The notes below the pieces were generated by a model. That model was not told the DNA's origin. It ran no database searches and saw nothing but the letters and a program-made list of their open reading frames with translations. The position numbers were made by a program, and so were the translations under genes. DNA of 60,816 nucleotides, filler included. It is 4 parts of 4 records of this genome, joined end to end, with 100 filler letters (N's around TTAATTAATTAA, not from the genome) between each part and the next. Parts side by side here need not be neighbours in the genome. Positions count along the whole stretch, not along the records: positions 11,542 to 26,445 come from DRR378314_2426; 3 more parts are not named here. The stretch is one strand, 5' to 3'. Each line of letters starts with the position of its first letter. Within the stretch, counting starts at the first letter, position 1. Below, piece after piece: positions 1 through 60,816 of this stretch.

Positions 1-334
1 AGGACACGGAGCGGTGTGGAGCTGCAGAGCGGAAAGCGACGCGTTCCTGCGTAGATGTGCGACGCGTCGCAGTAGAGCAGAGCGGAAAGGGTGTTGCCAG
101 TGTCGCGCCGGAGAGGAGGATGGCGCTGGCAGCTCTGTACTCGGCGCCGCACCGATCGTGCGCAAGCGATGCAGCTGTCCGCGATACACAAGGACCAGCG
201 AGCTCCTCCTACCTTCCCTCCAACGCATTTCTCGTGCTTTACCGTGTGTGCTGCGGTGCGGCCTTGGGTGCGTCGTGTGCTCGCTCTCGCTTGTGCGGTG
301 CGATGGCGGTTTGGCGTGCGCTCGCCGCTTCCAG

Positions 335-3026
335 GTCGGCGCTGCGGCAGTGGATGGACCGCGTATCGCAGCGCGTCCTCGAGGAACAGCCAACGCTCGA
401 TGCGAAAGCGATATCGATGCTCCTGTGGTCCTGTGCAAACCGAGGTACGTACCGCACGTACACAGCTCTCCCGTGCGCGTTGTGCGGTGTGGAGAGCGCG
501 TGGTTTGTACTTGCATGCGACGAGGATGTGCAGTGCGGTACGCTGTGGCGTTCCTCGTCGCAGCGAATCACTCATGCGCTCGTAGACGGGAAGCACGCAC
601 GCGCGCACACCCGTTCCACGCGTACGTGGAGATAGAGAGTACGCTAAGTTGCCCCTGTGTGTATAGCAGCGAGGATCGGTTGTATTAGGGAGGGGTTATG
701 TGCGCATGTTGCGTTGTCTATCGCGCGTGATGCAAGTTTGCAACGGCGCTACTGAACCGCGATGGAGGTCTTCGTAGCCAACGACTGTGAAGCACGTTGT
801 ATACATCGCGCGCCTCGCTATGAATCACTCGCGAGTGCGCCACATACGTATTGCTTGCCGCTCATTCGTTCGGTCTGTGTGCTCTCTCGTTTCGCGCCGT
901 CTCTCTCCGTTTCCCGCGGTACCAATCGCGCATCCGATCTTCGGCACCGTTCCTACTCCGTGCAGATTTCTTCGATAGCTCCCTCACATCGTTCCTCGTT
1001 CGCGCCGCCAAGCAACGCAACGAAACGAGTATCTTTGAGCCGCAGCACCTTACCACGGTATGCTGGTCATTGGGCACGTTGTCGTACGTGGATGACGGGT
1101 GGATGAACGCTGCGGCGAACCGCGCGATACAATCCCTCTCCATGTTCAACCCGCAGGATTGCGCCATGTTCGCGTGGGCACTGGCGAGATTTTACCGCCC
1201 AGATCGCCACATCATCGATGAAACGATCGAGCATGCGCTCGCGATCCAGGACAAGGTGTGTGTGTGTGTATACGTGTCGTGTGTGCGTTCCTCTCTTCCT
1301 CCCTCGTACACATCGTACGGCGACGATGATCATCATCCTGTCAGCAGTGCGTTGTGCGCTTACACCATCACTACTTCTACCATGTACAGGAATACTCACG
1401 CAGTGGATCGTATTTGTGCGCTGTGCAACGGATGGTGCTACTACCGTGTCTGTCTGGTGTCGCTCCGTATCATGCTGACGGTTATACGGTATTTCACGCG
1501 CGTAGTTCTCGCTGGGGGAAATGGCGTCGTTTTTGTGGTCACTCTGCGTTCTCAACGAGCATCAACGCGACGATCTGCGACCTCTGTGGCTGCGATTGCA
1601 ACACGCGTACGACCTGCCGTCGGATAGTCTGCGACAGTTGTACCAGATCCAGGTACGGCGGCGACCGCTGTATCGGGAGAAACCCCGTACTCGTTGCGCA
1701 TGTGTGTAAGCAATGCACTGCCTCGCAATTGCACTCCTCTCGATGCCTTTAGCTCTCGACGTGGCGCGATCACGTGCATTCCAGTACCTTGTCGCGTGTG
1801 GGTACACGGTGATGCACACATTGTCCATGCGTGTTCACCGTGCTCCTTGTAATGCGTGGTGGATGTGTGTATAATGCGTTTGCGTGTATACTATGCTCTC
1901 TGCAGCTGAGTTTTCGTCTCGATAATGTGCTCGGTGAGCCGTTCCCGGAGCTCGATCGTAAGCTCGATTTCCTCTGCAGTCGCGCGTGGCTCGGTTCAAG
2001 GTGCGGCGCTCCGTGGCTCGTGTGTACCTCTGCCTGCGCTGCGTTTCTCTCGTTCTGTACATGCTCGCAATGAAGTGTACGGTAGTGACGTGTACGCACT
2101 CACTCCTCGATACTATGGGAGGAGAAAGCAGTGGTCTCTTCCTCCAGTGTGTGTGTGTGTGTGTGTACGCGCGATTCCGATGATGCGCTCGCTCGGCGCC
2201 CCGCTAACGTGCGCGACGATCGATCGCGCTGCTGCAAGCGAAACCCATCGGTGTTTCTCAATGAGCGTACCGCTGATGGTTGCGCTGTATGCGGCGCGTG
2301 CTTGCGTGTGACGCTGGGAATCGTGATCTGTGCCCACGCGTTCGTGCGCAGATTCTCTCGGTCGTCTATGATGCACCAAGAGGTATCCGACGCGCTTCAC
2401 CGCATCGGACTCGACCATGTGAACGAGTTCGATGCGGAGTACTCCATCGACATCTACGTGGAGCACCATGGCAGGCGGCTCGCCCTCGAGGTGGACGGTC
2501 CCGTTCATTTCGCTGTTAACGATGGTGCGTACATACATGTACATGTGTGTCGCGTATGGGACGTGCCATGGTGTCGCTCGTATAGTACACTTGCTCTATG
2601 ATCGGGTACGCGGTGGAGCTGTGCGCTGCCCCGTGTGTGTGTGTGTGTGAATGCGCAGCGTACACCATTGCGCTCGCATCTACGTATATAGGCGCGTCGA
2701 GTTCATCGATGCGTTCGTGTATGTCGGTGGCGCGCGCCGCTCCCTCGGCGCCGCAGACGCGGAAAGCCAACGCCGCCGCGCCGCCAAACTCACCGTGCAC
2801 CGCGCGCTGCTCGTGCCGGAACGCGCACACGCGCGCGCGAATCGCCTTCGCCACTGCAGCGCACCGACCGACCGGCGCCACACTGATCAAGCGCCGTCAC
2901 TTGGACGCGCTCGGGTACGATGTCGCGTCCCTGCACTACCTGGACTGGAAGCGAGCTCGCAGCGACGAGGAGCGCGAGGCGCTTCTACGCCGCACCGTAC
3001 CGCGCTGGTACTTTGGGGAACCATAA
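335..3026 (+). CDS. OPR/HPR-like helical-repeat protein with C-terminal RAP domain (FASTK-like organellar RNA-binding protein); spliced, 5' end not identified
   Basis: Phase-consistent GT-AG exons 335-444, 966-1255, 1506-1652, 1906-2000, 2352-2524, 2860-3026. Repeats such as FEPQHLTTVCWSLGTL, FNPQDCAMFAWALARF and FSLGEMASFLWSLCVL. RAP core YSIDI...LALEVDGPVHF...TGATLIKRRHLDALGYDVASLHYLDW. Confidence 0.85.
2147..2166. repeat. (GT)10 microsatellite in an intron
   Basis: Read directly from the sequence. Shorter GT runs lie near 1256 and 2633. Confidence 0.9.
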
Positions 3027-3334
3027 ACCGAATGTATTGTCATCGTGCGCACATTGCTGCGACGCGCCACGCCATCGCTGCAAAGGGACGGCACCGCGCA
3101 CTCGTGCAGTGGCGCCAGCCTTCGCAGCGAGAGACCCGCGCAAGAGTGCTGCACCCACCAGTCCCGCGCGCGCGCTGCACTGCGTTCTGCATACACTGAG
3201 AGGAGCAGGGACCTATAGGATAGGTATGCGCGTTCTACCGCCTACTTCGCAGCCGGGGACGCGTGCGTGATGACGCGCGGTGCATGTACGATGGGGAACA
3301 AAGCGGCAAGGCGGAGCTCTGCAGCGAGCACCAC

Positions 3335-5814
3335 CTACCACCCGTATCGACCGCGCGCATTCTGCATCGCTGACCGCGCTGTAGAGGTGTTGAGTTGCAC
3401 TTTCTCCTCGTTTGCTCGCGCGTGATGAAGTAGCCACGTAATCTGGTGCTTAGACTTCTGCCGCCCCGTCGGCGCGGAGGCGCGATTTCGCTCCATCTAC
3501 ATCCGCACCGGCGTGTCAAAACGTCAGCGAAAAAACAGTACAAGTATCCACTGCAACTAGGGCATGTGTCACGCGTATCCGTCCATGGCAGCACATGCGA
3601 TGCCTAATGTGGACAGTATCGTACGCACAACGCAGGCGCGTACGTCGCCTGATGTGGACAGTATCGTACGCACAAAGTGGGCGCGTACGTCGCAGTTGAG
3701 CGAAGAACTGATTTCACACGGTTGCACGCGCGCCGCGCGCACCAATACTACCAGGGAAGAGAATCAAACGCCCATGAGGCAGCGCGCGCACACAAGAGCG
3801 CCGCGTTGTGGCTGTATACAACCCTTGTGCGCGCTTCCACGACACTGGCGTAGAGGTTCCGCACCTTGGCCTTGGTTTCCGGATCGATCATCTCGATCGC
3901 CGTGTTATGCCCGTGCACGTCATCGGCGCTCACATCGACAAAGGACACGCTCGACGCATCGAATCCGCGTCCGGCAAACTGCACCGCACCGCGCGCATGC
4001 ACACACATACCACGTAGCACAACCGTGAGAGGAAGAGCAGTGGTGAGGAGAAAAGGCCTGAGTCTGCGCGTGCGCAATGGTTCTCTATGTTGCAGTACGA
4101 GTAGGCGCGGCGGCGTTCGCTGCGCCCATTGAGTAATGATGTGGCTTCGCACGCATTGCGGCCTCTTCCTCCGCGCGAAAAACTGCCAGCTGTACACGAT
4201 ATACACCACGTACCGCTGCGGGGACATCGTCAACCGGAGCCGTAGCATCCTGTTTGCGCACGCACGAAGCCACGGCGTTGCGATAGCGCAACAGAAAGCG
4301 CAAGGTCGCAAACCAGCGTGAGATGCAGAGTGCGAGCGAGTTCCTCGCAAAGCACAACTGTCCTACGCGAGTACAAATCGACCGTACTCCATACGATCAA
4401 CGAGACAGGACCGGGAGCCCAGGCGGAGCCAGAACAAGAGGAAAAATATTTGCGACCGCATGTCTGATCAGCGAAGCACAGGGGTTCCCTCGCACCCGCC
4501 CTCGCGCGCGTCTCACCAGACGGGAAAGCGTACCTGGTACGACCCTGTACTCCGTCCACCCTGCTCATACCCCTGGAGAGCAGTCGTGGAAGCGTGGTAC
4601 GCGCTCTCGTACGTGTACGCCGTTGCATCTTCCGTGTGCTGGACAGCGGTGCTCGCGGCAGCGACTGTTGAAGCGGAAGACGGCGGCCGCGGCTCCGTCG
4701 CAGCGCCGGCGGGCAGCGGCGCAGCGGAGAGCGGGCCGAGCGCGATCGCCGCACCGTCGCTCGAGCTCGCGTCGACGAGCGGACTGTCATGCTGTGCACG
4801 ATCACCACTCGCCGCGCCGTGCGAGCGTCCCGCCGACGTCTCCGCTGCTGCCGCGCGGCTGTGTTTGGGCGGTGGAAGAAGGCTCGCCAGTCCGAGGGCG
4901 CGCTTCTTTCCCTGCGCGGAGCTCCTTCCCTGCGTATCCGGCGATGAGGCACGCGCCCACCGCACCGCATGCGTGAGCAAAGAAACACGAGCGCTAATCG
5001 CTACGCAAGCGCTCCATACGCAGCAACACGTATGCGCGGCGAGAACGAGCCATCTGCCACGTTGTAGCGGTACCGTGCAGCACAGAAGTGCCGTCCTGCG
5101 CCACAAGACCAGGCGAAGCGCCCTCGAGTCCACGGGCTGCTCGAAGCACGAAGAGAGCTGGACAGCGAGAAAGTTCCATCCCACACACATACAACGACAA
5201 AAAGACTTGTACTGTACCAGAACATCTTTGGAGACTATGGATAGGTGGTGGCCTCTGAGCCCTTGGCGATGCGGTGGCGAAGCTCCGGTGCGCACTGGCC
5301 AAACGCACCGTGTTGGACTTGCCCGCTGTCGACTCTTCCGCCGCAGCCTCTTGCGCCTTTGCAATAGAGACGGGGGGAACAAAGATACTTTTACCCTGCG
5401 AAATAATAAACAGTGCAATCCCCATCAATCCATGCGAATCCGATGGTGAGACCGGCACGGGTGCAACAAACGTGCACACCTACGCCCAGTGCGCAAACTC
5501 GGTGCTGAAAGGAGAGCGTGTATCCGCTTTGGCCAGCGCGGAACGAGGAGGAAGAACACTGCCGACCCCCAACAAGAAACAAACAAGGCCCGTTTACACC
5601 TTTCTCCTGCGGTAGGAGAGAGATCATAGCATCGCGTGTACTACATATGTGTGCATTCATGTGCGCATTCTCCGCGCCGACGTAACGAAAGGCTGGAGGA
5701 CTGTCGCACCGCTTCCTTCTTGGCCCGAGCTGGCCGATCGTCAGGCAGCACCGGCGCGGCTGCGCCCTCCGAGTCCGAGTCCGAGTCTGAAGACGCGTAG
5801 TTGACCAACGACAT
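3335..5814 (-). CDS. PRCC: PRCC (proline-rich mitotic checkpoint control / spliceosome-associated protein) homolog, multi-exon
   Basis: ATG at 5814 reads MSLVNYASSDSDSDSE, matching the PRCC MSLVxYASSD start. Internal LASLLPPPKH. Last exon 3496-3335 reads MERNRASAPTGRQKSKHQITWLLHHARANEEKV...ARGRYGW*, the PRCC C-terminal KHQIT...YG[FW] signature. Internal exon boundaries are only partly resolved. Confidence 0.85.
3603..3692. repeat. Tandem duplication of a 45-bp unit (2 copies) in a PRCC intron
   Basis: cctaatgtggacagtatcgtacgcacaacgcaggcgcgtacgtcg (3603-3647) versus cctgatgtggacagtatcgtacgcacaaagtgggcgcgtacgtcg (3648-3692). Confidence 0.9.
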
Positions 5815-6667
5815 TGGTGCGCGCTTATGCCTTTCTAAGAATAGGCCTTCTTATTATTAGGGAATCTCGCAACAGTCTTGCGCGCACGCGGTATCGGTAT
5901 CGCCGGAAACGCGGCGCGGTGCGCGCGCACAAGCACGAGCCGGCGGGAGGCGGCGCGCACGCTGAAGTAGAAGTATGTCTCTTTTTCACAACACCGCCAG
6001 AAACAGACTGCGCTGCGCTTCCTCCGCAATCCACCGCGCCTCCCCGCACGAAACGCAGCCTACGCCGACTGCAACGGACAGGAAATCGTCGCAAAAAAAA
6101 CTGCATTGTAGCACAGCTTAGAAGGACACGTGCAGAGACGCATCCTATTTGGGGCGAAAGAGGTTTCATCGACAGCCAGACCGCACGTGGCCCTCTGCAC
6201 ACGCTCCGGGTCGCTGCTGCCCTGCCTGAGCCGTGCCCGCCACGCGCCGAGCCGCGCGGCGCAGACGATTCGGTCCTGCAGCGCGCCATTCGCCCCCGCG
6301 GGCGCCCGTGTCGCGCCTGCGCGGACACCCGCACCCTACACACCCGCCGCTGCCGCCGCCGCCAGCGAGGGGACGACGCGCGCCAGCGCGCGAACGTGGC
6401 TCCGATACGCGCAGCGAGCTTGCGTGCAAAAATCTTACGGGCGCTTTTTCCCACTCCGCGCACACGCTTTTGTGGCTCTTGCTGCAGTTATCCGCATAAC
6501 GTCCATACAGCGCAGCGGCACCGATTCCCTCTCAAAGGAAAGCGACACAAGGGACTGGCGCGGACAGAGGAGCGCGATCCGTCCGCGTGCGACAAACATT
6601 GACGCTTTTCATTCGTTCCTGTTCGGACATACTCCTTGCTTCATCGTGACCATTCACAGCAAGGGGA

Positions 6668-9600
6668 ATGGTTGGTGTTCGACGGTACAATGCAAATGTT
6701 CGGGCGAGCGTGTTGGCTTTGTTCCTGCTGAGTATTGCATCGGTCGGGGAGGGAGCGGTATTCCGAGCCCGCTTGACGGACCTTCCTTTCCTTCTCGACT
6801 ACGTCTTTGTACGTCGATTTTGCTTTGCTCCGGGATCCACAGGTATGGTCTATAAAGATAGTCAAACAAAGGCAGACGACAAAATGTAGTCTATGTGCGC
6901 CGTGTACACAACGCGTGAAAGGCTCTGCATACATTCCTCCACCGCACACACAACAACAAAGTTGAACGAAGCTCGCCAGGCGCGCACCAGCTCGTCATCT
7001 TGCCGGCTGTCAATCTCTATGCACGCCGCTCTTCTCAACGAAACGCGTTCAATACTTCTTCAACCGAACGCACTCCTCCCTTTTTGCGACTTCAAGTTGT
7101 TGCTGTCAAATTCAACTTTACGCTTGTATCGCGATCGCAATGGTACACGTCATCCGCTGTTGCGTGTACAGCCAAGGCCACTGGCACGCATCCATTGGTC
7201 AGGGTGCGATCCTGGCCCAAGAATCAACTGAGCCTGTGTCTCTGTTGAAGCTGAAGATCCAACCCCGCCTAAGTTGCACTTCCACGATTCCGTGTTTGTG
7301 CACTATCATGTGGAGTACAGATGCTCCACGAATAACGTTGGAGACTTCCGCGCAGACGGATGGCAACAAGTTTTTGGTGTTTGACGAGACTCCGCAGTCG
7401 TGGCGCAAGGTAGGATCAGCGGTCTGCCCTCGCACGGCACGCATTGCCTCCCTACAAGCGTCCGAGCCACCGTGGAGAAGATAGTATTCGCAACAACACT
7501 GATCGACCCGTCTTTGTAAATGAGATAATCGGACGTGCACGAATGAGGCGGGAAAGAATCGTGAACCTAACGATGTATGCGAGCCTCTATGTGCTCGTTC
7601 GTTGTGGGCTTTTCGCGTTCGCGGGGACTTGGCACTCCGCGCACCAAACACGCATTTCTCCGTTCTCTTTGCTGTAGTTTGTGGATGAGACCAGAGACGA
7701 GGACACGAAATGCCAGGATCTCGGCAAGATAGCTCGACCACTATGTAAGATCGATGATCCTGACTCAGAAAGGTCAGTATAAACGCGGGTTGTGCTCGTT
7801 TGACCACTGCCCCGTACAATACTGGGCACAATGCGCAACATGGAGTACCAGCACAGGGAGAGCGGCACAGTGCTGGCCATAGGGCAGCGCGATAATCCAA
7901 CCAAATGTATCCTGACGAATACCTACTAGTCCGAATCCTATTGTTGCTTCCTTGAAGAGAGATACGTATTCCGGGCAAAAGCATCTTCAAACCGGAACCA
8001 GGAAGGAATTGGGTCGGGTCCTCGCTCACTCCTGTGTTTGCACGCAGGTCGATTACTGGATCGGCACTCGTCACATACAAACTGTCTTCACGCGTCCCTG
8101 CGCTGCAGGTGTGACTCCTCGTTCCCTATTCCACAATCTTCAAGCTCTGTACAATTTCGCGTGAATGTGGTACGTATCCAAAGGCAACATCCTCCTTACA
8201 CCTTTTCATATGTATTGCACGCCGCAGCGTGTTTGCAGCTCTCTCCTTGGGCAACCCCAGCAGCACGCTGAAGAACCCTTGGGGCGCAAAAACCTCACCA
8301 AGGTGCCGATTGAATGGCTGCGTGCTTTGTTCACACAGAATGATCCAACTTACTGGTATTTTGTACTAGGAAATTGCGACGATACGCTGGATGTTGACAT
8401 AAAGCTTCAGCTGTTGAATCCGGGAGGATTTTGGGCAGGACAGCTCTCGTACGACGAGCAAGGTACCTGGCAAGGCGCGCACGCGCGTGATGGCAGTGAC
8501 AGGTTCCCACAGAGGGTAGACGCAAAGGCTGCACAAGTAAATATACAGAGATTTGCAAGCTTACTCCAAGATTACCACCATTTTTGGTACTATAATGAGT
8601 AGAGGAGAGCGTCTACGTTCAATTGTTTTTCATCAAGCAGTTTCCCTTCGTTCTGGTGCTGCTTCGCACCCAAACGAAGAATGCTCGTGCCAAAGAAGGC
8701 AAGTGCCGTGCACGAGTGTTCACACGAACCCATGTTCTCTCTGCGACTGTATCAGAAAGAACAGCAATTGAATTCCTATGCATCAACATACGTATGAGGA
8801 TCTTGCATATTCATGCAAACACTCTGGTACATACTAGCGTTCTCCGTATGTCGCAGCGGACAAGGCTCTGTGTATGTAATACTACATTCCTCCGCACGCT
8901 CGCTCCCCTCCCTTCCAGGTCTTCCACAGACGTACATCGTCTCTCTCGTGGCATTTCTTCTCGTCTACGCCTTCTTCGCTGTTCGACGAGCTCGTCGAGA
9001 ACAGCACGACATGATGGAGATGATCATCATTCTTTTCAACAGTATCATCCTGTTGCAAATTGTACACCTTATGTTTGGGACAATCCACTGGCTTACATAC
9101 TGTGCAGACGGTGAAGGTACGAGCGCTCGATGGCGGTTCGCAAGAGCGACAGCGCTGGATATGAACTGTTCTCCAAACCGAAGAGAGACATACGAACCAC
9201 CTCTGGAACATTGGCGAACCAGCGTTGGAAAGCACTGCACACGTACATGACACGAAGCAGCGCAATGATGCTCGCGGGCAGCTGCTGGCTTCTCTCGCTT
9301 TGTGCCTCCTACCGTACATGCATCGGATTGTTACTGATGCTCCCTCCCCCTCGGTGGTGAATTCTTGGCATACGTCTGACTCGCTTGCCTTGCAGGAACG
9401 GGGTTCCTGTACGGTATCGCTGAGCTCGCAGATGACATCTCCGCCATTGCTCTCCTAGTCCTGTTCTTAGCTTGTGCTAAGGTGCGCATTATTTGCCGGT
9501 ATCTCTTCCGCCCCATCCGAGGATGGTGGCGACACACCTGCACGATCTTGTCGGTGCGGCTCGCGTACTGCCGGAACCGGTGCTCTTCCGCGGAACTCCG

Positions 9601-11153
9601 CTCTCGTCGCCCAAGAAGGCAATCGCCTCGCAACATTGCGCCGGTCACGACAACGCATCTTAAACACCTCAAAGATAGAATTCCATCCCCATTGACTTCA
9701 TGAACGTCTTCACTTATCGATTACTCGGATAGCCGAGACTCCCAAGCGCAAACGGTAGTACAGCCCCGTGCCGGTGCATGCTGATCGAACAGCGACTGCG
9801 ACCACGCGCAGCGCTTTCCTGGTCAATTTCTGTCGGCCGACACTTCTCGCGCAAGCAATAATTCTCACTTTCGTACTATAACTGTCTATTTCTTGATATG
9901 GGCGCCATGCAGGGATTCCCACTAACTGTAAATTCTGCGCAAGAGCAGTCCATAATTGTGGTGCTATCCATCGCGTCCCTTGGATACGCCGTTCTCTTTC
10001 TCTGGGCCATGCTTGCAATCGACCCAGTGACAACTTTTTTCAGCGGAGATCTTCTTCCCGGCGTGGCTGTAGCAATGGGTCGGATAGCTCTATTGATATG
10101 GTTTCTTTTTTCAGCTCGGTACGGATGCTTTCTTTTCGGAGAGACTTTTTCTCTCACGGGCCTCCTTCACTCGTGCAGCCCAGCAGCAGGAGGTTTGCCG
10201 GCACACACGTGTACGTGTCCAGCTTCCCCAAGACCTCGCGGAGACTCGTTCCGGATCCTCTCATCTCGTTCTTCCACTTCGTCTCTCTTCTATACATGCA
10301 TTCTGCAGTACGGCATATAAGCAGGAAGCAGTGGCTCAGAGCAAAAAGCGACTCCTTCACCTTGTGACTCTGGGAACGTTGTGGATCGGATGGTCTCCGA
10401 TTGCCACGCTCTCCGCCGCCGCTCTCGGTACGCCCCCTATGCACACTGCGAACCACACGACCTTCTCCCCAGCACTGCACCGCAAAAGAAAAGAGATGCC
10501 AGTTTATGCGGGATATGCTCCCTATTACTGTCATCATAATCAACATCGACTAAATGCAAGGTGCCAGACTTCCGCAGTGATGCGTCGCACTCTGGGGAGG
10601 GCCTTCGACGACCTTCCCACGGCGTGTTGCTCAAGCGGCAGCTTGTGCGTACGCGCGGCTACGCCTTTCCTTTCTCCCGCTGCGATGGGAACGACGCGCA
10701 GATGTACACGTGCGGTACCGATTTGAGCATATATCAATCATGGCAGTCAACTTGGGAACGATTCTGGGTCTGTCATACGTGATACATCGATCTGTCCCGA
10801 CGTCATATCGCGAGCTGTCAACTACCGACGTGCTGGACGGGAACACGCCGTGTACGTCGCGTGGAGCAACCACCCGGCTTGCGTGCGCACTACAGCCGTA
10901 AATGACGCCCTGTACTCTATACACTTCATGCTGTAGAAATATGCGGAGATTGGAAGTGTGCTCTTAGAAATAATGGTTCTCTCTAGGTGTTGTTCTTGTA
11001 GCAAGTAGGGGGGGTAAAGCAGCAGTCGCATTGCTTTTCCTCGTCGCGCTTGCGTCGCTTCTGAGTAAGTACAGTGTGCATCGGCAACACCTCGTCTGAG
11101 CTCCTAACCCTGTGCTCGAAACGTGCGTATATTCTGTAGACGATGATATCTAG
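6668..11153 (+). CDS. TMEM145/GPR180-family (GOLD-like lumenal domain + 7TM) membrane protein, 11 exons, ~438 aa
   Basis: Exons 6668-6842, 7321-7409, 7678-7772, 8109-8169, 8339-8462, 8919-9116, 9396-9481, 9913-10118, 10309-10427, 10702-10851, 11140-11153 join in frame (1317 nt). Signal peptide, FVRRFCF, YWYFVLGNC...LLNPGG...LSYDEQG, YCADGEG, AKGF, then hydrophobic helices. The last exon is less certain; an unspliced stop exists at 10901. Confidence 0.8.
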
Positions 11154-11441
11154 TGCTACACGCTGTTGCTCACTTCGTTTCATTATTGCGAAGATACAAC
11201 TGTCACCGCTTTGCTTCCGACATGGTGCTTCTGCAGCGGCGTGGCGGCGTCCGTAGTAGCCCTGTCGGGTCCCGTACCCTTGGCTGCCGCGCGCGCGCCC
11301 TCCTCCCGCCGGCGAAAGCGCCGCTGTCGAGCTACGACAAAAGACAACGATGCGCAGAGAGGGGATGGAGTGAACAGCGCGGTGTCATGAAATACATATG
11401 TGGCGTACAGAAGTGTTTGCACACCTCTTACGCACTCCTGC

Positions 11442-11541
11442 NNNNNNNNNNNNNNNNNNNNNNNNNNNNNNNNNNNNNNNNNNNNTTAATTAATTAANNN
11501 NNNNNNNNNNNNNNNNNNNNNNNNNNNNNNNNNNNNNNNNN
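11442..11541. other. Artificial contig spacer (N44-TTAATTAATTAA-N44)
   Basis: N runs flank a linker with stop codons in all six frames. Confidence 0.99.
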
Positions 11542-11889
11542 GGGGGTAGAGAGCCGCAGGTATACACAACAATGTACCACGAACAGCTGAAACTACGCAA
11601 CTATTGACATCGCAGGCGACAGGAAACAAAACCAGCAGCAGGCTAAGCGAAGAAACGCAAAGAAGAACAAACCAACCGATGCATCCAGAACTGCGTTGGC
11701 CACAGAGAACACGACTCCTCAACACGAAAGCAAACAAAATGTGCAGAGTATGCATTAGCAAGTTCATCAGCCATATTTGCGGAGCACTTACAATTGCTTC
11801 TCTTAGTGACTTCTACGCGGCTGACGGTAGCAACACCCCGTTCTGCCGCGCGCATCCCAGCGTGAGCGCGAACCAGGTCGCTTGCATAC

Positions 11890-12112
11890 CTGTGCTGCTT
11901 GCTCCTTCCCCCGCTGATCCTTTCTGCGCGCGGTTGCTTGGATCTCGGAGTACCATTGCTGCATCACAGTTGCTTAAATCGACATACCCACGGCCACTTT
12001 GGAATCCGGAAAAGGAAAGATACAATGCCAGAATGAAGCAAAGAAGAACAGCGGCAGAGTACGCAGCTGTTCTTCGAGCCAGTGCGCCCCTGGCGAAACG
12101 TGCAGCTCCCAT
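11890..12112 (-). CDS. Probable first exon of a type II membrane protein; gene truncated by the contig start
   Basis: ATG at 12112 reads MGAARFARGALARRTAAYSAAVLLCFILALYLSFSG (basic N-terminus plus one TM helix), ending at a GTATGC donor. No family recognised. Confidence 0.3.
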
Positions 12113-14151
12113 CGCGGTAGGCACTGCAGAGAGAAGAAGCAAACAGATGCGTACAACTTCACGAGGCAACGACGAATTCGACAAGATAATGTATGCAGAA
12201 ATACTTTTCGAGGCTGTCAAAAATAGCCAGGTAAAATTAACTCAGGTGAACGGCTAGAGGTGCGCGCAGCGACGGGGGGACTCGCAAACACAGCTGGAAG
12301 CAACGTGCGCCACGTGGGCGAGCTTCGAAAAGACCTAAGTGCGCCCATGCGGGACCTTGCGGAGAGTGCGGGAAGGGCGGGGGGCGCCTGGAGCACAGCC
12401 CCTCCACGCAAACCTTCTCTCTCGCCGTTTCGCGTTTCCCGAATGCTCTTGAAACCAGCTTCGCGTGCTCCGTCTGCCGTTATTTTCCTCTTTGCGTGTA
12501 TTCCACTGCTGCATACATGTCCAGCACACAATCTTGCATAAAGCGCAGGATGAGAGTACTTCAGCCCACGTGAGACTCCTGCGAAAGTCTATCAAGATAC
12601 TGAGGCAGTTCGCAAAGCAGGCAACTGCCCACTGTACGCCAGGCAATCTCTCCTCAGAAAGCCCGTGCTGGGCGACCAGGAGAATACATCGAACTAAAAA
12701 TAAGCGCTTAGCACAGTAAACGAGAATTCACGCAACTAACGAAAACAAGGACATCCAGCGTCATCAAAATCAAATCCATTCTACTGCTTGCGGAATGGGA
12801 CAACTAAACGGAGCTGTGTCTCGAGCGCACGCAACGGCAGGAGAGAGTACGCGAACCGCAACTGCACACTTTGGCTCCTATTTCATACAATTGCGTCTTC
12901 ATCGCGCAGCACGGAGTCATAATGACATGTTGATAATACTCCATTCCAGGCTGGTATTTTGTTGGACGCGACTCTGCCGCGCTACTCGAACCAATGTGCA
13001 ATCGCACTAGTGCGAATGTGAAGGCCCGCGTCCAAGGTTCCAGCAGGCACGTGCGCGCGCGAATCTGGGCCAGTTTCCGTCGCTTCAGCTCGAATAAATG
13101 TGAACGTGATGCCAGGTGAATTGCATTCTGCCGAACTGCGCAAGTTGCTTCCAGTTGGGTGTCTCACTGGGGTTCACAGCAGGTCAATCGATCCAATATT
13201 CCCTGGTCGACTACGCCAGTTTGCCCAAAGAGATTTCCCAAGAAGGCGTGAAGCACTACAGCCCGCTGCGCAGCAGCTCTCTAAGTACATGTGCGTTGAT
13301 ACAAAGTGCTCGCATGCGCAATGAACATGCTTGGCGAGAAAGAACCGGTAAGTAATCACCCTTATGAAAACCATCCATAGTTGAGTTTTGGGTGCAACCC
13401 CTTGCCCCAAAGGCCTCTCAAGTGTACGAATCTTTGCAGCAACAGTCCCCAGAAGCACCTTCACGCTCTTCCGTTCGCACCGTCGGAGGTTGATATGCTC
13501 GAGAGATTCAACGACCACACACACCTCCTACCATTCACTGCGTGCGTCGAGCATACCCGACGGTAGACAATTTGCACTTTTAGAACGCGAAGAACGCTGT
13601 TGAGAGGGGTAAAATATCCTTCTTTACCCATGATTCCGCTGCGTGTCGCAGTGGAGCGAGTTCTGCTGGTTGTTCGACCGGCGGCACCGCGGCGAGCGAT
13701 GTGCCAAGTATCTGGTTCCGTACGCGTTGCGCACACCAATCCTCACTGCTCTTATGTGATCAATTTCGTTAGCAAGACTCCACGTTCACTGGGAAATACT
13801 GGTATTGATTCTACTTTTGCTGCAGCTTTGCGCAGCGTTCAGGCGATTCTCACATCGATCAGTATGTGCAGGCTGGGCGTGTGAACACTTTCTCATTGGC
13901 CTCTGGCTGGGGTATGGACCTTGAATATCAGTGCTTGTGATACCGATTTACAAAATGTGATATACGGAGAGAAGTTGCCAACCGCTGCGCGAAGCCCCGC
14001 GTGCGCTGTGCACGCCACAGTGCTCGCGGCACGGACGAGGTGTATATCCGAGCCTGCACACGACCCCGCCCAAAGTGACGCGGGCTCCCTCTGACACTTT
14101 CTATTTCGATAATACTTGTTCAAGAAAGGCAGAGCGTGCCGGAGTGCGGCT

Positions 14152-16386
14152 ATGTCGAAGGAAAAGGGCGAGAAGTACGACTATTTGTTCAAGTTCATCG
14201 TCATTGGCGACACAGGTCCGCTCGCAACATGCTGTGTTCGCCGCGCCAGCGTCAATTTCCTCACACGAGAAAATCCTTGGCACCACCATCCTGGCCTGTG
14301 CTAAATGTTCAAAATATACACGCACAAGGGTTTTTCGCTTGCAATAAGAGATCGTATTGCCCGTGGCGTCCCGGGCGGCAGCGAGGGAGGCGCGACCTCG
14401 ATCCCTGTCGCCCTCGCTAGCGCCTGCGCGCAATCTGCGAGCTACGCGGGCCGCGAGAGTGCTTCCCCGTTAAGCTCACCTGCGCCTTTTCCTTCACTCT
14501 CTATGCATCTACAGGAACGGGAAAGTCATGTTTGTTACATAGATTTGTGGAAAACAAGTTTAAGAACGCGTCGTCACACACCATTGGCGTCGAGTTTGGA
14601 TCAAAGATTGTGTCCCTTGGTACGCGGGTCGAGCGTGGAAAAACGCACGCCAGGCACATGTAATTCGCCGCACAGCGCGCAGGCTTGCTTGCTTGCTCGC
14701 TGCGTTTCTGCGATGGCGTTCTCTGGAGCCGCGTGCAACGGCACTATTTTGGATAAGATTGCATATTTGTTCTCCTTTTTCTCTTTTCTGACCGCATACT
14801 GGCGTACTTACTGTTGTTCGCTGGCTCTTAGCGGAGAAAAAGATCAAACTGCAGATTTGGGACACTGCTGGCCAAGAACGCTTTCGGTACGTTTTTTCAG
14901 CGCTGGCGCGCGCAGCGCCCGAAATTCCTACCGCAGTGATGCTTGCGGACGCCTGACTTCTTTTTTTGTATTGCGCCGTGCTCTTTCTTTTTGTACGTGC
15001 AGTTCAGTGACACGAAGTTATTATCGCGGAACGGCCGGATGCCTCCTTGTCTACGACGTCACCAAGTACGTGCTGCCTGGCGCGACGCCTTCGCGCTCGT
15101 TCCCGCGAACAGGTCTGACCTGGCACGCTTGCTGGCCCTCTGGCTTTCTCCAGCTCACTCGCCTGGTCTTCCTCATCCTGCCCAATGCATCTCATTCCTT
15201 CTGTTAAGCCGAGACTCTTATCGGCACCTTTCTCAGTGGCTAGCGGATGCACGCAAGCTGGCGTCGGAAAAAATCGTCGCGGTGGTCGTAGGGAATAAGA
15301 CTGATCTGACTGACGACCGCGAAATCAACTTTCTGGAAGCGAGCAGGTTCGCTCAAGATCACGGTACGCCGGCATTTTGTAGCAGTCGAACGAAGTATTT
15401 TATTCGTTTCCATTGCAATTCTTATCGCAGTTGCAGCGAGCGGGCCGCACTGGTGGTTCTCAGGGTGATGTATGCGCACGAGTTCCTTCACCTGCTTCTT
15501 GCGAACCACATGCTCTGCAGGCCTCATGTTTCTCGAGACGAGCGCGCGTACTGGTGAAGGTGTAAGTGAAGTGTTCCTCAAGTGCGCACGAAGTATTTTC
15601 GCAAAAATAGAAAGCGGTACGTTAGCCACTGTGCTCACGTGCATGTCACTGACAGCGCGATGGCCTCGCGTGCCGGTGTATGCACGTAGCTGCAAGGGAG
15701 CACACGCGCGGATACGCTGGACGCGACGGTTCGTCCAGCAGCATGGTCGCTCGTCTCTGCCAGCAAGATACGGGGTATCTGAGCTAAATCTCAGTTATAC
15801 TCACACTCTATCGGATGCCAATAGTCTTGCATAAAGTGATCGGGCTGCTGGAGTACGCCCCGGAAGGTATTTGCCGCGGGTAGACCACTGTGCGCTATTT
15901 TCTCTCGTGCCTGTTGCTGCACTCGCTGCGGCTGTTGGTCGTAAAAGGCATATTCTCTCCAAACGTCTTGATGATGTGCTCCTCGTTGGTTTCTCGTCAG
16001 TTGCAATGGGAACGGTGCGAACTGGGCGCCGTATCCTGTTCCTTGCTTTCATGCATGGCCGAGAAAGGCAGCGCATCCGCGCCACGTTCAACTCGGGAGG
16101 GTTGGCCCCGAACCTGCCGTTGCTGCCACACTGCGGAGCATATTGTGGAAAAAAAAAAGAAAAAAACACATTCAAAAGCGCGCCCGGCGTACTCTGCATG
16201 ACGTGGTTGACCTTGCGTGTATTTTACCCATTGGTTTGGAATGCAGGTGAGCTGGACCCGAACACTGTCTCGTCGGGCATCCAGTACGGCTCGTACACGC
16301 GCGCGCCCGGCGCGCGTGCTGGAGACGCTGGCGGCGCGTCAGCTGCGCTCACGCCGGGCGGAACGGCACCGTCTTGTGCGTGCTGA
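14152..16386 (+). CDS. RAB4: Rab4-family small GTPase, 7 exons, 225 aa
   Basis: Exons 14152-14215, 14515-14619, 14832-14886, 15003-15065, 15209-15363, 15521-15616, 16247-16386 (678 nt). Motifs [81 protein letters not shown], and C-terminal CAC prenylation motif. Confidence 0.92.
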
Positions 16387-16962
16387 GCGCATCGATATCG
16401 CGCTGATGCACGATTCACCAGATAAGGTTTCTCGACAAGAATTTTGCAGTTGCTACCTACCGTCATGTTTTCGGAATCGCCGTCCGAACGAGGGCTCCGC
16501 GTGCTCAATGGGCTCCGCGTTCCGCGCCGGCTGTCCTTCCAGTATCGCAGAGCGTGCGCGCACGCGGTTTTTTTTTTCAGCATTCTACTCGTTGCATACG
16601 TGTAGTTGTGCGCACGAATATTGCTGTAGCACTGCCAGACCACATTCTCGCCGCGAAAACCTTTCTAGCTTATCTAATTTCGCTTGGGTAGCGAGCTGGC
16701 CCACCTCCACACTGCAAGCCAGCTGATGCCATGCTTATGCATTGTATTTGAATAAACAAGTATTCGCTGCGCAGAATCTCCAGCTCCATGAGTACATCAT
16801 AGCACATACAAGATTGAACGGCGGCTCGCACACAGATCGAGAGCGCGCACCGTTGCGCTGCGGAGCGGCTTGCAGGCGGCGACGCCGAGCGCCCGAGCAG
16901 CGCGCACACCGGCTATCCTTCTTCCCCTCATCAGCAGTCGACATGCGCCGCGCCGCGCATCG

Positions 16963-19900
16963 TCATTCGATGTGCTGCAGTAGTGCCACAACAGGCAATC
17001 AAAGACAAACACGTGCGCACAGGGCGCATCAATTTACAGCGCACGCCGCAGAAACTCCAGCATGTCTCGGAGACAGGGATACCGCTTTCGTTCGCGCGCG
17101 CGGCTGCCACCAGAGCGCGTACCTGTTCCATGTACCGGTAGAACCGCTCCGCGTACATGTGCGGGTCCACAGCAGAGATTTCCTCCTGCACAACCAAGCG
17201 TTACAAGAGTTGCTATCATGCATATAAGAGCGTATGGTAGACCATCTTCATGCTGTGCAAGCCGCGTATCGCGTGAGGAACGATGCACTTTGCCGCGTCT
17301 GGCGGCCGGCGCGGTTCGTTCCTTTCGTGCGCACACAGAACGGTAACCCTACCAAGCGACTCGGCGCACGGAATGACACGTCTGTAGAAACGTATTCGGA
17401 CCTTCTTATGGCGTATCGATTTGATAATTGTCTCCATTTTCTTCCTTCGATTATACTTTTGGAAAATATCGATGATGCCGAGAAAGTACATTTCCGGCAC
17501 GTCGCCGGGGTCGTCGTCCTCGTCGGGGCTCGAGAGCATCCCTCCATCTTGCTGCATAAACTCAGAGCGGTGATGACTACGGACGGCGGGGCGCATACCG
17601 GTCCCGCGGCGCAACAGACAGGACGTCAGCATGCAGGCGGGACCTGTTCTTGCCAATCACGCCGGAATACCTATTTTCTTGGAAATGGCTTACACATGCG
17701 AGTGCACTGGGATCCAACGCAACCAAGCACAATCAGCTCCGTGCGGTTTCGCATGGATCGCCAGTAGAACGAGTACGTACGTACAGCCATCCCGACACAC
17801 ATGGTTGCCTAAACCACTGCTACCGTAATACTGCAATCAGGATAGGTGACAAAAGCAGAATGATCTTTTGCGCGCATTGAAAGGATACAAGGCCTATCGT
17901 GAATTGGCGGGAAGAGCACGTCCACGCATGGAACGCGCTGCAGGAAAACGCAGTGCGATTGATTGCAGCCCAAAGGGGGACCTGCCCAACCCTAAAACGA
18001 GAAAATAAATAGGATATGGAACGCACATTCGATGTGACATCGATCGGTCGAACGAATTCTTCGCGAATGACTGTTTTGTAACAGTTCGCGATGATCCGGA
18101 CGATGTCGATGCACCGGTGCCCGTCGAAGTGCTCTGCAGGTGCGATTCTGGGTCTATGAAACTCGTGCGGAGTCTTGTAAAATGGATCCCTATTAGCATG
18201 GAATAGTCCATAATATTCAACGACTCGAGAAACTGGATCAGAGCAGCAATCACATACCCAGAGGCAATATTTAGGTCTCAGATCGGCGCAGCGTTCTCGC
18301 GACAACGCATTGGCTCGCCATGGCGTATACTCTCAGTGCACACAGGTGCCTTGGCGTCAGGCAGCGCAACATTCACCGCATACTGGCGTTACCGAGAAAG
18401 TCAGCAGCAGATTGCCAAACAAAAAATAAATACCCTACGATAACGTATGAACGGTACCATACGCGAAACATGTCGATGATGACGAAAAACAAAGAAAAGG
18501 AGCCATCACCGTACCTTGACATCGGCATAGATCTGCTGCAGAAGTCGCAGCCGCCGCTCAGACCCGACCACTATCGAGCGCTGGAAGTCTGCCTCTTTCA
18601 GAATTACGTCGACTTTTGCTTTTTCCTTTTCTGTGGCAGCCCTTCCGACTAGATGCAAACGTTCAAGAAAATCCGCAATGCAGCAATTGCTCATCAATTA
18701 GCACGCACGTGACCGTGAGACAAGCTGGGCGGAGCGAGAGAAGCAAAGAGGACCTATAAGCATCGAACGTTGAGCAGCTGCGGGGTGCACCGTCCATCTT
18801 CAAGGCCAACAAACCTCACACGAGTGACGCCTCGTGCGACACGACGCGCACAGCTCGAAACAAGTGACTGCGCGCGGGTAGCGTCATTTACATCACCCTT
18901 CGTGCATGCTCAAGGGCGCGGTAGAACTTGCGCCGCGCCGGCAGCCTACCACCCCGGTAGTGAGCAGCGCCTCACTTCTCTTCCGTCAACGTACCGACGG
19001 ACCCCTTGAGGTCGTAGCGCTCGTGAATGACCTTTTCCGTATCGAATACATTGGCCATGACCACCAGATGCATTTCTCTTTGCCCGATGTCGACAGTCTT
19101 GGGACGGAATCTGCAGCCCCAGTGGCGCATAGCAACAACCCACAACAAACGCGTCTCGACGCCGTCACCCTTCTTTCTTTCTTACGCAAATGCCCTCTGA
19201 CAAGATCGGCCGTGCACGAGGGCGAAGGAAAAATACCAGCAAAACCACATATTTCTCCCCAGACGCACGAAATACCACCAGAGAAGACACAGCGACGACT
19301 CGGAGAAACCGAAGCCTCTCGGACCGCCTTTCCCAACACACCTGTGCAAGCCGAGAATCCGCATGATCAGCGTATTGGGGTGGCTGCTAATATGGCGGTA
19401 GTACTGCATGAGCATGGCGCGCATGTCGCGCGCCTCCGCCTTGGATATCGCTTTCATCACAAACCGCCCGTCGTACGAGAAGTAGAACGCCTGCCCCGAC
19501 TTGCCGGGCGACGCGAGCTCGGACAGCGCGCGCCCGCCCGCAATCGATTCCGCGTACAGCTGCGACGAGATCCCAAACGCGCGCCGGATCATGCGGAACA
19601 CAAACGGCGAGTAGTCCTTGAACTCAAACGACCCGTACCCGCGCGCCGAGAGCACCGTGCGCTCATTGCCTTCCACAAAGTCACGCACAGACGGCTCGCG
19701 CGGCTGGTGGCGCCCGTAGCGGCGCGCGGACTGCCCGATGCCGACGCGAATGCACTGCGTGCGCACGAACCCGACGTCGCCCGCGTACAGCGAGCGGCCG
19801 CGGCGGAGCCGCCCGCGCAGCTTCCGCGAAGCGGCCGGCGAGAGCTCGCCGACGGCGGCAAGCGGCGAGCCGGGCGATGGAGCGCCAAACGACGCAAACG

Positions 19901-22900
19901 ACGCCCGCATCGTGCTGTCTGACCGTTCGTTACCTGACGCAGCGCGCTCAGCGAGATGCACATCGCCGCCGTGCGCGCTGGCGACACTGGGGGTGTGCCC
20001 GTCGGGAACGAGGCTTGCGTCGCGCGCGTCGCCGCTGCTCTGCCGCTGCGGTGCTTCGTCGATCGCGTCCAGCTCGCTCCCGTCGCCAAACGACCGCTCG
20101 AGACCAGAGTCGCCGCGCGAAAACTCGCTGCTGCCCGCATCGCTCGCCGTGCGGTACTCGCGCAGCTCCGCCAGCGGAACCGAGCCCGAGCGCTCGTCAG
20201 CAAACGCGGCGCGCCGGCGCGCTGCGTGGTCGCGCGCGGCGCGCGCGTCGCTGGCTGAGATCGACCACTCGCACGCCGTGCAGAAGAACGCCCCCGCGCA
20301 CACAAAAACATCGGCACCGCACTCTTCGCATGCAGACGGGCGCAGCGACTCCAATGCAGCCGTGCGGTGCGCGCGCCACGCACACTGGATTGTCCAGGCC
20401 GCTGCAAAACGCCGCGGGTCACGCGGGTCGCTGCGCGCGGCGGCGGCGTCCTCCGCGCCCGCGTCCGCGACCGGGCGCACGCGCACCCACGCCGACGCCC
20501 CGAGCACTCCGCCGCCAGCCGGAGCGTCGCGCGGGTGCGCAGGGGCGGCGTCGCTCGGCGACGACGTGAGCTCTAACCACGCCCACGGCAAGCCTGTCGT
20601 TTCAGCCACAATGACCAATACGTCGTGGACGCGCGACGAGCGCGGCAGCGACAGCGACAGCGCAAACGCGCGCGCCTCGTCGCCGGCGCCGCGTACGCAC
20701 AGCACCGGCGCGTCCGACGCCGCGCCCGCGCCCTCTTTGTGCGCCACTTTGGCACGACGCCGCAGCCGCGAGAGGAATATCGCAGAGCGCGCTGCGCGTC
20801 GCAGCGCCGCGCCGGCTCGCTTGGGCGCCGGAAGCGACCTCGCAGGCGTCTCGGCGGCGCGCGCGACCCGCGAGCGCCGCGGCCGCAGCCCGAGGTCGCT
20901 CAGCGCGCCGAACGAGCGCGGCAGCGACGGCGGCGGCGCGCCCTCGGCGCTCGCGGCCGCGGCGCCCGCAGCACCGCCGGCGGGTTTCGCGCCGTCGCCC
21001 TCGACCGCCGTCTCGAGGCGCTCGGAAGCAGCGCGGGCGGCGCGCGCAAACTGGCGCGCGCGCAGCGACCGCCGCCGCGCCGCGTCGCGAGCGCGCGCCA
21101 GGTCGAGCTCGTCGTCGCTGTCGGCGGCCGCGCCCGCCGCACCGCGGCCCAGCGGGTCGCGCCGCCACGGGCACTCGAGGCAGAAGTACTCGCTGCACAC
21201 CACAAACGTGCGCGCGCTCCCGCACGCGGGGCACGCCGCGGGCAATCCGGCGGTGACAAAGCGGTTGATGCGAAACCGCCACCATCCCTGAATCGTTCGC
21301 GCGGCGCGAATCGCGCGCGGGTCGCACAGCGTGCGCTCCATGCAGCCGCCGATCAGGTTCCACGTTGCGGCGAGCTCGGCCGCGTCCATCCCGCTGCACA
21401 CCGCCCACGTGAGCGGCGGGCGCACCGCGGCCTTGCGCGCGCGTTCGCGCTGCAGCGCGAAAAACGACTGCGGCGCCGGACTCCGCGGCGGTACGCGGAC
21501 GCCGGCGATGTCGAGCGCCTGCCGCCACGACTCGGACGCGGGCGCGCCGCCGCGCACGACGACCAGCGAGCCGCGACGAACGTTGTGCGGCGCGTCGAGG
21601 CGATGCGCCACGGGGGCCTGCGGGAACACAAACGCAATCAGGCGCCCGCTGTCGCCGAAGCCGAGCTCGTCCAGCGCGCGGTCGCCGCGAATCGCCCACA
21701 CCGGGCCGCGGCGCTGCCTGGCGCCGGCGCGCCGCGGCAGCAGCTCCGCCCAGCTGTGCGGGAAGCCGGGCGCTGGCGCCGCGCGCGCACCGACGCCCGC
21801 GGCGCGCGGGGACAACGGCGGCGCCGCGTCCCCGCGCACTGCGTCGCCCGGACGCGCGCCACGATCGCCAGACGACTGCGCGGCCGCCGCGCCGCTTGTC
21901 GCGGGAGCAGGTGCGCGCGCATCACCGCGGGAGGTGCTCGCGTCTGCGCTGCCGCCTTGCGGCTCGCCGCCGAGCGACGCATCCTCGCTCGCTGCTGCTG
22001 CTGCTGCTGGTGATGATGTGCCGACGGCGGCGGCGGCTGGTGGAGCGCCCTGCGCGTTGGCGGAATCGGAGCTCGGCGGGCGCGCGACAAACGGCCCGCG
22101 CGCGCGCTGCGACGCGATGCCGCTCACGAGCGCGTCGATCGGCGCGCAGAGCATGCGGTCCTGCGGCGACGCTGACGCGAAATCCACAAAGAACCCGTGT
22201 AGCTCCGTGCGCGGGTGGCGAAGTGTCTCCGGCGTATTGAAAAAGATCCAGTCGCGCGGCAGGCCGGTGCGCTCGGCAATCGCGGCGCGCACGTGCGCGA
22301 TCGTGGTAGAGCGCTCGGCCTCGATGTGGAGCACAAGCGGGACCGCGCCGCGCGTTCCGCGGAACGAGATGCGCACGTACACCAGGCCGCTGCGCCGCGC
22401 CAGTGCCGTGTAGCGCAGCCCGTGCACCAGTCTCGCGGGCGCGCGGAGCACCGCGCGCAAACCAGCGCCGGCGCCGTCGCTCGCCGATCCGCCCACAACG
22501 CGCGAGAACGCGCGCCGCAGCGAGCCCACGCCGTGCTCGCGCTGGCGCCGCCGCCGATCCGCCAGCTCGCGCACGCTGCTGCGCGCTCGTGCGCGCGAAT
22601 TGCTCGCCGCCGCCGCAAGAGCAGTGTGACCAAGCACAGGGGCGCTCGAGCTGCTGTGGCGACGCGCGGCGCCGGCCGTTGCTCCGGGCGGCGCCGCGGG
22701 GCCGCCGAGGGAGGCGTCGAGCGGTCCGGCGCCGGCCAGCCCCTCCGCCGCGCGGGTCGAGCGCAAGGCGCCGCGCTCTCCGCTGGCGGCCGCAGCGCGC
22801 TGGCGACGCTCGAGCTCGCGGCGCGCACTTCTCCCGATTTTTTTGCGCTGGATCACCGCATCGATCGCGGCAGCAGGGCCGTAAGCGAGCCGGATAGCGG

Positions 22901-25898
22901 GGTGTGGAAGCGACGATATGTGCGTGGCGCGCGCGAGTGCTCGCACTGCAGCGCCGCCGTGGAGGACCGCGCGGTCTGTTGGCGGCGCGGTCGGGTAAGA
23001 GACAGCGGGCGCGACCGCATGCAGCCACGCCGCGCGCACGCCGGTGAGAAAGCTCACGCGGTCAATGACGTCGCCAACTGTTGCTCCAGATGCCATTGTC
23101 GGCGAAAGCGCCGCTGTGCGCGCTGTATCAAGGTACACGGCAACACAGCCGTCCGGCACCCTGCTGGCGTCGCGCTCGCCGTCGCCGCCAGCGCCGGTCT
23201 CCGAGGAGATGAACGACGGTACAACGAGCCGCCGTACGCGCACCAACACCGCAACAGCATCCACATGCTCTGACAGCGGACAAAGGGGTTCGTCTGGCTG
23301 CGGCTGTGCCAGAGGCGCTGCTGCGTCTTGATCGTTTCGCACAGCGACCCGCAGCGCCGCGGCGGGGAGACCCGTCATGCGCGACAGCAGCTGCAACAGT
23401 GTGCGCGCGGTGATCCCTCTGGCAGCAGATATAATCTGCGTGAAGGGGATGAGGGTTCCGAACATGCAGTGGATCTCGATGCGCCCACTTCCCAGCCCGA
23501 ATGGCGCGTGCGCGTCGCCCGCGGCATCGTGCTCGGCATCGCCGCCACTGCTCGAGCGCCGTCGCAGCAGCGACGCGCCAAAGGCCCGCAGCTTCCCAAA
23601 CGCCGCGTGCCCGCCCCGGCGTCGCACACGCAGGTCGAGGTCCGAGACAGAGGGCACGCTGGCCACCGTGCTAGCGCTAGTGCTTGTACTTGCCGCATCG
23701 TCGCTACCGTCGCGCTCGCTTCCCTGCTCCATCATACGGTCGGAAGGCTGCGCCGCCGCCGCAGATTGCTCATCTCCGCCCTTGCGCGCCGCGTGCGGTC
23801 CGTGCGCGCGTCGCCACCGGTCGCGCGCCACGCGAACCGAAGGCGCTTCCTCGGGCAGCACGTCCGCAACAAGCGTGGTTGCGTGGGGAATCTGCGCCGC
23901 CGCGAGCGTCGCCTGGCTTGAGAGAGCGCGCGTCGCCACTCCTGCGCGAACGCCGATGCGCACGACGCGGGGCGAGGCGCCCAGCGCAGCCGAAGCCAGT
24001 AGCTCCAGCGCCGCCACGCGATCTGTTGGCGATGCAGCGACATGTGCACACAAGAGCTCGCCACTAGAGTTCTCGATACGAAGCGCAAGACGCTCGACCT
24101 GCGTGTCACCACCGTAGCCGAGACACAGCCCGTCATCCGACGTGCTGCTGTCGTCGCGCATTCCTACATGGTCGTCCCCATCGGCGCCGGCACGCCCGGC
24201 GCCCGCACCCGCGTGCAGGGCAAACGCCTCTCCTACCGCTTCCGCAGCGCTGGGGAGCATCGCGTGGCGCGCAAGGCCGCGCGCCGTGGTGAGCGGCAAC
24301 GCATCACCCAGGCGCTCGTCGATACGGTCGAACACGACATCGACAAGCGGAGCGACAAAAGCGCCAAGGCACCCGGCGAGTGTCACAGGGCCTGACGCGG
24401 GAACCGCGGCGCCGTCCGCGGCGCCCGCAGCGGCGATCGCGCCAGCGCTTGGCGCGTCGACGCCCTGGCGCACCGAAACGGTGACAAAGTAGCGCTGCCA
24501 CGGCGGTGGTGGAAGATCAGCATCGATATCTACCAGCACGACTTGCGCGTCCGGCGTGCACGCGTACCCGGCGACAACCATGGCGCACACGCGGCCCAAC
24601 GGCAGCGCGTGCGCGTCGCGCAGGGTCGTAATCGGCGCGACTGCCGCGTGGTGAGCGCGCACATCGGAGAACACCGGGGGATAGGCCTCGAGCAGCGATG
24701 TCCTTGCGGCGTCGGAAAGGAACAGGGCCGCATACGAGGACCGCACAAATACGTTGCGCATGTCGCGGGCACTGGTGCCTCCTCCGACTGCGACGGGGCC
24801 CATCGAAAGCATGCTGGCAGAGCCGTACAGGCTTCCCGGGTTGCCGCGGCGCAGGCGCCCACGGGCACCCGCAGCGAGAGCAGAGCGTGGGCCGCCGCTC
24901 TGCGGTGGCGTGCCAGCAGGAACGTCCATATCCGCACAGGAGCGCTGATGGGCGGCCGCAGCGCCACTGGTGACAGCAGCACGCAGACGACGACGTCGGG
25001 CTTCGCGCACCGTGACTGCTGTCGGCGTCGCACCCGTCGCCGCAGACAAGTGCGACAGCGTCGACGCGAGAGAGACAATGTCGTCCGCCGTTGCTGGTCC
25101 CGCGCCGCTATTTGAACTGCCGCCGGCGCTCGGATCCATGATTCCAACATGCACAGCATCTTCACGCAAGCGGAGTGCAGTCTCACTTACTGCAGTAAGC
25201 ACCGGCGGCCCGACAGCTTCGTCGTCATCATCAAGACCATCTGCTTCGTCGTCGCTGTTGTGCAGCACGCTGTCGCTCGCGGCGGGCTGATTTCCAACGC
25301 GTCGCACGCCGGACACGCCACCGTTGTGAACGAAGTGCGAAGCGTCGTTTGGAGAAAGTACCGCGCTCTCAATATGCACAGGAAGTGACTGGCTCACCAG
25401 AGCGTCTGGATCCTCTTCGCTAATGCTCATTGTGTTCGTAAGCGTAACGTCGTCGTACGAGCCATCGCCCAGCTGGGCGGAAACAGCGACACAGGGAGGA
25501 GCCTCGGTGCGGAACGCAGGCGCACCGCGCAGAGCTTCGGCGACCCCGCTCGCCGACATCGACCGTTGCCGTACATGGGCAAAAAATGGCGGAGGTGAGC
25601 CACGTGGAAGCGAGCGAGGGAGATCAAGGTCAAGCTCCGCATCAGTGGCTGCAGATCCCGCGGCATCGAGTCCACTCGAGTGCGAACCGGAGGGAGAGGA
25701 CGACGACGTAGCGCGTGCGCCGCGCGCGAGGTCGTTGTCCGCGTGGCCAACCGCGGAGTCTTCTCGCCCAGCTTCACCGGGCTTCATCGCGTGAATTCCC
25801 CCACGCTCAGCGGACGAAACGCTCTCGTGTGAACTCGTAGTTGTGGGAGCACCATCGGGTGCACGAGAAGCGACAGCACCGCTGCGCGCTTGGATCAT
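16963..25898 (-). CDS. Phosphatidylinositol-4-phosphate 5-kinase (type I PIP5K) with ~2000-aa multidomain N-terminal extension, ~2420 aa
   Basis: Exons 25898-19342, 19110-18995, 18648-18515, 18232-18027, 17576-17402, 17185-17123, 16974-16963 join in frame (7263 nt). Kinase motifs FEFKDYSPFVFRMIR, SPGKSGQAFYFSYDGRFVMK, YDLKGS, IMDYSML, YFLGIIDI and KKMET...ISAVDP..YAERF. Glu in the activation loop indicates type I. The start codon is uncertain. Confidence 0.88.
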
Positions 25899-26445
25899 GT
25901 TGTCTCCGACGCGAACACCCGCGCAGCTCGGGCAGAACACATACAAAGTGGTGCCCAACAAAAAAAAGCTGCGCGGCGTGATCGCGCTCGTCCTGACGAA
26001 AACTCGCAAATGATCCCCTTCAACGACGCGCCGAAATTTCGCGACAGCCGGTACCCTTAGCTACGAACGAATAAATCCAAAATCCCGCACGAATTTTTGT
26101 GTTTCCGCCGTACCACCAGGGATACAACCCGCTCTATATCTCTGATCGTCGGCAACAGCTGTGCAGCACCGGGAAGCACACGCGCAGCAACGACGTTTGT
26201 CAGTATCGAACAAGCGAGAGGGGGGAATTCCGGTACGTCGGGATCTGCACGCACAGACGCAGCTATTCCCAGAACGCAACGCCAATGTAATAGGCACACT
26301 ATGAAACGAAAGTGCTGTCGAAATGATTATTAGCCAACAAATGGCCGTACCGTCACCAATTGTGCGCAGCGGTCTACCAGCAGAAGCTCAAGGGCACCCT
26401 CGCGTGCAGCGCCCGACGCGAGGAAGGCACACAGCGCAGCACGAC

Positions 26446-26545
26446 NNNNNNNNNNNNNNNNNNNNNNNNNNNNNNNNNNNNNNNNNNNNTTAATTAATTA
26501 ANNNNNNNNNNNNNNNNNNNNNNNNNNNNNNNNNNNNNNNNNNNN
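26446..26545. other. Artificial contig spacer
   Basis: N44-TTAATTAATTAA-N44. Confidence 0.99.
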
Positions 26546-26546
26546 G

Positions 26547-27091
<545 letters not shown>

Positions 27092-27095
<4 letters not shown>

Positions 27096-28000
27096 GCCAG
27101 CCCGCGTCCTCTCGCAACGGCATCGCGGATATCCCCGCCGGACAGCTCCGCACCCGCGCCGAAGAGGCCGCCAGTGTCCTGCCGCCCCTGCTCGTGCAGG
27201 CGCAGCAGCTGGCGGGCGCGGTTCTGTTGGGGGAGCACGGACGCAGGCGCTCGGGCGTCGGCGATGACTTCTGGCAGTATCGCCCGGTGCAGCAGGGCGA
27301 CAGTCGCCGCATGATCGACCACCGCCGATCAGCCCGAGGCGATCAGCAATTTGTCCGCGAACGGGAATGGCAAATCGCTCAGACCGTTCACCTTTGGGTC
27401 GATCAGGGGCAATCCATGCGCTTTGCCTCTGATACAAACCTGCCGCGCAAGATCGACCGGGCCCGCCTGCTGTCATTGGCTGCAGCGGTGCTGATGATCC
27501 GTGGGGGCGAGCGTGTTGGCCTGACCGGCGGGCAGCTGCCGCCCCGCCGTGGCAATATGCAAATCCTGCGCATGGCACAGCATTTCACCGATGATGACGA
27601 TACCCCCTACGCCCCGCCAGAGCACAGGGCGCTGATCCCGCATGCCAGGGCGCTGTTTGTGTCCGATTTCCTCGGCCCGTTTGAGGAGTTGGAGATCGCG
27701 CTCACCAAGGCTGCGGATCGCGGGCTGCGCGGGGTACTGTTGCAGATCCTGGACCCCAGCGAAGAACTGTTCCCCTTTGCCGGGCGCACCCGCTTTGAAG
27801 GTCCGGGCAATGGCGTCACCCATGAAACACTGAAAGCCTCCGCCCTGCGCGACCGCTATCTGGAGCGCCTGGCTGAGCGGCGGGACGCGCTGGAGCGCCT
27901 GTGCCGCGCTGCGGGCTGGACACTGGGGCTGCATCATACCGGGGACAGCGCGCAATCTGGCCTGCTCTGGCTTTATCACGCATTGGAGCGACGCCAATGA
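27092..28000 (+). CDS. DUF58 (vWA-like) MoxR-associated protein
   Basis: [42 protein letters not shown]. Start overlaps the moxR stop (GTGA). Confidence 0.88.
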
Positions 28001-30759
28001 CCATGATCGCGGGCATAGGTTTTGCCAGTCCCTGGTTGCTGCTGGGGCTGTTGGTGCTGCCAATCCTGTGGCTGCTGCTGCGCGCCATCCCCCCCGCGCC
28101 AAAGCGGCAGCCGTTCCCTGCGGTGACGCTGCTTCTGGGGCTGAAGGATGACGAAAGCCTGTCGGATCGCACACCGTGGTGGCTTCTGCTGTTGCGGATG
28201 CTGGCGGTTGCGGCGGCGATCATTGGCCTCTCTGGTCCGGTCCTGAACCCGGTACAGGAACACGGCGGCTCCGGCCCCCTGCTGATCGTGATGGACTCGG
28301 GCTGGGGCGGAGCGCCAAATTGGGAGCAGAACCGCGCTCAGATCGAAGCGGAGCTCTCCGAAGCCGGGCGGGCGGGGCGCCCCGTCGCCATGCTGCGTCT
28401 CACCGCACCGGAACCGTTGCAGTTCCTCGCTGCCGCGCAATGGACCCGGCAGCTGGCAGGGATGACACCCGCGCCATGGGTCGCCGCCCCTGCTCAGGTG
28501 GCCACGGCCCTCGACGTGATTTCCGAGACCGACGGTGGTTTCGACACGCTCTGGCTCAGCGATGGGGTGGAAATGCAGGGCCGCAGCGATCTGGTCACCG
28601 CGCTGGCCGAACGTGGCGAAATTGATGTCTACGAAAGCGGCGCGCCGGTGATCGGCCTGCTGCCTGCCACATATGAAGATGGCCTGATCGTGCTCCACGC
28701 CGCGCGCAGCACGGCCGGTCTGACGCAAGAGGCCACGGTGCAGGCGCTTGGGCCTGACCCCAGCGGCACCGAACGCGCACTGGCCTCGGCTACGTTGGAG
28801 TTCGACGCGGCAGCGCATCATACCGAGGCGCAGCTGGCATTGCCGATGGAGCTGCGCGCCCGCATCAGCCGCTTTGAAATCCTCAACACCCGCTCTGCCG
28901 GGGCAGTCTCGCTGACCGATGATCGGCTGCGGCGACGCGAGGTTGCGCTGATCTCGGCCCAGAGCAGCGACGAGGGTCTCGCACTGCTGTCCCCTCTGCA
29001 TTATCTGCGTCAGGCGCTGGAGCCAACGGCGGAGCTGCTGGAAGGGGCGCTGTCGGACCTTCTGCCCGCCAACCCGGATGTGGTGGTGCTGGCCGATGTG
29101 GCCCGACTGGCCCCGGCACAGGAAAAAGCCCTGATCGACTGGGTGGATCAGGGCGGGCTGCTGCTGCGCTTTGCCGGGCCACGTCTGGCCGCCAGCGACA
29201 CCGCCCGCGACACCGAGGAGCCGCTGATGCCAGTGCGCCTGCGCATCGGCGGACGTAGCATCGGCGGCGCCATGAGCTGGGGCGAACCCAAGGCGCTGGC
29301 GCCCTTTGGCGAGGGCTCGCCCTTTTACGGGCTGGAGATCCCGCAGGAGGTCACGATCAGCTCGCAGGTGATGGCGCAGCCGGACCCCGAACTGGCCAGC
29401 CGTGTGGTGGCCGAGCTGAGTGACGGCACGCCACTGGTCACCCGCAAGCCGCTGGGTCAGGGGCAGGTCATCCTGTTCCATGTCACGGCCAATGCGGAAT
29501 GGAGCACACTGCCGCTGTCGGGCCTGTTCGTCGAGATGCTGGAGCGGCTCGCAGTCTCCTCCGCCGCCAAACCTCCGGTGGCCGCTGATCTGGAGGGCAC
29601 TACCTGGCAGGCCGCCGAGGTTCTTGATGGCTTTGGCCGCCTGACGGACGCCGACACGCTGGCCGGGGTCGCCGGGCCGGATCTGGTCGATGCGCCCTCT
29701 GGTCCCGAACTGCAACCGGGGCTTTATACCAGCGGCAGCCGTGCCTATGCCCGCAACGTCCTGCGGGAGGGCGATGATGTGCTGCCCACATCCTGGCCCG
29801 CGTCGGTGCCGGTGATGACTTATGAGGGGGCAGATGAACGGCCGCTTGGCGGTCTGCTGTTAGGTGCGGCGCTGGTGATGCTGGCGCTGGATATTGCCGC
29901 AGCGTTGCTGGTGTCCGGCCTCTGGTCACCTGCCCGTACGGCGGCAATATTCCTGATGAGTGGTCTCATGCTTGGGGTGCCGCAAGAGATGCTGGCCCAA
30001 TCGGTCCCCACCCCGACCGACCTTACCGCTGAGCTGACTTTGGCACATGTTCTGACCGGCGATGCCAAGACCGACCGCATTTCCTCCGAGGGGCTACAGG
30101 GGCTGAGCAACGTTCTGACCCTCCGCACGTCGATCGAGCCTGCACCGCCTTACGGCGTTGATCTGGAGACGGATGAGCTGGCGTTCTTTCCCTTCCTCTA
30201 CTGGCCAGTGACGGAAGGCCAGCCGCTGCCCTCCTCCGATGCCTATGCCAAGCTCAACGCCTATCTGCGCACCGGCGGCATGATCCTCTTTGACACCCGC
30301 GATGCGGATCTGGCGCAGGCCGGAGCCACCAGCAACGCGGCGCGGCGACTACAGCAACTGGCGCTGCCACTGGACATCCCGCCACTGGAGCCGTTGCCCG
30401 CCGACCACGTGCTGACCCGGGCCTTCTACCTGTTGCAGGATTTTCCTGGTCGTCATCCGCGTGGTCAGATCTGGGTCGAGGCCGCGCCCGAGGATGCCGA
30501 ACAGGTCGAGGGGCTGCCGTTTCGCAACCTCAACGACGGGGTGACACCGGTGGTCATCGGCGGCAACGACTGGGCCGCGGCCTGGGCGGTGGATCAAGAC
30601 AACGCCCCCCTTTACCCGGTCGGACGCGGCTTTGCCGGCGAACGGCAGCGGGAGTTGGCACGGCGCTTTGGCGTCAACCTGCTGATGCATGTGCTGACCG
30701 GCAACTACAAATCCGACCAGGTGCATGTGCCTGCACTGCTCGATCGATTGGGGCAATAG
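27997..30759 (+). CDS. BatA-like N-terminal double-TM / vWA-like / DUF4159 membrane protein
   Basis: FASPWLLLGLLVLPILWLLLRAIPP..FP...PWWLLLLRML (BatA-type). C-terminal LAFFPFLYWP, GGMILFD, NDWAAAWA, GNYKSDQVH (DUF4159). ATG overlaps the previous stop (ATGA). Confidence 0.85.
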   Translation: MTMIAGIGFASPWLLLGLLVLPILWLLLRAIPPAPKRQPFPAVTLLLGLKDDESLSDRTPWWLLLLRMLAVAAAIIGLSGPVLNPVQEHGGSGPLLIVMDSGWGGAPNWEQNRAQIEAELSEAGRAGRPVAMLRLTAPEPLQFLAAAQWTRQLAGMTPAPWVAAPAQVATALDVISETDGGFDTLWLSDGVEMQGRSDLVTALAERGEIDVYESGAPVIGLLPATYEDGLIVLHAARSTAGLTQEATVQALGPDPSGTERALASATLEFDAAAHHTEAQLALPMELRARISRFEILNTRSAGAVSLTDDRLRRREVALISAQSSDEGLALLSPLHYLRQALEPTAELLEGALSDLLPANPDVVVLADVARLAPAQEKALIDWVDQGGLLLRFAGPRLAASDTARDTEEPLMPVRLRIGGRSIGGAMSWGEPKALAPFGEGSPFYGLEIPQEVTISSQVMAQPDPELASRVVAELSDGTPLVTRKPLGQGQVILFHVTANAEWSTLPLSGLFVEMLERLAVSSAAKPPVAADLEGTTWQAAEVLDGFGRLTDADTLAGVAGPDLVDAPSGPELQPGLYTSGSRAYARNVLREGDDVLPTSWPASVPVMTYEGADERPLGGLLLGAALVMLALDIAAALLVSGLWSPARTAAIFLMSGLMLGVPQEMLAQSVPTPTDLTAELTLAHVLTGDAKTDRISSEGLQGLSNVLTLRTSIEPAPPYGVDLETDELAFFPFLYWPVTEGQPLPSSDAYAKLNAYLRTGGMILFDTRDADLAQAGATSNAARRLQQLALPLDIPPLEPLPADHVLTRAFYLLQDFPGRHPRGQIWVEAAPEDAEQVEGLPFRNLNDGVTPVVIGGNDWAAAWAVDQDNAPLYPVGRGFAGERQRELARRFGVNLLMHVLTGNYKSDQVHVPALLDRLGQ

Positions 30760-30804
30760 CGCCATGGTCCCCCTCCAATTCGCGCCGCAAGGAGCCCATC
30801 CGCA

Positions 30805-32847
30805 ATGACGCAATCCATCCTCTTCGACCCGCTGGTGCCCTGGCTGGTGCTGGCCGGTCTGGCCGGGCTGAGCACGCTGGCGCTGGGGCTGGCGATCTGG
30901 CGGCGGCTTGCAGGCTGGGCGCTGCGCGCGGGCGCAGCACTTGTGCTGCTGGTCGCGCTGGCTGGCCCGGTGATGCAGGTCGAAGACCGCAGCCCGCTCA
31001 GTGATATCGTCATCGTGGCTGAGGACCGCACCGCCAGCCAGCACCTGTCCGACCGCCCCGACCAGATGACGGTCGCGCGCGCCGAACTGGAGGCGGCGCT
31101 GGCCGGGCGCGCCAACACAGAGGTGCGCTGGATCACCGTGGAGGACAGCCCAGACGATGGCGGCACCCAGCTGATGGACGCGCTGACCCGAGCCCTGGCG
31201 GACGAGCCACGCGCCCGGGTGGCCGGGCTGATCGCGCTGTCCGACGGGCAAGTGCACGACATGGCCCGCGCGCCTGACCTGCCCGCACCGCTGCATCTGT
31301 TGATGACGGGCCGCTCGGACGACTGGGACCGCCGCCTGATCGTCAAGAACGCGCCCTCCTTCGGCATCATCGGCGAACCGATCACCCTGACGCTCCGGGT
31401 TGAGGATCAGGGCGCTGTGCCCGATGATGCGCGGCTGACGGAGTTGCAGATCTCCATCGATGGTGGCGAGGCGCAGACTTTCCGCCTGCCGGTGGGGGTC
31501 GATTTCGACCTGCCGCTGACCCTGCCCCATGGCGGGCGCAACGTGGTGGAGTTCCGCGTCCCCGAGGCCGAGGGCGAGCTGACCGCGCGCAACAATGCCG
31601 CCCTGTTGCAGATCAACGGCGTGCGGGACCGGCTGCGGGTGCTGCTGGTCTCCGGCGCGCCGCATCCGGGCGGGCGCACCTGGCGCAACCTGCTGAAATC
31701 CGACAGCGCCGTCGATCTGGTGCATTTCACCATCCTGCGGCCACCCGAAAAACAGGATGGTGTGCCGGTGGACGAGCTGTCGCTGATTGCCTTCCCAACC
31801 CGCGAACTGTTCCTGGAGAAGATCGAGGACTTCGACCTGATCATCTTTGACCGTTACAAGCGACGCGGCATCCTGCCCTCAGCCTATCTCGAGAATGTGG
31901 CCAACTACGTGCGCCGCGGTGGCGCGGTGCTGGTGGCGGCGGGGCCGGATTTCGCCAGCGCCGACAGTATTTTTCGCACACCGCTCGCGGAAGTTCTGCC
32001 TGCCAGCCCCTCGGCCCGCGTACTGGAAGAGCCCTATCGCCCCACCATCAGCGAGATCGGCCTGCAGCATCCCGTCACCGCAGAGCTGACCGGCGCAAAG
32101 GACTGGGGGCGCTGGATGCGGCAGGTGGAGCTGGACACCACCGGCGGCGCCACACTGATGCGCGGCATCGGCGAGCGTCCCCTGCTGACGCTGGACCGGG
32201 TGGAGGAGGGCCGTGTCGCGCTACTGGCCTCGGACCACGCCTGGCTGTGGAGCCGCGGTTATGAGGGCGGCGGTCCGCAGCTGGAACTGCTGCGCCGTCT
32301 CGCCCATTGGATGATGAAGGAGCCGGAGCTGGAAGAAGAGGTGCTCACCGCCGAGGCCACCGGCCAGCGCATGCGGATCCAGCGGCGCACGCTTGGGGAA
32401 ACCGTCGGCCCGGTGACGGTGACCGCCCCGGACGGCAGCACCTCGCAGGTTCGCTTGCGCGAGGCACGTCCGGGTCTCTGGGAGGGACGTTATGAAAGTG
32501 ATCAGATCGGCCTCTACCATCTGGCGGAGGGCGATGAGCGTGCGGTGATCGGTCTCGGCCCCGCCGCGCCCCGCGAGTTCGAACAGACCATCGCCACCGC
32601 CGATGTGATGTCGCCCTTGGTGCGCAGCCTGCGCGGCGGTGCTGTGGCGCTGGAGGATGGGCTGCCATCGTTGCGCAACATCCGCGAGGGGCGGCCCGCG
32701 GCGGGGCGTGGCTGGATTGGTCTGGTGCCGCGTGGCGCCTATGAGACCACTGCCGTGACCCAGTCGCCGCTGTTGCCCGCGTGGCTGTTGGTGCTGCTGG
32801 CCGCGTCACTGCTGATCGGCGCCTGGCTGCGCGAAGGGCGCAGCTGA
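30805..32847 (+). CDS. Membrane protein with vWA-like and GATase1-like domains (MoxR operon partner)
   Basis: Two N-terminal TM helices, EDRTAS...LSDGQ (MIDAS-like), RVLLVSGAPHPGGRTWRNLLKSD..VDLVHFTILRPPEKQD, FDLIIFD, and a C-terminal TM helix. Confidence 0.78.
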   Translation: MTQSILFDPLVPWLVLAGLAGLSTLALGLAIWRRLAGWALRAGAALVLLVALAGPVMQVEDRSPLSDIVIVAEDRTASQHLSDRPDQMTVARAELEAALAGRANTEVRWITVEDSPDDGGTQLMDALTRALADEPRARVAGLIALSDGQVHDMARAPDLPAPLHLLMTGRSDDWDRRLIVKNAPSFGIIGEPITLTLRVEDQGAVPDDARLTELQISIDGGEAQTFRLPVGVDFDLPLTLPHGGRNVVEFRVPEAEGELTARNNAALLQINGVRDRLRVLLVSGAPHPGGRTWRNLLKSDSAVDLVHFTILRPPEKQDGVPVDELSLIAFPTRELFLEKIEDFDLIIFDRYKRRGILPSAYLENVANYVRRGGAVLVAAGPDFASADSIFRTPLAEVLPASPSARVLEEPYRPTISEIGLQHPVTAELTGAKDWGRWMRQVELDTTGGATLMRGIGERPLLTLDRVEEGRVALLASDHAWLWSRGYEGGGPQLELLRRLAHWMMKEPELEEEVLTAEATGQRMRIQRRTLGETVGPVTVTAPDGSTSQVRLREARPGLWEGRYESDQIGLYHLAEGDERAVIGLGPAAPREFEQTIATADVMSPLVRSLRGGAVALEDGLPSLRNIREGRPAAGRGWIGLVPRGAYETTAVTQSPLLPAWLLVLLAASLLIGAWLREGRS

Positions 32848-32949
32848 CGTAACTCATGGGTCGCTTACGGACCTGAGCCTAAGTCGCGCGGTGTTAGAGC
32901 ACCTACGCCAGCGCTTGTGGCTTGAGTAATTTTTCACGCAGTGGGCCAA

Positions 32950-33005
32950 GCGCCGCGCCTTTGGCGCGGCGCGGGTCGCATCGGGCAAAGCCCGATGCGA
33001 AACCC
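32950..33005. repeat. Tandem GC-rich double hairpin (REP-like element or bidirectional terminator) between convergent operons
   Basis: gcgccgcgcc-ttt-ggcgcggcgc (32950-32972) followed by tcgcatcgggc-aaa-gcccgatgcga (32976-33000). Confidence 0.6.
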
Positions 33006-33063
33006 TTCGCTCCTCAGATGTTCTTGCAAACTGCCACAGGCAGGTGGGCTTGGACAATGTCCC

Positions 33064-33930
33064 TCAAGACGACGGCCCAAACAGCACCGACACCTCCGGG
33101 CTTCCCGGCAGGCCCTCGTAGCTCACCGTCGCACCGCCCTTGAGGCTGCCGGGTGGCACCAACGGTCCGAAAGAGCCCACCGAGACCAGATCGCCCGCCT
33201 TGAAGGTCACGCCAACCGCGTGCAGCCAGAGGATCGTCTCCGCCGGATGCCCCAGAACGGAGGTTCCAGGCGCGGAGAGCACGACTTCGCCCGCGCCATC
33301 GCGCAGCTGCACCTGCATCTCGGCCAGCGCCTTGGTCATTGCGGCGGCGTCCTCCACTGCGATCGCTGCGCCCAGAACCCCGCGTCGCGCGCCCACCCCC
33401 ATTGCGGTGATCGTTTCCGGCGTCATCGGCTGGCTTGGGTCCAGCGCCAGATCCGGCAGCTCGATGAAGGGGCGGATGCTGGCAATGTTCTGCATCACTT
33501 CCTCGCGCGTGGTGGAGGAGTTGACGGCAGAATCGCCGATCTCCAGCACCAGATCCGCCTCCACCATAGGCACCGCGCCCCAGGGCACGTCGAGCGTCGC
33601 GCCACTTTCCAGCATCATGTCACGATAAAGCACTCCCCGCACCGGCGCACTGGCGCCAAACCGCTCCTGCGCCGGGGTGCTGGTCAGCCCTGCCTTGTAG
33701 CCGATCACCGGCCCCAGATGCGCAGCCAAGGCATCACTCAAACGGGCTTGGGTGCAAAGTGCATCCACCATCGTGCCGCCCTGACCCAGTGCTTCGGTTG
33801 GACGATGATCCATGTAATCCGCCACAAACCGCGCCACCTCCTCGTCGCTGGCGCAATCGGCGGCAGCGCTGCCGGCCCCGACCATCCCCGCCGCGATCAG
33901 CGCCCAAATCCAATGTCCTGCCTGCTGCAT
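33064..33930 (-). CDS. 2-keto-4-pentenoate hydratase-like FAH-superfamily protein with predicted signal peptide
   Basis: GYKAGLTS, PVRGVL, VEADLV, IELPD, LGHP..ILWL, KAGDLVSVGSF. N-terminus MQQAGHWIWALIAAGMVGAGSAAA-D looks like a Sec signal. Confidence 0.8.
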   Translation of the reverse strand: MQQAGHWIWALIAAGMVGAGSAAADCASDEEVARFVADYMDHRPTEALGQGGTMVDALCTQARLSDALAAHLGPVIGYKAGLTSTPAQERFGASAPVRGVLYRDMMLESGATLDVPWGAVPMVEADLVLEIGDSAVNSSTTREEVMQNIASIRPFIELPDLALDPSQPMTPETITAMGVGARRGVLGAAIAVEDAAAMTKALAEMQVQLRDGAGEVVLSAPGTSVLGHPAETILWLHAVGVTFKAGDLVSVGSFGPLVPPGSLKGGATVSYEGLPGSPEVSVLFGPSS

Positions 33931-33956
33931 CCCGCTCGCCTCCTCTTTCGCTCGCG

Positions 33957-36137
33957 TCAGCCCGTCTCCTCGATCTCGACGGTTACCCGGGCAGATTGCC
34001 CGTCCGCGTCGATCACCACAAGCGTGGCGTGGCCCGGCCCGGGGCTCGGCAGGTCGAGATCACGGGACCGCAGACCCCGGGCCACCGGCAGTCCGTTGGC
34101 CAGCACCGTGAAGGGCAGCCGCCCGCCGCGCAGCTTCAGCGCCAGCCGGCCCTCCACCAGCGCCAGCCGGGCGCGGGTGGGCGGAAAAACCACCTCCGGC
34201 GCCCCGGTGCCAGTGTCGGAAAACACCTCATCCCGGGCCCGGAACCGCTGCAGCGGCTGCGGCAACTCGGCCGAGGACAGCACCAGCGCATTGGGCGGCG
34301 GCGGCGCCAGCGGCGTCAGGTCGGGCTTCAACGCGGCAAAGGCCTCGAACAGGAGAGGCGCCGCCAGTTCCGCGCCAAAGACGCCCGGAACCGGGGTGCC
34401 ATCCGCCCGTCCCAGCCAGACGCCGATCACATGCTGGCCGTCCCAGCCCACGGCCCAGGCATCGCGATGGCCGTAGGAGGTGCCGGTCTTGTAGGGCAGA
34501 ACCCCGGCCCGGGCACCGCGCGGCACCGGCACATCGCGCAGGATATTGCCAAGATACCAGGCTGCCACGGGGGAGATCACCCGCGGGGTCCGGTCGCGGC
34601 CCTCACCTGCCTGAACCGTCAGCTGTGGTCCCGCGCCCCCTGCTGCCAGAACCGCATACATCTGCACCAGATCCTGCAGGCTAACGCCAACGCCGCCGAG
34701 GCTCACCGCCAGCCCCGGTTTGCCGCCCGGCAGCACGGGGCGCATGCCGGCCTGACGCATTGCCGCCATCAACCGCGAGGGCCCAAGCGCGTCGGTCAGG
34801 GTCACCACCGGTGTGTTGAGCGACATCTGCAGCGCATCCCGCACCCGAATGTCGCCGCGAAAGGCGCCGTCGAAGTTCTGCGGTGCGTAGCCGCCGAAGG
34901 ACACCGGCGCGTCGCGGATCAGCGTATCGGGATGCACCAGCCCCTCGTCAAAGGCGAGGCCGTAGACCAGCGGTTTCAGGGTCGAGCCGGGCGAGCGCTC
35001 AGCCGTCACCATATCGACAAAACCGCGCCGTGCGGAATTGGTATAGTCCGGCGCACCGATCCGGACGAGAATCTCGCCCGTGTGGTGATCGGCCACGATC
35101 ATCGCGGCACCAAGCCGTGGCCCCGCCGCCGTCACCCGCCGGTGCAAAACCGCCTGCAGCCGCGCCTGCAGATCGGCGTCCAGCGTCACGTCAAACCGCG
35201 CCTGCGCCGGCGACGCGCTCCGCAGCTCATCGCCCAGATGAGGTGCCAGCAATGGGAACGGGCGGCGGCTGTCCGGCACCCGCGCCTGTGCCGCATCACG
35301 TGCAACCTGCGCCGACAGCACCCCGGCCTCCCGGCTGCGCTGCAACACCCGCGCCCGTGCGGTGCGCGCCGCACTTACCGAACGGTCAGGACGTCGTGTT
35401 TCCGGCGATTGTGGCAGCGCCACCAGCAAGGCCGCCTCGGCGGCGGTCAGGCGGTGCGGCTCCTTGCCGAACCAGGCAAAGCTCGCCGCCCGCACCCCTT
35501 CGAGATTGCCGCCAAAGGGCGCATGGGTCAGATAGAGCGTCAGGATCTCCGGTTTGGACAGCTGCCGCTCCAGCGCCAGCGCCACCCGGATCTGCCGCAG
35601 CTTGCCGGTCCAGCGACCCGTGGAGCCATCCTCCAGCAGCCGCGCCACCTGCATGGTCAGCGTGGAGCCGCCAGAGACCGTGCGCCCATGCCACAACGCC
35701 TGCCCGGCCGCGCGCAGCATCGCCAGCGGATCCACCCCCATATGCGTGTCGAACCGCTTGTCCTCATAGGCGCGCAGCATCTGCAGATAGGTCGGGTCCA
35801 CATCCTCGGCCCGCACCGCCATGCGCCAGATGCCATCCTCCACCGGATAGGCCCGCAACAGGCGGCCGGTGCGGTCCCGCAGCTCCACCGAGGTTTCCGC
35901 CAGCCTACGCGGCAATTCGGTGGCCGCGACCCAGGCTTCCAGCCCTTTGCCACCCAGAACCGCTGCAACCAGCATCACCAACAGCGGCGTCCTGAGCCGC
36001 GCCATCGCCTGGATCAAGGGGCGGGCACCGCCCCCGCCTGACCGAACGGTCAGGCCGCGCCCGGCCCCGGCAGGGGCCGGGCGCCCCCGCCGTCGCCGCA
36101 ACATGCGCAGCCAGCCGGGGCGATCTGCCAGTGTCAT
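33957..36137 (-). CDS. pbpC: Penicillin-binding protein 1C
   Basis: Transglycosylase motifs AYEDKRF..H.GVD and SGGSTLTMQVARL. Transpeptidase motifs SPGSTLKP, SLN and KTGTSYGHRDAW. Directly follows the A2M gene with an ATGA overlap. Confidence 0.93.
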   Translation of the reverse strand: MTLADRPGWLRMLRRRRGRPAPAGAGRGLTVRSGGGGARPLIQAMARLRTPLLVMLVAAVLGGKGLEAWVAATELPRRLAETSVELRDRTGRLLRAYPVEDGIWRMAVRAEDVDPTYLQMLRAYEDKRFDTHMGVDPLAMLRAAGQALWHGRTVSGGSTLTMQVARLLEDGSTGRWTGKLRQIRVALALERQLSKPEILTLYLTHAPFGGNLEGVRAASFAWFGKEPHRLTAAEAALLVALPQSPETRRPDRSVSAARTARARVLQRSREAGVLSAQVARDAAQARVPDSRRPFPLLAPHLGDELRSASPAQARFDVTLDADLQARLQAVLHRRVTAAGPRLGAAMIVADHHTGEILVRIGAPDYTNSARRGFVDMVTAERSPGSTLKPLVYGLAFDEGLVHPDTLIRDAPVSFGGYAPQNFDGAFRGDIRVRDALQMSLNTPVVTLTDALGPSRLMAAMRQAGMRPVLPGGKPGLAVSLGGVGVSLQDLVQMYAVLAAGGAGPQLTVQAGEGRDRTPRVISPVAAWYLGNILRDVPVPRGARAGVLPYKTGTSYGHRDAWAVGWDGQHVIGVWLGRADGTPVPGVFGAELAAPLLFEAFAALKPDLTPLAPPPPNALVLSSAELPQPLQRFRARDEVFSDTGTGAPEVVFPPTRARLALVEGRLALKLRGGRLPFTVLANGLPVARGLRSRDLDLPSPGPGHATLVVIDADGQSARVTVEIEETG

Positions 36138-39100
36138 TTGACCTGCAGCCGTCCCGCCGCCGTATTGGCGCGATAGGCCGGACGATACATGTCCTCGACC
36201 GAGGCCGCCGGGTGGTGGAAGTCACCAGGGCTGACCGCGCGCACCATATAGGCCAGCGTGATCGGATCATCCCCCCGCGAGGTCACCGCCGCCAGAAAGC
36301 GATCCGAGCGGAATTCCACGTGATCGGCCTCCCAGAGGCTGAGCCAGTCCAGATCGCGCAGATCGCCGGAGCGCAGCAGGTTGGGATTGTCGATCTCCAG
36401 CCCCGCCGGCAGCGGGTCATTGACCATCAGCCGGGCGCCGATCTCCTCCTGCGGCAGCACCCGCAGCACCGTCACCAGCCGGGTGCCGACCGCGACCGAG
36501 GCCAGATCCGCCGGCTCCCCTTCCAACGTGTAATACTCCCGCGTCAGGGCAAAGCCGTAGCCGCGCGCTGCCGGGGGCGCGACAGGCACGCCGATGCGGG
36601 TCAGCGTGATGTCGGTGCTGCGCCCGGAGGCTGCAGTGACCGACAGATCCGCTGGGCTGTCGCCGTCCATCACCTCGACAAAAGCGCCGCTAACGGGCTT
36701 GCCGTTGACGCGCAGGCCGGAGTCCTCGGGATTGTCCACCAGCGCCTGCGCCGCCATCAGGCTCCAGGCTGCTTCCTGGGTGGAGCGATACCCCTCGCCG
36801 CCCGAAACCCGCGCCGTGAGGTAATCACGATTGACCGCCGTGCTGCCGGCCTCCACCGCGAGCGCCAAGACAGCAGCCGAGTCGCGCAGCTGGGTGCCGT
36901 AGTCGACCCGCCACAGGGGCTGTTCCGCGCCCTGTCCGGCAATCATCTGCGCGGCGCGGGCAAACATCTTGTCCGCCCGGCGCTGATCGCCGTAAGCCGC
37001 CAGTGCGGCCCCCAGTTGCGCCGCGCCCATCGGGGTTGAGAAGGCCTCGGCCTTCACATCCGCATAATACCGCAGATCGCCCATCGCCGCCGCGCCTTCG
37101 CGTGCCAGCACCAGCAGCGCATAGGCCACTTCTTCGCCGCCGCTGTCGAAATCCGGCGCGTAGTTCAGCCGGTTGCGCAGATTGTCCATGGCGCGGGCAA
37201 AGGCCTGATCCGGCACCATATAGCCTTTGGTCCGGGCCCGGCTGAGGAAGTCAGACGCATAGGCATCCAGCCACTGATCGCCGCTCTCGGCGCGCCAGAG
37301 GCCAAAGGCGCCATTGGCGGCCTGCCGGGTCAGCACCTTGCGAATGGCGGCGTTGATCCGCGCGTCCACCTTAGGGCCATCGCCCAGACCGGCGGCCTCG
37401 GCCACCGACGACAGGTACAGCAGCGGCAGCGCCTTCGACGTCACCTGTTCGGTGCAGCCATAGGGGTAGCCGTCCAGTTGCGACAACAGCCCCGGCACGT
37501 CGAACTTGGCCAGCGGACCGGCCGACATCACCGCGCGGGCGGAGCCGGGGCGCAGACCCGCAAACACATCCGCGTTGAACAGGAAGCTGTCACCGCCCGC
37601 CAACGAGAAGCGCCGGGTTTCCGAGACCTCTGGATCATTGGCGCGCACCGGCAGGCGCAGGGTCTGGTCCAGCACCTCGCCGCCGGGAGTCGTCAGGCTC
37701 AGGCGCAGCTCGGGATCGCCCACGGCCTCTGCCGTGACCGGCAGTTCCAGCAGCACCCGGCCCTGTTCGGTGAGCGTCACCGAGGGCGGCAGCGCGCCCA
37801 GTTGCAGCCCAGCCCCGATCACCTCGGCCGCCAGACCGATCTCGCCCGCGGGTCCGTCGGCGTGGGTGATATCCAGCCGGATGCGGCTCTGATCGCCGGG
37901 CGCGAGGAAGCGCGGCAGCGAGGCTGTCAGCACCACCGGATCGCGCACGATCATGTCGGCCTCCGCCTGCCCTACCGAGCGGTCAGTCCAGGCGACGGCC
38001 ATCAGCCGCACGGTGCCGTTGAAGTCCGGCAGATCGATGGGCAGGGTCACGCTGCCATCGTCCCCAACCTGCACCGCGCCGTGGAAGACCGACATCAGAT
38101 CCTGCGTCGGCGGGGGTGACTGGAATTGAGCGCCAAGCCCGGCATCGCCGCCGGAGCGTACCCGTCCCAGCGCGCCGTTGCCGGGGTCGATCAGACGGCC
38201 ATAGATGTCGCGCAGCTCCATCCCCAATCGCCGCTGACCGTGAAAATAGCCCACGGGATCAGGGCTCTGAAAGCCGGTGAGGTTGAGGATACCGACATCA
38301 ACGGCGGCCAGCGTCAGCCAGACCTCCTCGCCCGCCTCGGCCCCGGCCACAGTCACGGTTGCCGCGACCGTCTGGCGGGGGCGGGTGACCTCGGGGGTCT
38401 TGATCGCTACATCCAACTCCTGCCCCGGTTGGGTGACGGCGGCGTGGGCGATGCCCAGCGCACGGGTCGGGGTGCGGCCCTGCCGACTGGCGACGGGCTG
38501 CACGACAGAGGCGGTCACATAGGCACCGCTGCCCCACTCGGATGTGACCTCAAGCGGGATCACGTTCTCGCCTGCCGTCACCTCGACCGCCTGACGGTGG
38601 ATCAGCTCGCTGCCCATGACGGAGATCAGCGCGGTGCCCGCCGCTTGCGGTACGATCCGCAGGCGGGCGGTGTCGCCGGGCGTATAGCTTTCGCCATCCA
38701 GCGACAGTTCCAGCCGATCCGGGGTCTGCGCGTCGGAGGCGGGCACATACCAGCCCGCGTAGAAATCCTGCGCAGCGGTCACGTAGTCGCCATCCAGACG
38801 TTCCACCACCAGCTCGTAGCGGCCCCAGTCCACCGGCGCGATAACCGCCACCGGATCGCCGCCCAGCATCGCCTCGCCCGAGGCCACGCGGGTGCGGCGG
38901 GTGATCGGCTCCCACTGCCAATCGCCATAGAGCTGATACCACTGATAGCGCGTCTCGACCCGGTTCAGCACCCATTGCACCTGCATCGGCGCTGGGGTGA
39001 GATCCGGTGCCAGCGAGATCAACTCGAACCCGGCCTCGGTGCCCTCGGCCACCACGTCATCGGCAAACTGCGTCTTGATCCCGATCACGGGGGTCGCAGG

Positions 39101-41581
39101 CTGTACCGGCACGGTCAGTTCACGCTCGACCGGGCGGGCGGAGCCATCGGAAAGCCGCGTGCGCAAGCGTGCCTCAAGCGGCAGGCCGGCGGCTTCGACC
39201 TCGGGCAGGTCACCGATGGCGACAGACTGTCCTTTCGGGTCGGTTTCATCACCACCAAAATACCTGGTCTGACGGGTGGTCTGCGCATCATAGCGGCCAA
39301 AGCGATAGCCGGGCCAATCGGCCAGCTGCCGCACCGGGGCGAGAGAAACGTCGCCCTCGACGCTCAGGCCAGCGCCGGGAGCGCCAAACAGGAAGCGGGC
39401 GTCGATGTCGACAATCAGCTGGCCGCCGGGGCGCAGGCCCGCAACGTCGCGGATGTCCTGCTCGAAGTCGATCCGCTCGGGTAGAAAATCCTCGACCAAT
39501 ACGGTTTGCCGCGCCAGCGGATCGGCCTTTGGATCGGTGTAGAGCTCCACCGCCCAAGAGCCGCGCGGGGCGCTGTCGCCCACGGGCAAGGCAAACACAT
39601 GGCCACCGGCGTTACCACCGTCAGAGATATGGCGCGAATATTCCACACCGTCAGGGCGTTTCAGCACCGCGATCAGCGGCAGGCCTTCGATGGCCTGCGC
39701 GCGGGGATCGCGCGACAAGGCGGTGACGTTGATGGTTTCACCGGCACGATAAGCGCCACGATCCGTGGTCAGGAAGACATCAACCGGACCGGGCGCGGGA
39801 CGGCCCTCGACACCACGATCCGACAGATCAAAGGCGGCATCACGCAGCGACAGGAAGGCGAAGTCCTGCTCTCCCGCACGGGCCAGCAGCATCGCGGGCG
39901 CGGCGCTGCCGGTGCCCCGCGTCAAGCCTGGTGCAAAATGCGCATAGCCGGTGGCATCGCTGGTGGCGCGGGCAATCACCGCGTTGGCCTCCGAGATCAG
40001 TTCAACCTCGACACCGGCGCGGGCCTTGGCATCCGACAGGCCCTGAACCTGCACATGCAACCCATCGGCCCCGGACATGGAGCTGAGGCCAAGATCGGTC
40101 AGCACAAACCACTGCATCGCCGCCGGGCTGTCATAGGGATCGGCGCCCGGCACCGCCGCGCTGAGCGCATAGATGCCCACAGGTTGGTCGGCCAGCACAT
40201 CGTCCAGCGGCAACCGTGTGGTCATGTCGCGGTTGAGATCTTGCTCCACCTCGGCGGTGCCGGTCCAGAGTTCCTCGGCGAGCGTGGCGTCAAAACTGTC
40301 GCTCTGCCACTGGTTCAGCGGGCGTGCGAACAGATCCTCCTGCATGCTGCGCAACAGGTTGCGATCGCTGATGCGGGAGAGTTTCAGATCGAGCTTGTCG
40401 ACATTGACCGTCTCCACCGGCAGCGCAATCACATCGCTGCGCGCCAGTACATAGGCCCGGCCTGGAAAGCGCACCGAGGGGCTGCGGTCGCGGATGTATT
40501 GGCTGAGGTCGACGTCCTTGATCAGTGTCTCGCCATTGGCCGCCGGAAGGCCCCGGCGCAGGGTGACCCGCAGGTGCTGGCCATGGCTGAGACCGGTGAG
40601 GCACAGCTCCTGCCCCGCGGCTTCAACCGCCAGACCCTCGGCCTCGGATTTCACGTAATCGCCATAGGTTACGCCGGTTTTGACCAGCTCCTCGGAGAAG
40701 ACGACGCACATGCGCGGGTCAGCGCTGTCGGCCTCGACCCGGGTGTCGCTGACGCGGAAGCCGTATTTGGCCACGGCCCGGCTCAGAATGTCAGCAATTT
40801 GCTTTCGAGGTTCGATGGTCTCCGCGAGACGCAGCACGGAAATCATATCGCGGCCACGGCCCAGTTTCTCCAGTGCGAGTGCAGCCTCAGTCAGCGCGGT
40901 GGCCTGCATTGGCGGCGAGTCAGCACGCAGATATCCATTCAGCGCGGCCGCAACGGCCTCGGCATGATTGCGGCGGGTTTCACTGCCGCCATCTGTCGGC
41001 ATTGCGCGCATGTAGCGGGCATATTCGCCCCAGAGATCGGCAGCGTCGCTGAGGGCCACGGCTTCGCCCATCCAGCGGACTGCCATTTCGGCATTATTGC
41101 CGGCAAAGAACTGTTGCGCCCCTTCGACCAGCGTGGCGAGATCACGTCCGCTCAGCTGGTACCGCGTGCCGATCTCGACGGCGAGATCACGCGCAGACGC
41201 GATATCCACACCACCGGGCAAGGACAGCCGGGACGCGCGCTCCGCGGCACGTGCAGCGAGACCTTCATCCACCAACAGTTTGCGGACCGTCAGGGCGCCG
41301 ACAAAGGAGGAGGGATCGTGCAGCGCTGATTTCGGGAAGCAGGCGTCGGATTTCAGATTGTAGACGAAGCCGACACAGGCCGATTGCGTAGCGCAGGCCC
41401 GCTGGCAGGACTTCAGAGATGTATCGAAGAGCGCCTGCAGGTCGGCACCAAAATGATCGGTGTCAGGCTGCGAGACAAACCGTTGTGCCGGCAAAGGACC
41501 AGAATCATCAGCCTGGGCCTGCACTGCGGGCACTAAAATATGAGAAAAAAGAAAAGTGAATAAAATCAAAAGGCGCCGCAT
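36134..41581 (-). CDS. Bacterial alpha-2-macroglobulin (YfhM-like) with N-terminal PAN/apple-like domain
   Basis: ~1815 aa. Signal peptide MRRLLILFTFLF...AVQA, Cys-rich SCQRAC..C..F.Y....C.PK, TDRGAYRAGE, AAVDVGILNLT, thioester YPYGCTEQ, and C-terminal EDMYRP. RBS GGAG upstream. Confidence 0.93.
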   Translation of the reverse strand: MRRLLILFTFLFSHILVPAVQAQADDSGPLPAQRFVSQPDTDHFGADLQALFDTSLKSCQRACATQSACVGFVYNLKSDACFPKSALHDPSSFVGALTVRKLLVDEGLAARAAERASRLSLPGGVDIASARDLAVEIGTRYQLSGRDLATLVEGAQQFFAGNNAEMAVRWMGEAVALSDAADLWGEYARYMRAMPTDGGSETRRNHAEAVAAALNGYLRADSPPMQATALTEAALALEKLGRGRDMISVLRLAETIEPRKQIADILSRAVAKYGFRVSDTRVEADSADPRMCVVFSEELVKTGVTYGDYVKSEAEGLAVEAAGQELCLTGLSHGQHLRVTLRRGLPAANGETLIKDVDLSQYIRDRSPSVRFPGRAYVLARSDVIALPVETVNVDKLDLKLSRISDRNLLRSMQEDLFARPLNQWQSDSFDATLAEELWTGTAEVEQDLNRDMTTRLPLDDVLADQPVGIYALSAAVPGADPYDSPAAMQWFVLTDLGLSSMSGADGLHVQVQGLSDAKARAGVEVELISEANAVIARATSDATGYAHFAPGLTRGTGSAAPAMLLARAGEQDFAFLSLRDAAFDLSDRGVEGRPAPGPVDVFLTTDRGAYRAGETINVTALSRDPRAQAIEGLPLIAVLKRPDGVEYSRHISDGGNAGGHVFALPVGDSAPRGSWAVELYTDPKADPLARQTVLVEDFLPERIDFEQDIRDVAGLRPGGQLIVDIDARFLFGAPGAGLSVEGDVSLAPVRQLADWPGYRFGRYDAQTTRQTRYFGGDETDPKGQSVAIGDLPEVEAAGLPLEARLRTRLSDGSARPVERELTVPVQPATPVIGIKTQFADDVVAEGTEAGFELISLAPDLTPAPMQVQWVLNRVETRYQWYQLYGDWQWEPITRRTRVASGEAMLGGDPVAVIAPVDWGRYELVVERLDGDYVTAAQDFYAGWYVPASDAQTPDRLELSLDGESYTPGDTARLRIVPQAAGTALISVMGSELIHRQAVEVTAGENVIPLEVTSEWGSGAYVTASVVQPVASRQGRTPTRALGIAHAAVTQPGQELDVAIKTPEVTRPRQTVAATVTVAGAEAGEEVWLTLAAVDVGILNLTGFQSPDPVGYFHGQRRLGMELRDIYGRLIDPGNGALGRVRSGGDAGLGAQFQSPPPTQDLMSVFHGAVQVGDDGSVTLPIDLPDFNGTVRLMAVAWTDRSVGQAEADMIVRDPVVLTASLPRFLAPGDQSRIRLDITHADGPAGEIGLAAEVIGAGLQLGALPPSVTLTEQGRVLLELPVTAEAVGDPELRLSLTTPGGEVLDQTLRLPVRANDPEVSETRRFSLAGGDSFLFNADVFAGLRPGSARAVMSAGPLAKFDVPGLLSQLDGYPYGCTEQVTSKALPLLYLSSVAEAAGLGDGPKVDARINAAIRKVLTRQAANGAFGLWRAESGDQWLDAYASDFLSRARTKGYMVPDQAFARAMDNLRNRLNYAPDFDSGGEEVAYALLVLAREGAAAMGDLRYYADVKAEAFSTPMGAAQLGAALAAYGDQRRADKMFARAAQMIAGQGAEQPLWRVDYGTQLRDSAAVLALAVEAGSTAVNRDYLTARVSGGEGYRSTQEAAWSLMAAQALVDNPEDSGLRVNGKPVSGAFVEVMDGDSPADLSVTAASGRSTDITLTRIGVPVAPPAARGYGFALTREYYTLEGEPADLASVAVGTRLVTVLRVLPQEEIGARLMVNDPLPAGLEIDNPNLLRSGDLRDLDWLSLWEADHVEFRSDRFLAAVTSRGDDPITLAYMVRAVSPGDFHHPAASVEDMYRPAYRANTAAGRLQVK

Positions 41582-41617
41582 GGCATTCTCCCTGTCAACG
41601 CGCAGAGGCTCGCATGC

Positions 41618-41672
41618 GGTTAACCTCATGGCAAGCATGCTCGCCATACCACCAGCGCTAAAGGCAAATTAA
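41618..41672. promoter_or_regulatory. Candidate CtrA-like sites in the divergent promoter region
   Basis: GGTTAACC at 41618-41625 and CTAA-N7-TTAA at 41658-41672 (one mismatch to TTAA-N7-TTAA) in a GC-rich background. Confidence 0.35.
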
Positions 41673-41732
41673 GGAATGGCTGCGAGATTGAGGCCGCAGG
41701 TTTGGAAATGAGTAGTGTTGGAGTTGGCGCAT

Positions 41733-43985
41733 ATGTCGCTTGCTGATAAATTGGCCCAGGAACGCAGAGCCCGTCTGGCGGCAGAGCGACTACTGGAGCT
41801 GAAACAAGCGGAATTGACGGACGCCAACCGCAAGCTCGGTCGGCATGCGCTGGCCTTGACCAAACGCATCGGTGCAACGCAGGCAGAGATCGCGACCTTT
41901 CGCAACGAAAACGAAAAGGTCAAAAGTGATCTCAACACCGCCAATGAGAAGGTTGAACAGGCCGAACGACGCCTGTGGCATTCCATTCAGGCCTTTCAGG
42001 ACGGGTTTGCGTTTTTCGACAACAACAGCAAGCTGATCGGCGCCAACACCGCCTACCTCAACATCTTTGAAGGGGTCGAGGAGGTCTCGCCCGGCGTTTC
42101 CTATGTGCGCATTCTGCAGATCCTGACGGATGAGGGGCTGATCGACACCGAGGAACTCTCGGCCGATGCCTGGCGCGCGACCATGACCGAACGCTGGATG
42201 TCGCCCGCGCCGGAACCCACGGTGATCCGCCTATGGAATGACCGCTACCTGAAGCTGATCGACCAACGCGGCCATGATGGCGATATCGTCAGTCTTGCAC
42301 TCGATATCACCGCGACCGTGCATTACGAGGAAGAGCTGCGCACGGCCCGCGAACGCGCCGAGGCCGCCAACCGCGCCAAATCCGCTTTCCTCGCCAACAT
42401 GAGCCATGAGATCCGCACGCCGATGAACGGTGTCGTGGGCATGGCAGAGCTGCTGAACGATACCAGCCTCAGCGAAGAACAGCGCCTATACGCAAACACC
42501 ATCAAGAATTCCGGCGACGCGCTGTTGGTGATCATCAATGACGTGCTCGACTATTCCAAGATCGAGGCGGAAAAGCTGGTCCTGCATCCCGAACCCTTCG
42601 ACCTGGAGGCCTGCATGCATGAGGTGGTCATGCTGCTTCAGGCCAATGCCCGCGACAAGGGGCTGACATTGCTGGTGGATTACGATCTGTTCATGCCGAC
42701 CAGCTTCATCGGCGACCCGGGTCGCATTCGTCAGATTCTGACCAACCTCATCGGCAATGCGGTGAAATTCACCAACACCGGCCATGTGACCACACGCGTC
42801 ACCGGGGTGCCCCATCCCGAAGATAACACCGTGATGCTGCATATCGCGATCGAGGACACCGGCATCGGCATACCCGAGGAAAAAATCCAGCACATCTTTG
42901 GCGAGTTCAATCAGGTCGAGGATGAAGCCAATCGCCAGTTCGAGGGCACCGGTCTTGGCCTTGCGATCACCGAGCGGCTGATCAAGATGATGGATGGCGA
43001 AATATGGGTCGAGAGTGAGCTTGGCCAAGGGTCGTGCTTTGGGTTCCGCCTGCCGCTTGTGGTGTCAAATGGCAGCCAGATCAATGCGCCGGAACTGCCG
43101 GAGAACCTGAACTGCGTGATGATCGTGGACGACATGGAGGTCAATCGCGAGATCCTCAACCGCCAGCTGCAACGCCTTGGGCTCAAGGTGCTTGCGGTCA
43201 ACAACGGCGCCGAGGCTCTGGAGAAGGTTTCCGACGAGGTTGATCTGGTGATCACCGATCGCAACCTGCCCGGCATGGATGGGCTGAAGCTGGCACGCAG
43301 CCTGCGGCACGCGCAGCGGAATATGCCGGTGCTGTTGCTGTCATCCGATCCCGCCGACAGTCGCGACCCCGCGATCCGCGAGATCTTTTCCGGTGTCTTG
43401 CAAAAACCGCTACCACGCGGCGCCCTCTTTACGGCGCTGGCGGGTCTCAACACATCGACCATGGACGTTGAAACATCCCCTGCCCCAACGGACACGACAC
43501 CCCCGACATCGACCGGGTCTCCCCCCCAAGAGACGCCAAAGCAGGCGGGTCAATCAGATCAACGGCCAATGCGAATTCTGGCGGCAGAAGACAACCGCAC
43601 CAATCAACTTGTGTTCCGCAAGATGGTGAAAGACCTGAACATCGATCTGCAGTTTGCCGGCAATGGGCAGGAAGCAGTGGAGCTCTACCAGAACTTCAAA
43701 CCCGACCTGATCTTCATGGATATCTCGATGCCGAAAATGGACGGCAAAGAAGCCACCCGCAAGATTCGGGATCTGGAACAGACCTCCGGACATCGGATCA
43801 AAATCGTGGCGCTCACCGCCCACGCGATGGATGGTGATTCCGAAGGTATACTGGCAGCAGGCCTCGACGATTATCTGACCAAACCGCTCCGCAAGGCCCT
43901 GATCCACGAGCGTATCATGGACAACAAGCCTGATGATGTGGCGCCGCTGACCAACGAGGCGGGCCGGCTGCGCGCCACCGGCTAG
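41733..43985 (+). CDS. Soluble hybrid sensor histidine kinase (coiled coil-PAS-HisKA-HATPase-REC-REC)
   Basis: FLANMSHEIRTPMNG, QILTNLIGNAVKFT, DTGIGI, GTGLGLAI. Receiver domains MIVDD..DLVITD..PGMDG and LAAEDN..DLIFMD..PKMDG. No TM helix. Confidence 0.92.
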   Translation: MSLADKLAQERRARLAAERLLELKQAELTDANRKLGRHALALTKRIGATQAEIATFRNENEKVKSDLNTANEKVEQAERRLWHSIQAFQDGFAFFDNNSKLIGANTAYLNIFEGVEEVSPGVSYVRILQILTDEGLIDTEELSADAWRATMTERWMSPAPEPTVIRLWNDRYLKLIDQRGHDGDIVSLALDITATVHYEEELRTARERAEAANRAKSAFLANMSHEIRTPMNGVVGMAELLNDTSLSEEQRLYANTIKNSGDALLVIINDVLDYSKIEAEKLVLHPEPFDLEACMHEVVMLLQANARDKGLTLLVDYDLFMPTSFIGDPGRIRQILTNLIGNAVKFTNTGHVTTRVTGVPHPEDNTVMLHIAIEDTGIGIPEEKIQHIFGEFNQVEDEANRQFEGTGLGLAITERLIKMMDGEIWVESELGQGSCFGFRLPLVVSNGSQINAPELPENLNCVMIVDDMEVNREILNRQLQRLGLKVLAVNNGAEALEKVSDEVDLVITDRNLPGMDGLKLARSLRHAQRNMPVLLLSSDPADSRDPAIREIFSGVLQKPLPRGALFTALAGLNTSTMDVETSPAPTDTTPPTSTGSPPQETPKQAGQSDQRPMRILAAEDNRTNQLVFRKMVKDLNIDLQFAGNGQEAVELYQNFKPDLIFMDISMPKMDGKEATRKIRDLEQTSGHRIKIVALTAHAMDGDSEGILAAGLDDYLTKPLRKALIHERIMDNKPDDVAPLTNEAGRLRATG

Positions 43986-43988
43986 AGG

Positions 43989-44753
43989 TCAGCCCTTGCG
44001 CAGAAACACCGGCTGGTCAGTCTCCGACAATTCGGGCTGATACGCATAGCCACCGCTGTCGAAATCATGGATCGCTTCGGCATCGGTCAAACGATGCTGG
44101 ACGATGAAGCGAGCCATCGCGCCACGGGCCTTCTTGGCATAGAAACTCACAACCTTGGGCCCGCCCGGCTTATCTTCCATAAACACCGGCGTCACGACGC
44201 GCAGCTTCAGCGCCTGCAGATCCACGGCGCCAAAATACTCCTGGCTGGCACAGTTCACCAGCAGATCGCCCCCAACGGCCCCGGCTTGCGCATTCAGCGC
44301 TTCGGCAATTGTGCTGCCCCAGTACTCGTAGAGGTTCTTGCCCTTGGCCGTCTTCAGCCGCGAGCCCATCTCCAGTCGGTAGGGTTGCATCCCGTCTAGC
44401 GGCCGCAGGAGCCCATAAAGGCCTGAAAGAATACGGAAATGATCCTGCGCCCAGGCCATTTCCTCCGCGTCCAGCGAGGCCGCATCAAGCCCTTGATAGG
44501 TGTCGCCGGCAAAGGCCAGCGCAGCAGGGCGCAGGTCCTCAAATTTGGGGTCATCTTCAAACGCGCGAAAGCGGTCGTGGTTTAGCTTGGCCAGATCCTC
44601 GCTGATATGCATCAGCTTCATCAGATCGCCCACCGACAGCTTGCGTGCCTCTTCGGCCAGCGCGATGGCGTCGCCCTGCAGCGCCGGATAGGTCATGTCC
44701 ACATCGCGGTCGGACCAGTCGAGTTTCTTGGCGGGGGATGTCACTACAAGCAT
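43989..44753 (-). CDS. yaaA: Peroxide stress protein YaaA (UPF0246)
   Basis: SPAKKLD, FAGDTYQGL, ILSGLYGLLRPLD..QPYRLEMG, NCASQEY, AKKARGAMARF. Confidence 0.94.
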   Translation of the reverse strand: MLVVTSPAKKLDWSDRDVDMTYPALQGDAIALAEEARKLSVGDLMKLMHISEDLAKLNHDRFRAFEDDPKFEDLRPAALAFAGDTYQGLDAASLDAEEMAWAQDHFRILSGLYGLLRPLDGMQPYRLEMGSRLKTAKGKNLYEYWGSTIAEALNAQAGAVGGDLLVNCASQEYFGAVDLQALKLRVVTPVFMEDKPGGPKVVSFYAKKARGAMARFIVQHRLTDAEAIHDFDSGGYAYQPELSETDQPVFLRKG

Positions 44754-44783
44754 TCACTGCCTCCGTTGGTTCTGGGCACCGAC

Positions 44784-45957
44784 TTAGCCCGCGCCGCGCA
44801 AGACGTCCAGAAACGCCATGGCGAAACGTTCCGCGCGGCGCTCCCCCAGCAGACGTTCAAGACCCGTTTCATCATCACTGCGCATCTGCGCCACTTTCGC
44901 CAGCTGCGAGGCCGAACAGGTCAGTGGCTTCTGGGTGCCGCACTCGCCCCGTTGCAACCGCGCCTGCACTTCCAGCAGCGTGTCGTAGATCGAGCCCTGT
45001 TCGCGCCCGGCCAGCTTGCGCCGCGCCGGGTGCAGCGCCTCTGCCTCGCCGGTGATCACAGTTAGGAAGGCATCGCCATAGCGCTCCAGCTTCTTGGCGC
45101 CGACACCGCTGATCCGCGCCATCTCGTCCAGGGTCTGCGGACGCTTCTCGGCCATCTCGATCAGGGTGCGGTCGGGGAAGATCACATAGGCCGGGACTTT
45201 TTGCGCCTCGGCCAGGGCGCGGCGCTTTGCCTTCAGAGCAGAGAGCAGCGGCGCGTCTTCATCCGAGACCAGCGCCTTCACCGCCGGACGGCGGGTGGCG
45301 GATTTCACGGTGTCCTTGCGCAGGGTGATTTCCGCCTCGCCGCGCAGGATCGGCAGCGCCGGTTCGGTCATCCGCAGCGCACCGTGGCGTTCCGGGTCGG
45401 GCCGTACCAGGTCGCGGCCCATCATCTGACGAAAGATCGCCTGCCATTCCGGTTTCGAGTGATCCTTGCCGCAGCCGAAAACCGACAGGTCGTCATGGCG
45501 CTTCTGCCGCACCCGGTCATTGGCGTTGCCGATCAGGATGTCGATCAGATGCCCCGCGCCATAGGTCTCATCGGTGCGCAGGATCGCCGACAGCGCCTTC
45601 CTCACCGAGGTGGTGCCATCAAAGGTCGCCACCGGCGTGTCGCAGAGATCGCAATTGCCGCAGGGCTGCGCCGCCTCGCCGAAATAGCTCAGCAGGGTCT
45701 GGCGGCGGCAGATCATCGCCTCGGCCAGACCCAATAGCGCATTGAGCCGCGCATGATCCGCGCCACGACGCTCGGCCGGGGCGAGCCCTTCGTCGATCTG
45801 GGTGCGGCGCAGGCGAATGTCCTCGGGTCCGAACAGCGTCATTGTTTCCGCCGGGGCGCCGTCGCGACCGGCACGGCCGATCTCCTGATAATAGGCCTCG
45901 ATGGATTTCGGCAGGTCCGCATGGGCAACCCAGCGGATATCCGGCTTGTCGATGCCC
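44784..45957 (-). CDS. recQ: DNA helicase RecQ, C-terminal part (5' truncated)
   Basis: GIDKPDIRWVAHADLPKSIEAYYQEIGRAGRDG, Zn-binding CRRQTLL.YFGE...CGNCDLC, RQC domain, and HRDC VPAYVIFPDRTL. Confidence 0.94.
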
Positions 45958-46057
45958 NNNNNNNNNNNNNNNNNNNNNNNNNNNNNNNNNNNNNNNNNNN
46001 NTTAATTAATTAANNNNNNNNNNNNNNNNNNNNNNNNNNNNNNNNNNNNNNNNNNNN
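45958..46057. other. Artificial contig spacer
   Basis: N44-TTAATTAATTAA-N44. Confidence 0.99.
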
Positions 46058-46058
46058 G

Positions 46059-46358
46059 GTGCTGGATCCGGTCGGCATCATGCTGATTACCCTACCGGTG
46101 TTCATGCCCATCGTTGAATCCCTGGGATTTGACCCGATATGGTTCGGCATCCTGTTCGTGATCAACATGGAAATCGGCTACATGACGCCACCTTTCGGTT
46201 TCAATCTGTTTTACCTGAAAGGCGTCGTACCACCCAGCATCACCATGAAGGATATCTACTCATCGATCATTCCCTTCGTGATCGTTGAGATTGTAGGTAT
46301 TGCACTGATCATGATCTTTCCGCAAATCGCCACCTACCTGCCGGATCTGCTCTTCTGA
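46059..46358 (+). CDS. TRAP transporter large permease (DctM family), C-terminal fragment
   Basis: GFDPIWFGILFVINMEIGYMTPPFGFNLF...FPQIATYLP. Confidence 0.9.
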   Translation: MLDPVGIMLITLPVFMPIVESLGFDPIWFGILFVINMEIGYMTPPFGFNLFYLKGVVPPSITMKDIYSSIIPFVIVEIVGIALIMIFPQIATYLPDLLF

Positions 46359-46483
46359 GCCGATCCGGCTCATGGTCGCTCAGAACCCTCCAATGACTGT
46401 TGCAGGCGCTTTGAGTGAGAACTACCTTTAGGGAACTCCCGCCGGATGGAACCGGGAGTTCCCGATCACAAGGAGACGTTCTC

Positions 46484-47062
46484 ATGAACCGATTCAACCC
46501 AGTTTTACTAGCTCTGCTTGTCCTGGTCTCGCTTGCCCCCCTCGCAGCCCAGGCGGAAACCCTGACCGACCAGACCATCCGTTCGTTCATCAGCAGCCTG
46601 GAAGCCCTTCAGGGTATGGAGAACGAATTCGATGAGATGACGGAGGATCTCTCGGCTGAGAAGGGTGGTGGCACCGAAATGCCGGACATGTCGAGAATAT
46701 TCTCGTCGTCCATTGAGCGGATGAAAGGCCACGACATGTATGACCGTCTGGAAGACGTGGTGGAGCAACACGGATTCGACAATCCCGAGGCATGGGCGAA
46801 GACCGGCGACCGCATTTTCCAGGCCTGGAGCGCCCTGGAAATGGGCGATCAGTCCAATAACATGAACCAGGAAATGGCCAAGGCTATGGAGGAAATCAAC
46901 AACAATCCACACATGAGCGAGGCCCAGAAGCAGCAGATGCGGGAAATGATGGGCGGTGCCATGTCCGCCATGGAAACGGCGAGCAAGGCACCGGAAGCGG
47001 ATAAGCGTGCCCTGCGGCCACACCTGGACGCGTTGCGCGCCGTGACTGAGTCAGACCGTTAA
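46484..47062 (+). CDS. Secreted Met-rich helical hypothetical protein (192 aa)
   Basis: RBS AAGGAG, signal peptide MNRFNPVLLALLVLVSLAPLAAQA, and 17 Met residues. Confidence 0.8.
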   Translation: MNRFNPVLLALLVLVSLAPLAAQAETLTDQTIRSFISSLEALQGMENEFDEMTEDLSAEKGGGTEMPDMSRIFSSSIERMKGHDMYDRLEDVVEQHGFDNPEAWAKTGDRIFQAWSALEMGDQSNNMNQEMAKAMEEINNNPHMSEAQKQQMREMMGGAMSAMETASKAPEADKRALRPHLDALRAVTESDR

Positions 47063-47083
47063 GTCGCACACCCGCTCCGACAT

Positions 47084-47113
47084 AAAAAACCCGGCCGCGT
47101 TTGGGCCGGGTTT
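47084..47113. terminator. Rho-independent terminator between convergent genes
   Basis: aaacccggcc-gcgtttg-ggccgggttt with an A6 run, which is a U-tract on the minus strand. Confidence 0.75.
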
Positions 47114-47132
47114 CCTGTCATACCGGGTTGCC

Positions 47133-48515
47133 CTAGGGCATCAGGTTGTAGACAAATACCACCGCAACCGCCACTGGTGTCACGAAGCGAACCAGGTTGT
47201 ACCAGAGCGCAAAGCTGCCTCCGGACAGAGCCAGGTTGCTCTGCAGAGACTCTTTCGCCACGCACCAGCCGACAAACAGCGCCGTCAGCAGGCCGGACAG
47301 CGGCAGCATCACGTTGGCGGTAAAGAAGTCGAGCAGGTCGAAGATGGTGTTGCCCTCGAAACGCTCAAACATGCCCAGGGGCGCGAAACCGGACCACTCG
47401 TTCAGGGACAGAATGGACGCGATGCCCAACAGCCAGCAGGCAGCCCCCACCACGATGGTGCTGCCCACACGGCCGAGAATGAGCTTATCTTCCAGCCACT
47501 CAACAACCGGCTCCAGCAGGGAAATAGCGGAGGTCCAGGCCGCGAATAACAGCAGCACGAAGAACAGGGCGCCAAAGACGCTGCCCATTGGCATCTGGCC
47601 AAAGGCCAGCGGCAAGGTCTGGAAAATCAGGCCGGGGCCGGCACCGGCTTCCAGGCCATTGGCAAATACCACCGGGAAGATGGCAAGGCCCGCCATCAAC
47701 GCAACCACCGTATCCATAATGGACACCGTCACGGCGGTGCGCCCGATCGACACGTCGTCCCCCAGATAGGACCCGTACGCCATCATGATGGCCATCCCCA
47801 GGCTCAAGGTAAAGAACGCATGGCCGAGGGCCACCAGCACGCCGTCCATGGTCAGGGCGCCGAAATCCGGCGTGAACAGGAAGGACACCGCCGCGCCGAA
47901 ATGGCCGGTGGTGGTGGCATAACCCACTGCGACCAGCAGCAGCACAAACAGCGCCGGCATGAGGATGGTCACGGCGCGCTCGAGGCCGGATTTAAGCCCC
48001 CTGGCCACGACAAAAATCACCAACGCCATGAAAATGGTGTGCCAGATCAGCAGGGTCACCGGGCTGGCCAGCAGGCCGCCAAACAACTCGCCGATGGCGT
48101 CCGCGCTCTGGCCAGTGAAATCGCCCATGGCAGCGTGGCCCACGTAGGACGCCGCCCAGCCCCCAATTACCGAATAGAAAGACAGAATCACGAACGCTGC
48201 CAGCACGCCCACAATCGCTGAGATACGCCACACTGGCGACGCCAGGTTACGCTCAGCCACCAGGCGGAAACTGGTAATCGGGTTATGCCGGCCGCTACGG
48301 CCGATATACACTTCCGCCATCATGATGGGAATACCGACGATGGCGATACACAGCAGGTACACCAACACGAAGGCGCCACCACCGTTTTCGCCGGTTACGT
48401 AGGGAAATTTCCAGATATTGCCCAGCCCGACGGCCGAACCGGTGGCGGCCAGAATAAAGGCCATCCGGGAGGACCATAGCCCACGATGGGCCGGGGTCGA
48501 TTTGGAACCAGTCAT
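47133..48515 (-). CDS. Sodium-dependent transporter, NSS/SNF family
   Basis: WSSRMAFILAATGSAVGLGNIWKFPY..GENGGGAF, FFTLSLG, GPGLIF. Confidence 0.93.
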   Translation of the reverse strand: MTGSKSTPAHRGLWSSRMAFILAATGSAVGLGNIWKFPYVTGENGGGAFVLVYLLCIAIVGIPIMMAEVYIGRSGRHNPITSFRLVAERNLASPVWRISAIVGVLAAFVILSFYSVIGGWAASYVGHAAMGDFTGQSADAIGELFGGLLASPVTLLIWHTIFMALVIFVVARGLKSGLERAVTILMPALFVLLLVAVGYATTTGHFGAAVSFLFTPDFGALTMDGVLVALGHAFFTLSLGMAIMMAYGSYLGDDVSIGRTAVTVSIMDTVVALMAGLAIFPVVFANGLEAGAGPGLIFQTLPLAFGQMPMGSVFGALFFVLLLFAAWTSAISLLEPVVEWLEDKLILGRVGSTIVVGAACWLLGIASILSLNEWSGFAPLGMFERFEGNTIFDLLDFFTANVMLPLSGLLTALFVGWCVAKESLQSNLALSGGSFALWYNLVRFVTPVAVAVVFVYNLMP

Positions 48516-48671
48516 TGTTTCATCCTGTGCTTTTGGCTGATGAATCGTTTAAAAAAGCGGTTTGCCGAAGGCCGGCTTAGGCCTATGGGGCGGGATTTTG
48601 CCAGCAGTGTGCACAGGATGCCAGCCAGAGACAGCCCCGGGGCATTAACAACCCCGGCGCTGCCCCTGAAA

Positions 48672-50249
48672 CTAACCGTTTTTACTGACGAAGCGGGCGA
48701 CCAAGTCCTTCAGGCCACGGGACATTTGGCTGAGGCTATTGCTGCTGTCCTTGGCGGATTCCGCCTGCTGGGTACTATGGTCGGCCAACTCGGCAATATT
48801 AACCACCTGATGGTTGATCTCCTCGGATACCTGGCTCTGCTCCTCGAAGGCCGCCGACATGCTGATAAAGCTGTCGGATATGTCCCGAATTGATGACACG
48901 ATTTCCTGCAGGGAGGTTTCTGCCTCCCGGACCTTATCCAGACCTTTGCCCGCATCCTGCTCCCCTTCACGGGTCGCCTGGACGGCTTGCTCCACCTGGC
49001 TGCGAAAATCGTCGATGACCTGCTGAATACGAACGGTGGAATCCCGGGTGCGCCGAGCCAGCGACCGAACCTCGTCGGCCACTACAGCAAATCCACGTCC
49101 CTGCTCGCCGGCACGGGCCGCCTCGATGGCCGCGTTCAATGCCAGAAGGTTGGTCTGTTCAGCGATGTCGGAAATCAGGCTGGCTGCCTCACCAATGCTC
49201 TCTGTTGAAGCACCCAGTTTCTGGATGGCCGACCCAATGCCGTTGACCCGCGTCACCAACTGTTCGATGGCCGTCAGAGCTTCACCGCTGCGCTTGCTGC
49301 CGATGGCCGCCATACGGTTGGCCTCTTCCGCCACCTTGGCGTTGCCATTCACGGTTTCCGTGACTTCCTGAATCGACACCGTCATTTCGTTAACGGCGGA
49401 TGCCGTCTGGTCGGTCTCGGCCCGCTGCCTGGCGATGGACTCGGCGCCCTCACTGATATAACCGTGGCTGGCTCTGGCATGCTCATACAGCAGCTCAGCC
49501 TGGTCATCAATTCGGGCCAGGGCGGTGCGAATCCTTGCTTTCTCGCTCATGATCAGCATGGCCATTTGCGAGAACAGACCGCTTTCATCGCTGTAGGTTC
49601 GTGCCACAGTGGCATCTCGGAAGGCGTCAGGGCGCAGATCCAGCAGGGCCTGCAAACGAGCGGCAACGGACCTGAGCGTCAACCCCGCGGCCAGCACATG
49701 TGCGACCACGATCACGCCGATGGCCATCCCGGTGTTGCCCAGCGTGGTCAACGCTACGAGGCTCAGGACCAACGACAGGACAAAGGGCCACCCTGACCGC
49801 AAAACGGATGCAAGCCGGTTCTGGACGCTGACGGCCGACTTGCCGGCGGACAGCTTCGGGTAGAGCTTTTCAGCCCGCGCCACCTGCCCACGGGTGGGTG
49901 ACACTCGTACCGATTCGAAGCCGATCATTTTCCCATTGTCGAGAATCGGGGTCACGTAAGCGCTCACCCAATAATGATCACCATTCTTGGTGCGGTTCTT
50001 GACCACGCCCATCCAGGGCTTACCGGCCTTGAGGTATTCCCACATCCCCTGAAAGACGGCGGAAGGCATATCCGGATGGCGGATGACGTTGTGAGGCTGG
50101 CCCACCAGTTCTTCCCGGGAGAAGCCGCTGATGTCGACGAATTCATCATTGCAGTAGGTAATCACACCGCGCGGGTCCGTGGTGGTGATCAGCCGGCCAC
50201 CCTCCGACATTCTGACTTCTCGCTGGGTGACGGGTAGGTTTTTTCTCAT
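48672..50249 (-). CDS. aer: Aerotaxis receptor Aer (PAS + MCP signalling domain)
   Basis: [54 protein letters not shown], and [37 protein letters not shown]. Confidence 0.9.
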
Positions 50250-50396
50250 TGCAGGTAGTCTCCCTGACCGGGCCATCCCAACCATGGGCGTGGCAAACGT
50301 GGCAAAATTAAGCCTAGTTCATGATTGCGGATATAGTTAAATCTGCTATCTGTAGACTAACGTCGGCTGAACCCGATCAACGGCTCGAAGCGCCGT

Positions 50397-51263
50397 CTAG
50401 ACGGCAATGCGGGCACGTGGGTGAAAACGGGCGTTCAACCACAGGGAGAGGGCGATAACCCCACCGCCAACAGCCAAGCGCAACAGATCGGCGTCCCGGT
50501 TCCAGATCACCAGATTGACCAGTAGCCCGGCGGGAACCAACACGTTGTTCATGATGGCCAAGGTGCCGGCATCCACGTGGCAGGCTCCCCGGTTCCACAG
50601 GAAAAGCCCGATACCGGATGCCGCCAGGCCCAACCAGGCAAGAATGCCCCACTGCAACGACGTGCTGGGAAGACGACTGGCGTCGCCGAAGATCAGGAAC
50701 GATGGCAGGGCAATGATCAGGGCACCGAAAAAGAAATAACCAAACGTGCGGTAGGCCGGCAACTCTGTCGGGAAACGCATCATGGTGTGCTTGTAGCCTA
50801 CCTGGCCCGCCGCAAAGGTGAAATTGGCCACCTGCAACAGCAGGAAACCGGTGATAAAGCCCTGGCTCAGGCCATCGTAACGAATGATACCGGCGCCCAG
50901 CGTCGCCACGGCCGCCGCGACCAATGCAACCGGCGAGAAGCGCCGATAGAGGGCGTCGTCGATCAGGGTGACGTACAGCGGCGTAAAGATGGTGAACAGC
51001 AGCACCTCGGGCACCGTCAGGTAGCTGAAGGAACGGTACAGGCATAGATAAGTCACACCGAACTGCAGCATACCGGTGACCAGCACCCCCAGCTTCAGGC
51101 CACCGGGAACGCCACGCCAGCGAGTCAGCGGCAGGAATACCAGGGCGGCAAGCACCACACGGGTCAACACCGCAAAATCGCTGTCTACACGCCCAGCCAG
51201 GAACTCGCCAATCAGGCTGAACGAGAAGGCCCAGAGGACCGTTACGAAAATCAGAAGACCCAT
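50397..51263 (-). CDS. EamA/DMT transporter, YigM/BioP-like
   Basis: MGLLIFVTVLWAFSFSLIGEFLAGRVDSDFAVLTRV, VLLFTIFTPLYV, about 10 TM helices. Confidence 0.85.
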   Translation of the reverse strand: MGLLIFVTVLWAFSFSLIGEFLAGRVDSDFAVLTRVVLAALVFLPLTRWRGVPGGLKLGVLVTGMLQFGVTYLCLYRSFSYLTVPEVLLFTIFTPLYVTLIDDALYRRFSPVALVAAAVATLGAGIIRYDGLSQGFITGFLLLQVANFTFAAGQVGYKHTMMRFPTELPAYRTFGYFFFGALIIALPSFLIFGDASRLPSTSLQWGILAWLGLAASGIGLFLWNRGACHVDAGTLAIMNNVLVPAGLLVNLVIWNRDADLLRLAVGGGVIALSLWLNARFHPRARIAV

Positions 51264-51428
51264 ATCACCCGCACCCGAAACGTCAGAAGGCGGCACTGTA
51301 CCCGCTACCGCACTGGGTTGTACATACAGCCACGGAAACACCCTATGCCACCCGTGGCCGTGAATAGGGTACCATCCCGCGTTCCTGATCGTTTCCGTTT
51401 GACCTCTCCGGCCCAGGCACACAATTCC

Positions 51429-52817
51429 ATGGATGAAACCCACCAGCCATTACCCGAAGCCCGACAGCCGCTGATCCAGCGTACGCTGACCGAATGGCGC
51501 ACGCTGGCGATCCTGGGCGGCCCGATTCTGATTGCTCAGGTGGCGCAAATGGCCAACGGCGTCATCGACACTGTGATGGCCGGCCATGCCAGTGCCGAGG
51601 ATCTGGCCGCCGTGGGTATCGGCAGCAGCCTGTGGATGCCGGTCTTCCTGTTTTTCATGGGACTGCTGGGGGCTCTTCAGCCGATCATTTCCGGTTACAA
51701 CGGCGCTCGCACCACCGAGAAGATCATGCCCGCCACCTGGCAGGGTCTTTATATCGCGGCCGGCGGTTCCGTGATCATGATTCTGCTGCTGACCAACGTA
51801 CACCCGGTGTTGGATGCCCTGAACCTGGAGGCCAACACCGCCCGTATCACCCAGGGTTACCTGGACGCCTTCGCCTGGGGCATCCCCGCGATGCTGCTGA
51901 TCATGGCCCTGAGGGGCTTAACGGACGGGTTGGGGCATACCCGGGTGATTATGGCGTTTTCGGTGCTGGGCACCCTGATCAACCTGCCCCTGAACTACAT
52001 CTTCATTTATGGAAAGCTCGGCCTCCCGGCCATGGGTGGCATCGGCTGCGGATGGGCCACGTCCATTTCCAATGGCGTCGCGGCGCTTGCCTTGCTGGTT
52101 TACCTGAACCGCAGTGCGGTGTATCGGCGCTTTCACCTTCTGGCAGACTGGGCCAAGCCGGATGCTGAGGGTATCCGCTATATCCTGAAACTGGGCATTC
52201 CCATTGGCTTTACCATCTTCGTGGAAGCCAGCATGTTCTCGGTGATTGCCCTGTTCCTCGCGCCTCTGGGTCCGGTGATTGTGGCGGGGCACCAGATCGC
52301 CCTGAACGTGGTCTCGCTGCTGTTTATGCTGCCGTTGAGCATCGGCATGGCGCTAACCCTGAGGGTGAGTTTTCTGGTGGGTGCACGGGCGCCGGACACA
52401 GCCAGGCTCATCGCCCGTAGCTCGCTGATTCTGGCGTCAGCGGTGGCGCTGGTGTTTGCCGTGCTGCTGTTCGTTTTTGCCGAGGGTATTGCGGCACTGT
52501 ACACCAGTGAGCGGGATGTCCAGGCCGTGACGGTCACGCTGTTGGTGTACGCCGCTTTCTTCCAGATCGCCGATGTCATTCAGGTGACCTGCATCAGCGC
52601 ACTGAGGGGCTACAAGGACACCAGTATTCCGATGTTCATCATGCTGTTTTCGTTCTGGGGTGTTGGATTGCCGCTGGGATGGGTGCTGACCTTCACTGAC
52701 TGGTTGCTACCCGCCATGGGAGCTGCCGGCTTCTGGGTGGGGCTGACCGGTGGGCTGGCGTCCGCCAGTATCCTGTTGGGGTTGCGGCTGTTCCTGTACG
52801 CCCCGCAACCGGAGTAG
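51429..52817 (+). CDS. MATE-family efflux transporter (NorM-like)
   Basis: GVIDTVMAGH, NLPLNYIFIYGKLGLPAMGGIGCGWAT, AGHQIALN, FQIADVIQ, ALRGYKDT. Confidence 0.92.
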   Translation: MDETHQPLPEARQPLIQRTLTEWRTLAILGGPILIAQVAQMANGVIDTVMAGHASAEDLAAVGIGSSLWMPVFLFFMGLLGALQPIISGYNGARTTEKIMPATWQGLYIAAGGSVIMILLLTNVHPVLDALNLEANTARITQGYLDAFAWGIPAMLLIMALRGLTDGLGHTRVIMAFSVLGTLINLPLNYIFIYGKLGLPAMGGIGCGWATSISNGVAALALLVYLNRSAVYRRFHLLADWAKPDAEGIRYILKLGIPIGFTIFVEASMFSVIALFLAPLGPVIVAGHQIALNVVSLLFMLPLSIGMALTLRVSFLVGARAPDTARLIARSSLILASAVALVFAVLLFVFAEGIAALYTSERDVQAVTVTLLVYAAFFQIADVIQVTCISALRGYKDTSIPMFIMLFSFWGVGLPLGWVLTFTDWLLPAMGAAGFWVGLTGGLASASILLGLRLFLYAPQPE

Positions 52818-52831
52818 TCAGACAGGGCTGA

Positions 52832-53827
52832 TCACCCCCGCTGGGCGACGATATCATCCGCGTAGACAATACGGTCACGCCCGGTGTCTTTTGCCTCGTA
52901 GAGTGCGTCATCCGCACGGGCCAACCAATCGTCGGGGCTCTCGCCAGCCTGAAACAGGGCAACTCCGACAGACGCGGTTACCTGGCCGCCGGGGTGTTTC
53001 AGGAACTTACGCATGATGTGCTGCAGGTTGTGCATCACCGCTCTCAATCCGGTTTCGTCCACCCCGGGCATCAGCAACACGAACTCCTCACCGCCAAACC
53101 GGAACAGCTGATCCGACTTGCGGATGTTCTGCTCAATCAGCGCCACCATTTCCACCAGCACGTTGTCACCGACGTTGTGCCCGTGCTCATCGTTGATCTT
53201 CTTGAAGTAATCAATATCCAGCAGCACCAGGGCGTATGAGATACCGTTGCGGGAGGCACTGGCCACGGCCATCGCCAGCTCCTGATCCATCGAGCGTCGG
53301 TTTTTCACACCCGTTAACGGATCGATCGTCGCCAGGTGTTCCAGCCGCGCCCTTTGGTTCTCATTGCGATGGGCAAACACGTAGGCGCAGCAACTGACGA
53401 CCACCGCCGTGGCTGCAAACGACCACATCTGGACCGAGGAACTGAAAGCCACCCCATGTGCCATCAGCGCCAGTACAGCGGCCAGGTTTATGAAGATGGC
53501 GTAGCGGGGCTCGGTCAGGAAGAAACTGGTTACCAGGCAGGGGTACAACCAGAAAAGCCCCGGTTCACCGACGACCGCTCCAACCGCAACCGCCCCACCA
53601 CAGGCCACCAGAGCCATGGCGAAACCACTGCGCCCGGTATCACCCGTTATCCAGGCGTAAACCATGCCAGCGGTGATGGCCAGCATAATGCTCAGATCCA
53701 CGACCCCGGCCAGCACGTTGCCTTGGGCAAAACGCATCACCGCAAAGGGGCTGATACCCAGAATGGCACTGATGGCCAGCAGAGTAATGATGGACAGCCT
53801 GAAATCAGTTTTCAGACGATAGAGCAT
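52832..53827 (-). CDS. Membrane-bound diguanylate cyclase (GGDEF)
   Basis: Multiple N-terminal TM helices, DPLTGVKNRR, DIDYFKKIND.HGH.VGD, I-site RKSD, and RFGGEEF. Confidence 0.92.
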   Translation of the reverse strand: MLYRLKTDFRLSIITLLAISAILGISPFAVMRFAQGNVLAGVVDLSIMLAITAGMVYAWITGDTGRSGFAMALVACGGAVAVGAVVGEPGLFWLYPCLVTSFFLTEPRYAIFINLAAVLALMAHGVAFSSSVQMWSFAATAVVVSCCAYVFAHRNENQRARLEHLATIDPLTGVKNRRSMDQELAMAVASASRNGISYALVLLDIDYFKKINDEHGHNVGDNVLVEMVALIEQNIRKSDQLFRFGGEEFVLLMPGVDETGLRAVMHNLQHIMRKFLKHPGGQVTASVGVALFQAGESPDDWLARADDALYEAKDTGRDRIVYADDIVAQRG

Positions 53828-54036
53828 AGTAAGGGCACATTCCGACTAAAGTCTTATTAGCAAACTATCATAGCGCAAGATTTATCCGGCCGAGACGAAC
53901 GCTACGAAATTTTACAACCTGCAAACGAAATACTTTGTTAAATAGCAGGGCACCACGGCAAATATCGCCGTGAACGTGTTGTTTTCGGCTTTTCAGGATC
54001 TGGAGTTAATATTGGCTTAAGGGGTAAACTTGAGCA

Positions 54037-54048
54037 TTATTATAATAA
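54037..54048. promoter_or_regulatory. AT-rich palindrome containing a -10-like TATAAT in the divergent promoter region
   Basis: TTATTATAATAA is a perfect palindrome about 20 nt upstream of the HD-GYP start. Confidence 0.35.
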
Positions 54049-54066
54049 GCATCAGGAAGCCGTCGA

Positions 54067-55188
54067 GTGCAGAATCTTCTTCGTATCGCACCCGGAGCAT
54101 TAACCATCGGGAAGCCCTTGCCCTGGACGGTCTATGACTCCGATGGCAACGTGCTGCTTAGGCAAGGCTACGTCATACAGAACGATATTCAGCTCGAGCA
54201 GCTGTTTGAGCGGGGCATGTTCCAGCCACGGACCATCGAACGCGCTGGCGAGGAGGTTCAGGAAGATACCCGTGTCCGCAATCCATTCGCGGATTACCCC
54301 GTGCTGCTGCAAACACTGGAGTCCACTCTAACCGCCATTACCAACCAGGAGGAGAGTGCGCGCCAGCGCGTGCTGGGGCTGTCGCGGATGATCGATCAGA
54401 TGTGCCAGGAAGCGCCGGAGGCGAGCCTGGCACTGGTGCACCTTTACTCGATCGAGCCCACCATCCATGAACAGATCCTGTTCTACGCCATTCTCTGCCA
54501 ATTTACCGCACGCCGGTTTGGGCTTGATGAAAAACGGACGGCTGTACTGATCGGCGCTGCGCTGACCGCAAACCTGGCCCTGGTGCCCGTAGCGGACAAG
54601 CTCAATGCCTCCAACCGGTTGTTGACCAACGACCAGCGTGCGGTCATCCGAAAACATCCGGAACGCAGCATCCAGGCACTCAAAGACGCCGACATTAGCA
54701 GCCCCCTGCTACTCAAGATCATTGCCCAACATCACGAACAGGCGGACGGATCAGGCTATCCCCACGGACTGAGCGGCACCGAGATTCGCGGAGAGGCGGA
54801 AATCCTGGCATTGGCAGAGCGCTACATTGCGATGATTACGCGGCGCGCCTATCGTGAACGAATGAACATTACCGAGGCTCGCAAACTGATCGCTTCGCTG
54901 GCCGACGGCAAGTTCCGCCCCGCCATTCCCCGGGCCCTGCTGACGCTTCTGACGGACTATCCCCCGGGTACTCTGGTGAGACTGGCCAACAACGAAGTGG
55001 CGGTGATCGTTCGGCGCCCATACCGTCACCGCGGCCCGTTCGCCGCAGCCATCATCGGCCCCAGGGGCAATCGTTACAGCGGCACATTCGAGCGGGACTG
55101 CAGCCAACTGGATTACAACATCGTCGACATTGAACAGCCCGAAATCATGCCTTCCATGGATTTCGGGCTGCTATGGGGTTTCAACTGA
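54067..55188 (+). CDS. HD-GYP-like protein lacking the HD dyad
   Basis: IRKHP, IAQHHEQADGSGYPHGL and YPPGTLVRL are present. The expected LHDIG position reads LTANLAL. Confidence 0.85.
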   Translation: MQNLLRIAPGALTIGKPLPWTVYDSDGNVLLRQGYVIQNDIQLEQLFERGMFQPRTIERAGEEVQEDTRVRNPFADYPVLLQTLESTLTAITNQEESARQRVLGLSRMIDQMCQEAPEASLALVHLYSIEPTIHEQILFYAILCQFTARRFGLDEKRTAVLIGAALTANLALVPVADKLNASNRLLTNDQRAVIRKHPERSIQALKDADISSPLLLKIIAQHHEQADGSGYPHGLSGTEIRGEAEILALAERYIAMITRRAYRERMNITEARKLIASLADGKFRPAIPRALLTLLTDYPPGTLVRLANNEVAVIVRRPYRHRGPFAAAIIGPRGNRYSGTFERDCSQLDYNIVDIEQPEIMPSMDFGLLWGFN

Positions 55189-55197
55189 GGCTCGAAA

Positions 55198-56043
55198 TTA
55201 TCTCAAGCCCAATGCTCTGGCATGATGTTCGAGATGTTCGTCAATAAACGAGGCTATGAAGAAATAGCTGTGGTCATACCCGCGGTGCATCCGCAGGTCG
55301 ATGTGATGATGCGATTTCTCGCAGGCCTCGGCCAGCGCCTCCGGATGCAGCTGGTTCTCAAGGAAATCATCCGCTGTCCCCTGATCCACCAGCAATGGTA
55401 ACCGCTCCCTGGCACTGGGAATCAACAACGTCGCATCCCACTCTTCCCACGCCTTGGGATCATCCCCCAGATAACCGCTAAAGGCCTTCTGCCCCCAGGG
55501 ACACTCGCTGGGATTGGCAACCGGCGCAAAGGCAGAGACGGATTTGTACTGCCCGGGATTTTTCAACGCTGCGATCAGTGCGCCATGCCCCCCCATGGAG
55601 TGACCACTGATGCTGCGGTCCGCTGTCACCGGCAGGTGGCCTTCCACCAATTGCGGTAGTTCCTTCACCACGTAATCGTACATGCGGTAGTGAGGCGCCC
55701 AGGGTTGTCGCGTGGCGTTCAGGTAAAAGCCGGCACCGCTGCCAAAATCGTAACTGTCATGCTCGCCGGGCAAGTCCAGGCCACGGGGGCTGGTATCGGG
55801 GCACACGATGGCCATGCCGAGTTGTGCCGCTTTCTTCTGAGCCCCAGCCTTCTGCATGAAATTCTGGTCGGTACAGGTCAGCCCCGACAACCAGTACAGA
55901 ACCGGTACCTTTTGAGGGTTGCTGCCCACGGCAGCAGGCGGAAGGTACACCGCAAACTCCATATCGCAGTCCAGGGCTGCCGAGTGATGCTGGTAGCGCC
56001 GATGTTCGCCGTCAAAACAGACGTTGGTGGAGAGCAGTTGCAT
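55198..56043 (-). CDS. fghA: S-formylglutathione hydrolase
   Basis: LYWLSGLTC, PDTSPRG, GAGFY, GHSMGGHGA, DQG..D.F, GYDHSYFFI. Confidence 0.95.
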   Translation of the reverse strand: MQLLSTNVCFDGEHRRYQHHSAALDCDMEFAVYLPPAAVGSNPQKVPVLYWLSGLTCTDQNFMQKAGAQKKAAQLGMAIVCPDTSPRGLDLPGEHDSYDFGSGAGFYLNATRQPWAPHYRMYDYVVKELPQLVEGHLPVTADRSISGHSMGGHGALIAALKNPGQYKSVSAFAPVANPSECPWGQKAFSGYLGDDPKAWEEWDATLLIPSARERLPLLVDQGTADDFLENQLHPEALAEACEKSHHHIDLRMHRGYDHSYFFIASFIDEHLEHHARALGLR

Positions 56044-56079
56044 GGGTACCTCTCAGTAGGAACATTCACAGTCTTCTGA

Positions 56080-56499
56080 CTACGCGTATTTTGGTACTTC
56101 GATGCCGTATCCGGCCTTTGCGAACTCCGCCAGGATGGCGGTGCGAGTGACGATGCCGATCAGGCGGTCATGGTCCACCACCGGGTATACCTTCGGCTTT
56201 CCAGCACCCAGGTTCTGAGCCAGATCCACGACGGACATTTCAGGTGATATGGTCACCGGGTTGCGGAACATCACATCGTCCACGATCGGGTCACCCTCGT
56301 GATGGTAATTGCTCACCAGCAGGGCGTGGATACAGTCCTGCTCCGACACAAACCCGATCACCTTGCGGTGGTCATCGACAACCGGCAATCCAGTGACGTG
56401 GTTATGAAGCAGTGTTTTGACCACTTTGGTTAACGGCGTACCACGACGGATGGGCTCGATGTGGTTCCACATAACATCGGATACTCTTAGCGATTGCAT
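56080..56499 (-). CDS. CBS-pair domain protein
   Basis: GLPVVD...GFVSEQD and YPVVD...IGIVTR. Confidence 0.9.
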   Translation of the reverse strand: MQSLRVSDVMWNHIEPIRRGTPLTKVVKTLLHNHVTGLPVVDDHRKVIGFVSEQDCIHALLVSNYHHEGDPIVDDVMFRNPVTISPEMSVVDLAQNLGAGKPKVYPVVDHDRLIGIVTRTAILAEFAKAGYGIEVPKYA

Positions 56500-56617
56500 T
56501 GGCAGACTCCCTGACCAGTCGTATTCTGGATTCGTCCCTCTTTAAACATAGGCAATGGGGGCGAAAACTGGAAGTATAAACCCGGCACCGGCGATCTCTT
56601 TTGCAGGCAAGGGGCTG

Positions 56618-57532
56618 TCAGCTGTGTCCCCGGCTCTGCCACTGCGCCATGGTTTCAAAACCGATGTCTGCAAACCTCGCCAAGAGCGGTTCCGGAAGGT
56701 CGTGGCCCATACCCTTGATCATTTCAACGCGGGCATGGGGCATCAGGTATCCCAACTGCTCTGCGGCCACCGGGCGCACCAGCGGATCAGCCCTGCCATG
56801 GATCACCGCCACCGGCACCCGTATCCGGCGTGTCGCCGATGACAGACTGCCAGTGGCGAGGATGGCCCGGGTCTGCCTGAGAATCCCGGCGGGATGGTAG
56901 CTACGCCGGTATTCCCGCACGATCCGTTCCCGAATGTCCTGTTCCGGGGGCGGGTAGTCCGGGCTCTGGATCGCCTTCCAGAAGTCCAGGGAACGGGCAA
57001 CCACTGACGCCTCGTCGTGCCCCTTTGCACCAATGCCCGCCAGGCGCCAGATCAGCTTCGATTTCGGCATTGGCAGGCGCGGGCTGTTGGTGGAGGTCAT
57101 GATCAGTGTCGCGGAGCGCACGCGTTCGGGGTGATTGGCCGCCACCAACTGACTGATCATGCCCCCCATGGAAACACCCACCAGGTGGGCACTGTCCAGG
57201 CCAAGGGCCTCCATGACACTGCACACATCGTCTGCCATGTCATGCAGGCTGTAGGGTGCGGCAATCGGCAGACCCATCCGGTGCCTTGCCATGACCGCAA
57301 CCGGATGCCCTTCAAGGCGATCCTTCAGGTGTGATGACAGGCCGATATCCCGGTTATCAAACCGTATTACCCGGAAGCCCTCGCGTGCGTACTGGTCCAG
57401 CAATGCCTCTGGCCACAGCGTCATTTGGGCTCCCAGCCCCATGACGAAGATCACCGGCTCGCCGGCGGGGTCGCCACGGGTCTCCACACAGAAGGACAGC
57501 TCACCTGCCTGGACATGGAAACTCTCTGGCAT
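56618..57532 (-). CDS. Alpha/beta-fold hydrolase (esterase-like)
   Basis: MGLGAQ, RFDNRDIGLS, nucleophile elbow GVSMGG, HGRADPL, GMGHDL. Confidence 0.9.
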   Translation of the reverse strand: MPESFHVQAGELSFCVETRGDPAGEPVIFVMGLGAQMTLWPEALLDQYAREGFRVIRFDNRDIGLSSHLKDRLEGHPVAVMARHRMGLPIAAPYSLHDMADDVCSVMEALGLDSAHLVGVSMGGMISQLVAANHPERVRSATLIMTSTNSPRLPMPKSKLIWRLAGIGAKGHDEASVVARSLDFWKAIQSPDYPPPEQDIRERIVREYRRSYHPAGILRQTRAILATGSLSSATRRIRVPVAVIHGRADPLVRPVAAEQLGYLMPHARVEMIKGMGHDLPEPLLARFADIGFETMAQWQSRGHS

Positions 57533-57675
57533 TGAAGGACTCCTGATGTATTTACAGACAGAAATAAGAGTATAAACTCAACGGGTTACACGCTTTTTTT
57601 TCGAGACATGAGGCCGCTCGGCCCCCTGTCTCGTGAGGCGCCTCCAAATAATGGCAGACACACAGGGAGATTCCC

Positions 57676-59037
57676 ATGGAAGCCTTTGAGTCTTTTGTAA
57701 GCAGCATTAACGCACTGGTATGGGGCCCTCCCATGCTGGTGATGATTCTGGGTGTCGGACTGTTCCTGAGCATTGGCCTCAAGCTAATGCCTGTATTGAA
57801 ACTGCGCGCCGGTTTCCGGTTGATGTGGAAAGGCCGCACCGGGGCCGAGTCGGAAGGGGAAATACCACCGTTCCAGGCCCTGATGACCGCGCTGTCCGCC
57901 ACGGTCGGGACCGGTAATATCGCCGGCGTGGCGACGGCGGTGTTCCTGGGCGGTCCCGGGGCACTGTTCTGGATGTGGCTCACTGCACTGGTTGGCATGG
58001 CCACCAAGTACTCGGAAGCAGTGCTGGCCGTGCGGTTCCGGGAAGTGGACGAACGCGGCGCCTACATGGGCGGCCCGATGTACTACATCCGTAATGGCTT
58101 GGGCAAGAAGTGGGCCTGGCTGGGCGTGCTGTTCGCCGTATTCGCGGCGGTAGCTGCTTTCGGCATAGGCAACACCGTGCAGGCCAACTCCGTGGCGGAC
58201 GTCCTTCAGACCAACTTCCTCCTCCCGCACTGGGTAACAGGGCTTATCCTGATGGTCCTGGTCGGCCTGGTACTGATCGGTGGCATCAAACGCATCGGGC
58301 AGGTGGCAAGTGCCCTGGTGCCCTTTATGGCCATCGCCTATGTACTGGTTGGCCTGGTGGTACTGGCCATTAACGCCAACCAGATCCCGAACGCCATCGC
58401 CATGGTGTTTACCCACGCGTTCAGTCCGGTGGCTGCCGAAGGTGGCTTTGCAGGCGCTGCTGTGTGGGCCGCAGTCCGCTTCGGCGTGGCCCGGGGTATT
58501 TTCTCCAACGAAGCGGGCCTGGGCTCTGCACCGATTGCCCATGCGGCCGCACAAACCAAAAACCCGATCAACCAGGGCATGGTGGCCATGCTGGGCACCT
58601 TTATCGACACCATTATTGTGTGCAGCATCACCGGCCTGGTCATCATCAGTTCCGGGGCCTGGACATCCGGAGAAACCGGCGCTTCGCTCACGTCATTAGC
58701 CTTTGAAACCGGTCTGCCAGGATTCGGCAATTACGTGGTCGCCATCTCCCTGGCGGTTTTTGCCTTTACCACGATTATTGGTTGGTCGTTCTATGGGGAA
58801 CGGTGCATCGAGTTCCTGTTTGGCGCAAAAGCCATCGTGCCTTACCGGGTGATCTGGATCTTGGCGATTCCGGTTGGTGCCACCATCAATCTTGGCCTCA
58901 TCTGGCTGGTGGCGGACACGCTCAACGCCATGATGGCGTTGCCAAACCTCGTGGCCCTGCTGTTGCTGAGCCCGGTGGTCTTCAAGCTGACCCGGGAGCA
59001 CTTTGAAAACGAGCGGTCAGTGGGTGTTAATCGATGA
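57676..59037 (+). CDS. Alanine/glycine:cation symporter (AGCS family)
   Basis: TALSATVGTGNIAGVA, GGPGALFWMW, GGPMYYI, RGIFSNEAGLGSAPIAHA. Confidence 0.94.
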   Translation: MEAFESFVSSINALVWGPPMLVMILGVGLFLSIGLKLMPVLKLRAGFRLMWKGRTGAESEGEIPPFQALMTALSATVGTGNIAGVATAVFLGGPGALFWMWLTALVGMATKYSEAVLAVRFREVDERGAYMGGPMYYIRNGLGKKWAWLGVLFAVFAAVAAFGIGNTVQANSVADVLQTNFLLPHWVTGLILMVLVGLVLIGGIKRIGQVASALVPFMAIAYVLVGLVVLAINANQIPNAIAMVFTHAFSPVAAEGGFAGAAVWAAVRFGVARGIFSNEAGLGSAPIAHAAAQTKNPINQGMVAMLGTFIDTIIVCSITGLVIISSGAWTSGETGASLTSLAFETGLPGFGNYVVAISLAVFAFTTIIGWSFYGERCIEFLFGAKAIVPYRVIWILAIPVGATINLGLIWLVADTLNAMMALPNLVALLLLSPVVFKLTREHFENERSVGVNR

Positions 59038-59173
59038 ACCCGGGATGACGGATGGGTCACCTTGGCCACCCTTGGTTTTTCTCTCATCCGTCACCACTGA
59101 TTATCGTATAGACTGAATACAATACCGGCGCTTGATCTGGCCGGGCTTTCGTACCATCAAAGGAGGAAACGCG

Positions 59174-59827
59174 ATGAGTCTACGTCTGGGAGATACCGCA
59201 CCGGATTTTGAGCAGGATTCCAGTGAAGGCAGGATCGACTTTCACCAATGGCTTGGCAACAGCTGGGGCATACTGTTCTCGCATCCTGCGGACTTTACTC
59301 CGGTGTGCACCACTGAACTGGGCCTGACAGCGAAGCTGAAGGACGAATTCGCCAGGCGCGACGTCAAAGCCATCGCCCTGAGCGTGGACCCGGTGGATTC
59401 ACACAAGAAATGGATCAACGACATCAACGAAACCCAGGGCTGCACGGTCAACTTTCCGATAATCGCCGATCATGACCGCAAGGTGTCCAACTTGTACGAC
59501 ATGATCCACCCCAGCGCCAATGAGACGCTGACGGTGAGGTCGCTGTTCGTTATTGATCCGAACAAGAAAATCCGCCTGATGATCACCTATCCGGCCAGCA
59601 CCGGTCGCAACTTCAACGAAGTACTCCGGGTTGTCGACTCACTGCAGATGACCGACATCCACAAGGTGGCGACGCCTGGCAACTGGGAACCCGGCGGCGA
59701 CGTGGTGATTGTGCCGTCCCTGCAAGATGAGGACGAAATCAAGGAACGCTTCCCGAAAGGTTACAAGGCGGTGAAGTCCTACCTGCGGATGACGCCGGAC
59801 CCACGCTCGAACTGGAGTGGCGAGTAA
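59174..59827 (+). CDS. 1-Cys peroxiredoxin (Prx6 subfamily)
   Basis: RBS AGGAGG, FSHPADFTPVCTTE, YPASTGRNF.E.LRV.DSLQ. Confidence 0.94.
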   Translation: MSLRLGDTAPDFEQDSSEGRIDFHQWLGNSWGILFSHPADFTPVCTTELGLTAKLKDEFARRDVKAIALSVDPVDSHKKWINDINETQGCTVNFPIIADHDRKVSNLYDMIHPSANETLTVRSLFVIDPNKKIRLMITYPASTGRNFNEVLRVVDSLQMTDIHKVATPGNWEPGGDVVIVPSLQDEDEIKERFPKGYKAVKSYLRMTPDPRSNWSGE

Positions 59828-59854
59828 GCGTTGACATCACTCTAGCCAGAAACC

Positions 59855-59884
59855 AAAAAGCCGGGCACATGCCCGGCTGTTTTA
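59855..59884. terminator. Bidirectional rho-independent terminator
   Basis: aaaaagccgggc-acat-gcccggct followed by a T-run, between the convergent prx and metQ genes. Confidence 0.8.
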
Positions 59885-59904
59885 TGCGCTACCGTTCTCT
59901 GGCT

Positions 59905-60687
59905 TCAGAACGCCGGAACCACAGCGCCTTCGTACTGCTCTTTGATAAACGCTTTCACCTCATCCGTGGTCAACGCTTCCGCCAGCTTCTGGATGGCCTC
60001 GTCGTTGGCGCGGCTTTCATGGGCCACCAGGATGTTCACGTAGGGTGACTCGGCGCCTTCAATGACCAACGCATCTTCCGTCGGGTTGAGCCCGGCTTCA
60101 AGCGCATAGTTGGTGTTGATCAACGCCAGGTCCACCTGGTTCAGGATACGGGGCAAGGTGGCCGCTTCCAGTTCCTTGAACTCCAGATCTTTCGGGTTGT
60201 CAGCGATATCGCGCGGTGTGGCGGTGATCTTGCTGCCGTCCTTCAGGGTGATCAGCCCGGCTTTTTGCAGCAGGAGCAGGGCACGGCCACCGTTGGTGGG
60301 GTCGTTAGGGATCGCGACTGTGGCGCCGTCTTCAAGGGCTTCCAGGGAGTCAATTCGGCTGGAGTAGGCGCCGAACGGCTCAACGTGAACACCAACGACG
60401 CTGACGAGGTTGGTACCACGGCCATCGTTGAACTCGTCCAGGTACGGCTGGTGCTGGAAGAAGTTGGCATCCATGCGCTTCTGATCAACCTGTACGTTCG
60501 GCTGAACATAATCAGTGAACACTTTCACGTCCAGTTCCACGCCCTGTTCCGCCAGCTTCGGCTTTACGAATTCCAGGATTTCAGCATGTGGTACCGGAGT
60601 GGCCGCCACGGAAAGCTTTTCCGCAAGCGCGGCGGAAGAGAATGTTGCAACGGCAGCCAGGGCTACCAGCGTCTTCTTAAAGTTCAT
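59905..60687 (-). CDS. metQ: MetQ/NlpA-family ABC transporter substrate-binding protein
   Basis: ATPVPHAEIL, FTDYVQPN, DANFFQHQPYL, IPNDPTNGGRAL, INTNYA. An alternative GTG start lies at 60693. Confidence 0.92.
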   Translation of the reverse strand: MNFKKTLVALAAVATFSSAALAEKLSVAATPVPHAEILEFVKPKLAEQGVELDVKVFTDYVQPNVQVDQKRMDANFFQHQPYLDEFNDGRGTNLVSVVGVHVEPFGAYSSRIDSLEALEDGATVAIPNDPTNGGRALLLLQKAGLITLKDGSKITATPRDIADNPKDLEFKELEAATLPRILNQVDLALINTNYALEAGLNPTEDALVIEGAESPYVNILVAHESRANDEAIQKLAEALTTDEVKAFIKEQYEGAVVPAF

Positions 60688-60734
60688 AAGCACGTTCTCC
60701 TGCGGGTATTGTCAATGAATTCTCTAGCCTGGGA

Positions 60735-60816
60735 GTACGGCAGACGGTGGGAGGCAACTTCCGAAAAACGCCCGTAAATACATCCATGTAGGGCTCGGTC
60801 GCGCCATCCATGGCGC
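60735..60816. repeat. Probable palindromic interspersed repeat (REP/MITE-like), cut by the window end
   Basis: Two hairpins share an ATCCAT core: tacatccatgta (60779-60790) and gcgccatccatggcgc (60801-60816). The left boundary is approximate. Confidence 0.45.

Follow-up and report, generated by a model that had tools for sequence, protein, structure and literature searches.

The question raised by this locus is whether positions 16963-25898 of the window, the whole 60,816-nucleotide stretch of DNA analysed here, encode a single giant PIP5K whose kinase core is joined to a long modular N-terminus, and what such an extension would do. The earlier note had placed one open frame of more than 2100 codons there, and its limits proved exact: a 7-exon gene lies on the minus strand within the window (25898..16963), starting at the first ATG past the upstream in-frame stop (25898), with the end of its stop codon at 16963. 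The stop-to-stop frame (19182..26060, minus strand) is open for 2292 codons. Since the base composition of the region predicts 0.0186 stops per codon, the log10 probability of this frame being open by chance is -18.7, and in a shuffle test (n=1000) the longest open run was 616 codons (median 276), compared to the 2292 observed. Codon periodicity (GC1>GC2) was found throughout exon 1, counted from the ATG, with a different pattern upstream of it. All six introns are GT-AG on the minus strand (CT..AC on the plus strand), and the spliced CDS of 7263 nt translates into 2420 aa plus the stop, with zero internal stops. The exons were as follows.

19342..25898, minus strand: exon 1, 2185 codons plus 2 nt from the ATG; covers the N-terminal extension in full and the kinase N-lobe to 'RILGLH'; its donor, at 19341, is an RNA joint.
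18995..19110, minus strand: exon 2, 116 nt; PIP5K profile 73-102, with 'DLKGS' inside; joints 19110/19342 and 18648/18995.
18515..18648, minus strand: exon 3, 134 nt; PIP5K profile 103-152; from Pfam and the RNA contig.
18027..18232, minus strand: exon 4, 206 nt; PIP5K profile 151-207; 'MDYSM' followed by a Ser/Thr-rich insert; from Pfam and the RNA contig.
17402..17576, minus strand: exon 5, 175 nt; PIP5K profile 211-269; 'GIIDIF' and the activation loop; RNA joint 17184/17401, with the cut read as +1.
17123..17185, minus strand: exon 6, 63 nt; PIP5K profile 266-287; from Pfam and the RNA contig.
16963..16974, minus strand: exon 7, 12 nt; three codons and the TGA stop; from joint 16974/17123 and translation.

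The contig that carries the gene spans 11542-26445 and contains no N. Only 547 nt of it lie upstream of the ATG, so an additional upstream exon is possible. The window consists of four contigs joined by N44-TTAATTAATTAA-N44 spacers; two of the four are bacterial, and the assembly is mixed eukaryotic and bacterial.

Matches to Pfam PF01504 were found in order across exons 1-6, at positions 5-69, 73-102, 103-152, 151-207, 211-269 and 266-287 of 288, with exon 1 terminating within the PIP5K N-lobe. All 22 matches in a PDB search were PIP kinases, the best being type I alpha (E 1.7e-14 with the exon-1 protein and 1.6e-15 with the N-lobe alone), and the stretches VMK, MDYSM and IID were found in the translated kinase. 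Judged by sequence, a complete PIP5K catalytic core makes up the C-terminal ~335 residues, and the earlier claim of an intact core joined to the long frame was borne out, with its introns confirmed by RNA. Synthesis of PI(4,5)P2 from PI4P would be expected of this core from its family membership and intact motifs.

The ~2080 residues before the core can be read as a lineage-specific accessory region, in which small hydrophobic modules lie between Ala/Arg/Ser/Gly-rich low-complexity linkers. From N- to C-terminus, the order is the 2H fold, three repeats, an IQ-like/Cys4 module, a fourth repeat, a second IQ-like/Zn module and the kinase. The modules and further candidates are listed below.

24327..24749, minus strand: 2H phosphoesterase-like domain (aa 384-524), degenerate, with Thr missing from motif 1 (HHAAV) and His from motif 2 (YFVTVS); from homology and fold.
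23829..24113, minus strand: candidate U1, aa 596-690; hydrophobic island, modelled by AlphaFold2 as strand-strand-helix-strand at pLDDT 50-56 only.
23235..23492, minus strand: repeat U2, aa 803-888; beta-grasp/ubiquitin-like candidate; leave-one-out HMM 10.9 bits, reached by 2 of 3000 shuffles.
22881..23156, minus strand: repeat U3, aa 915-1006; 14.1 bits, reached by 0 of 3000 shuffles; matches U6 by blastp (34% over 73 aa).
22134..22394, minus strand: repeat U4, aa 1169-1255; 12.9 bits, 0 of 3000 shuffles; PF00240 E 0.0099, sub-threshold.
21459..21716, minus strand: candidate U5, aa 1395-1480; hydrophobic island.
21144..21341, minus strand: module Z1, aa 1520-1585; IQxxxR at aa 1536, CxxC at 1556 and 1573; sub-threshold Zn_ribbon_8 (E 0.025) and TerY_C (E 0.022).
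20469..20714, minus strand: repeat U6, aa 1729-1810; 29.0 bits, 0 of 3000 shuffles; PF22932 E 0.14 (exon-1 protein) or 0.25 (segment alone).
20244..20435, minus strand: module Z2, aa 1822-1885; IQxxxR at aa 1837, CxxC at 1857 and 1873.

The 2H-like domain held as a fold, although probably not as an enzyme. When HMMER was run against 1.84 billion representatives (E<=0.001), 13 of 13 matches fell at aa 385-526 (E 3.4e-6 to 6.9e-4); phrog_36523 (PHROG 36523) matched the domain with E 0.0025, and Foldseek gave a match with E 4e-4. AlphaFold2 pLDDT was 83-96 over the domain, and structure comparison of the model placed it close to CNPase (Z 13.3, rmsd 3.0, 136 aa) and Acb1 (Z 7.2), while the top 11 of 11 VIA rows were 2H enzymes, CNPase first. 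The alignment shows both HxT motif columns; Phe stands in place of the second catalytic His and Ala in place of the motif 1 Thr, whereas all 13 homologues keep both residues. Because one catalytic His is lost, the domain most likely serves in binding or as a structural element rather than in catalysis, and the nucleotide binding suggested in the earlier note is putative. The homologues are 126-466 aa long, two with weak, sub-threshold CUE or DUF1771+Smr matches, and a kinase was found in none of the 13.

Repeats were tested by leave-one-out HMM scores against 3000 composition-matched shuffles per repeat, which confirmed at the sequence level that U2, U3, U4 and U6 are mutually related ~85-aa repeats; their relatedness beyond shuffles implies that a defined unit was duplicated and kept. 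Five ubiquitin-like domains had been proposed here, against the four related repeats confirmed. The ubiquitin-like identity of the four is indicated by sub-threshold matches only: PF00240 scored 16.1 bits on U4 against a cut-off of 25.4, and the best E of the repeat profile against the PDB was 0.11, a sum of four 2.5-bit polyubiquitin repeats, with 9 of 12 rows being ubiquitin, aligned in register and all sub-threshold. AlphaFold2 without an alignment gave a mean pLDDT of 37.8 over aa 1160-1900. U1 and U5, two further candidates, are not supported as repeat members, being missed by the four-repeat HMM and having no Pfam match.

Z1 and Z2 share 41.5% identity over 53 aa (36 bits), with 22 invariant columns, among them every Cys and the IQ..WR core. 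Exactly four CxxC motifs occur in the 2420 aa, in two pairs, each starting 20 aa past an IQxxxR. This arrangement, IQxxxR, 20 aa and CxxC..CxxC, is confirmed by alignment as a real duplicated module. Of the two IQ-Zn modules claimed earlier, the duplicated IQxxxR/Cys4 unit therefore stands, but neither copy had a Pfam IQ match at E<=10, and the zinc-ribbon matches are sub-threshold.

We consider it likely that this is one expressed 7-exon gene of a GC-rich protist, encoding a 2420-aa PIP kinase in which a PIP5K core follows a modular, lineage-specific N-terminal accessory region. We infer a regulatory role for the extension, which would place or gate the kinase by contacts with other proteins, the IQ-like helices serving as light-chain/calmodulin sites and the repeats offering beta-grasp interaction surfaces; the catalytic chemistry would be ordinary. 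The kinase could be a signalling hub coupling calmodulin, GTPase and ubiquitin-fold interactions, as previously suggested.

Alternatively, the extension might be mostly evolutionary filler without a specific regulatory role; folding would be confined to the 2H remnant and the Cys4 modules, and 'UBL' and 'IQ' would be over-read hydrophobic islands in GC-driven Ala/Arg-rich low-complexity sequence. Its composition (aa 1-2080: A 19.5%, R 11.2%, S 9.7%, G 9.6%, K 0.5%) fits this explanation, as do the absence of any significant Pfam family outside the 2H domain and kinase, the failure of the ESM Atlas to assign U4 a family (best score 0.82), and the lack of relatives of aa 527-1574 at E<=0.001 among the 1.84 billion representatives; the sequence searches run gave no homologue showing conservation of the extension. 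The AlphaFold2 and Foldseek check proposed in the earlier note for the upstream part found the 2H domain folded, but confidence was low over aa 525-1015 and 1160-1900. Furthermore, three of five differences between RNA and window are non-synonymous, all within aa 82-160, which suggests weak constraint on the first ~300 residues. Filler is nevertheless difficult to reconcile with four repeats related beyond composition-matched shuffles, with identical spacing of the invariant positions in the Z modules, or with ubiquitin being the sole family indicated by the sub-threshold repeat matches, and we regard it as unlikely.

Expression was supported by RNA contigs. A 1452-nt spliced contig (run X1) contains all six sequence-predicted introns as joints, continues unspliced into exon 1 and ends at 19865. 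Exon 1 is colinear and joint-free in four of the five RNA contig pieces listed (of 16), 21133-21473, 22060-22495, 22838-24022 and 24195-26082, the last extending beyond both the ATG and the in-frame stop that precedes it; among these pieces, no joint was found within the RNA-covered parts of exon 1. Two bins had little or no coverage (20604-20920, depth 0; 21555-21871, depth 0.06). No single RNA contig crosses the whole gene, so the data are consistent with one continuous transcript but do not prove it. A short kinase-only isoform, begun inside the 3′ part of exon 1, could instead be the main product, the long frame being minor or untranslated; the missing bridge over exon 1 and the contig end at 19865, near a separate start considered in the earlier note, are compatible with this. 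However, the end of an RNA contig is not that of a transcript, exon 1 is covered joint-free to 26082 by contigs from this same run, and coding periodicity is unbroken. Moreover, the first in-frame Met downstream of 19865 is aa 2103, which lies within the core past the 'FKDYSP' strand; a transcript beginning at 19865 thus cannot encode the whole core, and upstream the closest Met is aa 1997 (nt 19910). We judge this isoform very improbable as the main product. That the fusion is an assembly artefact joining two unrelated genes is scarcely credible: the assembly is mixed and two RNA contigs have loose ends (22765 and 25246), but both of these lie in low-complexity sequence (near aa 218 and aa 1044), the gene lies wholly in one N-free contig with a single, uniformly periodic frame, and an independently assembled run matches 29 of 30 bins with 5 letters different from the window.

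The combination of modules had been called apparently undescribed, and this agrees with the absence of aa 527-1574 relatives from the HMMER search at E<=0.001 and with the literature searched, in which we found no publication describing this architecture. In published accounts, plant MORN-PIP5Ks, 7TM/GPCR-PIPKs (type IV) and FYVE/TCP1 PIKfyve/Fab1 (type III) likewise join lineage-specific N-terminal targeting or regulatory modules to a PIPK core; here, MORN, FYVE and TCP1 had no Pfam match, and no 7TM was present, the top 19-aa hydropathy window (2.07) falling in the 2H domain. PfPIP5K/NCS (PF3D7_0110600) and TgPI4P5KA (TGME49_230490), alveolate type I PIPKs, resemble this protein in a long regulatory N-terminus before a C-terminal PIP5K core and, according to excerpts of PMC10543664 and PMC3823935, carry an NCS-like EF-hand domain thought to link Ca2+ to PI(4,5)P2. 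Their published descriptions set them apart, since a Pfam search of the 2238-aa exon-1 protein (E<=1) gave no EF-hand family, and Ca2+ input to this kinase could presumably only come via the IQ-like helices. TgPI4P5KB (TGME49_245730), the second Toxoplasma isoform, is apparently dispensable and is also a PIP5K without an EF-hand domain from a GC-rich alveolate (excerpts of PMC10543664); no description of its N-terminus was found in the literature searched, and the HMMER search, whose representatives may or may not include it, gave no aa 527-1574 relative. The 2H-like domain resembles the mini 2H phosphoesterases phrog_36523, tRNA_lig_CPD (PF08302), the CNPase catalytic domain and phage Acb1 in sequence and fold. 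IQUB and plant BAG proteins, as partially described, also combine an IQ motif with a ubiquitin-like domain, but without a kinase or Cys4 module. Plant PI4K-gamma and Tetrahymena TtPI4KII are type II PI 4-kinases with N-terminal ubiquitin-like domains (excerpts of PMC3823935), and thus share with this protein a phosphoinositide kinase next to ubiquitin-like, here candidate, domains; they have a PI3/4K fold and one or two bona fide UBLs, whereas this protein joins a PIPK to four divergent candidate-UBL repeats.

A single minus-strand frame, running stop to stop over 19182..26060, is open for 2292 codons and ends within the N-lobe of the PIP5K kinase. Since G+C stands at 70% here and frames open for 300-520 codons are common, the length of this frame was compared with chance expectation. 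With 0.0186 stops per codon expected from composition, chance openness of 2292 codons has log10 P = -18.7, and the longest open run in 1000 shuffles was 616 codons (median, 276). GC1>GC2 periodicity covers exon 1 from its ATG (25898) onward to its end, and the pattern upstream of this ATG differs. GC3 lies near 0.55-0.65 in aa 1-270 and at 0.7-0.92 further on, reaching 0.8-0.92 over codons 1100-2100, and overall G+C in the small 3' exons is 42-56%. These values make a strong composition gradient inside a single gene. Six GT-AG introns were placed by reading the minus strand, giving a spliced CDS of 7263 nt and a product of 2420 aa, with the stop and start at 16963 and 25898, the same limits that an earlier note on this DNA had drawn from sequence.

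The PIP5K gene is transcribed, as observed in a public run (X1, its kind guessed as RNA) in which 0.59 of the words sampled from 16800-26300 are present. A single spliced X1 contig of 1452 nt contained six joints whose plus-strand ends are CT..AC, and these matched all six predicted introns.

Intron joints of the PIP5K gene (minus strand) in the 1452-nt X1 contig
16974/17123, minus strand, intron joint
17184/17401, minus strand, intron joint (cut +1)
17576/18027, minus strand, intron joint
18232/18515, minus strand, intron joint
18648/18995, minus strand, intron joint
19110/19342, minus strand, intron joint

This contig runs unspliced into exon 1 up to 19865, and among the X1 pieces listed, those without joints cover 21133-21473, 22060-22495, 22838-24022 and 24195-26082, the last reaching past the ATG as well as the in-frame stop that precedes it. 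Some depth was present in 29 of 30 bins and was near nil in two GC-rich bins, 20604-20920 and 21555-21871, which as uncovered bins do not count as evidence. Ends of X1 contigs are not transcript ends, and none of the listed contigs spans the whole gene. A kinase-only transcript starting at 19865 could not encode the full domain, because the first in-frame Met downstream of that position, aa 2103, lies inside the kinase core. Two X1 contigs had loose ends (255+ letters off the window), one at 22765 near aa 1044 and the other at 25246 in an acidic run near aa 218; the coding sequence is of low complexity at both places, and allelic indels, isoforms or assembly tangles are possible sources. X1 and the window differ at five places, two synonymous and three non-synonymous, and all three of the latter fall in aa 82-160.

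The catalytic end of this PIP5K is ordinary. PF01504 matched the exon-1 piece with 76.8 bits, where the cut-off is 27; exons 2, 4 and 5 each exceeded this cut-off singly, and the pieces taken in exon order span profile positions 5-287 of 288. Together with the 2292 open codons and the six X1 joints, this bears out the view of the earlier note that one long frame is joined to an intact PIP5K core. All 22 matches of the exon-1 protein to PDB sequences were PIP kinases, type I alpha being the best (E 1.7e-14), and for the N-lobe alone type I alpha (E 1.6e-15) was tied with type II beta (E 1.1e-14). A Glu in the activation-loop motif KKxE goes with PI4P 5-kinase (type I) specificity and an Ala with type II; the loop here is KKME, and that of the aligned PIP4K2C is KKAA. 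VMK, DLKGS, MDYSM and GIIDIF stretches are present in the spliced product, and VMK, MDYSM and GIIDIF stand at the places of IIK (with the ATP Lys), MDYSL and IID, as the excerpted text of PMC3823935 names the PIPK catalytic motifs. We expect the enzyme to be active and probably type-I-like.

The window is divided by N44-TTAATTAATTAA-N44 spacers at 11442-11541, 26446-26545 and 45958-46057 into four contigs.

Contigs of the window
1-11441, contig 1, eukaryotic
11542-26445, contig 2, eukaryotic, with the PIP5K gene
26546-45957, contig 3, bacterial
46058-60816, contig 4, bacterial

Contigs 3 and 4 carry BatA/DUF4159, PBP1C, a bacterial alpha-2-macroglobulin, a hybrid histidine kinase, RecQ, MCP, GGDEF and others, so that eukaryotic and bacterial contigs together indicate a mixed eukaryote-plus-bacterium assembly. 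In this GC-rich DNA, a bacterial or chance ORF is ruled out as an account of the PIP5K frame by the splicing, the Pfam matches and the chance and shuffle tests. The contig of the gene ends at 26445, which places the ATG 547 nt from the contig end. On the same contig, a multi-exon Rab4/Rab14/Rab2-like small GTPase gene (14421-15554, plus strand) is convergent with the PIP5K gene, whose stop is about 1.4 kb away; the GTPase gene matches Pfam Ras with E 1.6e-8 and 6.1e-10, and its best PDB sequence is Rab4 (E 2.8e-14). In contig 1, a RAP-domain ORF (E 7.4e-9) occupies 2586-3023 on the plus strand, and two exons at 8798-10317 (plus strand) resemble the transmembrane domains of GPR180/TMEM145 (E 4.3e-5 and 2.6e-4); both of these genes are eukaryotic. 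PBP1C and bacterial alpha-2-macroglobulin form a well-known gene pair, and at 33960-41668 (minus strand, bacterial contig) a PBP1C with transglycosylase, transpeptidase and BiPBP_C adjoins a 1844-aa bacterial alpha-2-macroglobulin with an N-terminal PAN-like match.

PIP5Ks make PI(4,5)P2, a central membrane signal, and lineages differ mainly in their N-terminal regulatory modules. Here, HMMER search of aa 375-1574 against 1.84 billion representatives at E<=0.001 gave 13 matches (best E 3.4e-6, with the E range cut at 0.001), and all 13 lay on query positions 8-152, which correspond to aa 382-526, the place of the 2H domain. The 13 homologues are 126-466 aa long; one of them reached the Pfam cut-off for tRNA_lig_CPD (23.5 against 23), three were just under, and phrog_36523, a family of unknown function, was matched by all seven homologues tested as well as by the 2H domain of the window (E 0.0025). 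When AlphaFold2 was run with the homologue alignment, the 2H domain had a pLDDT of 83-96 and was the only confident part of that model. Foldseek with this model retrieved CNPase (E 4.3e-4), VIA-align also gave CNPase (Z 13.3, rmsd 3.0, 136 aa aligned) with 2H enzymes in all of rows 1-11, phage Acb1 among them, and fold search of BFVD returned giant-virus proteins and Acb1. The ESM Atlas scored the 2H part at 0.94-0.96, with one cluster carrying PF08302 on 11% of members, and this result is a lead only, as its recognition of 2001 is under 2300. On homology and the predicted model, the fold and descent of the 2H-like domain proposed in the earlier note are thus confirmed; the catalytic motifs, however, are not those of a 2H enzyme. 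Catalytic membership of the 2H phosphoesterase superfamily, which takes in tRNA_lig_CPD, CNPase, LigT and Acb1, is defined by two H-x-T/S motifs, and H-x-T occurs in both motifs in 13 of 13 homologues, whereas the domain in the window has H-A-A and F-V-T. Judged by its motifs, it is a homologue by descent outside the catalytic membership, and most likely a pseudo-enzyme. Two GC-rich homologues showed weak, sub-threshold additional matches, P0005 to DUF1771 and Smr and P0006 to CUE at its N-terminus. Should these extra domains be real, they would tie the 2H family in eukaryotes to ubiquitin-binding or Smr-nuclease contexts.

Further along the extension, four segments have the common pattern 'h-x-V-R ... 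T-V-x-x-V ... T-G-L-P-x-x-W-L ... V-R-V'. Each was scored against an HMM built from the other three, and the scores were compared with 3000 composition-matched shuffles.

Repeats in the extension (minus-strand gene; leave-one-out HMM score; shuffles reaching it)
U2, aa 803-888, 10.9 bits, 2 of 3000
U3, aa 915-1006, 14.1 bits, 0 of 3000
U4, aa 1169-1255, 12.9 bits, 0 of 3000
U6, aa 1729-1810, 29.0 bits, 0 of 3000

Five ubiquitin-like (UBL) domains had been claimed, and what stands of this is four mutually related repeats, although their ubiquitin identity is sub-threshold. The four-repeat HMM found no extra copy beyond U2, U3, U4 and U6 in the product, and hence the candidate repeats at aa 596-690 (U1) and aa 1395-1480 (U5) are not members by sequence. 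PF00240 on U4 (E 0.0099) gave 16.1 bits, under the cut-off of 25.4, and PF22932 on U6 was weak (E 0.14 in the exon-1 protein, E 0.25 for the segment alone). The sole Pfam match of the U3 segment was the unrelated 4HBT (E 0.25), and Pfam reported no match on the U1, U2 and U5 segments. Against PDB sequences the four-repeat profile returned 12 rows at E<=10. Ubiquitin accounts for nine of these, and in them strand 2, helix 1 and the 'GIP' loop align in register. The lowest E, 0.11, adds up four polyubiquitin repeats of 2.5 bits each, and no single domain scored above 13.7 bits (E 0.5). The best ESM Atlas score for U4 was 0.82, with no family, and AlphaFold2 without alignment on aa 1160-1900 was unusable (mean pLDDT 37.8). 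The ubiquitin similarities are only suggestive of such a fold, and the UBL label is a hypothesis.

Two modules described as IQ-Zn, Z1 (aa 1520-1585) and Z2 (aa 1822-1885), share 41.5% identity over 53 aa (36 bits, 22 invariant columns). In all 2420 residues of the protein CxxC is seen just four times, at aa 1556, 1573, 1857 and 1873, and IQxxxR occurs at aa 1536 and 1837, with each CxxC pair beginning 20 residues later. By this identity and spacing, the duplicated module is evidently real. The calmodulin-binding IQ consensus is IQxxxRGxxxR (PF00612); Z1 has the second Arg at +9, the Gly is in neither module, and PF00612 gave no match on Z1 or Z2 at E<=10. Zinc-ribbon profiles were sub-threshold (Zn_ribbon_8, E 0.025; DZR, E 0.17), and the predicted complex of Z2 and Zn with U6 scored 0.01, giving no answer. 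The IQ-like and zinc labels are motif-level labels, and metal binding is putative.

The remainder of the extension consists of low-complexity sequence. Over aa 1-2080 the composition is A 19.5%, R 11.2%, S 9.7%, G 9.6% and K 0.5%, and hydrophobic content is 0.02-0.2 in linkers versus 0.3-0.38 in modules. Self-blast of this region with SEG gave no off-diagonal match at E<=1. Upstream of the kinase, a confident predicted structure was obtained for the 2H domain, and the confidence of the aa 1160-1900 prediction was too low for a fold search. No homologous protein was found in database searches with aa 1-2080, or with aa 2050-2200 among candidates of 1230-3917 in length, and the kinase N-lobe found none among longer proteins at E<=1e-10, a blank that says little since this threshold is too strict for the size of that library. 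The kinase N-lobe searched against metagenome and genome contigs, and the Z1/Z2 alignment against metagenome contigs, yielded no related loci.

Taken together, the gene is genuine and expressed, and it encodes a giant PIP5K whose accessory region had not been described before. Solid novelties in that region are the pseudo-2H domain and the duplication of the IQ-like/Zn module; any 'hub' function is a hypothesis. A far-reaching reading, which we consider very unlikely, is that it founds a new PIPK class in which a dead-2H ligand sensor and a UBL/IQ-Zn array gate PI(4,5)P2 synthesis. The 2H domain would then sense a 2',3'-cyclic-phosphate or cyclic-oligonucleotide-like ligand, and beta-grasp repeats alternating with IQ/zinc-finger modules, an arrangement that resembles UBL-plus-zinc-finger pairs, would respond to inputs from ubiquitin folds and from Ca2+/calmodulin. 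If true, this would be a direct physical link from nucleotide or ubiquitin-like signals to phosphoinositide production. For the expressed giant PIP5K as we describe it, functional modules would mean that a protist lineage with sparse sampling has wired PI(4,5)P2 synthesis in a new way, and that a 2H phosphoesterase domain has been taken over there for a non-catalytic role; if the modules lack function, the extension would be another of the long, fast-evolving kind common in GC-rich protist proteins.

The accessory modules of PIPKs in the excerpted texts of PMC10543664 and PMC3823935 are NCS/EF-hand (alveolates), 7TM, FYVE/TCP1 and MORN, and the excerpts of PMC3823935 place ubiquitin-like domains on type II PI4Ks rather than on PIPKs. 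No paper with this module combination was found in literature searches on PIP5K/PIPK architectures, UBL/IQ kinases, Toxoplasma PIP5K, TGME49_245730 and apicomplexan N-terminal extensions; supplementary Table S1 of PMC10543664 and Tables S1-S3 of PMC3823935 may list the domain content of apicomplexan and ciliate PIPKs. Within these sources the architecture is undescribed, as the earlier note had supposed, and aa 527-1574 had no relative among the 1.84 billion representatives searched with HMMER at E<=0.001. Pfam search of the exon-1 protein ruled out the EF-hand, MORN, GPCR and FYVE architectures. Unlike the alveolate NCS/EF-hand PIP5K, MORN-PIP5K and PIKfyve, the exon-1 protein has no EF-hand family, MORN, or FYVE or TCP1 match, respectively, at E<=1, and in contrast to GPCR-PIPK, this protein has no run of TM-like segments and no such Pfam match at E<=1. 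What it adds to the PIPKs is a different set carried on an expressed transcript, in which a pseudo-2H domain is joined by a four-fold repeat and a duplicated IQ-like/zinc module.
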